Shown here one piece after another: positions 1 through 64,000 of a stretch of 64,000 nt of DNA. The notes under the pieces are model-generated. The model was given only the letters and a program-made list of their open reading frames with translations, ran no database searches and was not told where the DNA came from. Both the position numbers and the translations under genes were made by a program. Positions within the stretch are counted from its first letter, which is position 1. Every line of letters begins with the position of its first letter. The DNA comes from Amphiscolops sp. MND2022. Taxonomy: Eukaryota. The stretch is from NCBI GenBank assembly GCA_964187785.1, contig OZ076418.1, forward strand, positions 15,748,001 through 15,812,000, in the 5' to 3' direction.

Positions 1-3000
1 GCTGCGGGCCATTTGCTAAATCGGTCCATTGAAAGTAAAATGTAGAATTTTTGATTCTTTTCGCTTATGGGGCCGATGAAATCCATTTGGATTTCTTCGT
101 TCGGTTTATTTACGGTTGGTAATTGACTTACTTCCGTACTAGGAATGTTAGGTTTAATGCTCTTACCGGACATTTTGCACGGTACACAGCCGTCGCACTT
201 TTTCTGGATAGCTTCCGTCAACTTTGGCCACCAGAAGTGTCTTGCTGCCATCAACATCTTGTTAATGGCGGGATGTCCCTTGTGAAGGAGGCTAATTATT
301 GTGTTCCGTAGGTTCTTCGGGACAATTATTCTATCTTCGAAGAATACCAATCCGTATCTGGTGGAGAGCTTTTTCTTGTACATGGTGTATTCCTCGGGCA
401 TGTTGTCGTGTTGTTGGCGTTCCAGACATACCAGCGTTTTGAGGAGGCTAGGGTCATTTGTGGTCTCCGACATAAGTAATTGGAGATCTGTGGAGAAATT
501 CTTTTCGGTTTCTCTGACGGCGTTCCCCAGGTCCCAATTGTTTTGTTCCTCAGCGTCTACTCTGGGAGCGTGACCCATCTTTATGTACTGGACGCTTTTG
601 ACGCCCACGTATTTGGCCCAATTGATGGCCGGAACTTCTAGGACGGACGGGTCCTGATCGGTGTCTGATCCGATTTCGCCTTCTTCCATTGGGGCGTACA
701 GTGTGACCGGAGATGATGTCCCGGGTTGCTCTTGTGGTCGCTGTGGGCGATCTAGTTCCCAGAATGGGTCAACGGTCCATTGTTCATTTAGCCGTTGTTG
801 TGGCTGAAAACCCTGCGGTTGTTGTTGTTGTTGTCCCGGTAAGTTTTGTATGGCTAATTGTAGGCGCTCTTCTATTATTTTCCGTTCGTTCCGGAGAAAT
901 TTTGGCTCGTGGTATTTCTTCCAACGGCCACCGGATTGTCTGTAAATGCCCGGTTTTACTATGTCTCTCCATCGGGCTATCAGTTGTCTGGTTTCTGCAG
1001 ACGAGTCTGCGGCTTCAAGATTGTCTATGGTTGTAGCGTCCATAGTTAAGCTGTTCGAATTTGCGATAGAATTGATGCAACTTTCTGGCGGTCGATTAAG
1101 GCAAGCAATGGCAGTTTGTTCACGCGTTTTGGAATGTTTCGATTCACTAATCCGAGTCGCGTCGTGTGATTGGTTGAAATGGTTGCTAAGGCAACCGTAT
1201 TTGGCTACGAATTTGTAGTGCGGGACGATGTTGTTGATTACGTATTCTTCGTCGTATGCGTCATCTGCTTGCGGTGGTGCTGACGGATTACGACTGAGAT
1301 AATCCGTGAGCGCTAAGTGTTTACCAGCAATATGGCTTACGTTGATTGAAAAGTGAGCTAATCGGTCGAGCCATCTAGTTAGCCGTGCGCTGTATGTTTT
1401 GTTTGAACGGTTTCGTTTAATTAATGATTCTAGAGCTTGGTGGTCCGTAAGTAATTTTATCGGTTTTCCGTATATGTATAAACGGAAGTGTTCAAGCCCC
1501 CATACCACCGCTAATAGCTCCAGTTCGTTAATGGCGTATTTCTTTTCCGTGTCTGAAAGGAAGCGACTGGCAAATCCGATCGGTTTTAGTTTACCGTCCG
1601 GTTGTTCTTGCCATAGTGTAGCCCCAAGGCCCTTTGTGCTGGCGTCTGTGGTAATTATGTTCGGGTAATTAGAATTGTAGTGCGCCAGACACGGCATTTC
1701 CGTGATTTTTTGTTTTAAATTTTCAAATGCTTCCGTGTGTTCCTCGGTCCAAATCCAGTCATTATCCTTCTTTAGCAGTTGTCTTAAAACGTCCGTTTGT
1801 GCTGAGAAATTTTCTATGTACTTTGACAAATATTGGATTGCTCCGAGGAATGATTTAAGTTCCTTTTCATTCTCCGGTTTCTTCAAGTTTTTAATCGCCA
1901 GTAACTTGTCTTGTAACGGTCTAATTCCGTTTTGGTCAATTTTATGTCCAATCCATTCAATTTCGGTTTTGAACAACTCCGATTTGCTTTCGCTCAGTCT
2001 GTAACCGGCGTTTTCCAGTTTTGATAGTACGTCGGTTAATTCCTCCAAATGTTTTTGTTTGGAGCCTTTTGTTACGACTATGATGTCGTCTGACCATGCT
2101 GGGTGTTTATTTTCCAGTGTTTGGTCAATTTTCTCTTGAAATATCGTCGGGATGTCGGCTAGCCCGTAAAAGCATTTTAAAAATTGGTAATAACCGGTAA
2201 AGTTTCCCCCGGTTACTGCGAAGATACATAAGTCCATTGCCTATTTTGATAGTCTAAGTTGACCGTATGCATAATCTAAATCGAACTTCGAGATCCAGAT
2301 TTCGTCCGCCGGTCCGTCTGCAACTTTTCTGGAGATTCTTGATATTAATTCCTCCATATTGGGCATTTGTGCCTTTCTTTTTAATGTTATTTCGTTTAGT
2401 TTTCTTGAGTCCAGTGCGATTTTTACCGACTTATCTTTTTTAATGGTGATTACCGCTGGGCTTACGAAGCAATTTTCGTCAATGTTTTCAGCTTTTTCGA
2501 TGTGGCCCAAATTTTTCAATTTTTCGATTTCTTTAGCCACTGCTTGTTGCAAATGGATAGGATTGGGTCTACCTTTTTGTTGGATTAGTTTTGCGTCGTC
2601 TTTTAATTGTATATCAACTTCCACGTTTTTTACCGTGTGGTTTGTTGAAAATAATTTGTGGAACTTACTTTTCAGTGCTGTTATATCGCGTTCCGAGTTG
2701 CAGTTGATTTGGTTCGGTTTGTCGGTGATGTGTTTTATTGTTTGGGTGTTATTGTCCGTGTTGAGTGTGATTCCGAGTTTTCCCATCCAGTCTAATCCGA
2801 GTAGTGGGTGTGTTTGTTTAGTTGTTACCAGTAATTCCAGTTGTCTCTCTCTACCGTCTATTCTTATGTTGGCGGTTGTTTTCCCTTCAAATTTTATTTT
2901 GTTGTCGTTCACGTCCCGGTAATCTATAGTTACCGGCTTCATTGTTGTAATATTGTTGAATTTTGATTTTGGAATTAGAGTTATTGGTGAGCCTGTATCG

Positions 3001-4097
3001 ACGATGAATTTGATTGGTCGGTTATTGACCAATAACGTTTTGGTATAGAACGGTAGTCCGTTCTTACTTCCATTGCCCAGTGAATTGATTTTTTGTTGAA
3101 TTGAGTGTATTCTGTCTGGTGTCCACTCGTCTTCGTCTGCGCTATATGCTTCCTCGTCTGCTATATGGTTTATTTTCCTCCCGGACCGGCAGCATTTGGC
3201 GTAATGTCCCAATTTACCGCATTTGGCACATTTATTTCCTTTTGCGGGGCATTCGTGTTGTTTGGACCAATTAGGCGCTCCGCACCTATTACAGTCCAGT
3301 CTTCTCGCGGTCTTCGGGTTTCGTTCGGTATGTTCTTTTCCATACTTTAAATTTCTTTTTTCCACATGTCTGATTTTTTTGTCTTCGTCAGTTTCTGGAG
3401 ATTCATTTAGTTTTTCATACATGTACTCATGTATTGCCTCTGTGATAGCCTCCACTGACATGTCACTTTTTCTAATTTTCTTTTTTAATTCGTAGTCGCC
3501 TGTGGATTTCCCTATGAGCGATAAGAATTTTGAGGCCAAAAGTTCGGCTGCCGTAATGGTTTCGAACTCGCAGTTTTTTTCCACCTCCAGTATTCTCTTC
3601 CAGACGTCTGCGGCCGTTTCGTTTGATTCTCTTTTCAAATCAAAAAAATCGGCCCTGCTGTGTTGTACGTTCCGTTCTGGAGTGAAATGTAGTCGGAATA
3701 GGCTGTATAGTCTATGTAACGGTAGAGTGCTGGGTTCTCGTTCTCTCACCGTTTTTGTCATTTCTGATAGGGCACTTTGTCCAATTGCCCAAAGAAACGT
3801 GTCTTTGATTTCTAGTTCCAGTTGATCGCGGAATTGTGGCAGGATTTCTTTTGGATTTACCATTTGTGATAAATCGATGTCTTTTGTCATTTTAATATAT
3901 TGGACAAATTTTTGCCACCACAAATTTGCGCTGGAGCTGTCGTGTTTTTCTAAGCTGGGAATGGTCAATTTCTGGGTACATGTCTGTTCTCCCGCTCTTG
4001 TTGTTGTTTCATTGGGTATCAACTGGCTGCTGGATGATTGATCGGTTGCCCGGTCAGGCTGTTCCCCCATTGGAAGGGTGGTGTTCGTGTCTTCCAT
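1..4097 (-). pseudogene. gag-pol of element A, single reading frame, disrupted
   Basis: ORF 2241..4097 (618 aa) stops at a TAG inside RT; the same frame resumes (AMDLCIFAVTGGNF..). At least one further frameshift lies between RNase H and integrase (about 700-800). Confidence 0.9.
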
Positions 4098-4155
4098 TCT
4101 TTGGTAATTGATGGGCTGATCACGAATATTTGTGGTGAATGTCAGTTACACTGAC

Positions 4156-4168
4156 ACTGACTGCGCCA
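4156..4168 (-). other. Primer-binding site of element A (TGGCGCAGTCAGT, tRNA-Ser-like)
   Basis: TGG start abuts the LTR CA end; resembles the TGGCGCAGTCGG tRNA-Ser PBS of insect Gypsy elements. Confidence 0.7.
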
Positions 4169-4373
4169 TGTTGTAACTTTATGATACAAGAATTTACTTT
4201 CTATCAAGACTGTATTTTATCTCGTAGCTTTTGTTATTAAACGAACTTTAGTATGATAAAGATGATACAGTATAGGCAGGTACTTCAGACTAATTAAATA
4301 ACAATAAGAATAATAGTGTCTGAAGTATAAAGTTTGTCCTCTAGCTTATTCAGCTATGCCACAGTACACTACA
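4169..4373 (-). repeat. 5' LTR of element A (205 bp, TG..CA)
   Basis: Minus strand begins TGTAGTGT and ends TTACAACA, directly followed by the PBS. The second LTR is outside the window, so the outer boundary is inferred. Confidence 0.7.
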
Positions 4374-6396
4374 TGGGTTTAGCACATAGAAGGCAATGCG
4401 TCGAATTGAACAGGGTTAACGAAATTGCTCTTTGTAGCAACATGAGAAGTCCAACAGGTTTTTGTTACAGGTCCATTCATCTTCCTTATCTTTGTTAACG
4501 ATCTTTCTTCTAATTTGAACTAGAGTCGAAAAACTTCGTTGCTGATGGCAATATTTCATAATATCGTTCGAAGTATAACAAAAAACCACAGCCGATATCC
4601 ACAATGTTAGAAAATACCTTCTTACAAACAAATTTATTTTCAAAGTACAAAAATAATGCTAAACCTGCTGGCTTTGGCTGCTCCGTGCTTCCTAAAAAGC
4701 GTTTCGCTTTGAAATATCATTGAAACCTTACCGCTTAAACTATCGTGTTCAAATATTTATTATATTTTTGTACGAATGAAACAACTTTTTTCCAGCCGAT
4801 GCTTGCTTTTGAAATAAAAGACAATGGCAAAACTGAATTAAACGTTTACTTGGATGGCATTAGGCTGTATTGCGACTACTAATTGCGAAATTATTGGATA
4901 ATTTAAAACAGTACATGAAATATAGATATCTTGAATGATCTAAAGAGCAGAAATTACAGAAATTAGAATTCAATTTGCGGCTGAAAGAAATTGAAAGAAT
5001 TAGCCTCAGTCAAAAACAAGGCTCAACTCATACTGCTTCAACAAAACTGGCGATGGAAAATATTTCATCTGTCGGTTGAATCTGTGTCGAAAATGTTTGA
5101 ATCACAAATAATGCCACTAACTAGCTTGCAACTGTTAACAATTATACGATTATCATCTTTGGAGTATCATGATACTCCAAAGATGATAATCGTATAATTG
5201 TTACAGTTCATTATATTCTACGTTGATGGAAGCTATTCATCTTCTCGAATAACTGCAAAATGAGCCTAACTTTCAATTCTTCCTCGTTTCTCAACACAGC
5301 CAAAGATGCATTGAGCGTAAACAACTGAATTGCCTCAAATGCTAAGCAAGAAGTGAACTCCGCTCAAGACTCAACAAACGTAAAATTTCAAAAAGATGCT
5401 CAAGGCGGCGGCCATTAAGAAACTCATAAATATTAAAGTGACAATTGTTTAAAGACATCCAAACAGTGCTGTTGGGATCGAAAAACTATTTTCTCTCGAA
5501 CTTGAAACATGAAAAAACTCAAATTGGTTTTAAAAATCCAACTTCTTCTAAAACATGTCTCAGTGCCGAAAAACCTGAAGAATTGCCCTTTGGGTTCGAA
5601 AAATGAAGAGGGGACGCTTTGGAGAAATAAAAACTTCTCGAAAAAACTCTCACAGTGCTGAAAAAAACTAAAAAGAGGTTCAAACGGCGAATGATGCGTT
5701 TTGTTGATCAGAAAACAAAAGATAAATTTTAAACTTGAGCAAAGTATGAAACAACGAATAAAGACTAGTCACGTTTTGTGGAAGTCTTAATTGAAAAATT
5801 TTTATAATTGAAAAAATTTCACTATAACAAAAATCACGAAACGGTTAGCGCTTTTGGCAGACATAAAAAAGGGCAATGTTCAGGGTATGCACGAAAGAAA
5901 CGAAAGCATTACGGAAGTTTTTTCTCAATGGGTCAAATGGTGGGCCTTCAATCAAAGTATAGAAAGCGATTTCGAAAGTGGTTATGGTCTGATTTGGTAT
6001 CGGAGCGAATGAAACTACTACACAGTTTTTTTCTAAACTCTTGATGAATTCAAAAATTAGACTGAGCACTTTGTTCACCCACGGCAATACCAACGTGAAC
6101 CTGTGAGTATAACGTCAAGCTAGTGACTCACATAACAGAACTGGGAAAATGCTCAGGTTGCCTAGACGGCAGACCATGCTCCTAAAGCTAACCTAAACAG
6201 TAGTTTTTGTTTAAATGTCTTCTAAGGGACTTTTTCAATCGTCGAAGGAGACTCCTGAAATTAGAGCTCCGTGGCGAGGTGCTGGCACACTCAAAGTCCG
6301 GACAAGTCCCACATGCCTGCAAAAACGTATCTTAAGGTTCCTGCATACTCTTGAAGTCCAAAAATGAGGTTCAGCTTAGGTACATTATATTTCCAG

Positions 6397-7803
6397 TGTG
6401 ATGATCGGCCTCTTCCAGTCTGGTTTCGTTTATAACTATGGTTTCATCTAGAGTCTCATTTGCAATTCCAATCGGAGTATATGATTGTGTTAATTCGCTC
6501 ATTTCGGATGAGTAAAACCGATCACCTTGATCTGTTTCTATTGTCATGTTTGATGCGTGTTTACTCCTGAGACCCTTGGTTTTTGGGTTAGAAGGACCGG
6601 GCTGCCTGCTCTCAACATCCTCTTCATCAGTTGTTATGTTATAGTTTTTGTTTGTTCTGATTTCTTTAGGTATTTCTTCAAATTAGCTATTCAGTTGATG
6701 CTCAATTTGTGTCATCTTGTTATTGTTTTGTTCAGACAGCCCCTTTGGGTACTTATTTCTATCTCATTACTGATTTGTGATGGTTCCGTTAGTTCGCTAC
6801 CTAAGTTCCTGTCAAAAACGTTATTAACATTTTTTTTTCAGAAACATTAGTTAAAGTCGCATTACCTTGTAGAAGGCTTGTTTCTGACATATTCTCGTCT
6901 CTATCCGAAGATTGAGATTCAATTCTCCTCGTACGTCTGTTCTTTCTATTTCCCATGTTGAAAACAACTTTTGGTTGAGGAAATTTTTGAATTTCAAAGA
7001 TATTGTTGGAAATGAAAACTCGGGGTTATCTTTACAAAGAAAGAAACTGCAAGGTTTGGGGGTGATGAAAAGTGTTTCTCTGGTTTTTAGAGACTGTATT
7101 CTGTGTGTTATTCCAGTTGAATGATTGTGGGTAAAAACTGATTTCGAAGGTGTCTTTCAAAATGATTTCATTGGGTGTTATTTCTAGTAGCATGACCAGC
7201 AATTTTATGCAAATCAACATTACGTCATGTTTCTAGGGTCAGAAGTTAAAAATAAATCATGACATCATGTCCCTAGAAGGTCTAAATAGAGCATCAAGGT
7301 AGCGGCGGATTAATGTGTAATATTATGCAATTTATGCTGTTTTCCGATATAATTCTGCATATGCAGTTTTATGAATACCGCCCTAATACAGTATGATTGA
7401 GCTGTGTCGCGCTGTTGGCGTTCAATATGCTGTTTTCAAGTGTGAACATCATGCCGTTTCCTTGAGTTCCCTTCATATGCTGTTTTTGAGCTGAATCATC
7501 ATGCTGTTTCTGGGTAACTTCCGCATATGCTGTTTCTGAGTTGAATCATCATGCTGTTTTTGGGTGATTTCCGCATATGCTGATTCTGAGTTAACTCATT
7601 ATGCTGTTTTTGGGTGATTTCCGCATATGCTGTTTCTGAGTTGAATATTTGAGAACAAATTTCTCAGTTTGTGGTTCAGTTTGCATGTTTTCCAAAGTCT
7701 ATAAGGCTGGCGTTGGATCTTCGGACATTGTGAAGGATGTTGCAGTGTTGATCTGCTTACCGGTGCTGCACTCCGGACATCTCGCAAGGGTAGCCGGGCG
7801 ACA
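6397..7803 (-). mobile_element. Solo LTR (1407 bp) of a family related to element C, with TCCAG TSD
   Basis: TCCAG lies at 6392-6396 and 7804-7808. Ends TGTGATGATC.. and ..GGGCGACA match element C LTR ends TGTGATAATC.. and ..GACGCGACA. It contains a decayed gag N-terminus from ATG 6956 (MGNRKNRRTRRIE..QGNATLTN..EPSQISNEI). Confidence 0.85.
7474..7650. repeat. 50-bp tandem repeat (about 3.5 copies) in U3 of the solo LTR
   Basis: CATATGCTG recurs at 7474, 7524, 7574 and 7624; each unit has two ~25-bp subunits. Confidence 0.9.
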
Positions 7804-8229
7804 TCCAGAATAGTATCTAAAATTCCAATTACAAGGATCTGCTAGATCCAGAAGCACCAAAAACCTGTGAAAAAACATCGATGACACTCGAATCATTCAC
7901 TTTGAGTTCTTCTAGCACTCTCATGCAGGTTTTGGGTTTTTCTCCAGGATCCATGAACAGGCGATACCTTATTTCTGGGTCTTCTAAGGCATTTTCCGGG
8001 GTAAAATGGCACAACACGGTGTTTTTCTGTCAGTTCTCAGCTTCTTCGGGGTCCTTGTCAGTGTCTACGGGGATTTCGGGGATTCGGGCGGGGTGTATTG
8101 TTGTTTTTTTAATCTTCCTTTTCGATTTTCAGTACCTGCTAGGTCGCCATCTTGATTTTGTACTTTTTGGCTATCGCACACTTGTGAATCTTCATCGAAA
8201 TTTTGGAAAACTTTTGTAGCATCAGTTGC

Positions 8230-8440
8230 TGGACGTTACATGGCAATATTGGTTCGACATATATACTTTGATGGTTTAATGGTAAATGCGACAAACGTCT
8301 TGAGCAACTGAAAACGGCTATACAAAATGCCTGGTATGATTTGGATATTGGCATAACTCGAAATCTTGTGAGCTCATTTCCAAAAGCCTAATCGACAATG
8401 TTGCAGCGAAAAGGCGATCCACCAAGCACTTCTAAGTGAA
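8230..8440 (+). mobile_element. Tc1/mariner transposase C-terminal remnant
   Basis: Reads EQLKTAIQNAWYDLDIGITRNLVSSFPKA*STMLQRKG, matching the Tc1 C-terminal pattern L..AI..AW..I......LV.SMP.R...VI...G. Confidence 0.5.
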
Positions 8441-8821
8441 TCTCTTCTCCTCTGAGTTTTTAAAAGAAGAATACAATTTTTCTTACTTTTTCATTTTCCA
8501 CATGTGCGTTTCATTCATGTGAAGTTTGACGAATCGTGATAATTCTGTAAACATCTGTGTTTTGGTACAATCAAGAAGTCCAGTTAATACATAATTTGTT
8601 TTTGTTATTCATGTATCGTTTTGAAAATGGTTGTTTCCAAAATTCAGAAAAAAATGAAAAGTTTTGTTTTTAGCCAGGGTTCAGTATTGGGAAAAATCCA
8701 GAAGACTGACTGAAAATGTTGTTTTCCAATAACGTTGAAGAGATGTACACAATCATAAATTAATTATATTGTTTACATATGAACTGCTTATGTAATGTTT
8801 GTTTCGTAATATAGCACTGAC

Positions 8822-9042
8822 CTGGTAGCAGAAGTGATTTTTTCGATTGATGACATGAAAATGTCAGCCACAATGGCGATTCCCATGAAACAGTAGATCA
8901 TGCCAATGGAATAGAGCAGGGCTCGAACCACGGTACTCCACTCTGACTCATTCACTATGGGGAGCATTAGTCCCCTGTCACTGCACTTGTACGTGGAAGG
9001 ACACGTATACACAGTCGTGCAGTTAGTGGTAGCCGAGGCCAT
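8822..9042 (-). CDS. SLC8A: First coding exon of a sodium/calcium exchanger (NCX, SLC8 family)
   Basis: YKCSDRGLMLPIVNESEWSTVVRALLYSIGMIYCFMGIAIVADIFMSSIEKITSATR matches the NCX TM1 region (ARAIVYFVAMVYMFLGVSIIADRFMSSIEVITS). Donor AG|GTCAGT at 8822/8821. No further NCX exon was recognised in 1-8800. Confidence 0.88.
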
Positions 9043-12000
9043 GATATTTAATTATTCAATTAATTAAAATAATAACTAAATTCGAAAAAAAAATTGAAAC
9101 AATGCCCAGATGTTAAAGTTGAAGTTGAAGCGGTTATCAGGAAAGGCTTTTGAGGACGGTTTTTTGGGAAAGTAATTATAATATCACTAATAGGTAATTG
9201 ACTGAATTGATTAGGGGTAAAAATTGCTTGAAAGTTACAAAGGTAAGAATTTAAAAGTCGGTAGAAATCGAAGGCGCATCGGGTTGATGTTGAAGAGTTG
9301 TGATTGATTCATTGAAGTAGTTTTGGCCGAAAGTTACACCGAAACTCCAATTTAAAACAAGATCTCACATGACTGAGTCAGGTTTGTAGAGTCAGCTTTG
9401 GAAAGTATAGTTTGAAACTGCAACTGTAGAAACTTTCGAATGTTGACTATTTTCTCAACTTTCAAGGGACGCTTTGCAGGAATTTTTGGGCAAATTTCTT
9501 AACAAACCAAGAATTTTTCTATTCTACAGAGGAAGAGAAAATTGCTCAAGTAGTAGATTCAAAACAGAAAAGTTTGGGTGGAATAATCAATCAGTCTCAG
9601 TATAAAATCACTTTCAGTGGTATAATCAAACGAGTTGAATTCATAACACAGATTAGATTGTGTAATCCCATATGAGTATCAAAAAAAGCAAGTTTCGTAA
9701 AATCAATCAATCATTTGTAAATAATTGCGAACATGTTCATCGAATATGTATGTATATACATCATGTTAAGATCAATGTAAATCAATATTTCCATGATTCT
9801 ATGTTTTCCCCTCAATCCAAAACATGTTAACCACTGCTGCTCAGACCAAATTTCCGAGACAGTGGAAAAACGTTTGAAAAAGGCAAAAATTGGATGAATG
9901 GGAAAATAAAAAGGAAAAATAAGGAGACAAAAGAAACGTCCAGGACAAGTTACATAAAAACCGTTTCAGTTGTATGAGCTTCAATAAATGCAAAAAAAAA
10001 CATGATGAGAAACGAACACACATCTTTCAAATTCATGCAAGCTTTATAATTTTTTTCTTGTTTTTTCCTTCATTCCAGTATATGTTTTTACCTTTCTGGT
10101 GTTCATTTCTTGTTTTTTTTTCATCCAGTGGAAAGAACACCTATTTGGAATCCAATCCAAAAACACGTGAACGAATTGAACAAAAACATGAACTAAATGT
10201 TACCGCGCTTTTTGGTTGGTACTATATTGATACCTGTTTTCTGGCAATGCTAAATGTTCCCGTATAGCCGCATTATTATGGAAACTAGATTTTTACTGAT
10301 CACTGATTTGTTACTGGAAAAATGGGAAGTGAAACGTCCAAGACGACAGTTCCGTATACACATAAACAAACGCACGAAAACCATATAGTGATAGAGTGCA
10401 TGAATTTAATACAAAAAACATACAAAGACTCCTGCAAAAATCACCTGCTGAAATCAGAAAACGTGGTGATGGAAAACGTTTTCGCTGGCTTTTAATGCAC
10501 AGTTCGCCGGCAGTGAACGGCGCCGTAAATCCTGTAAAGAAAATCGATGGTCATGCAAAATTCATGCAAGATTTTTAGAGTCTCTTTGAAGCGGATTTGG
10601 ATTAGGACCAAAGAGGAATAAAAGAAGCGAAGATTGGTTTTGAAACAAATCTTGCCGCCAGAGATTTGACTTCAAGCTCAGACATTGAGTTGTCATTGAA
10701 GCTCAAAATTCGAGGCCATTTTTCGAAATAAATTGAAACCAAAATCATTTGAAGGGGAATTTGCAAAAATATTCATCACTGCAGTTTTTCAATGATTGTT
10801 GACACTTACAGTATAGTCTCAAAAAGTTTGAGAAGGCAAGTTTTTTTTTAAAAAAAACAGTAATTCCGAACAAAAATGATGTCAAAACAGAAATTAGTCT
10901 TAAGCAAAAATATTAATAGCGTGTAAATATGCCATCAATAGAGTAGTTTCAAACGTCTATGAATGCTCTCGTAGATGTTTTGGACAATCTCCACTTCCAT
11001 GGAATTCCAATTTTTGAATACTTTCTTCCAGCTTTCCCTAAAATTGTTTTAAGAGTTTTTTCCTAACAGCAGCCCATGAGTTTTCTATGATATTCAAATC
11101 CGAAATGTAAGATGACCAATCAAGAAAGTTCCACCCGGCAAAAACTTCTGATGGTTTCATTCGTGTGTATGGGTGCATTATCATGATGGGAAACTGTGGT
11201 AGATGTTCAATTCCCCTTCCCACTTAGTGCTTTAAAACGACAATTGTGAGAAAATTTGCATTCAATAACAACGTGCAAAATGTAACCAAAGTGGCAAAGT
11301 TCGCACAACTGCCACAACTGAGTTTATCGTTCATAATACAGTTTGCACACTAATTCTCTTCTTACGCGAATTGCAGTTGACACGCAGGTCTATAACATGG
11401 CGCTGCGAGCAGACAAAGATAGCTCCAATTCACCACTGACATGAATGACTTATTTCTGGCAAGATGCCGACAACCACCCAGTTATGATTGGGAGCAATGG
11501 AGAAAACTTTTTGAAATCGCTTCATTAGCAAGACACTCCATTTCCATGACAGAACTCCGTCGTGACGTTAATCAAAGGAACCCCAGAGAAGCGGCATTGA
11601 TAGGGATTTTGGAAGAAATGCATGCAAAGAGAAAAGTAGTTAGCCTTTTCTACATTTCCATCGGAGAGACTGGACGGAAGATGCTGATGGACAAGTTTCC
11701 CCATATCAACATTTAAACAATTCAATTACAAGATACTGCACAACACTGTACAGAACGTTTTGAAGTACGACGTAACCGAACCCTCAATTGACATACATTC
11801 TTCTCCCGAAAACAGGAGCCGAACGAAACCTTACATCAATTCTGGAATATTTGAACGGACTCGCGGCAAGGTGTGATTTTGAAAATCAGACAGATGGGCT
11901 TGTTTATGATATTTTCGTCTTAAATATGGCAAACAAGCAAGTATAGGAAGAACACTGTACTGAACCAAAGGACAACCCAGCGGACGCCGTTCATATCGCA

Positions 12001-14718
12001 ATTGCTTTCGAATATGGTTTAAAAAGACCACAGACTTACAGTTATATCAATCAGGAGCCGAAAGTGAAGGATGAACCAGTTTGTTCGGTGAGTGGATCAA
12101 AGCATGACAATCGGGAATGTTGGAGATGCTGATGGTGCTGCAAATTTCACCCTGGATCACTTGAGTCGTTGTAGAGCACCCAATTCAATGTGTAATTACT
12201 GCAGCAAGAAGGGCCACCTGGAAAAAGAATGCAATCAAAAGAAAAGTGACAATAATCAAAAATTTGTCTAAAATCGTGGGTTCCCCAGACGAGTTCAATT
12301 AGTCGATCAAGAGGATACGGACGATGAAGATGAAAAATACATGGTTCTGAATGTAGAAGGAAACGACAACAATACCAAGCTTTACTACATGCAAGGCTTC
12401 ATAAATGGAAATCGTTCTAAGACGATGATAGATACGGGGTCACCAGTTACAAATTATGCAGTGGACAATATAACGAAAATCATGGAGAGAAAACTTACCA
12501 GTACGCGAAGTGGTGGAGGGTGAACGGTATGTTGATTTCAACGGCAAGCCACTTCAACTAGTGGGATATGTATTCTGCGAACTTCAAGTGAATGACAGCT
12601 ACATAAAAAAAAGCAACATTTCTGATAGGAAAGAAAGGCACGAAATCAATCATCGGAAGAGATTGGCTGTCAACCTTGAAATATCAAATTGCTCCAGAAC
12701 AAAAAGGTGAGTTGGAGGTAATTTCAAGAAAAAGGACCAAGAAATAAGCGTAGAAACTAAGCAAATCGTAAAATAATTCCTAAAACTGTTCCAACGACGC
12801 GGAAAAGTAAAAAAAATCATAAAGTGAAGATTAATTTCAAGGTGGATGCAAAAATAACTCAGCAAAAAGGGGGACGAATCCCCATTCAGTTACAAAAGGC
12901 AGTAATTGGAGAAATCGGCAGGTTGCAGAAAGAAGGCCATATCGAAAAAAATAACGAAAGAAAAGATGATGTATTCATCCAGTGAAAACAGTGAAAAAAG
13001 ATCAATCAGTATAAAATGCAAGAGTACTTAACAAAACCATAGAAAAGGACAAATACCAAATGCCAATTTTAGAAACTGCGCAAGATATGGTGGCAGAAAA
13101 GCTTGATGTAGAAAAAAGAGAGGCGTGGTTCTGATCTGTAGACATGACGTACGCTTATGGTCAAGTACCCTTGCATCTTCTAACGGCTAAACATTGTAAC
13201 TTTCAGATAGTTGGCGGAGAATCGACGGGAACATTAAGACTCGTAACAGGTTTCTGTGGTCTGTCAGTTATGCCCACAGAACTTCAAAAAGTACTGATTC
13301 TGTTGTTAGCAAAATTCAAAGAATTGTTTGTGTTTATAGACGACATTTTAATCGTAACTGAGGGAACTAAGAAAGAACATTTGGACGAAGTGCGGGAAAT
13401 TCTGAAAACGCGTGACGACGCCGAATTACAATTAAAGGCGGGAAAATGCAAAATAGCACAATATGAATCTGAATGATTAGGTTTAGAAATGACAAATGAG
13501 GGTATTTCGCCAGTGAATACAAAAATCCAAGAATTTACAGGAAAATTGCGACCAGGGAAATTGAAAGAACTAAGATCCCTTTTCGGTGCGGTACACCAAT
13601 TCAACAAGTTCATTCCTAATCTTGCAAGAGTTTGTTTCTCCTTTAGATCTATTTTTAAGAAAGATGCAACATGGAACTGGACGCATGAACACGAGAAGGC
13701 CTCTGTTAATGTAAATAAAGAAGTAAATAAGGGAGCAGAACTAACACATTTCAAAAGAAACAAACCTAAGAATCATTTGCGATGCGAGCAAACAAGGACT
13801 AAGGGCCGTGCTACAACAAGTGAAGGAAACGAATGTAAACCCAATTCCTACCTATTTAGATTTTCAACGGACTCAGAAGCAAAGATTTCAATAAATGAAA
13901 TAGAGTTATTAGCCGTAGTTTGGTCAGGTGAACCTTTTAAACACTATGTGTACGGGGTTGCATTCGGCATAGATCACAAAGCATTACAATGTGTACTGAA
14001 GGCAAATAAGGGAAACAAGACATACTACAGTAGATTAACAAGATGGGTAGATAGATTGCTGCCATTTTCAATTGTACATGCTCCGGGAAGAACTCTAGGA
14101 ATGGCAGATTATCTGTGAAGATACCCATTTAACTACGAAGGCATCGCAATCCAAGCTGAGAAATTATTCAATGATTGGTTCACGGTAATTGTATGAAATG
14201 ACGTCGTGCCAAAATTGAAAGGATTGGAGAATTGGCGAGAACCAATGAAATTGCGAGTTATTGAGAATTCTGAACGAAAGGATGTAAACAGAGTATTGAC
14301 AGCGCACTTGGCTACGCAAACAAACAAAGACAGTAAATTAATTGCTAATCCGTCATAGAAAGATTTAATGGCGTTAAACACCGAACTGTCATCTTCGAAA
14401 AAAGTAATGTGTACATCCAGGCAAATGCTGAGAATGACGGTGTTACTCAAAAGGTCATAAATCGTGTACAAAATCGAAACAATGCCATTAATGCGCGTCT
14501 TCCCCTCCCTGAAGGAAAAAGTTTAATTCATTTTCTTTTAGCGACAATAGATTACTTTTTATGGATAAATGTTTAGTGATTCCCAAAGACATGCGTGAAA
14601 ACGTTCTCCGGGCGCTCCACTTTAGACATTCTGGACGCGAGGCAATGTTAAAAGAAGCAGCCGACATACCGTGGCCTCGCGTACACAAAGAAATTGTGGA
14701 AAAAGCCAAAAATTGCAT

Positions 14719-15626
14719 TGTAACGGCTGCTTGCCCTTATCCTGCGCTGAGGCTTGACAAGCTTTACGCCGCCCTGATCCGTTGCTTAGTGCTGTGGACC
14801 GTCACTAAACAATTCCTGGTTTTCTTGTTTAAAGGACTGTATCTTTTGACTGGTGGGTCCGATGTGACCCGTGGAATCTCCTGCGATTCCGCTTTGCACT
14901 GAATTGGATCCGATGTGATCCTGCACACACTTCCCTCACAGTATCTTCACGCGCTCCGGCTCTCCAACTATGAGAGTAGCTACTTAGTCGCTCTAACTCT
15001 AGCGAAAAGTTGTGAAGATTGAGAAGTAGATTAATTAGTCTCGCGGTCCTGAGACCCAACTTGACTATAGCTATTCCGTGGAGAAAATCTCTATCTAATA
15101 ATGGTATAAACGTGGTTTACAATTCTACAGTAAATATAAGTTGAAATATGTGGTATAAATAAATGACATTTGAGTGAATTATTATAGTTATTGGCTATGT
15201 AAACAAAGAATGTGGTGGTTTTGGCATGTTGGTTTGGTGGGCTCTAAAGCATGTTTACACTATGTAGATATCATCAATTCAACAGAGTTACATTCTAATG
15301 TGGTCATATGGGTAAATAGCAATGTTTACATTTTTGTCTCAATGACCTTGAATACTACACATGTGAGGGGTAAAGAGGGTTATAATAGGTGGATGACCTT
15401 GAAACTCGGCCGGTGTGTTTGTGTTAGGTACTTGCGTATGTGTGCCAAGTTTCATGGCTCTATGACTAAGAGACTTTGAGAAAACCCATTTGGGGGGGGG
15501 TTTCCCCATTTGCAATGTGAGGTTTTTCTTCAAATTTTCATCTAAGTTTTTTGGAGTTTAAGTTTTGTTTCTCAACCAGCAAGTTCTGAATTGAGTTTCT
15601 CTGCCTTCTGATGACTGGCGCCAACA
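14719..15626 (-). repeat. 3' LTR of the BEL/Pao element
   Basis: Minus strand TGTTGGCGCC..CCGTTACA; near-identical to 18919-19826. Confidence 0.95.
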
Positions 15627-18250
15627 TTGCCGGCCCTGTTTTTCTCCCGAAAAACACTTTCGTAGAACATGGGTGCCAGTTTCACTACTGGTCTTTTCAG
15701 TTTTCCATCTTCAGTTATCACCAGCGCTGATCTCACTCGCCCATCGCTTCCATGATAGACTTCCAACACTCTACCCATCTTGTGGTGTGCTCTTTTCACA
15801 TTCTCATCCACTATCCAAACCAAATCATTGACTTCAAGTTGTCGAATTTCTTCTTTTTGCCATTTTCCAAAGAATTCAAGTTGCATCATCATTTCTTCCC
15901 GTGATACAGCCGGCCCTATGAAAGGCCCACTTTCCGAATTTGTTATTGTTTGTGCTTTTGGAGAACCCAATTGCGTTTCCATTAGCGATATTTCATCTGC
16001 AAAGTCATCTATCACAATCTTTGCATATAGGATGCCAGTTGTCAATTGAACACATTCGACCATTCCATGTAATAGGTTTGAGGTGTGTTCAAACTTCCGA
16101 GCTTGTTTCTTCGGTCGCTTGCGGTGGCTTTTGCTCAATTGAGTTTTATCCATGCCGTTAGCCTGTGCCACCGCGTCCATCCCAGAGTTTCCATTACCAA
16201 TCCGAGGGTTCCACTCATTGTTATTACTCGGGATAGTTTCTTCTACAAGGCTTACTTTGAAGTCAAAATCAAATTTCTTTCCAAAGGTTGCAATCATGGT
16301 ACGTGTTTCACCTTTGGCATTGCATTCAACGGGTTTGTCATGTTTCGCTGCAACATGGCATAGCTTTCGATACATTGCTTCTTCACTACAATCATCAAGC
16401 AGTGCAAATTGTTGCTCATGCACAAATCCATAACTTTTGTCGAATTCAAAACATTTGTTTCCTTCTTCAAGAAGTAGAGTACTGTCATGAAACATCGTCA
16501 CTTCGAATATTTTCCCTTGTTTTATGTCCTGATGTACGGTGAAAATTTCTGCACTCTCTTGCAGCAGTTCATGTTGGACACTCGATTCTCCCAAAGTTTG
16601 CTTGCTAGATGCGAATGATAAGAATCTATGCTCCTTCCTTGTTTCCGTCATTGTGTGATTCAAGTTCTCCTTTGTTTGACTTATCGAATGCTCACTCATG
16701 CCCAAGTGAATATCTTCTTCCAAAACCTGTTTGGTATCCACGAGGAGGGTTTCTGAACGGACGTCTTGCCGACCGTTGTCTACAATGAATGTTTCTGACC
16801 ATTTCTGTATACATTCCGTTGTGATGAGCTGCGGGGTTCCTTGGTTTGCAAGTTTCACGTCTGGTTGTGATATTGCTTCTTTTCTGCACGTTCTGTCGTC
16901 AGCTTGCTCATCGGCTTCTGTTGGAGGTTTTGAGTCTCTCCTAAGCGCGGAGAACTTTCCTTCGTGAACTAATTTCACTGCATTCTCTGATTTCAAATGA
17001 ACTGATAGTGCAATATTGGACTTAGCCCCGTCTTCGACTGTTTCTGTCTCAGCCATGCATCTTGAGTCTTCCGTGAAACTGTCGACTGATGAGACACTTG
17101 GGAAGCTAGTCCCCTGACTGCTCGACACTTCCGCTATTTCTCTTTCCTTTTCAGCTATTCTAGCTTTGCGGGCAAGCTCTTCATGCAAGTCTGCTATTTC
17201 CATTTGTATTGCTTCACGCTTCAGTTTCTCGAGTCGGGTTTGCAGCTCTTCTTGCTCGTTTTGAGCTTTTACTTTCAAATAAAGAACTCGTCTAGCAAGT
17301 GAACTTTTCGAAATCACTAAGCTTCTGTTGCTTCTGGTTTCAACCAGTTTTGGATGTTTGCCCAGTTCCTCTATTTCCAATTGTCCATTTTCGCTTCTTT
17401 GGCCTTGGACTTCATCCGATTTCTGATCTTCCGCTTTCTCTAATGCTAGAGGAAACAGTCGATCTCCATTAGACCACTTCGTGCTAACTGTTGGTCTGTT
17501 GTCCATCAGGATTGTTACGTCAGACACCTTACTGTTTTCTTCGAGTAGTGATGTCACATCGTTGATAGAGTTTTCCACTTCAGATATGCTGTCTCTCATA
17601 CCCCAGCAACTTTCTTGGTCCTTAGTCCTTCTTGACCGTTTCAGTGATTCCTTTTTACTAGCTGTTTTCTTTACACAATTAGGTTTTGCCTGATGGACAC
17701 GTCTTTGCCTCAACTTTCTTGTGCGAGGGCATCTCATAGCTGCGTCTGCAGATGTTCCATTTGTCATCTGACTCAGTTTCAACTCTTTTGTCCCATCAAT
17801 TGGACACTTCAACATTTGCTGCACATCGGGGAACCAATATCCCCAACTCGATTCCAGATTCGCAAAGCATTCATCCCATTCAGTCACACTTCGACTGAGC
17901 TGTCTTTGCGTTTCTTCATTTGTGAGACTCAACATAAAGTCTACACAGAACTGCAACGCCTGTCTTCTCTCGCGGTATTCAATTACCCGATCAATCAAGT
18001 TGCTTCTGGATACAACAGCTTCTTTCTCATCGAGCTTGTCATCCAAGTCTTTTACTAACGTATGGAGCTTTTCCACATGTAGGGGTACAATATTCCAATA
18101 GAGGCTCCATGCGTACCAATCTGACACATTTTCCAACTCTTTTGGTCTGATTTCCATCAGTTGTTGGCTCTGCTTTGTGTTTCTTCCTTCAAACACATTT
18201 GTCATTCGAGGGTGCTGCGTCACTTGCCTTTCTTTCTTTTTGGCTTTCAT
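15572..18250 (-). CDS. 892-aa BEL/Pao fusion ORF: gag-like N-terminus plus integrase C-terminal tail, no recognisable PR/RT/RH
   Basis: Uninterrupted ORF with a coiled-coil-like segment (EELQTRLEKLKREAIQMEIADLHEEL). C-terminus LEVNDLVWIVDENVKRAHHKMGRVLEVYHGSDGRVRSALVITEDGKLKRPVVKLAP is the typical BEL/Pao DUF5641-like tail. The last codons lie in the 3' LTR. Confidence 0.8.
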   Translation of the reverse strand: MKAKKKERQVTQHPRMTNVFEGRNTKQSQQLMEIRPKELENVSDWYAWSLYWNIVPLHVEKLHTLVKDLDDKLDEKEAVVSRSNLIDRVIEYRERRQALQFCVDFMLSLTNEETQRQLSRSVTEWDECFANLESSWGYWFPDVQQMLKCPIDGTKELKLSQMTNGTSADAAMRCPRTRKLRQRRVHQAKPNCVKKTASKKESLKRSRRTKDQESCWGMRDSISEVENSINDVTSLLEENSKVSDVTILMDNRPTVSTKWSNGDRLFPLALEKAEDQKSDEVQGQRSENGQLEIEELGKHPKLVETRSNRSLVISKSSLARRVLYLKVKAQNEQEELQTRLEKLKREAIQMEIADLHEELARKARIAEKEREIAEVSSSQGTSFPSVSSVDSFTEDSRCMAETETVEDGAKSNIALSVHLKSENAVKLVHEGKFSALRRDSKPPTEADEQADDRTCRKEAISQPDVKLANQGTPQLITTECIQKWSETFIVDNGRQDVRSETLLVDTKQVLEEDIHLGMSEHSISQTKENLNHTMTETRKEHRFLSFASSKQTLGESSVQHELLQESAEIFTVHQDIKQGKIFEVTMFHDSTLLLEEGNKCFEFDKSYGFVHEQQFALLDDCSEEAMYRKLCHVAAKHDKPVECNAKGETRTMIATFGKKFDFDFKVSLVEETIPSNNNEWNPRIGNGNSGMDAVAQANGMDKTQLSKSHRKRPKKQARKFEHTSNLLHGMVECVQLTTGILYAKIVIDDFADEISLMETQLGSPKAQTITNSESGPFIGPAVSREEMMMQLEFFGKWQKEEIRQLEVNDLVWIVDENVKRAHHKMGRVLEVYHGSDGRVRSALVITEDGKLKRPVVKLAPMFYESVFREKNRAGNVGASHQKAEKLNSELAG

Positions 18251-18616
18251 TTGTTCATATGACTCTTTTGTTCCACTGAGGGCTTTCGAGCTTCACAACT
18301 GTTTCTTGTAGGCTTTGTCACTTTTCCCAACTCTGCAATTTCTCAGATACAAAGTGTCAACTGCTCAATCCGGTAATCAATCGCCAATTCTTGAAGAATC
18401 AACCCAATACTGTCGATTATACTTGCCTTCTTTGACGAACTTGATTGTTTCGGTGGATCTTGTCTCTCTGACTTGATACCTTGGCTTTACTTGGTGGATT
18501 TACTTGCACTGACGTCTTAGACCAGATCTTTGCTTCAATCAGGAATACGTTCCCAAAGAATACAATTCGTCTCAAAACTAGAGTTGATGCACAAATACCT
18601 CCAGAGTGCCGCTAAA

Positions 18617-18784
18617 GCCCAACTCCCAGAGTACACAATAGCCCAATCTCCCAGAGACACAGTAGTCCAATCTCCCAGAGACACAGTAGCCCAATCTCCC
18701 AGAGACACAGTAGCCCAATCTCCCAGAGTCACAATAGCCCAATCTCCCAGAGTCACAACAGCCCAATCTCCCAGAGACACGAAA
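18617..18784. repeat. 24-bp tandem repeat x7 in the BEL/Pao leader
   Basis: Unit GCCCAATCTCCCAGAGACACAGTA with few variants. Confidence 0.95.
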
Positions 18785-18850
18785 TCAGATACTCCAAGAC
18801 CCAGTTCTTGGGCAATCTTCTGTTGTCTACCAACGAGTCGTCTTCTTCTA

Positions 18851-18918
18851 GTCCGGGTCGTCCACCAACGAGTTGTCCGGGTCGTCCACCAACGAGTGGT
18901 CCGGGTCGGCGGACCAAA
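18851..18918 (-). repeat. Tandem 24-bp PBS-like repeats (3 units including the PBS)
   Basis: GTCCGGGTCGTCCACCAACGAGT(T/G) x2, then GTCCGGGTCGGCGGACCAAA. Confidence 0.85.
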
Positions 18919-19826
18919 TGTAACGGCTGCTTGCCCTTATCCTGCGCTGAGGCTTGACAAGCTTTACGCCGCCCTGATCCGTTGCTTAGTGCTGTGGACC
19001 GTCACTAAACAATTCCTGGTTTTCTTGTTTAAAGGACTGTATCTTTAGACTGGTGGGTCCGATGTGACCCGTGGAATCTCCTGCGATTCCGCTTTGCACT
19101 GAATTGGATCCGATGTGATCCTGCACACACTTCCCTCACAGTATCTTCACGCGCTCCGGCTCTCCAACTATGAGAGTAGCTACTTAGTCGCTCTAACTCT
19201 AGCGAAAAGTTGTGAAGATTGAGAAGTAGATTAATTAGTCTCGCGGTCCTGAGACCCAACTTGACTATAGCTATTCCGTGGAGAAAATCTCTATCTAATA
19301 ATGGTATAAACGTGGTTTACAATTCTACAGTAAATATAAGTTGAAATATGTGGTATAAATAAATGACATTTGAGTGAATTATTATAGTTATTGGCTATGT
19401 AAACAAAGAATGTGGTGGTTTTGGCATGTTGGTTTGGTGGGCTCTAAAGCATGTTTACACTATGTAGATATCATCAATTCAACAGAGTTACATTCTAATG
19501 TGGTCATATGGGTAAATAGCAATGTTTGCATTTTTGTCTCAATGACCTTGAATACTACACATGTGAGGGGTAAAGAGGGTTATAATGGGTGGATGACCTT
19601 GAAACTCGGCCGGTGTGTTTGTGTTAGGTACTTGCGTATGTGTGCCAAGTTTCATGGCTCTATGACTAAGAGACTTTGAGAAAACCCAATTGGGGGGGGG
19701 TTTCCCCATTTGCAATGTGAGGTTTTTCTTCAAATTTTCATCTAAGTTTTTTGGAGTTTAAGTTTTGTTTCTCAACCAGCAAGTTCTGAATTGAGTTTCT
19801 CTGCCTTCTGATGACTGGCGCCAACA
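18919..19826 (-). repeat. 5' LTR of the BEL/Pao element
   Basis: Direct repeat of 14719-15626, followed on the minus strand by TT and the PBS. Confidence 0.95.
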
Positions 19827-22800
19827 TGCATGTAATGTCAACAACCAGGTAAGAATCTCAAATGCTTAAAGTCACAAAACGAATTGGGAAAATTACCGGA
19901 ATCACATAAACCAAATGGAGAAATCGCATTAGAATTCGCGAGACCTTTTCAAAATGCACACCAAAAAGTATTTGTTAGTATCTGTAGATAATCACTCAGG
20001 GTGACCTGACGCTTCATTTTTACCCAAACCTACCACTGAGAAAGTAATTAATTTTTTTCAGAATGTATAGCTGTGAATGGGTTAGCATAAAAAATCCGAA
20101 CTGACCCGGACACAGTATTTGAAAGTAAAAAATTTAATTATTTTCGCACGGAAAATTTTATCGAACACATAGTATGCCCAGTTAGAGACCATAGGGGAAA
20201 TGGTAAAGTACAAAGAATGTTCCGCACAATCAATGAGAGATTGAGAACGAACAAAGCACTGATAATCTTGTAAAGGAAAAGGGATTGTCAAAAATACTAC
20301 TTGCGCTACGGTCGGAAAAGGGTTCCGACGGAAAATCTGCATTCGAAAAACACATATGCAGAGAACCAAATACGCCAAAATCACGCTTAATTGAAAAATG
20401 TATTTTAGAGAAAGATCATGCCGTAGAGGTTGAGCCGGAGATTTATAGTGAAGAGGCAGACTCGACAATACTGGTGAGGGAAAGAGTCCGAGAAACGAAA
20501 CTAGAAAGTGCATTTGAAAAAGTGGGAGGGGCAGATTGTGAAGCAATCCAGCCACACAAAAACACTACTACCAAACTCAAGTAAAACGGCGACAACCTAC
20601 TCTAAACGTGATATAGCAGCAGGCTCCAGAATAGCAAGGAAAGAGAATGAACCATGAGTGAAATGGCAAACAAAGCGGAAAAGGGAAAAAGAAAAAGAAG
20701 AGCAATTGAAAGTGATCAAGAGTCAGAAGACTTAGGTCAAGTTCCCAACCCAGAATTGTATATAGCCCCGACTCTAGAAGTATACAAAAACAGCAACGGA
20801 AGAAAGGAAAAGGATCCGGAACAGGAAATGACGAGAACACAACAAAACATTGTGATAAAAGAAGACGTTAACAGCAGCATTGACCCAGAAGAGTCATCAG
20901 CGTTTACCAAAGAACGAGAAGACATAATCCGAGAAAAGACGAAGCCCAAAAATTCCCGGTATCGGGAACTGTGAAATGGGAGAAAGCAAGAGTAAAGTGT
21001 AATTGTTGAAATGCCATGTTGAAGCATGTTGTCAAAACCGAATAAAACCCCGGTACCCTTGCCTTCCGTATTTAAAAGGGGAGTGTTGTAGATGTTGAAT
21101 TCCTATTCACAATTAGTGATGTAAAAAGACAATTTGTAGAAAATATGTATTTAATAACAACCTGCCAAATGTAACCCAAGTTGCAAAGTTGGCACAACTG
21201 CCAAAACTGAGTTTATCGTTCATAATACAGTCTGCACACGTATTCTTTTCTTACTCGAATTGCAGTTGACACACAGGTCTATAACAAAAACCAATTCCAG
21301 AAAGTACAATTATTCAACACAACCATTCATAGTTTCTCGGTAACTAGTGTAGCTCAAGTTATTTGTGCATATCACCAGCATTTTGACCCATCTGAACAGA
21401 TGGCGCCCCAAAACGTCAGAGATCATCTTCGGTCAGTCGACACATTTTCTACGTTTTTTCTGCAGGAGTAGCAGAAGAACTCGAACCATTCCATTCCCGG
21501 TAAATAACTCTCGGGTCTCCTCCGTAAGCACAACATTCAAACAAAAATCTGGAGATTTTCCGTGATATTTTAACTATTTCGTTTCGAACACTTTCTTTAC
21601 CAAAACTGTGCTAAAAACACCACGTTTCTTTGATATTCTAATGCCGACTGTGCTGAAATTTTGGCTTTTGAACCTAGTTCATTGGAAGTTTTTGATGGTA
21701 AAGGACTGCATTTTTTAACGTATTCTAATAAGAGTTGCTCTTGAAATCAATTCTTGGGAAGAAAATGAATCAAATTGCACATGAAAGTGCTCGAGGCTTG
21801 TACTGGATCTTTTGAAACGTCTTTCAAATATCTTTTTTGAGCTTTCTCAGATAAGTTCGGTGGATGACCTCTATGTTCTTTTGATGAAGATCTTTTATTC
21901 CAATGGAAACGTCTGTAGACCGACTGTACACCAACTTTGGCCTAAACCCAGTTCTTCGGCAATTTTTGATGGCAGAAACCTGCATTTTTAAATGCAAAAC
22001 TTTGACAAGTTAAACTAGAATCTGGCGGCGCTGCTGTTATTGCTGAGATTTTGACTGACGTGAAACGTAGAAACAAGTAAAATGATTCCAACTACGCATG
22101 ATTTTGTTCTCAAATTTCATCACAGCTGTATTCAACTTTCGGGAACTATACTGTTTCTCCGTTTCTTAATCAAAGTATTGGAGAACTTCTGGAAGTTTTA
22201 CCAAAAATTTCTTCTACAAAAACCACAGTAGCACTGCGTTGGTTTTCCTATACTGTTACAACAAAAGGTCTCAAAGAGAATCGTCACAAAAATCGGAGTT
22301 CAGTTTTTTTTCAGGTCAGTTATGTTCAAAAACATCTCACAGTGTCAAAATTGCCACAAGCTTGACTTCAATTAAATTTCTTGACTTATATTTGGTTTTC
22401 TAAAAAACATCAAAATAACCAGAGCCGCGAAACACTTTTTATAGAAGTCGCACTACCCTAGAAAGTCTTTCTCAGAATTGTAGGAAAAACTCTTATCAGT
22501 TTCACAGGATCGAAGAATAACCAAAGATCAAAGTCACAAGATCGAAGTCAAAATGGAGTCCTCTTAAGGACTGTCAAATTGGCAAAAATTGTGTGAAAAC
22601 TTACTCGGTGAGTCGCATGTTGCGGAAAAAGCCTAAGGGGGACTTTGTGCTCTCAAAACGCTTTGTTACTGCTAAGAATTGAAAGGATTTTGAGCCAAAA
22701 TTCTTTTATTGAAAATTCACATTGTACTGAAAGACCAAAGGGGGACCTTTTCGTTGTCCCTGAACCTTAGCAACCATTGCAAAAAATGGAATGCAAAATT

Positions 22801-23974
22801 TCCAGAAGTTCTTCAGGCGCACAGAGTGTACAGTGTATTTTTGAGTCGGCGCTTTTGTTGGAAAGAGCAAAATATAGTAGTGTTTTTTAAAGAGGTGCGA
22901 ACTAACAGATTATGGAGATCTATTGCCTTCTCCTTCGTTTCGTTATCCAGCCACTTCACTTGACGCTGGAACCAGTGTTTACCACAACTGCTTGCGCATG
23001 GTGACAGTAACCGAGGAGCAGGCGTTCGAATCCCGTTTTGGTCTGATTTTTTCCAATGCTATTCTAGGTCAAAGGGCCCCCAGATGACTTTTCCCGCACT
23101 GTGCGACTTTTGACGGAAAGATATTAATTTTCTCCTGAATTTTTTTGCCAATTCAGTTTTTCCATGTTTTGGTTGGGTACAGGCGTTTTTAAAAGCCTTT
23201 TCTAAGTGTTTTTCTGTAAATGTCCTTGAACATATCCAAAAAATTCTGCTCTTTTTGAGCCTCAATCTGGGCACAGAACTGGGCGTCTATCGAGCTTTTT
23301 GGTCTACCTAAGGCCGGCATCCACAAGAGAAAACACAAAAGAATTTTCAACTGTCCTGGCTTATTTGATGTTACATTCATCTAATTCTCTCATCGAATGC
23401 TCCGAAAGTATGAAGAAACATCCAGGGTGACTGGAAGCAACTTCAGTATTTACCTGTTTGAAGGAAGCGTCCGGGTTTCAAGTGTTCCGACACGTCGCCG
23501 GAGTTCTCAATGATTGACAAGAGACCAGTTTTGACTGAAACTATTCTCTAGAATATCGTGGGACACTGGTTCCTATATTCTAGCAACTCACGTAATTCCT
23601 GTATAAGCTCTTTATTGGCTCTTCCATTCGTAATTATTCATGCAATTTCAGACAGCATGGTAAAATTAGTTTTTGGTTCTTGATATTGGTAAATCTTGGA
23701 GCATGATTGAATAATGGGAAGTTTTTATTTTCCCGCACATGCAAAAAATAGCTGAAATAGGCATAAAATAAACATTTATTGCATTAATGTGAAACAGGGA
23801 TTTCAAGTACTTGACTTTTTTGAGATTGAGTTCGAGAGCACAGTTTGGACTTGGGTTTGTACTTGAATCCAAACCCCGTTGTATAGTTTGAGTTCGAGAT
23901 TGACAGCACACGTATGAGTTTGACAAAAAATTCCCAAATGGATCTAAGGAACTCGGTCTAACCTTCAAATTTTT

Positions 23975-24380
23975 CGGGGCTCTTTTCTGTTCCCCCCACC
24001 ACCAATAAATATTTTTGGAAAAGTCTTGAAAATCCTATATTAAAAAGACTTGAATACCAACCAGAAAGCTTCAATTTAAAAATTATTCTCAGGGTGACAG
24101 TTTAGGTTTCAAATACATACTTTTTTCACTCTTTTTCCGTATGCAGTCACGCTTTTTTGATGAAAAAATCAACGGCTTCCTGTTTTGAGTCATCAATAAA
24201 CATTTAATACGAACAAAATTATAGTCAAAATGTGTGAACAATGTTTTGTTCAAGCAAAAAACTGTTCCAATAGACGTTAACTTCCGGTTATCAAAAATGT
24301 TTTACTTTTAATTAGGCTAGTCTAAAGTTTTAAAGGAAATTTTCAAAAATTTTGGTGGTGGGGGGCAGAGAAGAGCCTTT
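23975..24380. mobile_element. MITE-like element with ~45-bp imperfect terminal inverted repeats
   Basis: GGCTCTTTTCTGTTCCCCCCACCACCAA (about 23980) is inverted to TTGGTGGTGGGGGGCAGAGAAGAGCC (about 24352-24378). A related copy lies at about 41820-41970. Confidence 0.55.
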
Positions 24381-24446
24381 CTCGGAAATGGTTCTAACTT
24401 TTTAACCTCTTTTTCACTTTTTAACTTTTCAACACTGAAACGTGAC

Positions 24447-25992
24447 TGTGATAATCCTCTAAGGACTCTGCATCAGATTCTTCGTTTGAGTGTATTGTTA
24501 CATCTACATCTGATTCAGCCCGAAACATAGGCTTAGCAGGATGTCTCAAGTCTTTCATTTTAGAAGCTCTTAGAGGATGATTTTCATTTTCTGAATCTGA
24601 ATTTTCGTTTAAAGATGCGTGAACTCCTATAGACTTGTTAGTTTTAGACCCCGACGCTTGGGGTTCCTGATTTTCATTAAGCTCTGATCTTGGGTTTGTT
24701 ACTGTCGATGCAATTTTGTTTGACTTGATTTCTTTCAGAATTTCTTCAAACTTGTTGTCTATTTCTTCTCTCATTCTCTCGATTCTATCATTATTCTTTT
24801 GTTCTATAATCTGAGTCCAAGCTTGGATTTCGTTACTAATTTGGCTTGGTTCAACCATTGGGTTTTCTGAGACGTTTTCACCTAAATTCTCCTGTAAAAC
24901 TGAGTTAAAATTAGTCAAAGTCTCATTACCTTGAGTTGACGTATCTACTTGTGCCTCAATTGGGTTTCTGTCTGGAGACGGTGTTTCTAGCCTTCTAGAT
25001 CTCCTGTTTCTCTTATTCCCCATCTTTCTCAAGTGAAAACGATCGATTTGCAGGGTCAAGAATTTGAATTTGAGATGAAAGTTTGTATGAAAATAGACTG
25101 TGTTGTTTAGGAAGTCCAAATATGAAGATGATTTACAATGATTGCTTTATGGTCCAGTAAAAACAGACTGGACTTGAGGAAAGTTATTCAAATTGTGTTA
25201 GCTCCTTCTATTTCTAAAGGAAATCCAAAAATTACAAAAGGATGACACGCAATTTTACTAGCATCATTCCCGGGAAAACCTAATAATAGCGCCTCGTCAG
25301 AATGTCGTCATCCTATTTATATACTATGAGTCATCAAATCATGACATACAGAAACGATTCCGCTGTCTAAAAGACCCTAGAAAGGTATTAAACAACGATA
25401 TTTTATGGACTTTTACCACTATATATGGAAGCGTAAAGTTAATCCTTCAAATTAAAAGGAACATAGCGAGAAACGCACAATGCCGAGTACTCTCTACTCC
25501 TTGAACCGTGGGATGACGCATATAAATTTGGATGAGAAAATATGTATACTGACGTATATTCATCACTGCATAAACCGCATAATGACGCATAATGAAAGTC
25601 ACAAATACGTATAGTGACGTATACTCATTAATGGTTGAAACACATAATGACGTATACTGAGAGTTACAAATGCGCGCAGTGATGCATATTCAATAGTACT
25701 CATATCGCATGATGACGTATCCAATTAATACCATTCGTTCAGAATGAAACTGCACTGCACATGTGTTATTTGAACTAATAAAATCATCATTAAGGCTTTT
25801 GGAATTGCCCAAAGTACATCAAGATGTTACTTTTACAAAGTAAAACAATTAAGAGACCCTGATTAGAAGTAATATATTTACACAAGTTACATGACTAGTG
25901 GATGAGTTTTTAGAGTTTGACACAACATTGTAGGCGTTGTTTATCTTCTTAAAGATGCACACCGGACCCATCGCACCTTTGGGGACGCGACA
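24447..25992 (-). repeat. 3' LTR of element C
   Basis: Direct repeat of 38815-40360; contains an open copy of the gag N-terminus (ORF 24421..25119). Confidence 0.97.
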
Positions 25993-27004
25993 GTCCCGCG
26001 TTCTTGAAGATAAACAACGCGGCTTCAAATCCGTCTATGAAGGCTCTGGGTCTGACTCCACGGTCCCTTACTGTTTCTTCATTATAAGCTGTCGCCCCAA
26101 GATAGTCACCCAACGTTTCTAGAGCCACTTGATCAAAGGTGCGTCCACACCAATCGCAATACCCAGAGACGTTGGGCATGACCGTTGGGAACAGTCTGAA
26201 ATTCTGTCGTTCATTAGTCGGCATTAGTAGGATGTTGGTGCTGTGTAGAACATTGAACGGGAAACCTGCTTGGACTACTTGTTGAAATTGATCGTTGAAG
26301 TTGACTTGAGGAATTCCCATGTTTCTAGGGGGTAGATGTATCACTACTGGTGTGATGTCATTGATGGCCGGGTACGTTATTCCCTCTGGGACAAAAGTTG
26401 CTTGAGGGTAAACCACTTCTGGTTGATGAATCGGCAGGTTTACAGTTTCTTGAGCGTCTGAATTAATTGCTTGAAGTTGGTGTGAATCATGTGTTTCACG
26501 TGAAAAATTTGGGGGGTAAGTGGGCACTGGCCTGGCGATCTCATTCGGCTGTTGTATTGTGGCTCTTGGTGTAGGCAATATTGCTGCGACTGGACGCCCA
26601 ATGCTGTTCAGTTGGATCCTGGGTTCAGCACTAAAATTAACAGGGGACATTCCAATCCCTTCAAATTCCGAATCTATGAAAGACAGCGGAGATTCAGGAG
26701 AGGAGGAAGGGCCCTCTTCTATCAGATCCATAATATCCCTCTCGATACGAGTTCCAGCCGTATCTATAGATCCTGATTGGTCAACATGGTCGGTGTTGGG
26801 AAATAGTGACGCTGTTGCTGCACCCATGAAAGCAGTCATCATGTTTGTCCCCATCGTGTTGATCCTGAATTTCTCGTCCAACTGGGGGATGTTGCCAGCT
26901 TCTACCACGAACTCGTCCCCAGATCCACTGGAGATGTCGATGACATCAGGTGAAATAGGCGAGTAGCCCAAATCTTCATCCAGGTTAAATTGCAGGGGGT
27001 TCAT
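25949..27004 (-). CDS. ORF3 of element C, 351 aa, unknown function
   Basis: Intact ORF with ATG in GAAAATG context. Acidic and P/S/Q-rich, with a SIM-like VIDISS near the N-terminus and CDWC near the C-terminus. The last 14 codons lie in the 3' LTR. No signal peptide or TM segment seen. Confidence 0.75.
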   Translation of the reverse strand: MNPLQFNLDEDLGYSPISPDVIDISSGSGDEFVVEAGNIPQLDEKFRINTMGTNMMTAFMGAATASLFPNTDHVDQSGSIDTAGTRIERDIMDLIEEGPSSSPESPLSFIDSEFEGIGMSPVNFSAEPRIQLNSIGRPVAAILPTPRATIQQPNEIARPVPTYPPNFSRETHDSHQLQAINSDAQETVNLPIHQPEVVYPQATFVPEGITYPAINDITPVVIHLPPRNMGIPQVNFNDQFQQVVQAGFPFNVLHSTNILLMPTNERQNFRLFPTVMPNVSGYCDWCGRTFDQVALETLGDYLGATAYNEETVRDRGVRPRAFIDGFEAALFIFKNAGLSRPQRCDGSGVHL

Positions 27005-27779
27005 TTTCTTTTGATTTGTATTTAAAATCAGACGAATTAAAGCAAAATTTTGATATTAATAGCAACTGAATTTCAGATTGTTATAGACCATATGGTGATG
27101 GATTCTTTTATACCTTTCGTTTTCGGCGGAAAACCCGCGGAAAAGTTGAGTGTCATGGTTTTATGTTCTTACACCACCTTATATGGGTTCCTGTCTAGAT
27201 TCATATCACAAGCATCATCCACAATTTATCTTAGACTCTTTCCATAAAAGGTGTGATGTTAAGCACTTCAACTGATTTCCTTTGATCATCATCCTTCACA
27301 GCATTCAACCTACTTTTAACGATTCGTAAACAAATTCAATTTGATGTGAGTGAAAATGAAATAAAACTCTTCATGGCAATATTCAATAAAACAAACTAAA
27401 ATCAAATTTATTCAAACTACATGACAGTTTGTAAAAAATAGCGAAAGCTAGGAAGCGTTTCCTATTTTACTTCCATAGGTCATATGACTTTTAAAGAAAA
27501 CATCAGTCGATTCTTGTCTTGCATTTTAAAGGATATAAATGTAGTTTATGATCTAATACATGAATTTCATCACTACCAGTAACTTCATTTAAAGGTTTGA
27601 AAAGCGTCACCAGACTAAGCTGTTATACATGTATTTGGTTCAAAATTGCACTGGTATTTGGCTAAACATCAATAAAATCACACGTGATTTACATTTGCAA
27701 GTCGTAATTACATCACAGTATTACGTAATATTGTGTTTTCACTCAATTCCAAGCATTAGCAATATTAATCCGTTCCTTT

Positions 27780-28040
27780 AATTGTATGCAGCGTAAACCG
27801 CAGGGTGCTGAGTATACGTCACCACTCAATCCGCATACTGCCGCATAACCATAATCTGCAATTCCGCATCCTGCCGCATAGTCTTCATTGCAATTTCGTA
27901 TACCACCGTATAATCATTGTTGCAATTCCGCATACTGCCGCATACTCTCATACAGTGAATTGTTGGTAGCTTTATGATGAGTCAGTCAATCACTCTGACA
28001 GAAGTGATTGACATTTAATTAGCCAATCAGATTGCAGTAT
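27780..28040. promoter_or_regulatory. Candidate divergent promoter between ORF3 (-) and the antisense gene (+)
   Basis: Cluster of CCGCATA(C/G) motifs with ~40-bp degenerate units, and AGCCAATCAG (CCAAT box) at 28021-28030. Confidence 0.45.
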
Positions 28041-28304
28041 TCTTTTGGTATATTTGCTCAAAGCTCGTTTCATTTGCTTCTTTGCCTTGTTACGCCACGC
28101 CTTTTGCATTGTGTCTTTCGTTTGAACAGTCAATAAAGTGAAAATAGTACGTCAGTATTTTGTCTAACACGTTACAGATCAAAACATTCTTTTTATCTGT
28201 CCCAGTTTCAGATTTATTTCTAGATTCGTTTAGTTGATACTCTTTATCAGACATTCTACTCCTTAATTATTCATCGTTAATTACATACTCTTCGCATCTT
28301 TTTG

Positions 28305-31300
28305 ATGGAGGAACAACAGGAGGGAAGTTCCCCGGGGAAAAGGAGAACGAGGAAAGGACAATCACCGCAATACTTTGGAGGAAGAGACTACAATCCTTCA
28401 TTTTGGTCTGATTCTGGTAAGTTCAACTTTCAACATGATTCGGTTTAGTTGATTTAGAGGAATTTTGTTCTATTGAGTTGGCCAGACTCAATAAATGAAA
28501 GTGATCCGTGTTTTCGCAGACCAATTTTGAGTTTTTTCGAAACGTTTCCGTTTCTAATTTCTAAGTAGCATCCGGTTTTCTTTCATTTCCTGTCCCCGCG
28601 TCCGGTTTCAGTCAGCATAAACCGATTGCCACTCGCTCAGTTTCATTTTGGTAAAGAATTTATTTGTTTCAGTCGAACCAAAGACCAATGAATTATCGAC
28701 ATCCCATTCTCCAGTTAAGGTTTATACACCTTTGTTGACATCTTCCCCCAAGAGCTCCGCTGTCCCCGATACGAACAATTCACCAATTACTGCTCCGCTC
28801 CAAATCCGCGAGGAGATCAGTATAGAGAAAGAAACGTCGAATGACATCTCTATTCAGCAGTCAGCAACCCCGAATACGTCTCAAGAGCCTGTAGAGGAAG
28901 GGAATCCTACCCCACCACCAGTTAATCCTGAGTCAGAAGTTACTTCAACGGAAGGTATGGAGGGATCCTTTTCCAACATCAGTCGTGAAATAGTGGATGA
29001 ATTCATTGATCAGGAACCCCCGCAAACACTTTCCTCACATACTGATCCATACACTTCACAAATTGCTGGGCCTTCTCAACCGACTGCAGTAACTCACAGG
29101 GCAGATCAAAATGTGCCACATTCTAGTGCATTACCCATGATGTTTCCATCTGAACAGGTTGGATTCAGTGGCGTCATTGTGCCAGGGGCGGGTCATGGGA
29201 ACATCAGCGTTACCAAGAGAGAAATTCTCACAATAAGCAGTTTCCTAGGGCGGATTCCACCTGAGTATGTTCTTGGAGACGAGACCGGACCAGAGCAACC
29301 GCTGACACTAACGATTGTGGATGATATGGAGACTGCCCCTATGGTTGGAACGTCTAGTCAAGAGGAAGTGATATCGCACGACCAAGCCAGGGCTCATTCT
29401 GATGAACTACAGGAAGAGCACGTCATAGCTAGTGGGAAACTTCGACGACCACGATATTTTCTAACGGGAGCAATGCTTAGAAAACATCCATTTTCGAAAT
29501 TTTCTGCCACTGGTCCAATCGACAAAGACAAGACTCCCCATAAGTGGTGGTGTCGGGTTTGTCGAGTTGAACTTTCTCTCATGAGCAGAGGCAGCCTTGA
29601 ATTATTATCTCACTACAAGTCCGAAACACATCTAGTGAAGGAACATCGGATGCGAATGGAGATACCTGGTATGGCGCTTTTCGACAAAGAAGGCAGGGAA
29701 ATGTATGGGATTCAACTTCAAGAAGCCAAGAAAAAGGCCAAGAATAACTACCCAATCGCACCTCAACTAGACTCATGCCATCCCCTTGTGGGACAGGATA
29801 CCATCCCCAATTTCAATACGGTTACCAACCCGACGGATAAGGTCCTTTCGCAAATCTGTATTCTTGAACACGGACTCCGACATGGTGGTCATGTTAAAAG
29901 CTTAATCGGAATTTATGGTGAGCTGTCACGACTGACTTCTAGCGACGGGGCGTGTGAACTAAATTGGAGTCAAAAGCGACTTTTCGTTAGTATTATTTTT
30001 TTTGATTGATAACATCCACTCCTCGATTGAAAACAGAGTAACCTTTCAGAAAGTTACCTTTTGAAGGAAAATGCATTTACTATAAATTAATAGTGTACTT
30101 TGTTTGTTATACAGGGCACCTTCGTCTACATGTTTCGGGAACTGATCGGATATTGTGCAACTGCAATAACAGCTTCCGGACACTATTCTCTCGCTTTACA
30201 GCACACACCCACCAACACGTTCCTGATCCTTAATTTCTGGTCTGGCAACGTACTCCATCACGTTTGCCTAGGAAATGCTCCTCGTGGGATGCTACTGCCC
30301 AGGAAAACGTTGTCTATAATTTCGTCGTTATTCAGTCTTTTCGAAGAAGCCCCAATTTGTACCGCCTTGATTGACTTTGGTGATAAATTAGGTGATTGCC
30401 TGTCAAATTGCCTCCCGGGAAACCAAGATTATCGAGCGCCATGATTTTCGGACTATACTCGATTATCTCTTGATGAAGCTGAGAACTGCCCTCGACCGCG
30501 ATTGGTTGAAGAAATTACCACTGCTACATGAGGTAATTAGCATACCTGGTAATTTCTGATTTAGTGCTGTAATCCTTTTTTATGTAGTACCCATCTTCTT
30601 TTTAGATTGTGATCCGTCTGGAGTACTCCCTTCAAGATGCCTCTTTGATTATTGAGCTGTTATCCAACAACTGGGATCATGTGGTTGATCACCTTAATCA
30701 GGTGGCAAGACTCCCTGTATACCGGTTCCATATGCGAGAGGTAATTTGTTTGTTAATTAGGTATTGTATAAAAACTCAACGCATTTCTCTTTGCTCAATG
30801 GTACTTTCTGTTATAGCCAAACACACTGGATGAATGTTTCCGCCTCGACACGGCCTACTTAGCCCGCCTTTTCGTCATTCGTTGTGTTCTTGACCATTGT
30901 TAGTTACCACGTTTTTATATACTTTCCTTTTATTGTGTCGTTTTCTGTCTTCGGAGTTTTGTACACGTGTACTCTCTTGTTCCAGGAATTCAAATCCCAA
31001 AATCCACAATATCGCGTACTTTTGTTTTTTCTCGTATATTCATGAGTAATCATCATTCTTCAATCCGCATTAATGCGTATGTCTAGTCCCGTTCAGTCAG
31101 AATAACCCAAACAGTTACTCTGCTGTTTTTGTATATTGACGTATAGTCACTACTCCTTGAAACGCATGATCACGTATAATCAATATATCTCATTCAGTAT
31201 AGTGGCGTATAATCACCATTTGTATCTTTTCCGCATAGTAACGTATGATCACCATAGGTCATTCCGCATAGTGACGTATAATCACCATAGGTCATTCCGC

Positions 31301-32631
31301 ATAGTGACGTATAATCACTATGCTTTGCTCCGCATAATAACGTATAGTTATTATCTTTGTTTCGTGTAATAACGTATAATCGTGCAGCTTAGCATCAGAG
31401 AATTACGTTTCACCGTGATAATTATGCACGTGTTTTTATGATGACGATTTCTTCTTCAGCTTATTCTTAGTACATTCCTGCTAGGTAGAAGCAATACTAT
31501 TGTAACTTTTGGTGTGTTTCAGATACTTCAGCCTTCTCCGAAGTCCAGAAAAGTGTAGATGGTGGATTCCGTGCTTTCAGCCAGTTTGCTATTTTCATTT
31601 ACAGTCAGCTCCAAAGTATCTTGCCTGATACTTCGCTTGGGAGTATATCTGATTGGGATAATTTTCTACAACTGGACCTGGATCGGACAGACTTGCCCTA
31701 CAAAGCACCAGACGATTATGTTCTTAACGAAGATTTTCACAAATTGGTTGCAGCTAGTAAACTTCCTCGTTCCAGTAAATTTGTAGAACAGTCCATTAGC
31801 TTTGGCAAATCGTTCTGCAAACAGTTGCTGAGACATGAAAATCTCAAATGCAAACTTGTCAAAGGACTGTCAGCCTTTGATCCCGCTGTCCTCCTCGTCG
31901 GACCCGAAATTAATTACACTACTGCTATTGAGAGACTGACAAGTCACTTTGTCACTACTAATTTGATTTCCTCAAGCTTTAAGGTGAAGGTCGTTAGTCA
32001 GTACCGATCACTTGCGGCTAAACTTCGTTCTGATGACCGCCCTGAGTACGATGATTGGATTCAATTTCTTGCTTCCAACTACGAGCTTCAACGCCGACCA
32101 GAATTATTTCAATTGTTTAAATTCTCGAGCCTATGCTTGCCTCCACGAATCGAAGTGCCTCCACCAATTATCGTTCCGATGGAAGGTTTAGCGTCTGACG
32201 AGGAGAGTTTTCAATCTTGCGTCAAAAGCCTCCAGATGTCTTACAACTCCATTCCTCATGTTTCCAGCCTTTATCGGGATCCCAAATCAATAAGTCGGGT
32301 TTTCCGTCTCTTGGGTCGAGGGGCCGATCTATTGGCTGATAGAAAATTTTCCATTTGGAACTTCATGAAGGGAAGTGGAGTGCGAAGAGCAGCTTTGCTG
32401 GGGAAGTTTGAAACTGGATATCGCAAGGCAGTTTTACAGCATGATAAGCCTACTGTCTCATCTACCTCAACAACTCCGAGTGTCAGTAGGGCTGGAAGTG
32501 TAAACAGTTCCCCGTCTCCTGACCCTAGTCTTAGCAGGATTAGTGTGTCACTGAATCGTTGCTCTAGTTCTTCAGTTGAAGATGCGTCCAAGAAGACTAA
32601 GTCCAAGATTGTGAAGTCAAAGAAAAACTGA
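28305..32631 (+). CDS. Six-exon antisense gene inside element C (about 1055 aa; BED/TTF-like zinc finger, hAT-transposase-like); one +1 frameshift in this copy
   Basis: Exons 28305-28416, 28673-29985, 30115-30532, 30606-30740, 30817-30898 and 31523-32631. All five introns are GT..AG with matching phases (1,0,0,0,1). Exon 3 needs one frameshift near 30410-30420. Zinc-finger-like WWCRVC..LLSHYKSETH at about 29545-29630. Confidence 0.8.
31135..31380. repeat. 33-bp degenerate tandem repeat with TGACGTATA cores in intron 5 of the antisense gene
   Basis: TTCCGCATAGTGACGTATAATCACCATAGGTCA, about 2 near-exact and several degenerate copies; same motif as LTR U3 (39880-40090). Confidence 0.85.
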
Positions 32632-32816
32632 TTGTTGATTGTAGTATATGGTTGATTACTGTTTACTTTTCGTTCTCTGCTTTGTTTATTCCCCAATTCT
32701 GTCACGTATTTATTCTTTCGACAGAGAAATTGGGTTGTTGATAGAAAGCATCATACTCCCTGGTATTTATTTGAAGAAAAAGGGGAGATAAAAAGAGATG
32801 TTTGTCTGTATTTGTT

Positions 32817-35800
32817 TTAATATCTGTATGAGTCGGAGTAATTTGGGTTGGGGTTAGGACGTAAGTTGTATTTTTCACCACGAGTTTTTATGGGTTCTTC
32901 TTGCAATGGGGTATTTCGGGAATTTTCTGGAGTTTTTTGAGTATCATCATCTGTTGAAATATTTGTATCTTTTTGGGTTTTTTGGGTATTGTTATCATCA
33001 TCATTTGATTGTTGTGGAATTTCATCAGCATGATTTCCGTGATTTTGATCTGGTTCAGTGGTCTGATCCACTGGGCTCCCCCCACTATTTTTTGAAGATA
33101 CTGGGGAGGGTGGGCGGCTATTGTCGGGTATTTGAATTGGCACATATTCGGTATCCTCAGTAGTGTGTATTGCATCTGAGGGAATGTCATCAAAGGGATT
33201 TGCTCCAAAATTCGTGTTCCATGATTGGGCATATAGATCATCATTTGCTATAGTCATTTGATCATCTTTTTGCCAGTCGGTTTCACGAACAAAAATGTCT
33301 GCTAAAGGGGCCTGCGGTGTGAATTTCCGCAAACGAATCCGATGTAGTAGTTGGGTTTTATTTGTGCCAAGTCTCCTCACAATGTAGTTATTGTTAGGGA
33401 GCACTTTTTCAACTTTATAAGGTCCACACCATCTGAATTCTCGGAATGGTATTTTCGTTGCTTGTGTATCGGCTTTTGGATTAAGAATATAGCAGTGATC
33501 TGTTGTCTCCAACGGGGCTGCTTTTGCTTTTCTATCGTAGTAGGCCTTGTATTTAAGGTAAGATTGCATGATATTCTTTTTAGTTTGGTCTAAAAGTGTT
33601 CTCATGCGCTTTTGAATTTCTTCTGCAATGTCAGTTTGTGGTTGATACCTCGGATTTGGATTGTATCCAAGTTTGTAGTCAAGGATATTGTGTGGTATGC
33701 GGCCATGGAAAACTCGTGAGGGTTCACAACCGAGTGATGCATGGTATGTTGTGTTATGATTAAGGACTGCTAGAGGAAGATATTTGTGCCAGTTGTTCCT
33801 GAATTCGCCTGTGGCGGCTTTTAGGTGTGTTTTAACTGAGGCATGGGTTTTTTCTAAGAGTCCTATGGTTTGTGCATGTTTCATTGTGGCATGTTTCATT
33901 TCGATTCCAAGCACTGCCGCAATTTCATGAGTGACTTGTGCGTTGAATTGAGTGCCTAGATCCGGGATTATAGTTGTTGGAAGGTAGGTGTGTTTGCATA
34001 AGATATCCATTATGACTTTTGAAACTGCTGTTGCGGTAATTCGAGTCGCAGGATAGGCAAACAAATACCTTGAGAAGACATCTATTGCTGTGATGATGTG
34101 ATCGTAGCCTCCGCTTGGGGGGAGGTTTGGCAAAATATCCATCTGTAAGATGTCTTTCGGTCCAAGGTCCCATTCGGGACAATTAAGGAGTTCGGTTCTG
34201 AGGAGATCATTGTTGATACGTTTTGTTTGTATACAAATCTGACAATTACTGACCCATTTCTTTATGTATTTGGCCATACATGGGTAGTAATATTTTTGAC
34301 GTGTTTCTTGAATCATCTTGGTAATTCCTGGATGGTTTGAGTTATGTCCATGGAGGGCTTGAAGTAGTTCTTCAAGAAGTTGGATTGGTAAGAGGATTTG
34401 ATAATGCGAGATCATTCCTGTATCTGTATAGTATTTTCGTGTGAGAACTTCGTGTTTAATCTCGATTCGTGTTATGTTTTCTAAGTAGTGTTGATATCTG
34501 AAATCGGAAGCTAATTCATTTTCATCAAACGGTTCGCCTTCTATTTTGGCTCTCAGGTTTCGAAGGACTATGTCATTGTTCTGTTCAAGGCGTATCCTCG
34601 CATTGTCCTTGAAGTGTCCAGAGGAGCAGGAGATCAATCCGGATGTAGGTTTGTGAAATTGCTGTAATTCAGAGACGTCGTTCTCTGGGTCATTGTGAGT
34701 TTCAATTTGTGCTTGATTGCGAGTGTTTTGTTTTTCTTCCCAAAGTTGATTTTCATCAATTTCTTCATCAGGAAGGATGTAAATTTGTCCTTCTTCGACA
34801 ATTCCAGTTGATTGTATATTCACTTCAATTGCTTTTGTGTGAATATCGTTGCGAATTGTCATTTCGAGCTTCCCGGTTGGGTTAACTTCGGTTCTAGATA
34901 AAAAATCGGCGGCTGTGTTCATCGATCCAGCTACATGGGCGATTACAAAATTGTATTGTAATACATAATCGCATGCATTCCAAAGCGCTGGAGGAATCAT
35001 TTTCGTTTGAAAAAACCGGGTTACAGACCGATTATCCGTGAACACGATGACAGGGAAGGTACTCCCCCACATGAGGTGTCCAAACTCTACGAATGCAAAA
35101 TATATTGAGAGGAATTCTTTTGCATAGATTGACATTTTCGTTTGTGTTGGATTGAACGTTTTTGATCCAAACGCAATGGGTGCGTAGGTTTTTCGTTTGG
35201 ATTGAAGCTTCTGATTGGGATCGTCTTCAATCATGATGGCATATCCTGCAGCTGTGAAGCTTGCATCGGACATGACTATGAGTTGTTTGTCTTTCAAGGG
35301 TTGTTTCAGCGCGAGTTGGCAAGAATTTTCCAAAAGTTGATTGAGGTTTGTAAAGTCTTCGACCAAGTTTGTAGGGACATAAAATTTGGAGGTTTCTTTG
35401 AGGAGTTTGAAAAACGGGGTGAGTCGTTCTGAAAGGCGAGGTATATAGTTTCGGTAATATTTCAAGAATCCGATATACCTTTGAAGTGCCTTTTTCGATT
35501 TTGGGAATTTGAGTTTTGCCAAAAAATCTTTCACTTTGTCGGCTTGAGGGGCAACTCCATCTGATGTGATTGTGCGTCCCAAAAAGTCGACTTGTTTAAC
35601 TCCGAAATGACATTTCGACATGGAGAGTTTCAGTCCGGCATTCCGGATGCATTCAAAAACAGTTTTGATGTTTATACACAATTGTTTTGTGTCGTTTGCT
35701 GCTATGCCGATATCATCGACATATTGGGCACATTGATCTGCTTTAATTGCTCTGTCTAGGTATTCTCTCATGAAGCTTGAAAATGCGGAGAGAGATCGAC

Positions 35801-37709
35801 TGAGACCCTGGGCAAGGCGTCGATAAGCACATGTTCTGCTTGCAAAGTTAAAAGCGAGCATCTGGATAGATTGGTAGTCGGCCATTTGGAGGCAGTGGTA
35901 AGCCTGGGAGCAATCCAGTTTGCAGAAAAGCTTTTTTCCTGCCATGTGTTGGGCTGCATCAGATAGGGTGCTTACCGGGTGGTTATTATTGGCGTAATCT
36001 TCAGTGATAAGATTATTGATTTTCCGGAGGTCGACTAGGAGTCTAAGGCGCCCATTTGGTTTGCGTTGTGCAAAAATCGGGCTTGCATATTTGGAAAACG
36101 GTAGAGTTGTGATTATACCGTACTTGTGTAGAAGCGCAAGTTCTACTGTGATGTCATCTTTGAGGTTGATTGGAGTTGGCAGACTCTGGCTGTAAGCTGG
36201 TCTGTCGTCGTTGGGTGTTAATTTCACTTTGAATTCGCGGTTTATACCGATATCAAAACGGTGTCTGGCGAAAATATCATGGAATTCGACGAGAATTTCT
36301 TCAATCTCTTGTTGTTCGTCTGAGTTGAGTGTTGTGTCAGACCAGTCTAAATTTGAGAGGAAAGCTTTCCTGGATGATTCATTGTCATGTGGGTTGAGTT
36401 TTTCAAGTTCTTTTAACTCGAGGAGTTCGTTATATATACGTTGTTGTATCTGAGTGTATGTTGCGGGATCGCCTGGGTCTTCTGGGGTAGGGAACCAGTA
36501 CGATTCTTGTTCAGGAGTTGATTGTGGTAGTTTGAGGAGTTCGTTGATGTAGACTTCTGTGGTTTCTTCATGTTGTATCATAAACGATAGTACTGCTGGG
36601 TCTACTGGTTGGATGTGTTTGATTTGTTCTGGGGTCAGAATTTTTAAATCCTCTAAATGGGTGTCAATGGTTATTGTATATGGCAATTCTGAACAATTGA
36701 TGATCTGGTAGCCGATAGCATTATTATTAACTGTGCTAAGTGATGCTGTAATAAAAATACTATCGTGGTTTTCAAATTGTTGTGATGGAGTGACTAGTCC
36801 GGTTGCATTATGGTCCATCAGGTGAGGCATTTTGCTTGCTATAGCAAGTGTTTCGCCTGGCCTGAGTGTGTAGGTATTTTCTGCAAACAATGGTGTTGCT
36901 TGCCGTATTGCTGTTTGGGTATCGGGTTTCAGTTGCATTGAGAGGTAAGGAAAGGTTAAGATTCCTTGTGTGACATCGAAAATTGCATTGTTTCGGCGAA
37001 GGAAACACAATCCGATGAGCGGGTTTGGTAGGGTTTTCATGATGATGAAGTTTTCCTTCAACATGAAGTCTGCGACTTCGAACTCTAGTAATACTGTACC
37101 AATGGGGACTTCTAGTTGTCCATTTGCCACAATAATTTGGAAGTTTGGTGGAGGACCAGTTTCTTTTATCGCATCGTTTGCGAGCAATTTGATTTTGTTG
37201 AGGTCTTGTTCGGAGATTGCACTTGTGAGAGCTCCTGTGTCAATAAGACCATCAAGTGTGAGGTTTTGGAAGTCCATTGGAATGTAGTACATGTGTCGTT
37301 TGCGCTTCAATGTCAAGGATGTTGAAATTGGGAGGTATGACAAGTTGCGTTCTTTGTCAAATTGTAGGTGTTCAGCTAGGTCTTCACTTAGAAGGGGTTG
37401 TTTTTGATCATTGCAAGAAGTTTTGATAGTGACATGATTTTTAATAGGTGAATCGTGGTGAATATTGAAGTCTGGGTCAATTTCAGGATGGGTTTGTTGT
37501 TTTGTGAAGTAGTTGTCTGGAGCATCACATAAGAGTTCGTATAAGTCTTCTGAGTGGTTATCCGTTGAGTGTTGAGAAGTTTGGGTGTTTGATTCTGTTT
37601 GTACGAGTGTTGTTTTTGTGAGTTTTGGGCTCAACTGATGCTGCCAGTCATCAGATGAGTTTGGTTTTTGTGGTGATTTTGTGTAAAGGCGTGGCGTTTC
37701 TAGTTTAAA
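32817..37709 (-). CDS. pol of element C (PR-RT-RH-IN), open over its whole length
   Basis: LIDTGALTSAI protease; LLVDLRKIN, KLDCSQAY and QYVDDIG RT; SDASF, TDNRS and ADFLSR RNase H; HGHNSNH..CQIC, MDILP, IDVFSRY and IIPDLG integrase; WCGPYKV GPY/F motif. The frame is open upstream to the slippery site. Confidence 0.97.
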   Translation of the reverse strand, partial: FKLETPRLYTKSPQKPNSSDDWQHQLSPKLTKTTLVQTESNTQTSQHSTDNHSEDLYELLCDAPDNYFTKQQTHPEIDPDFNIHHDSPIKNHVTIKTSCNDQKQPLLSEDLAEHLQFDKERNLSYLPISTSLTLKRKRHMYYIPMDFQNLTLDGLIDTGALTSAISEQDLNKIKLLANDAIKETGPPPNFQIIVANGQLEVPIGTVLLEFEVADFMLKENFIIMKTLPNPLIGLCFLRRNNAIFDVTQGILTFPYLSMQLKPDTQTAIRQATPLFAENTYTLRPGETLAIASKMPHLMDHNATGLVTPSQQFENHDSIFITASLSTVNNNAIGYQIINCSELPYTITIDTHLEDLKILTPEQIKHIQPVDPAVLSFMIQHEETTEVYINELLKLPQSTPEQESYWFPTPEDPGDPATYTQIQQRIYNELLELKELEKLNPHDNESSRKAFLSNLDWSDTTLNSDEQQEIEEILVEFHDIFARHRFDIGINREFKVKLTPNDDRPAYSQSLPTPINLKDDITVELALLHKYGIITTLPFSKYASPIFAQRKPNGRLRLLVDLRKINNLITEDYANNNHPVSTLSDAAQHMAGKKLFCKLDCSQAYHCLQMADYQSIQMLAFNFASRTCAYRRLAQGLSRSLSAFSSFMREYLDRAIKADQCAQYVDDIGIAANDTKQLCINIKTVFECIRNAGLKLSMSKCHFGVKQVDFLGRTITSDGVAPQADKVKDFLAKLKFPKSKKALQRYIGFLKYYRNYIPRLSERLTPFFKLLKETSKFYVPTNLVEDFTNLNQLLENSCQLALKQPLKDKQLIVMSDASFTAAGYAIMIEDDPNQKLQSKRKTYAPIAFGSKTFNPTQTKMSIYAKEFLSIYFAFVEFGHLMWGSTFPVIVFTDNRSVTRFFQTKMIPPALWNACDYVLQYNFVIAHVAGSMNTAADFLSRTEVNPTGKLEMTIRNDIHTKAIEVNIQSTGIVEEGQIYILPDEEIDENQLWEEKQNTRNQAQIETHNDPENDVSELQQFHKPTSGLISCSSGHFKDNARIRLEQNNDIVLRNLRAKIEGEPFDENELASDFRYQHYLENITRIEIKHEVLTRKYYTDTGMISHYQILLPIQLLEELLQALHGHNSNHPGITKMIQETRQKYYYPCMAKYIKKWVSNCQICIQTKRINNDLLRTELLNCPEWDLGPKDILQMDILPNLPPSGGYDHIITAIDVFSRYLFAYPATRITATAVSKVIMDILCKHTYLPTTIIPDLGTQFNAQVTHEIAAVLGIEMKHATMKHAQTIGLLEKTHASVKTHLKAATGEFRNNWHKYLPLAVLNHNTTYHASLGCEPSRVFHGRIPHNILDYKLGYNPNPRYQPQTDIAEEIQKRMRTLLDQTKKNIMQSYLKYKAYYDRKAKAAPLETTDHCYILNPKADTQATKIPFREFRWCGPYKVEKVLPNNNYIVRRLGTNKTQLLHRIRLRKFTPQAPLADIFVRETDWQKDDQMTIANDDLYAQSWNTNFGANPFDDIPSDAIHTTEDTEYVPIQIPDNSRPPSPVSSKNSGGSPVDQTTEPDQNHGNHADEIPQQSNDDDNNTQKTQKDTNISTDDDTQKTPENSRNTPLQEEPIKTRGEKYNLRPNPNPNYSDSYRY
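37703..37709 (-). other. -1 ribosomal frameshift heptamer U UUA AAC at the gag/pol junction
   Basis: Gag frame GAT TTA AAC TAG; the -1 frame GGA TTT AAA CTA.. is continuous with pol. Confidence 0.75.
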
Positions 37710-37720
37710 TCCTTCGATGA

Positions 37721-39391
37721 TTAATGTTGAGATCGTTCTAGTTTTGGTCTGATTGGTTTTTTGGCTTGTTTATATTCTTCTATGGTCTTCTTTTGTGCTT
37801 CTGTCAGGTTCCATTTCAGTGGACGATTTTCCATATTAGCACCGAAATAGCAGTCTTCTTCTTCGTGTCCAGGTGTGTTGCAGTTTTGGCATTTCTCAGC
37901 ATCTGGATCCTCTTCAAGTTTGCGACGTTTAGCTAACTTTGGACAGTCAGCTACTATGTGGCCTGCTTCTTTGCAGTAACGACATTGGTCATTTTTGAGG
38001 GTTTTGTCCGGTACTGTTTTGGGAGTTTGTTTTTTGTTTTTGTCTACTTGTTTTTTGTTGGTTTTTTCAGTTGTTTGTTCTTTTTTGGTAACAGTCATTT
38101 GAGTTTTGACGAGAGATTCATCAGACTCGAGACCATTGAGTTCCATTTCTCGTTCTAGATGTTTAACAATCTGGTCATAAGTACCATTTTCAAGATAAGC
38201 TTGATTAATGGATTTTTTAAGGTGGGGAGGCATTTTGGCATAGAGTAGATTCTCTATCATTTGGTGGGCGTTCTCCCCAAACGCTTTTTCGGCACTTTCC
38301 TGGAGTTCTTCTAGAAAATCCGGGAGTTTTTGGTGTTCTGGGTCAAATGAGAGTCTGTTAAATCTGTGTTTTGCAGATGCACTAGACTCCGGTTTTACAT
38401 ATTTTCTGCGAAAGACTTTCAGAATGTCTTCTAAAGTTGTATTTGGAGTTCGCTGTATATTTTTGAAGGTTTTGAGGGCCAAACCTATGAGATGGGCGTG
38501 AAAATGATTGATTTTCATGTCCTCTGTTAGGTTTGGTTGCATTCGGAGTGTTGTGTGAAACAAGTCTTCGAAGTATTCAAATTTTTCGTTTTTCTCGTTT
38601 TTTCCGTTGAAGGTGAGTGTATTTTTAGGATGAAACAGTGATTGTGGTGAGTTTTTGTTCGCCAGTTTTTCTATGGCAAGTGCTATTTGATTGACTGGAT
38701 CAAGTGGTGTTGTTGTTGAATTTGATGCATTTTGGTTTGCGTGGGATCCTGTTGTGTCGTTAAGAGGATTTTGTGAACTTTGCCTATGGAGTTGTCGGTT
38801 GGCTCCTGTCACCATGTGATAATCCTCTAAGGACTCTGCATCAGATTCTTCGTCTGAGTGTATTGTTACATCTACATCTGATTCAGCCCGAAACATAGGC
38901 TTAGCAGGATGTCTCAAGTCTTTCATTTTAGAAGCTCTTAGAGGATGATCTTCATTTTCTGAATCTGAATTTTCGTTTAAAGATGCGTGAACTCCTATAG
39001 ACTTGTTAGTTTTAGACCCCGACGCTTGGGGTTCCTAATTTTCATTAAGCTCTGATCTTGGGTTTGTTACTGTCGATGCACTTTTGTTTGACTTGATTTC
39101 TTTCAGAATTGCTTCAAACTTGTTGTCTATTTCTTCTCTCATTCTCTCGATTCTATCATTATTCTTTTGTTCTACAATCTGGGTCCAAGCTTGGATTTCG
39201 TTACTAATTTGGCTTGGTTCAACCATTGGGTTTTCTGAGACGTTTTCACCTAAATTCTCCTGTAAAACTGAGTTAAAATTAGTCAAAGTCTCATTACCTT
39301 GAGTTGACGTATCTACTTGTGCCTCAATTGGGGTTCTGTCTGGAGACGGTGTTTCTAGCCTTCTAGATCTCCTGTTTCTCTTATTCCCCAT
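37721..39391 (-). pseudogene. gag of element C, beginning inside the 5' LTR; nonsense codons at 39035-39037 and 37721-37723
   Basis: ORFs 39035..39487 and 37721..38926 are in the same frame; the 3' LTR has CAG where the 5' LTR has TAG. Capsid-like KFEYFEDLF..HFHAHL and two CCHC knuckles (CRYCKEAGHIVADC, CQNCNTPGHEEEDC). Confidence 0.88.
38797..38814 (-). other. PBS of element C (TGGTGACAGGAGCCAACC, most like tRNA-Leu), translated as part of gag (M-V-T-G-A-N)
   Basis: Abuts the LTR end ..ATCACA; resembles the tRNA-Leu PBS TGGTGTCAGGAG. Confidence 0.75.
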
Positions 39392-40360
39392 CTTTCTCAA
39401 GTGAAAACGATCGATTTGCAGGGTCAAGAATTTGAATTTGAGATGAAAGTTTGTATGAAAATAGACTGTGTTGTTTAGGAAGTGCAAATATGAAGATGAT
39501 TTACAATGATTGCTTTATGGTCCAGTAAAAACAGACTGGACTTGAGGAAAGTTATTCAAATTGTGTTAGCTCCTTCTATTTCTAAAGAAAATCCAAAAAT
39601 TACAAAAGGATGACACGCAATTTTACTAGCATCATTCCCGGGAAAACCTAATAATAGCGCCTCGTCAGAATGTCGTCATCCTATTTATATACTATGAGTT
39701 ATCATATCATGACATACAGAAACGATTCCGCTGTCTAAGAGACCCAAGAAAGGTATTAAACAACGATATTTTATGGACTTTTAACACTATATATGGAAGC
39801 GTAAAGTTAATCCTTCAAATTAAAAGGAACATAGCGAGAAACGCACAATGCCGAGTACTCGCTACTCCTTGAACCGTGGGATGACGCATATAAATTTGGA
39901 TGAGAAAATATGTATACTGACGTATATTCATCACTGCATAAACCGCATAATGACGCATAATGAAAGTCACAAATACGTATAGTGACGTATACTCATTAAT
40001 GGTTGAAACACATAATGACGTATACTGAGAGTTACAAATGCGCGCAGTGATGCATATTCAATAGTACTCATATCGCATGATGACGTATCCAATTAATACC
40101 ATTCGTTCAGAATGAAACTGCACTGCACATGTGTTATTTGAACTAATAAAATCATCATTAAGGCTTTTGGAATTGCCCAAAGTACATCAAGATGTTACTT
40201 TTACAAAGTAAAACAATTAAGAGACCCTGATTAGAAGTAATATATTTACACAAGTTACATGACTAGTGGATGAGTTTTTAGAGTTTGACACAACATTGTA
40301 GGCGTTGTTTATCTTCTTAAAGATGCACACCGGACCCATCGCACCTTTGGGGACGCGACA
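38815..40360 (-). repeat. 5' LTR of element C
   Basis: Direct repeat of 24447-25992. U3 has a TGACG(T/C)ATA motif cluster (about 39880-40090). Confidence 0.97.
39684..39691 (-). promoter_or_regulatory. TATA box candidate in the LTR
   Basis: TATATAAA on the minus strand, downstream of the U3 repeat cluster and about 300 nt upstream of the gag ATG. Confidence 0.55.
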
Positions 40361-42204
40361 GTGACGAATACATGAAAATTCCGGAAAACACAGGAAATCA
40401 TTCAAAATGATTGAATTTTCACTTGCACATGAAATAAATTTAGGAATAAAGGTATTCTCATTGAGAAGTCATCAAAATACAGTAACATAGCATTACGATA
40501 CATATGCCGCAACGAACTAGTGAGATCTTCCTTACTAGTCCGATTACCAGTCATTAATAAGGGTATGATTTGGTGTTACGCGTGGTAATCAAAATCCAGC
40601 AAGTGACTCTGAGAGTCTTTTAGGAATTGTCAGAAAGTAAGTTTAGGAAAATTCGATAAGTAAAACCTTGCGTTTTTCATTGTGTGGAAGAAAAGGAGAA
40701 AGAACCGAATTATGAATTATGAATAAGAAGCATCGTCAATAAATCTGGGCCTTCGTAGTTTTGAAATAAAAATCGGTATGGTTGTGTTTGCTTTTCTGAT
40801 GGGAGGAAAAACCTCCATGCTTACCATTGGTAATCATTGAAACCGACAATTGTCATCGATATTAGACAACCATTCAAGTGTTTCAGTTTTACATGGAAAC
40901 CATTGAACATTTTCTATGGTATTTCTCAATGAAATATATTTTATGTTCAAGGAAATTTTGTAGAATTTTTCGATGCATGAGAAATAATGAATGTGTGGAA
41001 AAATGACGTCATCCATTGACAAATAATTGTGATTGGATGAGATCATTCGCATCGAGTGCCACTACCAATGATTCATTAATGTGAATTGACACCTTATGAT
41101 ATTAACTATATACATACAAGAAAAATGTTACTATAACCACACATTGCTATTCATGCTCTTCCACAGTTGGCAAATGTAATTTCTTATCCTCTTTTTAATA
41201 TTTTTTTAACGTAGCGTTTCAATTTTCCGGAACAGTAGATTTGAAAAAAAAGATAAATTCTGATTAATCCAAATCAATCATTTCCTCAGAAAAAGGATTC
41301 GACATTGAAAAAACTTTGCCAACTTGTAATTACTGATCATCGCCTAGTTAGTAGTTAGTTAATTAGTCATCACCAAATGGGTATTTGGGGAAATTGCGCA
41401 ACAGCGAAGAAGGAAAAAGAACCAAACTGCCTGTGATCTGACTGGTTGCGACATCTGTTTATGCGAATAGATTTTTTCCCACTTGGCTCCAAACCCACAG
41501 ATTAGCAGAGGCACAGACTTACGTCGATGCTTTTCTGATTCCCAAACTATCAAAAGCAAATTTTTTTTACATCTTGCCGAGCAGAATATAAACAATTTAT
41601 TAATGATTTAGGCTGCTGATCATTGTTGACCGAGCACAAAAGGGAAGACACACCATAACTTAACTCATTACTTATCTGCCTGATTTCTGACTATTCGCTA
41701 AACCAATTGAATTTCCTTGAAAAGTAAATTCCTCGAAAGACCAAGTTGCAAAACCTCATGCCAATATAAATGAATCATGTGATTGGGGTTCTATAAGACG
41801 TCTATTTTTCCTGAGATATGGCCCTTTTCTGCCCCCACTGTCAATTTTTTTTCAATAGAAAATTTCATTTTTTTGTGACTCAAAACAGGAAGCTGTTAAT
41901 TTCCTAATCAAAAACGAGTGACTTCATATAAAAAAATAGTGTGAGCGAAATTTGTATTCGGATCCCAAACAGCCACCGGGAAATAAATTGTTGGTGCGGT
42001 TTTTAGTCTTTTTATTGTAATATTTTCCCTGATTTTTGAAAAAAATTGATGGTAGAGCGAAACAGAAAAAAACCCAAACATGAACATTCAAAGTTCGATG
42101 CAACTTTCAGTAAATGAGGGAGCTTAATTAAAAGCACAGCTAATTTTTTTCCAATTAAACTGGGAATCGAAAACGTTGAGTCATCCTTTCCAAGATAGAA
42201 CAAA

Positions 42205-42336
42205 ATGAAGAAGAAACTACTGAAGCCGAAGCAGTCGCCCACCAAACAGCGTCCAGGGTCGCGAGGTCCCCCAGCAAGGAAACGACCCTCCTCACAAATG
42301 TCAAGAGAATCTCCAGTGCCCCCGGACGACATGTTG
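42205..42336 (+). CDS. Candidate first coding exon of the plus-strand host gene
   Basis: ATG AAG AAG AAA.. reads MKKKLLKPKQSPTKQRPGSRGPPARKRPSSQMSRESPVPPDDML, with donor GTAAAG. A phase 0-to-2 linking exon to 45325 was not found. Confidence 0.4.
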
Positions 42337-42607
42337 GTAAAGTGAACTGGAAGTTGTACATTAAAAAGAAATCCTTTCTAGGAGACGGTAAAAATTTTCG
42401 ACTATATGCACTCGTACCTTTTTCTCGTCCGACCTTTCAATAAAATTAAAATTTCAAAAATTGTTCATACGATTTGAAGGAACTTTTCACAATCATTCTA
42501 CTCTATATTAGGGTCCTAAGTGTGCAATTATAATAGACCAATGGAAAGATTTGCTAGGAAAGTTGAATTAAAACCGTTTCGTAATAGCGACAAAAGTTTA
42601 TTGTATG

Positions 42608-43667
42608 TGTTACGGTAAGTGTATTGTATGTCAACGTAAACGCATGCTAGCACACTTCATGGTAAACTGAAGAGTATTGTCTCTTTTGGCAGGTACTAGT
42701 AAATATGTCTAGCCGAGGCTGACCCTTTCTCTTCAACATTCCCCCAATTGCGGATTAAGGAATTATGTGAACCATTCTTCGGTTTCCTTGGGCGAGCGTG
42801 TGGGTTTAGTCTTCTCGTCAGAATCCAATTTCGGCATCTTGTAGGCGCGCATGACACGTCTTGGTGATGTCGTCTCTTTTTCTAAACCAATCAAGTATTT
42901 CAAAAAAACTCTATGCCTCCCATTTTCTCTACTTGTTTTGGGGTTCTAATTCTCCTAGACCTACAAACATTGTTGTTTTTTTCCCCGGAACTTCCGATAA
43001 TTTTCGTTTCCTCCCTACCGACCTTAAATCCTGTTGAACCTTCCCTGTTACCGTGTACTTTATCTCCTTCGGGCCACCCTGCTGCAACGTCGGACGGTTT
43101 CGTTGGAGTGACCGGAGGATCACGTCCGTTGGTGCGAAGTGCGGTACTGCAGCCGATCGGTGAGGTTGGCATCGGAGTTTGCGTGGTTAGTGTTTGATTG
43201 GCGTGGCGGTCGATGTAGGTGCACATATCTCCGTCACTTCGTCTGTCTCGGTCACTTCACCCGTCACCGAGTGTTCTCGCCTTGTGTCGGTTCATCTACT
43301 TCTGTGATTTGGCTATCCGTCGTGAGGGTAATGACGGTTCGTTCCTCCGCTTCCTTCATGGGTAGTTTGGAGAAGAACTTGCTAGTGCTGGGCTCGTCTT
43401 GTTGTTTGTATTGTTTTGTGCCATCAGTTGTTTGTGTGTCGCAGTACTTACCGTGACTATATTTTCCGCATCTACGACATCGATTGGTAGGCTTCCTGGC
43501 TCCTTCCGATTTTTTCGAGGGCTGAAAATTTAAGGGGTTAGACGGCAGTTTCTTCACAAAACTAAATCGTATGTATAGTATAACACAGTTTACATCATGT
43601 AGAGAGAACATTGTCCTTTTTGGCAGGTACTATCTAATTAGTCTAGACTACTGCTACTTCCGTAACA
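42608..43667 (-). mobile_element. Internally deleted Gypsy-like remnant: 131-bp 3' LTR, pol C-terminal tail and a diverged upstream LTR
   Basis: PPT GGGGGAA followed by TGTTGAAG..CCGTAACA (42738-42608). Related motif TAGTACCTGCCAAAA(A/G)GACAAT near 43610-43640. ORF tail ..RSRRIRTPKQVEKMGGIEFF. No TSD found. Confidence 0.55.
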
Positions 43668-44194
43668 GTGAACACGTTGATCAAACAAAAGTTTTTTAAC
43701 GAAAAAAACCGCAGAGTGTCCAAAAAACCGTGGGCCTCCTGCTACAGGGGGCACTTCGAAACAAACAAAATATTCTTGGTTTGGTTCGAAACTCGAATCC
43801 CTTGTTCCTGCTTCTCAGACCTCACCACTAGGACAGGAAATCCGCGTTAACCACTGCATAGTGGCAGTGAGACGTTGCTAACTTTTAGAAATTGAGAAAC
43901 GCTCAAACAAATTTGGGAGTTCGCTGGCCTTAAAAAATGAAAAAAAAAATTTAGACAAAAAATAATTTTCGAAAAATTTTACAAGGCTACAAAATGTAAA
44001 GGGGCAGACTCTTAGGCATTTTCAGCATGTAATTTGTTGCAAAATATCAAAAATTTGAAGAGGGACCCTTTAGAGACACTTAAAAAAATTCGAAAAAGTC
44101 TCAGCAAGCCGAAAAAAGTCGGAAGGGGACCTTTCAGTGTCATCCAGTTTTGTATATGCTATCTTAAAAAAGAAAGAAAAGAACGAAAAAATTT

Positions 44195-44300
44195 CTGGCT
44201 GAAGCAAGGACTCGAACCCGCGACCGCTGGGTTCCCACCCAACGGATTAACCTCTGTACCAAAAAGTGGTACATACAGGGTGACCTCTGTGGTCTGACGA
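44195..44300 (-). mobile_element. tRNA-derived SINE head
   Basis: Minus strand TGGTACAGAGGTTAATCCG (A-box-like) and GGGTTCGAGTCC (B-box); no complete cloverleaf. Confidence 0.5.
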
Positions 44301-44379
44301 AAAATTAGCCTCTGAAAGAGTGGGGCATTTTTTCAAAAGCGCCGACTAAGAAGTACTCTCTAGCCAAGTTGCAACCAAA

Positions 44380-44990
44380 CTTTAGCAGAAGGTCAATGCT
44401 CGTCTCGATGACATCCTTGTTGTAACGAATATACTTCTGTAAAACTCCAGTTACAGCACAAGAACAAAGACGGAATTCGAACTAACTGAAAACAACAAAT
44501 GATCGGGTTGAGAGATAGACCAAATCAATTGCAAACCACCGAAAAAATTAGACGCATTAGACACAAAAACAAGCAAAAAATCAGCTGTTCTCAATGAGCA
44601 ATAGAACATTTTGCGAACGAACATGAACAAGCGTTCGAGTAAACGGACAAAATGCAGCAATTACTATGGAAATTGAAAAGTAGGACTAGAATGAAGTCTG
44701 TCAGACGAGTTGCGACATTCTTAACAGACGTTTTCACAAATTAGTCAAAACTGTAGTGACAACTGACACCAGCAGCTACTGTCTGAAGGCCGATCTCTGA
44801 ACAAAAAGACGAAACACTTCAGCCAATTGCATTCGCCATCAGGTTCTCGAACCGTGAATCCGAACCTTAAATACGCTACCATCGAATTAGAAATTCTGGC
44901 AGCAGTATGCGGTTCGAATACTTACATTCTTTTTATACGTCAGTGAAGAACCCTTGAACACCGATTATCAAGAACTGCAATCAGAGTACT
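44380..44990 (+). pseudogene. Highly decayed Gypsy RT/RNase H fragment
   Basis: ARLDDILVVT, TTDTSS, PIAFAIRF and YATIELEILAAV motifs in broken frames. Confidence 0.6.
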
Positions 44991-45324
44991 TCGAGAAAAG
45001 TTGTGATGGAATCAAAGCAGAAAGTAGCGCCAGTGAAATGTTGACACTTGTTTGTCAATACATTTGAGTTCGTTGAAAAGAAATATCTAGGCACCAATGG
45101 TTTTTCTACGAATCAGTTTGAATTAAACTTCTAAAACTCTGATATCTTTGTGAGAAATTAAGACAGCGATCACAGAACTATTGCTTGATAATAAATTATT
45201 ATCAAATATCAATAAATCATCTTAAATCATTTATCAAAACGTATTGGATGGTCCGAAAGTGATGAACTTTTTAGATTCGGAGATTTTAGAACTGTCGGTT
45301 GAAATTGGAATCGGGTTTTTCCAG

Positions 45325-48300
45325 GTACCGACTGAACGTGGACCAGAGTCCCAACGTCTCGCAAGATGACTGGCGCAGTGACACTGTCTCAGAAGTAGAC
45401 GTGAGGTACCCCAGTGGCCAGTCCTACACTTTCAGCAATGACGGAAACTTCTCACAGAGGCTAGTCTCGTTCCCAGATATTGTTTCAAGTAATTGTTGTT
45501 CTTGAAAAAGTATTTTATCATCTTGATGACTTTTGAATGCAGCCAGAAAGAAAATCGACGGAAAACTGCAAAAAATGTTCTAGCTACAAACAGTCCCAAA
45601 TACAAAAAAAACATTTTTCGATATCCAGCATCATTTTTGATACATTTTCCATCTTTTGTCTTCCTTACAGAACGCCATATCATGTTCTAAAAAATCGATT
45701 CTTTTGTGCTTCTTAAAATTGTTATTCAGGTCATTCACGGGGTCAAATATGGGAAGTCGCAGTGGCAGTTCAGCTGGCGGTAGTCCTGACCGGTCAAATG
45801 ACGGGTCAATGAGCAGGTCACCGAGGTACAGGACTACCATCATGACCGAGACAGTGCTCACGATCCGCCCCAAAAAGGGCGGAGGGGGTTTGGAGACGTC
45901 TTGGAATGCTAACAGGCTTGTTGCATTGACTCGAAGATTCTCATTTTGTGAAAATGATTTTCGGAGACTTGTTTTTCAAAACTTCTGTCTTTTAAAATTT
46001 TCTTTAGTTTTGAACTAGACGTCTAAACTGCTAACAATTTTGGCTATTGGTGTGATTTTCCATTCACAATTTCTTTCAAACTATATTTTTAAGAAAATCA
46101 CCGTGGTAAACTGTTTTTTTCTTGCCGCAAGTTCATTTTGGGGGAGCATGGCGTAGTTGGGGGAGCATGGCGTAGTTGGGGGAGCATGGCGTAGTAGGGG
46201 GAGCATGGCGTAGTGGTTAGAGCATTCGGCCTGTATTGGGGCGGTATCAGGTTCGAATCTCTCTCAACTCACCATTGTTGGTCCTTAAGCAAGTCCTTCA
46301 TCCCTAGCTTAGTGGTATGGTTATTGACAAAAAATAACGCATTTGGCGGAGAAACGCAAAACAAAAGAGCAACGGTGAGCAGTCAGACCTTTGTGACCTT
46401 GAGCAAGTCACTTTGAAACCACAGCTTCAAGTCCACCATTACTTGACCACTTGGCTGCAAATATGGTACCATAGCTTGCTATGGGGAGATAGTATCCGAA
46501 AGGGCGCCGACTTTGAAAAGCAGAACTGCTTATTCGGCGTCCACCCCGCGGTAATGGGGAAATTAACTTCTCTCTTCTCTCTATTTTGCGCGGACGTTGT
46601 TTCCTTTTTCTCAATTTTCATCTACTTTTTCTCCAGTATAATTCTTGAAAAAAAGCAGCGACTCTGAGCATGACGTGAACCTTTTATACCAGCGTGGCCA
46701 GCAGTATCGGCAACAGAAGTGAATTGGTAGACGGCCCATCAGTCAGAACCTTCATCATCCCCAACCAGCTCATAGATGTAAACATCACGAGGACCATTTT
46801 GAATCTCATCGGGCTCTTGGACTTTCACGTTTTCAAGTTTATAGAGTCGAAGGACAAACTTCGCTTTTTACGAAGTTTTCTGTAATAGCGGAATCAACGG
46901 CTATTCCTAGCAAGAACTTAGCAAGACTTTTGTAATAAAAGCATTACTTGGAAGATTCAGCATCTTCTTGACAAAAAAGCAGACAATTCAGTTGTTTTCA
47001 TACCAAAGTTTATGTTACTTCGATATGAAAGCTATCAACAATCAAGCTAACTTGCAGTTCACAATTCCTACGCGAATTCAAAAAACGGAATCTTTGCAAC
47101 CAGATCTTTTGTTCACACCGAACATGTCATCAAAGTTTAGGGAAGAAAGTTCATCAGTTACCGTAAAAAACCATTCTACTCACGTTTGTAGAGACGAATG
47201 ACACAAATTGCATCCAAAATGGTCTTGTCTCTATCCAGGATGGGGAGGCCGGTCCTCCTGGAAGTTATCAGCCTTCCAGTCATCCGTACGTTGATACAGC
47301 AGGGTCAGCTTCGTATGGGGACTTTCAAGGTGGCGACTTCCCAGGTCAATTGTCGGCCAATCAGAATGATGACCCCTCTTTTGACCCCTCGTCGCAAAGA
47401 CACATGTACACGGCCAACCAGGGGTCATTTGGGCAGCCTTCTAGTCAAAGATATCTAGAGACTGCAGAAGGTAATTTGTGAAGATAATTTTTTGATAATT
47501 TGCATGTTTTCATCACTTATCAAGTTGAGTTTTTACACTCAAGTTTGGGGTCTTTTTATAGTATCTCAAATTACGACAATTGACGTTTAAAGATGTATAT
47601 AACGACTATGTTTACTCAGTTTAATCAATGCCGTTCGTGATATTCTGTGAACCTTCATTGTCAAACCATGAAAACCGCATGAAAATCCCCATTAAAAACT
47701 GCCCAAATTATGACTTTGGATCATTTCACAATTATAATACCTTCCAGATTGCGGCCTCTAATTTCTTTCGAAACAATATAAATTTCGTATCGTAACTGCA
47801 GAAAAATCCTAAAGATTTTTAAACCATAATTTTCGAAAATTTTATTGGCCGTGGTACAAAGATACATGCATCCTTATGAAAGTGCAAGACGCAGCCAAAC
47901 TTTATATTACTTTTTAATGAAACAGACTGAAACTTATAAAAGTTTTACAAGTTCATGGATGAATCTTACAGGATACCCGCCTTCTCAAGGCTACTCCTCC
48001 CGGACGGAAGAGTACCTGGATGATGATGACGAAGACAGACCCTGCACCTGTGACGAAGAGGGAGTCTATGACGAGGGAGATTTCTCCCAGAACTTGCCGT
48101 GTGACTGTGATGACGTCACAGGGGTAACGAACAAGCATTGGAAACGAAACATTTTTTCAAAAAAAATATTGGCAAAAAATTGATAAAAGTATGAGATGTA
48201 AGCGCAAGCCGACGTGCCGTAACAGGATAAGAAATGAGGAATGCCGAGTGATTAGATTGGTAATTTGAAATTACATTTTTACAAAGTTCTTATGTGTAAT

Positions 48301-51300
48301 AGAAACTGAAAGCCAAATTCAAAACCACTTTACAATTTTTTCAAGTGCAATAGACAAACTCAACAAAACTTCAATCATTCATATATTTGAATTTGATGAA
48401 AGTATTAGCCCAATACTATTCTCAAAAATACGTTCTGATTCAAAAAAGTGAAGATTCAATCTACTAATTCAACATTAGTGATTACGTAATCATAATTTCC
48501 CAATCCACTGTTCGAGGATGACTCATACGACCGGATGGGGGAAGAGTGGGAGAGCTATCTGAGGGGTCAAATGGGGGGTGAAGGGGGCAGTAGCGACATG
48601 TCGAGGTCAAGGTCACCCGAAGGTCAAGACGAGGAAATGTTCGATTACAACTACAATTCCGGGTCAGGTCAGGCATGGAAGCACAAATGAATAACAAAAA
48701 TTTAGAATTCCAATATTTGTTGTCATAACTGGACGAAAAAACTTTTACTCCATAGAAAATGAACTTCACTGGGAAGAAAAGACAAAAAAACAGACCATTT
48801 ACTCGGGAAACTACATGACTGACAAGTTCATATCACTACATCCTCATTTTGTTTTTTTTTGGTAATAATGACTTCATCCGACGTTTTTCTTTCACTTCAA
48901 AACCTTCAAAAATGAACAAACTTTTAAACAATTACCGTCATTTTTAGAAAAGGTTACGAATGGGTCCTTTGTGGTCACACAAACTTTATGACTAATCAGG
49001 AAAAGTGTAAGAATAATGCATGTTTTCAATGTTTCTTTTCTGAACATGCCTGTGATTGGTGCAGGGACCACGTGTGACAACATGCTGTCAGAGACTATGG
49101 GCCAGATGAGTGACGTAGGTTCTTTCCACCAAGACCCCACCGTGCCCCACTTGGTAATGGATTCCCGCAAAAGCACCCCGGATCTTGTTTCCCAGGGATT
49201 ATCAATCATTTCCATGGAAAATTTCAATTGATTGCTGAAAACTTACAAAATGGTCAAATTACGAAGGTTTTCCGGTTTTTGGTATAATTTTATTGTGACA
49301 AAAACTAGAAAACCCTCGTCATTTGAAAATAATTCTATGGAATTCCGTGAAACGTGTTAAATGATCGTGTTTGATCTATGAATTCAAATTCTGGAAGTTT
49401 ACAGATATTTTATAAGAAAATGATCAATTATAAATTTCGTACTTTTATAACTCATTGCTGTTAGATTGAGTATCAGATTTGCATCAGATTTTCCAAGTAT
49501 CAGAGTTTGCAAGTAATTTATCCGTGGTCTAATATTTTTTCGCCGTTTGTATTTTTTTTCTAAAATTGGAGATGAAATGAAGATTTTTCGATTCAACAGA
49601 ATAAGAAACATAATTAATTGCTAATACTTTAGAAATATACATATTTCAGTACCATATGGCATAGTACAACTATTATCCATCTATAAATCTATGAAATAAT
49701 GGCAACAAAATTATACTAATTAGAAGATTTACCTTAACTAGCTTTTGATAATCCCGTTCCACATTCCAGCCACAAATAGTAGAGCCAGAGTATCCTCCAG
49801 GGTTTTCTCCTGGCGAGAGTCATTACACCAATGAGCAGAGCACGCCCCTGGATAGCCAGCGCACCGGACCACCGTCTGGTAAGTCACTCCGCCGGACATT
49901 TTCCAGGGTCCGGACACATGGGCCCTTGCCAAGGTCAATTAAAAAACAACGCAGTATCACAATCTCGTCGGTCTTAGTAAGACTAGTCATAGTAGGACTA
50001 TGTAGCTACCATGACCATAGATGAAAGTCCAATGGGTTTCACTTTTTTCATAATTTCAGGAAGCTTGAATTTTTTGGAACATCGGCTTTTTAGCTTTGCC
50101 CCTTTTTCTAGAAACTATCCACCAGAAATCCCTAATTGGCTGATCATACGTTAAGCATGCTGCAAGATACAAGTAACTTTGGTTTCGGAATATGATCTTT
50201 CCGAAATCAAAGCAATAGCTGGAATCAGGTCTTGAAAACATTCTATTTTCTTTCGAAAAAGAGGGCCGCCAGCTAAAAACACTCAATGAAGAACCGAAGA
50301 TTACACTATACTCGAACTAAAATTATTGGGTTCAAAATCTCCCACCCCAGTTCAAAATCACTTACTTCTTATCAGTCAACTTTTTCGTTTTGCTGAAGTC
50401 TCCACTTTCAAGGGCAATTTGGACCTCGTTTGAAGTAGTTATGAGAGCAGAACTTATACCAATTCATCATTGCAGAAAGAACAGTCTAAAATGAATTTTC
50501 TTGAAAAATTATTGCGTGCTATTCATTTAAAAACGACTCAATTTAGTACTTTGGGCAAATTGCTTCCAAAGCGGTCGGTTGGGTATATATGGTTGGGTAT
50601 ATATATGGTATAAAGCAGATATTTGGTTAAATTTAAGCTAATTCGTCTGGAATACCCTGGATTTAACATGGGAGGCAATTTAAGATAGTTCATTGGAAAT
50701 ACCCTGGATTTATCAAGGGACCTGGTTTCAGATACCAACACCCCCATGGAGAGTTTGCACACAGCTCTGCTGGACCCTTCCAGTGGGGGCTCCAACAAGG
50801 AGTCATACCACACGGCCGAGCTACAGGCTGCGTCGCCCTCTAGCGAGTTTGAGGATGCAACAGGCAAGATAGTTCAAAACTTTTATCAAGAGTGTCGAAT
50901 AGTTTTGGGATTCAAAATATCTATTCATTTGAAAGTTGGAATGAGTTTTCAGGGTAAGAAGTCAATGACTGATGCAAGGTAGTGGTGAAATGTAGTGTTT
51001 CAATTGTTCCAAATGCTTTTTAACTTTTTGTTGAGGGTTCAGGTTATTCAATGCACTTTATTGGAGGAGCATTTGAATTTTCCAAAATAAAATGTCTGAA
51101 ATTGAATCCTAAACTTCCTAAGTGTTGATTTTTCTTAAACTCTTTAGCTGACAATCATTTTTGGGAAACTTATAAGTTTACCAAAATTATTGTCAGCTAA
51201 AGATTTGTCATTAGCCTCAAGTGTATTCAGGGCGCTTTTGTCTGGTAACCAAGTTCTATTCCTAAACCAGTGTTTATCTTCCAATGCAAGATATCGATCA

Positions 51301-54300
51301 CAGTGCTTCAAATGCCTTCAACTTTTTGTTCAAGTTTTAGGCTATTCAATGCACTTCATTTGAGGAGCAATCGAAAATCTCAATAAACTCTCTATGAATG
51401 AATTTTAGAAAAATCAACACAGAAAATTACTTTCCAAAAATGCTTGCCAACTTAAAATTTGTCATTCGCCTCATTTTCATAACCAATGTTTATATTCCAA
51501 TGATATTGGAATAACCTGGTTGATTACAGGAAACTTCGATGAATCGATGATGGAAAACAACCAAGCAGATACAAGAGGGGGCAACCAATTGCAACCCATG
51601 TCCCCTGTGATGCATGTCCGGAAGCAAACGGACACGACCCAGATCATCCAGGAGACGGGTTGGCAGCCTGCCACACTGCTGGGTCACGGCATCAACGAGC
51701 CAGACCCTGCTCTGAGACCTCCGACACCGGAAGACCAGGGGGTATCAGGAATTGGACATACTTTGTGCGACGCCATTGGTACATTATTATTATTATTATC
51801 AATATTAATAGGAAAATTGCAGATTAGTGATAATCAATCTACTTTATAACCATTCAGAAGTTAAAAGTACAACACAGTAGAAAGTACATGACGCAATTGA
51901 TATGGTTCATCAAGGAATCTGAAGAGATCACTCCCAAACAAAAAGTGCCTCAGTAGCAGTACAGTAGCGCTCTAAAATATCGCAACCTAATTGCTTAAAA
52001 TGGCAAAATTCAAAACCAAATATCTCGTAAACTGTCACGAATACAAAAATTTGCCAGCTAGGAAAGTTTTAGAATTTTATCCTGTTTAAAAAATGTTTGT
52101 TTGAAATTTCTACGACCCTCGAAGTAAGGAAATGCAAATTTCATTAAAATTTACTATAATTTTTTGGATTTTTTTCCATTCTGAGATTCTCTGTAATCTC
52201 CCGAACCTACGTAAGTGTTTCGATCGATAATTTGTTTCGAATCAGAAAAAAACGCATTGTATTTTCTGTCTATGAGCACATATATGCAAATGACTGAAAA
52301 TCAAGAAAAAGCGCAAATTTGATGAAATTTTGTCAAAATTACAACTTTTATTTTTTTTGTAATTTTCGTCGCATGAATTTCAAACGAACATTTTCGTAAA
52401 CTAGATACATATCTAAAAATCTTTCCCAGCTTACATTTTTTCCGAATTTTTTTCAGAAAATACGAGTCGTATTTGTGACAGTTTTCAAGGTATTTGGATT
52501 TGAAATCAGCAATTTCAACGAATGGAGGTGCGATATTTTAGAACGCTACAGTAAGTTTGAAATACGGTCCCATAGATGATATAGTTTGTTGGACTATAGA
52601 AAACACTATAGAAAACACTACTAGAAAAAGAAAAGGGCTGCTACCAGGTCTTTTAAAGAGAACTGTTCTGAAAGAGAGACGCCTAACAAATGTCTTAACA
52701 AAGGCTTATAATTGGCTGAAGTTGATGAGTTTGATGCCGAAAGACATCAAGAGGTACAGCAAACAAAAGTTAAAATGCACCGGGATAAAATAAGAATCAA
52801 TTATATCCTTGACGGGGAGGAACTATTTGATATGTTTTACTGAGATCTCACAATAAACTCACTTATTTCTCTAATGATTGTGGCTTTTAAGGGAAAAAAA
52901 TTTTAAAGAGCAGTAATGCTCATTTTTATCCTGGTTAGATGATGTAATTTCTATAATGCACTTGTTGTATTTGATTTACCATCTAACGAAATAAACTTTT
53001 AATTACTTTTATTAGTTATTCTGAGAAAATGTTTCCTTTTGGTAATTTGCAAATAGCTGCAATATAATAGTGATCGACCAATCTTCCGGATTCTAGTTAT
53101 CGCAACAAAACCACCAAATCTCTACCCCATATACACTAAATAAACGTGAACATCTTTTCATTTCTGTTTGTGAATACTTTTAGAAGCTCCTTTTGGGAGT
53201 AGTTAGTTGTTATGATGTATATTATTATTCTTCCAGTACTGGCTTTAAATAATTTGTCATAAAATAGGTTATTACTAAAATTGTCAAAAGTAGTTACAAT
53301 AAGTGAGTGATTTTTGGTACTCCCATCTGCGACTCAGTTTTCAGAAGATCTTGACGCTTCTACCTTTCTCAGCACGGAGTCAAACATTCCGGGTCAACCG
53401 CCGGGTCAAGGTCAAGACGACAGGTACAGCTGGTCACAAGACGCCAGTATGAGGTCAAGCCCTGGAGGTACGGGTGTCCACTCAAATTAAGTTTATAAAA
53501 ATTTATATGAATTTTGTCGTATTCTTTTCCAGTCACCAAACTTTTAATGACACTTGTCAGAGGCAATTCTTGTCAAGATCATCATAAAAATGATACCTTC
53601 ATGTATATTTGCCACAACCTTGTCACGACTTTGTCGTGATCTTAGAAACAAGCCGGGAACGGCCCAGGTCGGAGCCCCGCTCAAAAAGAGCAGTATTTTC
53701 AATAAGCGAAGGTACACTATTATGAGAACTTTCAACAAAAATTTACGGTGCCGAAACCTAAGGGTAACCTCTTTGATCATTTTTTGATCCCGTGGAACCG
53801 ATGAGACTTTTGTCAATGATTGTGGAAAATTCGGCACTGTGCGACTTTTTCTCAAAACTTGTTTTTATTTGGGTACCGCCTCGACGTTTCTAAATGTTTT
53901 CGGCCTGAAAAAGGTGTTTGACAAGCTTAAAGCTCCCTTTTCGGATCTATGAGACTTTTCCTTCAAAAAATTTGAATTTTTTAAAAAGGAATTCCGATTT
54001 TTGATATTTTCAGTTGGGAAGAAGCGTTTCTTAATCTCATGAGTTTCCCTTCAGGTATTTTCCAGCACTGTAAATTGATGTAAATTGATGTAAAAAAGTT
54101 GCTTTTTGTGAACCTTGAGCGGCTTTTTCTCACAAGCAATGAAAATAAATTCTACTCTTTACTCGCATTGCAACTTGAATCTATTTTGGACATTCTTGTC
54201 AGGAGGCCTCCAACCCCCGTCTACAAGATACGACAACTCGTTCGTGTCAAGTGGAGGAGCCACTTCCGATTATCCGCCTGAGTCTCCCATTGGTGGGTCA

Positions 54301-57300
54301 CCCAGTAGAATGTCACCCAGCGATTATTCTCAGGGGGGCGCCCACCCTTTGGCTCAACCCGCTGTCTACCCTCCTTCGCCTCAACCCACTGGCTACCATT
54401 CGCCTCAACAAGATACCCACCCTTCGGCTCAATTCGCTACCCACCCTTTGGCTCAACCCGCTGCATACCCTTCGCCTCAACCACCTGCCCACCATTCGGC
54501 CCAACCAGATACCCACCCTTTTGCTCAACCAGATACCCAACCGTTTGCTCAACCAGATACCCAACCGTTTGCTCAACCAGATACCCAACCGTTTGCTCAA
54601 CCAGATACCCACCCTTTTGCTCAACCCGCTACCCACCCTTTGGCTCAACCCGCTGCCCCACCAGCAGCATCCCCTACAGGTTTAGAGATGCACAAACATA
54701 ACTTAGAAAACTTTAATTTCTATGAACAAGAGGCAAAAAAGTTTTCCATGTATATAACCCAAGGACTTTGTTTCTAGACAAGTGAATGCTTGCCGAAGAA
54801 AAATATAGCAAGCCGAAAGCCTACTCAGTGTAGAAATTCTTAGTCGACAAGTATCTTGCATTTTCGTGAAAACCTTGATAAGAATCCACGAGCGCCAAAA
54901 ATTTGTTCGATATTGCCAAGAATTTCAAGAGAAAAAGCTAACTATGATGAATATAAATAAATAAATCTCCAACAATTCGGTGCGTTTCGCCAGTTGCAGT
55001 GCAATTTGTTTCGGTAACTTTGGATCTTCAAAGCCTTCAATTCTAACGGAACGGGCATATTCTGAAGGTTTCTCTAGACGTTTCATATTTTGGACCTCCA
55101 TCAGATCCAGTAGTTGTTTGTTGAGCAATTTGGTTTACAAAACCAATGAAATTTTCAATGGATTCGAAACTTGCTCGTTTTTCTCGAATACTCGGATGCA
55201 GTCAACTCTACCTCCTTCCTGAAAAGTTTGTGACTGCTAACCACCTTGAATCTATCGTCGACTAGTTTCATTCTGGCATCAGCGTTACGTGTTGCCTCCG
55301 AGGTTGTTGTAACAGAGAGGCTCAATTTCTGCGTGAGGGTTAGCAATAGGTTGTTCTGTTCTGTTAAGACTTGTTATGTAGAAGTTTTTTCTGAAAGTAA
55401 ACACTGTTCTTCGAGTCTTTTTAATTTCAAATTTTCAATTTAATATTTGATGTATACATTATCCACCTACATTTTCGGGTATACCATAGAAAGTTTTCAA
55501 ACATTTTTCAAACAAGCGAGTTTGTCGCTCTTCTAGGTAAAAGCAGTAACCGCCAATATTGGAATAATCTGTAAATTCTTCTGGACAAGACTCTGCAGTG
55601 TACCCATTGTTAATGGTTGTGTCGTTTTGAGAGTTAGAAGTTGATAATATTGGAGTTGTTTGGTATGCAACAATAAACGTGAAGATCAAAAGCACTACCC
55701 AAATCGACTGTGTCTTGTTCATGTTGCTACCGGATCAACCGTCTTCGATAACTTTTACGAAAAAAATAATGATCGTTATATAAAGAGCCTGTATGACCCG
55801 GTTTATATTCTTTCGTGACAGAGTCGCTCGGTCATCATTTCAACTGGCGAGGATTGACTCCCGGTAGGGACAAAAAGTTTTGGTAGAAATGAACTTTTTT
55901 CTTCCAAACCTCCCCATTCATCGATTGGTTGAATAGATATAAAACCAAGCTACTAATAATCATTCCTGCAGTTTTCCAACCGAGATAACTAACTGAAAGT
56001 CAAAGCAAAATTAAGCAAATCTGGTCCATCACTTGTCTAATTCTACGCATCAAAAAATTTGAAGGCTCTAATCGAACGGAAATGAGTAAAACGAATTTCA
56101 GAAAACTATCGTTGAAAATATCCCTTTGAAAGCCGCTTTTGCTACCACCGAGTAAGCATTTCTGAAAAAAACTGAGTTTTGAATCAATCTAAAGTACATT
56201 AACCTTTGAATGAGACCAAAACCAAGAAAAAAAGTTTCGGAACTTGAATAGAAAAACCAATTGTGACACGAAAAAAGCACAAGCTATTTACGCATGTTTT
56301 CCTGATCAGATTACTTGAAAATGAAAATCTTGAGAAATGAAGAAGCAAAAACTTGTCCACTTGAATGAATACGTGTGTGCTTGATACTCATATCAAAAGT
56401 TTTTGATGAAGAGCTATTTGACAAGAAGTGAGTGAATCAACTTTGAACCTTTTTGTGTGAGTCGAACTGTGACTGGTGCTTTCTCCTATCAAGTTTTTCT
56501 CAAAATTAAAACAAACTTTCAAAACTTGGATGCATTCAACTTAATCTAAAGATCAACCGTTGAGGTATAGTTATACCCGTGAAGTAATAGAAATCTTTCG
56601 ATTGGGATTCCACTGTCAAATAAATTGAGTCAAAAAAGTTTCTATGAAACGCTTTTTTCGTTTTTGTTTAAGAAAAACGTTTTTAGTCGGCGCTTTTCTA
56701 GGGAAAAGTGCCCGACACTTACAGTGGCTAGTTTTCTTTTTTTTTCGTCAGACTACAATCTCACTCTGATTGGGCCACTTTTCTTACAATCGAAACTACT
56801 AAAACTACTACCATAAGGCCAAGTCCGGTCAGCGGAAATTAGTGCAAAAGGGTCCCCCCTTTCATTTTTTACTATTTTAACGTAACCTACAAAACTGGAC
56901 GAGACTAAAGGGTCCCGCTTTCGATTTTTTTTCGGCATTGTGCGACTTTTTTTCGAAAATTTTTTAATGTCTCAAAAGAGTCCCCCTTTCGAGTTTTTTG
57001 ATATTTTGCAACAGAATATATGTTAATAAAGCCCAAAGGGTCCCCCTTTTACATTTTTCGGCACTATGCTAAATTTTCTGGAAAAAAATCAAAAATTTCA
57101 AGTTTTTTTCAAAAAAAAATGTCTTTTGCGCTTTTGAGCCTTAGATATAGCACCGACTTTAGACGTTCCCGTCTTGTTACATTTAATGCCACTTTTGGAT
57201 CATCATTTCTGAACCATAAAATCAAAATGGGCTCTACTCAAAAGATAATAGGGTAACTGATTCAGAGAAACCTTGTTTGAAAGTCTAGAACAAACATTTT

Positions 57301-60300
57301 TAAATAAAAAGCGATCTCCTCGAAAATGAAACTAATATGAACTAAAAGCAGTAATTATCGAAAGCAGTAATAAAAGAAAAATTGTTCGTCATGTAACGAA
57401 GAATGCTCATGAAAATAAAAATATGTCAATTATATATATTTTTTCTAAAATTCTCAGAACTGCATCTTTTTTGTAGAATTCTCAAATTTTCCACTTCTAG
57501 TTCTCTTTTAGCAGTAATTATTATTCAAATCAAACCTAGATACCCCGAAAGCTTAGAAAAAAAACAAACGAATAATGAAACTGAAGGCAATAATGTTCAA
57601 CATAATGAGGAGTAATGTAGTAGCATCCCTATTGACCAGAGGGGGCTTACAACCTCCCTGTAGCTACCAACGTGCAGGGTGGAGGGGGTTCATTTTCTGG
57701 TCACTACAGAGAGGAACTGGTCGAGCAACAAAGACTGGCTACCCCGGAACCATCACCCAGGTAACAAATCCAGTCAATTTGGACCTTTCCAGTAGATGGC
57801 CCTTACTTTGATGAGAAAAGAGCGTCCGACTCTAACATTGCAATGATTTTTAGGACTTCGGGAAAAGTTATATTCTTTTGAAATACTATTCGAGTTACTA
57901 GGTTATCTTTCTTCCGCTGCTGAAGTTTTTCGAACATTTTTTCCTCAACAATTTTTCCCGAAAACGACCGACGCGTATAATTCTTTGTATAGTCGCAAAG
58001 AATGGACTAATCGGGAATTTCCAAATTACACATTTGAAAAAAAATTCAAACTTTTTTCAACATGAAATTTTTTTGCAACACTATTTGACTTAAGAAACTA
58101 TCCGCAAAAAATTCTAACAATTTTCGAAGTGAAGAAAGCTGAAAAAAGGACGACCATTTGGAGAATGCTAATAGTCCCCACATCATGAAACATTGAAATC
58201 CTCAACGTAATTGAATTTTTCCGCACCACGAGTGCTAAGGTGAATAGAAATCACTTTTAGGCAGGAACCTTTTTCCTCTAGGAAAAAATATTTTGGCCGG
58301 GAAAATTATCAGAGACTTTCTTTTATCAGTTGTACTATTATCGTAGAAAGTTTGTCTTCCATAAAAAGCGGAGGAGTGAAAACGTTTCTTATATCCAAAT
58401 TTTTCTTTTATCCGAGTTCGGCTGTAGTTCTATTCCAGATTCTCACCGAGTACCGGAAGAAGCAATGTATCCAGTGGACTCCAGTCAACGACTGTTCCAG
58501 TTCCATATATGGGCAGCGGGAGTGACGTCAGTGGTGCACGACGCGAGGAATCAACATTCTCCCAGTCCCATGTGAGCTCCCAGGGTCAGCTTCCAAGTGA
58601 CGATGACATGTACAACGTTCAGACCCAGAGAATTATAAAGGCAAACTTATTCCCCTTGAAATAAGCAAAAGTTCATTTTAAAAAAGCAATTTTAAAAGCG
58701 GCTTTATCTGTTTTTTTTCTTTTTTTTTTCATTCTAATTTCTTCAATCCAGTCGAAGTGACCATTTAAAAAACAAAATATCAAACTTATTCAAAGCGTCC
58801 CCTTTTCCATTTTAAACATATTTATTCTGATTAAAGCAAATTCGGTTCATTTTTGATATTGACTTATTTACAGGAAATTTTTTTCATATTAAAGTTTTTC
58901 TGAATTTTTTCAGAGAAAAAAATTTTTAAATCCAAAAGGGAGTTGTCAGCACTATGGGTCTCTTCAGAACTTTCATGAAAACAGCCTTTTAGCATATCCG
59001 AAAGTTAGAATTAAGCCCTTCTAGTTTTTTGCCGCTCAATGAGATCGAAAACATTTCAAAAACGGTAACTTACAGCTCTGAAGCCAGCTCTGAAGATTGA
59101 TTGATGGAAAATGTCTACAAATAACAATGACTCTCAAAATTTTGCCTAAAATATTCACAAAACTTCGGTAAAAATTTTCGGCGAAACCAAATGTGACTTC
59201 AATTGTGATTTGAAACTAATCAGTTCTGTGCTTTTTCATCTGAAACTTCCACGTTTGGGGGAATGAGTTTTTTCCACAAAGTACGAACAATTCGGAGACG
59301 GGGGCGAAGTTATTCCTGGCAGTAGGCAGACAACGTTCATGCGGACGGAGGAGATGGTGTTTCTAGACGAACACGGACAAGAAACGAGACAGCCAGTTTC
59401 TCCGCCCTATGAGAAGACTTTCTACGGAGCTGTGCCTCCTGCAGAACAAAGTTGGCCAGTGCCACAGTTAGAACATGACGTTGACAATCAGCAGTCCAGT
59501 TTACCAGGTTAGGTCATTCAAGGTCACTTCAGGTCAACCGCTATTCTCAACTATACCAGGTTAAGTTATTCAAGGTCAAATGGGGTCAAATCACAGATTG
59601 AAATGTACCATGTTGGTTATTTAAGGTCAGCTGGGGTCATATCTTGTATTGAAATGTACCGGGTTAGCCATTTAAGGTCAGATGGGACCATATATTGTAT
59701 TGAAAAGCACCAGGTTAGTCATTTAAGGTCAAATGGGGTCAAATCTTGCTATATGACCTTTGTTCAAACCATGTGAAAAAGAAGGTACAGACATCTGTAC
59801 CATTTGGACGGACTGTATCGATATTCTTTAATTTTGATCGGTATTGTTACATCTTCATTTCGAAAAGTGCCTTGTACAATTATCTTGAGTTATTTTAGGA
59901 AGACAATTTCACCTACATAAGATAGGTAACCTAAAATAACTCAAGATAATTGTACAAGGCACTTTTCGAAATGAAGATGTAACAATGGAATGTCTTTAGT
60001 CGACTCTATATGAAATATAATGAAACTATTATAGTGGATTCCGTCATTTTTTGTAATTCGTTTTTTTTCGTAATTTTTTTCGGCACTGTGCAACTTCTTT
60101 CAAAATAATTTTTATTATACAAAAGGCTTTGATACTTTCAATGCTTCCAGATATTAAAAAAGTTATTTAAGCCTAAAAGGTCCTCGGCCTAACTTTTTCG
60201 TACTGAGATTTTTTTGAAAACAGTTCCTAAACACTTCGAAGTACTTGTTTTCATATTTTGTTTTTTTTCCAAAGGCTTTGTCCACACACCTGAAGACTCC

Positions 60301-63101
60301 AGAGATATTAGCCCGGGTAGTGGGCAACATTTCACGGGCAGCCGGGACGATGACGGCGGAAGTGGAGCAAGCGGGTATTTTGTCAAGTCGAATGACAGTT
60401 ATGATAACTACACAAAAGACGGCAGTAACGTGAAAACAGCGTCACTGGATGAAACGCCTTTCTCTCAAGGATCCCAAGGTCCGCCAAACGAAGCACCTGG
60501 AACTTCGCAGCCGATACAAGTTGCAAACACGTCGACAGACCGAAATCAAGTTATGAGTTATGACTCGCCTTTCGCGACCGAAGACGAAGGAAGTCAAAGT
60601 CCCAATAAACGGGATTCAGTTGAAAAGAACCCCATAGTCGATTACAACGATTTGAAAAGTAACGAAGAGTTATTGACGGAGGTGATTATGAGGACCAGTA
60701 TTACCAGAGATGTCGTCATCGATAGGATGAAAGAACAGGTTACGGATACAGGACTTCCACCTGTATCACATGTGTCTGAAGAAAGCGGCACTGTCCCTGG
60801 ATCCATGCCTCCAGGGTCCGTACCTGGATCCACACCAAGGTCTGGCCCTGGATCCGGCCCCGGAATGGGACCCGAGTCGGGATCCATGCCTCCAGGGTCC
60901 GTACCTGAATCTACGCCCAGGTCTGGTCCTGGAATGGGACCCGAGTCGGGATCCATGCCTGGGTCTATGCCTCCAGGCTCCGTACCTGAATCTACACCCA
61001 GGTCTGGTCCTGCAACCGGCCCCGGAACTGGACCTGAATCGCAATCAATTCCAGGAGCTTCGACCCCTATAGTATCTGATACGCCAAGAGATGGACAACT
61101 ATACAATACAGCTGACTTCCAAAGAGACGAGCCTTATATTTTCATGACTGTTGATGACATGGAGGTTTGTCCAGTTGAGATGAAGGCGAAGAGGAAGCTA
61201 AAAACAAGTAATCATTTGAAGTGTATCGAGCGTATAATCTTTCACGAACTGATTGAGCTTGATTCCTGCGACTTGCGAGGCGATGCTAAACTTCGGTCTT
61301 TTGTATTGGGCTTCATAGGGCATGATAACTTGAAACAAGCTTTGTTGAGTCGTGGAGGTATCTATGGACTGATGGAGTTCTTAGACAAAGATACAGTGAA
61401 CCAAGAGTTGGTGCAAAGTCTGCAAAGAGCTCAACAACACGCACATCATTACTCCGAGCATGTTCAGAGCTACAATGATACCTTGAGAAAAATGAGTTCT
61501 CAGGGAACCATGGGCAGCAGTGTAGCAGTGCACTCCCAAGACAGTAGGGGCGGTGATGCTGCCTCAGCTAATCAATCTAATGGCATGGGACCTTTCTGGA
61601 ACCCAACGCGACATGGGCGAACCTCAAGTTTAAAACGAGGGTCCACTAACACACTTCAAACAAGGTCACAAAGTTCTCGGAATTCCGCTGTAAATTCAAA
61701 GGCAAGTACTCAAAACATGCCAAGAACTCATCACGTGCAAAAGTCGATGCCAGCCGCATCAAATCCTTCAATGATGTCTCAGTCTACAGCTAGAAGTCAG
61801 GGTTGGAAAGTTTCCGACAACAACAGCAACAACAAAGTGAAGAGATCCCCTTACACACAACAACTTCCTAGGAACCAGAGGGCGCCTCCTGGTAGGCAGT
61901 CTGTACCTCAACGTCCCGCCGCAAGGGGACGCGGAGGCTATGGGCCTCCAAGGGCCCCTGGATCCAGGTCTGGGTCTATTGCTGGATCCGTGGCTCGAGG
62001 AAGACGAAAATCGTCAAAGACACAGAATCAACAACCTCAGAAAAGGCCTCAACAGAGTCAACAGCCGCCGTATCAACAGCAACATATACAACAAAACCAA
62101 AGTGCCCAAAGACAAAACCAACGGCAATCACAACAACAAAATTATCAGCAGCAACAGATGGACAGAAAAGATAGCAGAAATTCTGCTTATACGAAATCGT
62201 CAGACGCAAGGATGTCCAAAAAAGATCTGGACACTTCACTGGATATCGAAACTCCGGCCGGTGTCTCAATCGACATGAACAGTTTCCCAGAAGACACGTT
62301 CGATTCCGGGGATAATCCGGTTTTCCTCAAGTTCGGCAAAGACGAAGCGAACAAAAACTTGCAGAGCATTCAATACATGCAGAAAAACTACACGAAAAAG
62401 AGCTTCCAAAAACAGTTTTTATCTCCAAGAAGTTACATGTCCGAGAAGTTCTCAGAAGCTTGTTCTTTGCAGGCTGTTTCAGATTCATTTTCTATATCAC
62501 CTCGAAATCAGTCCCCCGAAAGGCTAGCAATCAATTTACATTTACAGTTGCATACAATTAGGCTATTTTTATATTAAAAGTAAATTCAATAGGGCTTTTG
62601 TCAAACATTTTTATTGAGTTTCATACAAACGTACAATTCTCGACTTGTTAGAAATTTCAAAACGCTCCTAACAATTGAGAATTCATCAAGAACAAGATAT
62701 AACTCTTCGTATATTCTCCATAAAACTTTTTTGGACAATCAACTCTTGAAACACCAATAAAAAAGGAACATTTTCCAGGTACAACAGCAACCAAAGACAA
62801 AATTCCCAACAACAACAACAACACGAGACCCAAAACCAACAAGATCAGAACGAAGACGCCACTCTGAAGTTTGAGGCGTACAAGTACTTCATCAGGGCAC
62901 TGTTTTCCCGCCTTTTTGGGCCCGGGTCTTCCGAGACACAGCAGAGGTTCAGCAGAATGTGGAGAAGTTCCATGTCAGGACATGAAGGAAATACCAAGAG
63001 AAACAAAGAAGAAACGAAGCGGATGATTGAACATTTGCTGAGGATTCAAATCCACCGAGAGATCTATGACGTCTTCTGGGATTCCATTGGTCTCAGTCAG
63101 G
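45325..63101 (+). CDS. Multi-exon host gene, at least 17 exons, about 1700 aa modelled; large low-complexity protein of unknown identity (incomplete at both ends)
   Basis: Phase-compatible chain: 45325-45459, 45730-45825, 46693-46726, 47239-47470, 47972-48123, 48517-48667, 49065-49153, 49770-49878, 50732-50863, 51530-51778, 53345-53467, 54203-54679, 57640-57760, 58439-58640, 59282-59507, 60275-62522, 62779-63101. Exons are GC-rich against AT-rich introns. Some donors are GC. Confidence 0.72.
46140..46330 (+). mobile_element. tRNA-derived SINE with a quadruplicated 19-bp 5' end
   Basis: GGGGGAGCATGGCGTAGT(T/A) x3, then GGGGGAGCATGGCGTAGTGGTTAGAGC..CAGGTTCGAATC..GTCCTTAAGCAAGTCCTT. A second body-like motif TGTGACCTTGAGCAAGTCACTT lies at about 46392-46413. 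Confidence 0.7.
51962..52551. mobile_element. Tc1/mariner-type MITE with long imperfect TIRs and TA TSD
   Basis: TA-CAGTAGCGCTCTAAAATATCGC.. and ..GCGATATTTTAGAACGCTACAG-TA; inverted similarity continues inward. A related end lies at about 63274. Confidence 0.7.
54500..54650 (+). repeat. 24-bp coding tandem repeat (AQPDT[H/Q]PF) in a host exon
   Basis: GCTCAACCAGATACCCAACCGTTT, about 6 copies. Confidence 0.9.
55459..55722 (-). CDS. Small secreted-protein ORF nested antisense in a host intron; C-type-lectin-like N-terminal motif
   Basis: Signal-peptide-like MNKTQSIWVVLLIFTFIVAYQ; CPEEFTDYSNIGGYCFYLEERQTRLFEKCLKTF resembles the CTLD start CP.GW..F.G.CY.F; TATA-like TTTATATAA at 55776-55784. 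Confidence 0.45.
   Translation of the reverse strand: MNKTQSIWVVLLIFTFIVAYQTTPILSTSNSQNDTTINNGYTAESCPEEFTDYSNIGGYCFYLEERQTRLFEKCLKTFYGIPENVGG
56870..57180. repeat. Dispersed interspersed repeat family
   Basis: TTTTCGGCA(T/C)TGTGCGACTTTTT and AAAGGGTCCCCCTTT motifs recur at about 53830, 56930, 57055 and 60080, and in reverse at about 44050-44150. Confidence 0.6.
59503..59758. repeat. 51-52-bp minisatellite x5 starting at a splice donor
   Basis: ACCAGGTT-like unit starts at 59503, 59555, 59607, 59658 and 59709. Confidence 0.85.
59843..59986. repeat. Perfect inverted repeat, 57-bp arms with a 30-nt spacer
   Basis: 59843-59899 is the exact reverse complement of 59930-59986. Confidence 0.95.
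60790..61040 (+). repeat. Coding repeat (GSMPPGSVP[G/E]STPRSGPG) x3 in the large host exon
   Basis: Visible in the ORF 60214..62577 translation and in the DNA. Confidence 0.85.
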
Positions 63102-64000
63102 GTTGGAAAAACCTTTTTACTCTTTACTCAGATTGGTCAAGTATTGTCGCATAATACCAACAGAAAAAAGTTGATCTCACAAAAAAGGCTTCGTTATAAA
63201 TTTGGGACGTTGTTGACACTGATTAATTTCAGTACATGTTATGTTGAATTGAAAAAAAGCTTTACTTGAGACGTAAAGTAGCGTTCTAAAATATAGCAAC
63301 TCCATTGCTTGAAATATCAAAATTCAACAAAAGTTTCTTAGAATTTCATCTAGTTTATGAAAAGGTTTCTTTGAAAATTCTACGACTTATATCGAGAAAG
63401 TTGGAAAATGTTTCGGAAACTTTAATTGAAATTTGAGTTTGTTTTCAAAAATTGACTCGCTTGAAATGAATTTTCGGAATTTTTTTATTCGGAGACTCTA
63501 TAATCTCCGAACATACTGAATTGTCTTGAGAATTGGTCCGAAATCAGAAAAAATATCCTCTATTTTATGCACATGAACACTGCAATACATCTCTGGTTGA
63601 AACTGCGTTTACAAGTTTTTTGTTGGTCACCAAGCTACTTTTTTCATGATTTTATAAAATTCTTAGGAAAACTGCCATGCATTAATATTTCTTGGATGGA
63701 ATCTAATTTTATCAAGCTGCCTACAAGCTGCATCCTAAATTTGGCGGGAAATTTCGAGCTGCGAAGTTTTGCAGGTTTCTTTACAAAGCAGCCCTATTTT
63801 GAAAGCAGCAGAGACAGTTCAGTCAAAGTATTAGTTTGAAAGTAGCGTCATATTCAACGTGCTTTTTGACTAACGGTGATTACATAAATTACTACTTACT
63901 TGAAAAACGAGCGTGAAAACAAAGTGATCGCGACGGCGAAGAAGTGGAAATGTTTTCAGTTTTCACTGAAATAGAGAAAGCTGCATTGTAATCCTACACA

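Follow-up and report, generated by a model that had tools for sequence, protein, structure and literature searches.

Long terminal repeats (LTRs) are commonly regarded as control regions without coding function, and gag is sought only between them by many annotation pipelines. In Ty1, the 5' LTR already contains the start of GAG, whose frame crosses the primer-binding site (PBS); the LTR-embedded stretch measures about 14 codons. In non-chromoviral Ty3/gypsy elements, Gag normally starts downstream of the PBS. Accessory genes that overlap an LTR, such as HIV nef, foamy virus bel/bet and MMTV sag, do so in U3 only.

Here, we describe a 15.9-kb LTR retrotransposon of the Ty3/gypsy type that contains the gag segment under study and lies on the minus strand of the window, i.e. 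the whole 64,000-nucleotide stretch of DNA analysed. Very probably, the last 577 nt of its LTR encode Gag residues 1-192, in a single frame that continues through the LTR end and a tRNA-Leu site into the capsid gene and is likely translated from RNA initiated in the LTR.

Results

Architecture and classification of the element

The element comprises the following features, given in window coordinates:

38815..40360, minus strand: 5' LTR, 1546 bp, TG..CA ends
24447..25992, minus strand: 3' LTR, 1546 bp, 99% identical to the 5' LTR, TG..CA ends
40361..40365 and 24442-24446, minus strand: target-site duplication GTCAC, 5 bp, on both flanks
38802..38814, minus strand: PBS, abutting the LTR without spacer, Gag codons 193-197
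38815..39391, minus strand: Gag codons 1-192 within the 5' LTR, ATG at 39391, 577 nt inside the LTR
39035..39037, minus strand: in-frame stop at codon 119 in the 5' LTR of the window copy
37721..38814, minus strand: internal gag with capsid and two CCHC knuckles, early end at codon 557
37703..37709, minus strand: TTTAAAC, likely -1 frameshift site into pol, judged from the gag/pol frame relation in three sister copies
32817..37292, minus strand: pol (PR-RT-RNase H-integrase), open for 1491 aa counted from the ATG
28957..32631, plus strand: antisense coding pieces in the interval from pol to the 3' LTR (ORFs 28957-30009 and 32179-32631)
24421..25023, minus strand: Gag frame in the 3' LTR, open for 200 aa from the ATG, last 8 codons in host DNA

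By its pol order, its LTR ends and target-site duplication, its tRNA-directed PBS and the capsid and knuckles of its Gag, the element belongs to Ty3/gypsy (Metaviridae). Pfam placed protease, RT, RNase H and integrase, in this order, at pol positions 5-100, 410-575, 645-777 and 969-1135. The closest relative of pol with a solved structure was the Ty3 Gag-Pol (E 4.6e-47), and Gag carried a zf-CCHC match above the Pfam cut-off; a profile search returned 2425 matches. Ty1/copia membership was considered and rejected, as integrase precedes RT in that group and comes last here.

The PBS is the complement of the 12-13 nt at the 3' end of host tRNA-Leu, as read from tRNA-Leu genes of the same genome. 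These genes occur in tandem arrays with a spacing of ~220-240 nt and comprise a CAG type and a longer type left uncalled by ARAGORN. The search for a polypurine tract before the 3' LTR retrieved a purine run that is short, impure and itself coding. Between pol and the 3' LTR there are ~7 kb of extra sequence, and the plus strand of window positions 28000-32700 holds an antisense coding region that is apparently intron-split and includes a zinc-finger-like stretch. Besides, we observed other elements in the window: a young LTR element at 14719-19827, with 909-bp repeats of 99.6% identity and an 892-aa minus-strand ORF that has DUF5641 at its end, and a Gag-protease ORF of a different gypsy family at 2241-4097 (minus strand).

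The Gag frame in the LTR of this copy

An earlier note on this DNA had located the Gag ATG at 39391, within the 5' LTR and in the same frame as the internal gag. Both coordinates and frame were verified, and the LTR/PBS junction reads DYH-MVTGAN. The note's further claim, that gag is read from the LTR through the PBS, holds for the layout, as seen in sister copies, but not for the window copy itself, whose frame is interrupted at codon 119. A second gag stop, at codon 557 (37723-37721), lies upstream of the likely -1 frameshift site, and the two stops together prevent the window copy from making Gag. The 3' LTR does hold an open frame, as had been reported, yet the start of the reported ORF (24421..25119) has to be corrected: position 25119 is a TTG, a start in the bacterial code only, and the ATG lies at 25023.

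Conservation and selection across copies

When the genome was searched with the LTR-encoded peptide, 137 of the best 150 of 5678 candidate matches were stop-free, a score-ranked set that is thus biased toward intact copies. For a frame check, 20 divergent 5' copies (72-76% identity) were retrieved. Nineteen of these were open through the PBS, 18 retained the ATG, and the LTR-embedded length was 3n+1 nt (565-586) in all 20, while no common frame existed upstream of the Gag ATG.

Selection was estimated from eight subfamily representatives out of 21 aligned copies. Over the resulting 28 pairs, which are non-independent and stem from LTRs that are recombinant mosaics, codons 1-192 gave a pooled dN/dS of 0.136; single pairs ranged over 0.08-0.25, and no upper bootstrap bound exceeded 0.50. 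Synonymous sites were close to saturation (pS 0.55). By segment, the ratio was 0.06 for codons 1-20, 0.31 for codons 21-60, 0.26 for codons 106-150 and 0.09 for codons 151-192; the capsid reached 0.028 in the same comparison. Four shifted frames served as controls and returned ratios of 1.38-1.60 along with 86-191 stops; among the control frames, only the exact antisense one (0.25, 53 stops) echoed the signal. Indel lengths in the DNA alignment, being noisy, were not relied on (multiples of three in 39/65 cases in the coding part vs 60/357 upstream). The dN/dS check suggested in the earlier note thus revealed constraint on the LTR-embedded codons, and we conclude that this segment is genuine protein-coding sequence under purifying selection on the protein.

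Coding constraint had also been proposed for the LTR and the PBS, and at the LTR end and PBS this proposal needs refinement. Each of codons 190-196 is represented by a single codon in 8/8 divergent copies, with no synonymous change, which means that the constraint on these 21 nt (LTR end plus PBS) acts on the DNA. DYHMVTG is the peptide that necessarily results when att end and primer site are translated.

Sister families and the other LTR end

Among the homologous proteins listed, 117 of 120 have an xxH-MVTG-type junction. A family with 39% identity in the LTR peptide has its ATG 565 nt inside a 1.5-kb LTR and the same junction. In three sister families, whose RT is 72-75% identical, Gag begins 591, 378 and 342 nt into LTRs whose lengths are 1.8, 2.35 and 2.05 kb, respectively, and PBS and junction are the same as in the window family. 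The sister families were checked in eight copies, one of them with a frameshift in the LTR-embedded part. Some of their Pol proteins carry PF00692 (dUTPase). The LTR peptide of the window showed no pairwise similarity to that of the one sister family tested, and it had no Pfam family above cut-off and no useful Atlas match.

At the other LTR end, a further gene enters the repeat:

25949..27004, minus strand: 351-aa accessory sense ORF, crossing the plus-strand primer position and ending 44 nt inside the 3' LTR

This ORF had no Pfam match. In nine further 3' LTRs of the window family with a located start, its stop lies 13-14 codons into U3, compared with 28-35 codons in 7/8 sister-family copies. 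With Gag in the LTR and the accessory ORF running into U3, coding sequence thus covers the two LTR ends and the two priming positions across the clade. This clade-wide layout, in which the LTR contains 114-197 Gag codons and is coding at either end, is well supported.

Transcription signals and start-codon context

The following signals precede the Gag ATG:

39684..39691, minus strand: TATA box, 300 nt before the Gag ATG
39622..39657, minus strand: candidate initiator (39657-39650) and candidate variant poly(A) signal (39627-39622), from an alignment of 14 leaders

The TATA box that the earlier note had set at 39684 was found at 39691-39684, and 21 of the 25 copies read have a TATA match at -272 to -323 relative to the ATG. 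The variant poly(A)-like hexamer sits ~230 nt before the Gag ATG; the leader alignment revealed no conserved canonical AATAAA in the LTR. From the arrangement of these motifs, we infer a short R and a U5 of ~800 nt, to which the coding part would belong. In that case, minus-strand strong-stop DNA would measure at least 580 nt, and ~850 nt if transcripts started near -266.

All 25 copies read have several upstream ATGs in the interval from TATA box to Gag ATG, so that a start near -266 would require leaky scanning, re-initiation or splicing. Closer to the Gag ATG (window positions 39392-39450, minus strand), a conserved AATTCAAATTCTT lies at about -45, and a TTTTCA run, followed by AG in most subfamilies, immediately precedes the ATG. 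The region of AATTCAAATTCTT and TTTTCA-AG is a candidate for a second start site or for a splice acceptor, either of which might bypass the upstream ATGs.

The LTRs are recombinant mosaics, with some identity switches inside the coding part. In one subfamily, identity to the window reaches 97-100% only in the segment that begins 48 nt ahead of the ATG and extends to the LTR end, and it is ~70% upstream of this segment. Placing R by these recombination breakpoints was attempted and dropped, since switches fall in the coding part as well and their origin might lie in any of U3, R and U5.

Predicted structure of the LTR-coded part

The structure model, built for a natural 565-aa Gag homologue with 44 sequences (mean pLDDT 54), predicts disorder at residues 1-61, a single helix at 60-103 (pLDDT 70-88), a second disordered stretch at 105-232 and, from ~270, the capsid helices. 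The LTR-coded part is made up of a basic N-terminus (residues 1-12), a disordered stretch, the long helix (60-103) and an acidic disordered linker. The best fold matches of Gag were the PNMA2 and dArc1 capsids at E 0.004-0.016, with none at E 0.001. Heptad periodicity of the helix was weak (at best 5/13), which, together with the low mean pLDDT, leaves a coiled coil unsupported.

In this model, the att end and the PBS would fall in the predicted disordered linker between helix and capsid. Fixed DNA would be cheap for the protein at this position, which is the likely reason why the overlap is tolerated. The LTR-coded part is likely a targeting and assembly arm of Gag, composed of the basic patch and the long predicted helix.

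Solo and 3' LTRs

By hand count, 54 of the 57 best peptide matches pair as full elements, and of the three left over, one is a solo LTR flanked by an exact duplication. For an older family, 41 unpaired matches with short frames were present among 150 matches. Twenty unpaired matches of this family were tested and comprised eight solo LTRs, ten 3' LTRs, one 5' LTR and one unassignable case. Altogether, nine solo LTRs were confirmed by exact 5-bp target duplications, and they carry TATA box and ORF.

The description of a solo LTR as a promoter-plus-ORF cassette, put forward in the earlier note, is therefore accurate as to its parts, but selection on such cassettes is not apparent. We compared the 5' and 3' LTRs of 26 out of 32 pairs, leaving out six whose ORF ends were not located. 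The differences amounted to 11 synonymous and 46 non-synonymous changes, a ratio of 1.6 that is compatible with neutrality (P 0.18), along with three stops, where 2.5 were expected, and one frameshift. Thus, in young LTR pairs the LTR frame drifts neutrally after insertion, and nothing indicates that the cassette is used.

Discussion

We propose that the RNA of this element starts upstream in the LTR, between the TATA box (-300) and the Gag ATG, and that translation would run from the LTR ATG through the PBS into the capsid gene. Reverse transcription copies U5 into both LTRs; the open frame carried by 3' LTRs and by solo LTRs is then a by-product that decays after insertion, the constraint acting in the replication cycle of the element.

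A rival to this model would be a Gag that starts at the junction ATG (codon 193) or at codon 156, which would render the upstream open frame incidental. The junction ATG, formed by LTR end and PBS, is indeed invariant and could yield a shorter Gag, and capsid and knuckles lie entirely downstream of codon 193. However, this ATG is fixed anyhow by the CA end and the TGG of the PBS, and the constraint on codons 1-20 and, at a lower level, on codons 21-60 would have no place in an incidental frame. The dN/dS values and the shifted-frame controls largely refute a start at codon 193 or 156, which we consider scarcely credible. What the N-terminus of the longer Gag does is a separate matter. A matrix-like membrane anchor, consisting of a myristoylated glycine and a basic patch as in retroviral Gag, would fit the presence of Gly2 in 105 of the 107 homologues with a readable N-terminus, where it suggests myristoylation, as well as the (K/R)R(N/S)RRSRR that follows Gly2 with freely varying codons. 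Yet the sister Gag proteins begin with MPTTRKQKK, MTTRSQKRK and MPEKSQKRK and hence keep the basic patch but not Gly2, and Pfam matched no envelope-like family in the ORFs of the element. A patch for nuclear localisation or RNA binding fits the N-termini of all families and, given that Gly2 is missing in the sister families, is at least as likely as myristoylation; a membrane anchor thus appears unlikely.

Another reading assigns the LTR-coded fragment a job of its own: produced separately from solo or 3' LTRs, it might, for instance, poison Gag assembly and thereby limit copy number. Solo LTRs with exact 5-bp duplications hold both TATA box and ORF, and truncated Gag restricts Ty1 in the form of p22 and Drt2 (PMC13709905). 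The factors p22/p18 and Drt2 correspond to the C-terminal half of the capsid, arise from an internal promoter and have demonstrated restriction activity (PMC13709905, PMC4551931). The likeness to our element is that a truncated Gag might be produced separately from the full protein. But the Ty1 factors act, according to these sources, via the capsid C-terminal domain, whereas the LTR fragment is an N-terminal piece devoid of capsid, whose helices start near residue 270 and hence outside the LTR, and without a sign of selection. Besides, the LTR frame decays neutrally following insertion, the C-terminal tail of the fragment is random host DNA of 1 to ~60 residues, and 3/8 solo LTRs contain a stop, with one more match lacking residue 1. 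A separate function of the fragment is therefore decidedly improbable. We likewise regard as quite unlikely a wider scenario for this clade with both LTR ends coding, namely that recombination leaves behind a promoter, a Gag arm of 114-197 codons and a random host tail, and that such solo LTRs are expressed as a copy-number brake or as seeds of host genes.

Coding of the Gag N-terminus by the LTR, the reading we favour, has practical consequences, as annotation of gag between the LTRs would lose a third of Gag in hundreds of copies. The two ends used by integrase and the two priming positions all carry protein code. The element likely needs an unusually long strong-stop DNA as well as ribosome passage across its own primer site, which makes it a natural test of translation and priming sharing one RNA. 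It is also a measurable source of truncated-Gag open frames beside host DNA, although selection on them was not found. Exact-phrase matching in open-access text retrieved no description of a long Gag-coding U5.

With regard to known systems, the element resembles non-chromoviral Ty3/gypsy in its PR-RT-RH-IN order, TG..CA LTRs, 5-bp duplication, CCHC knuckles, Arc/PNMA-like capsid and likely -1 frameshift, but differs in that its Gag starts inside the LTR. The 351-aa ORF is comparable to HIV nef, foamy virus bel/bet and MMTV sag, being a 3' gene that runs through the plus-strand primer region into U3; here, in contrast, the LTR is coding at each end, and the gene with the long overlap is the structural one, in what is probably U5. 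A GAG start in the 5' LTR with a frame through the PBS is shared, at the family level, with Ty1/Ty2 of Saccharomyces (Ty1/copia, Pseudoviridae). These belong to another superfamily and are primed by initiator tRNA-Met, while the window clade uses tRNA-Leu and has integrase last. Where Ty1 has about 14 LTR codons, the window clade has 114-197, with a predicted helical domain. The layout is thus an extreme variant of the known Ty1 arrangement and not a new kind of system.
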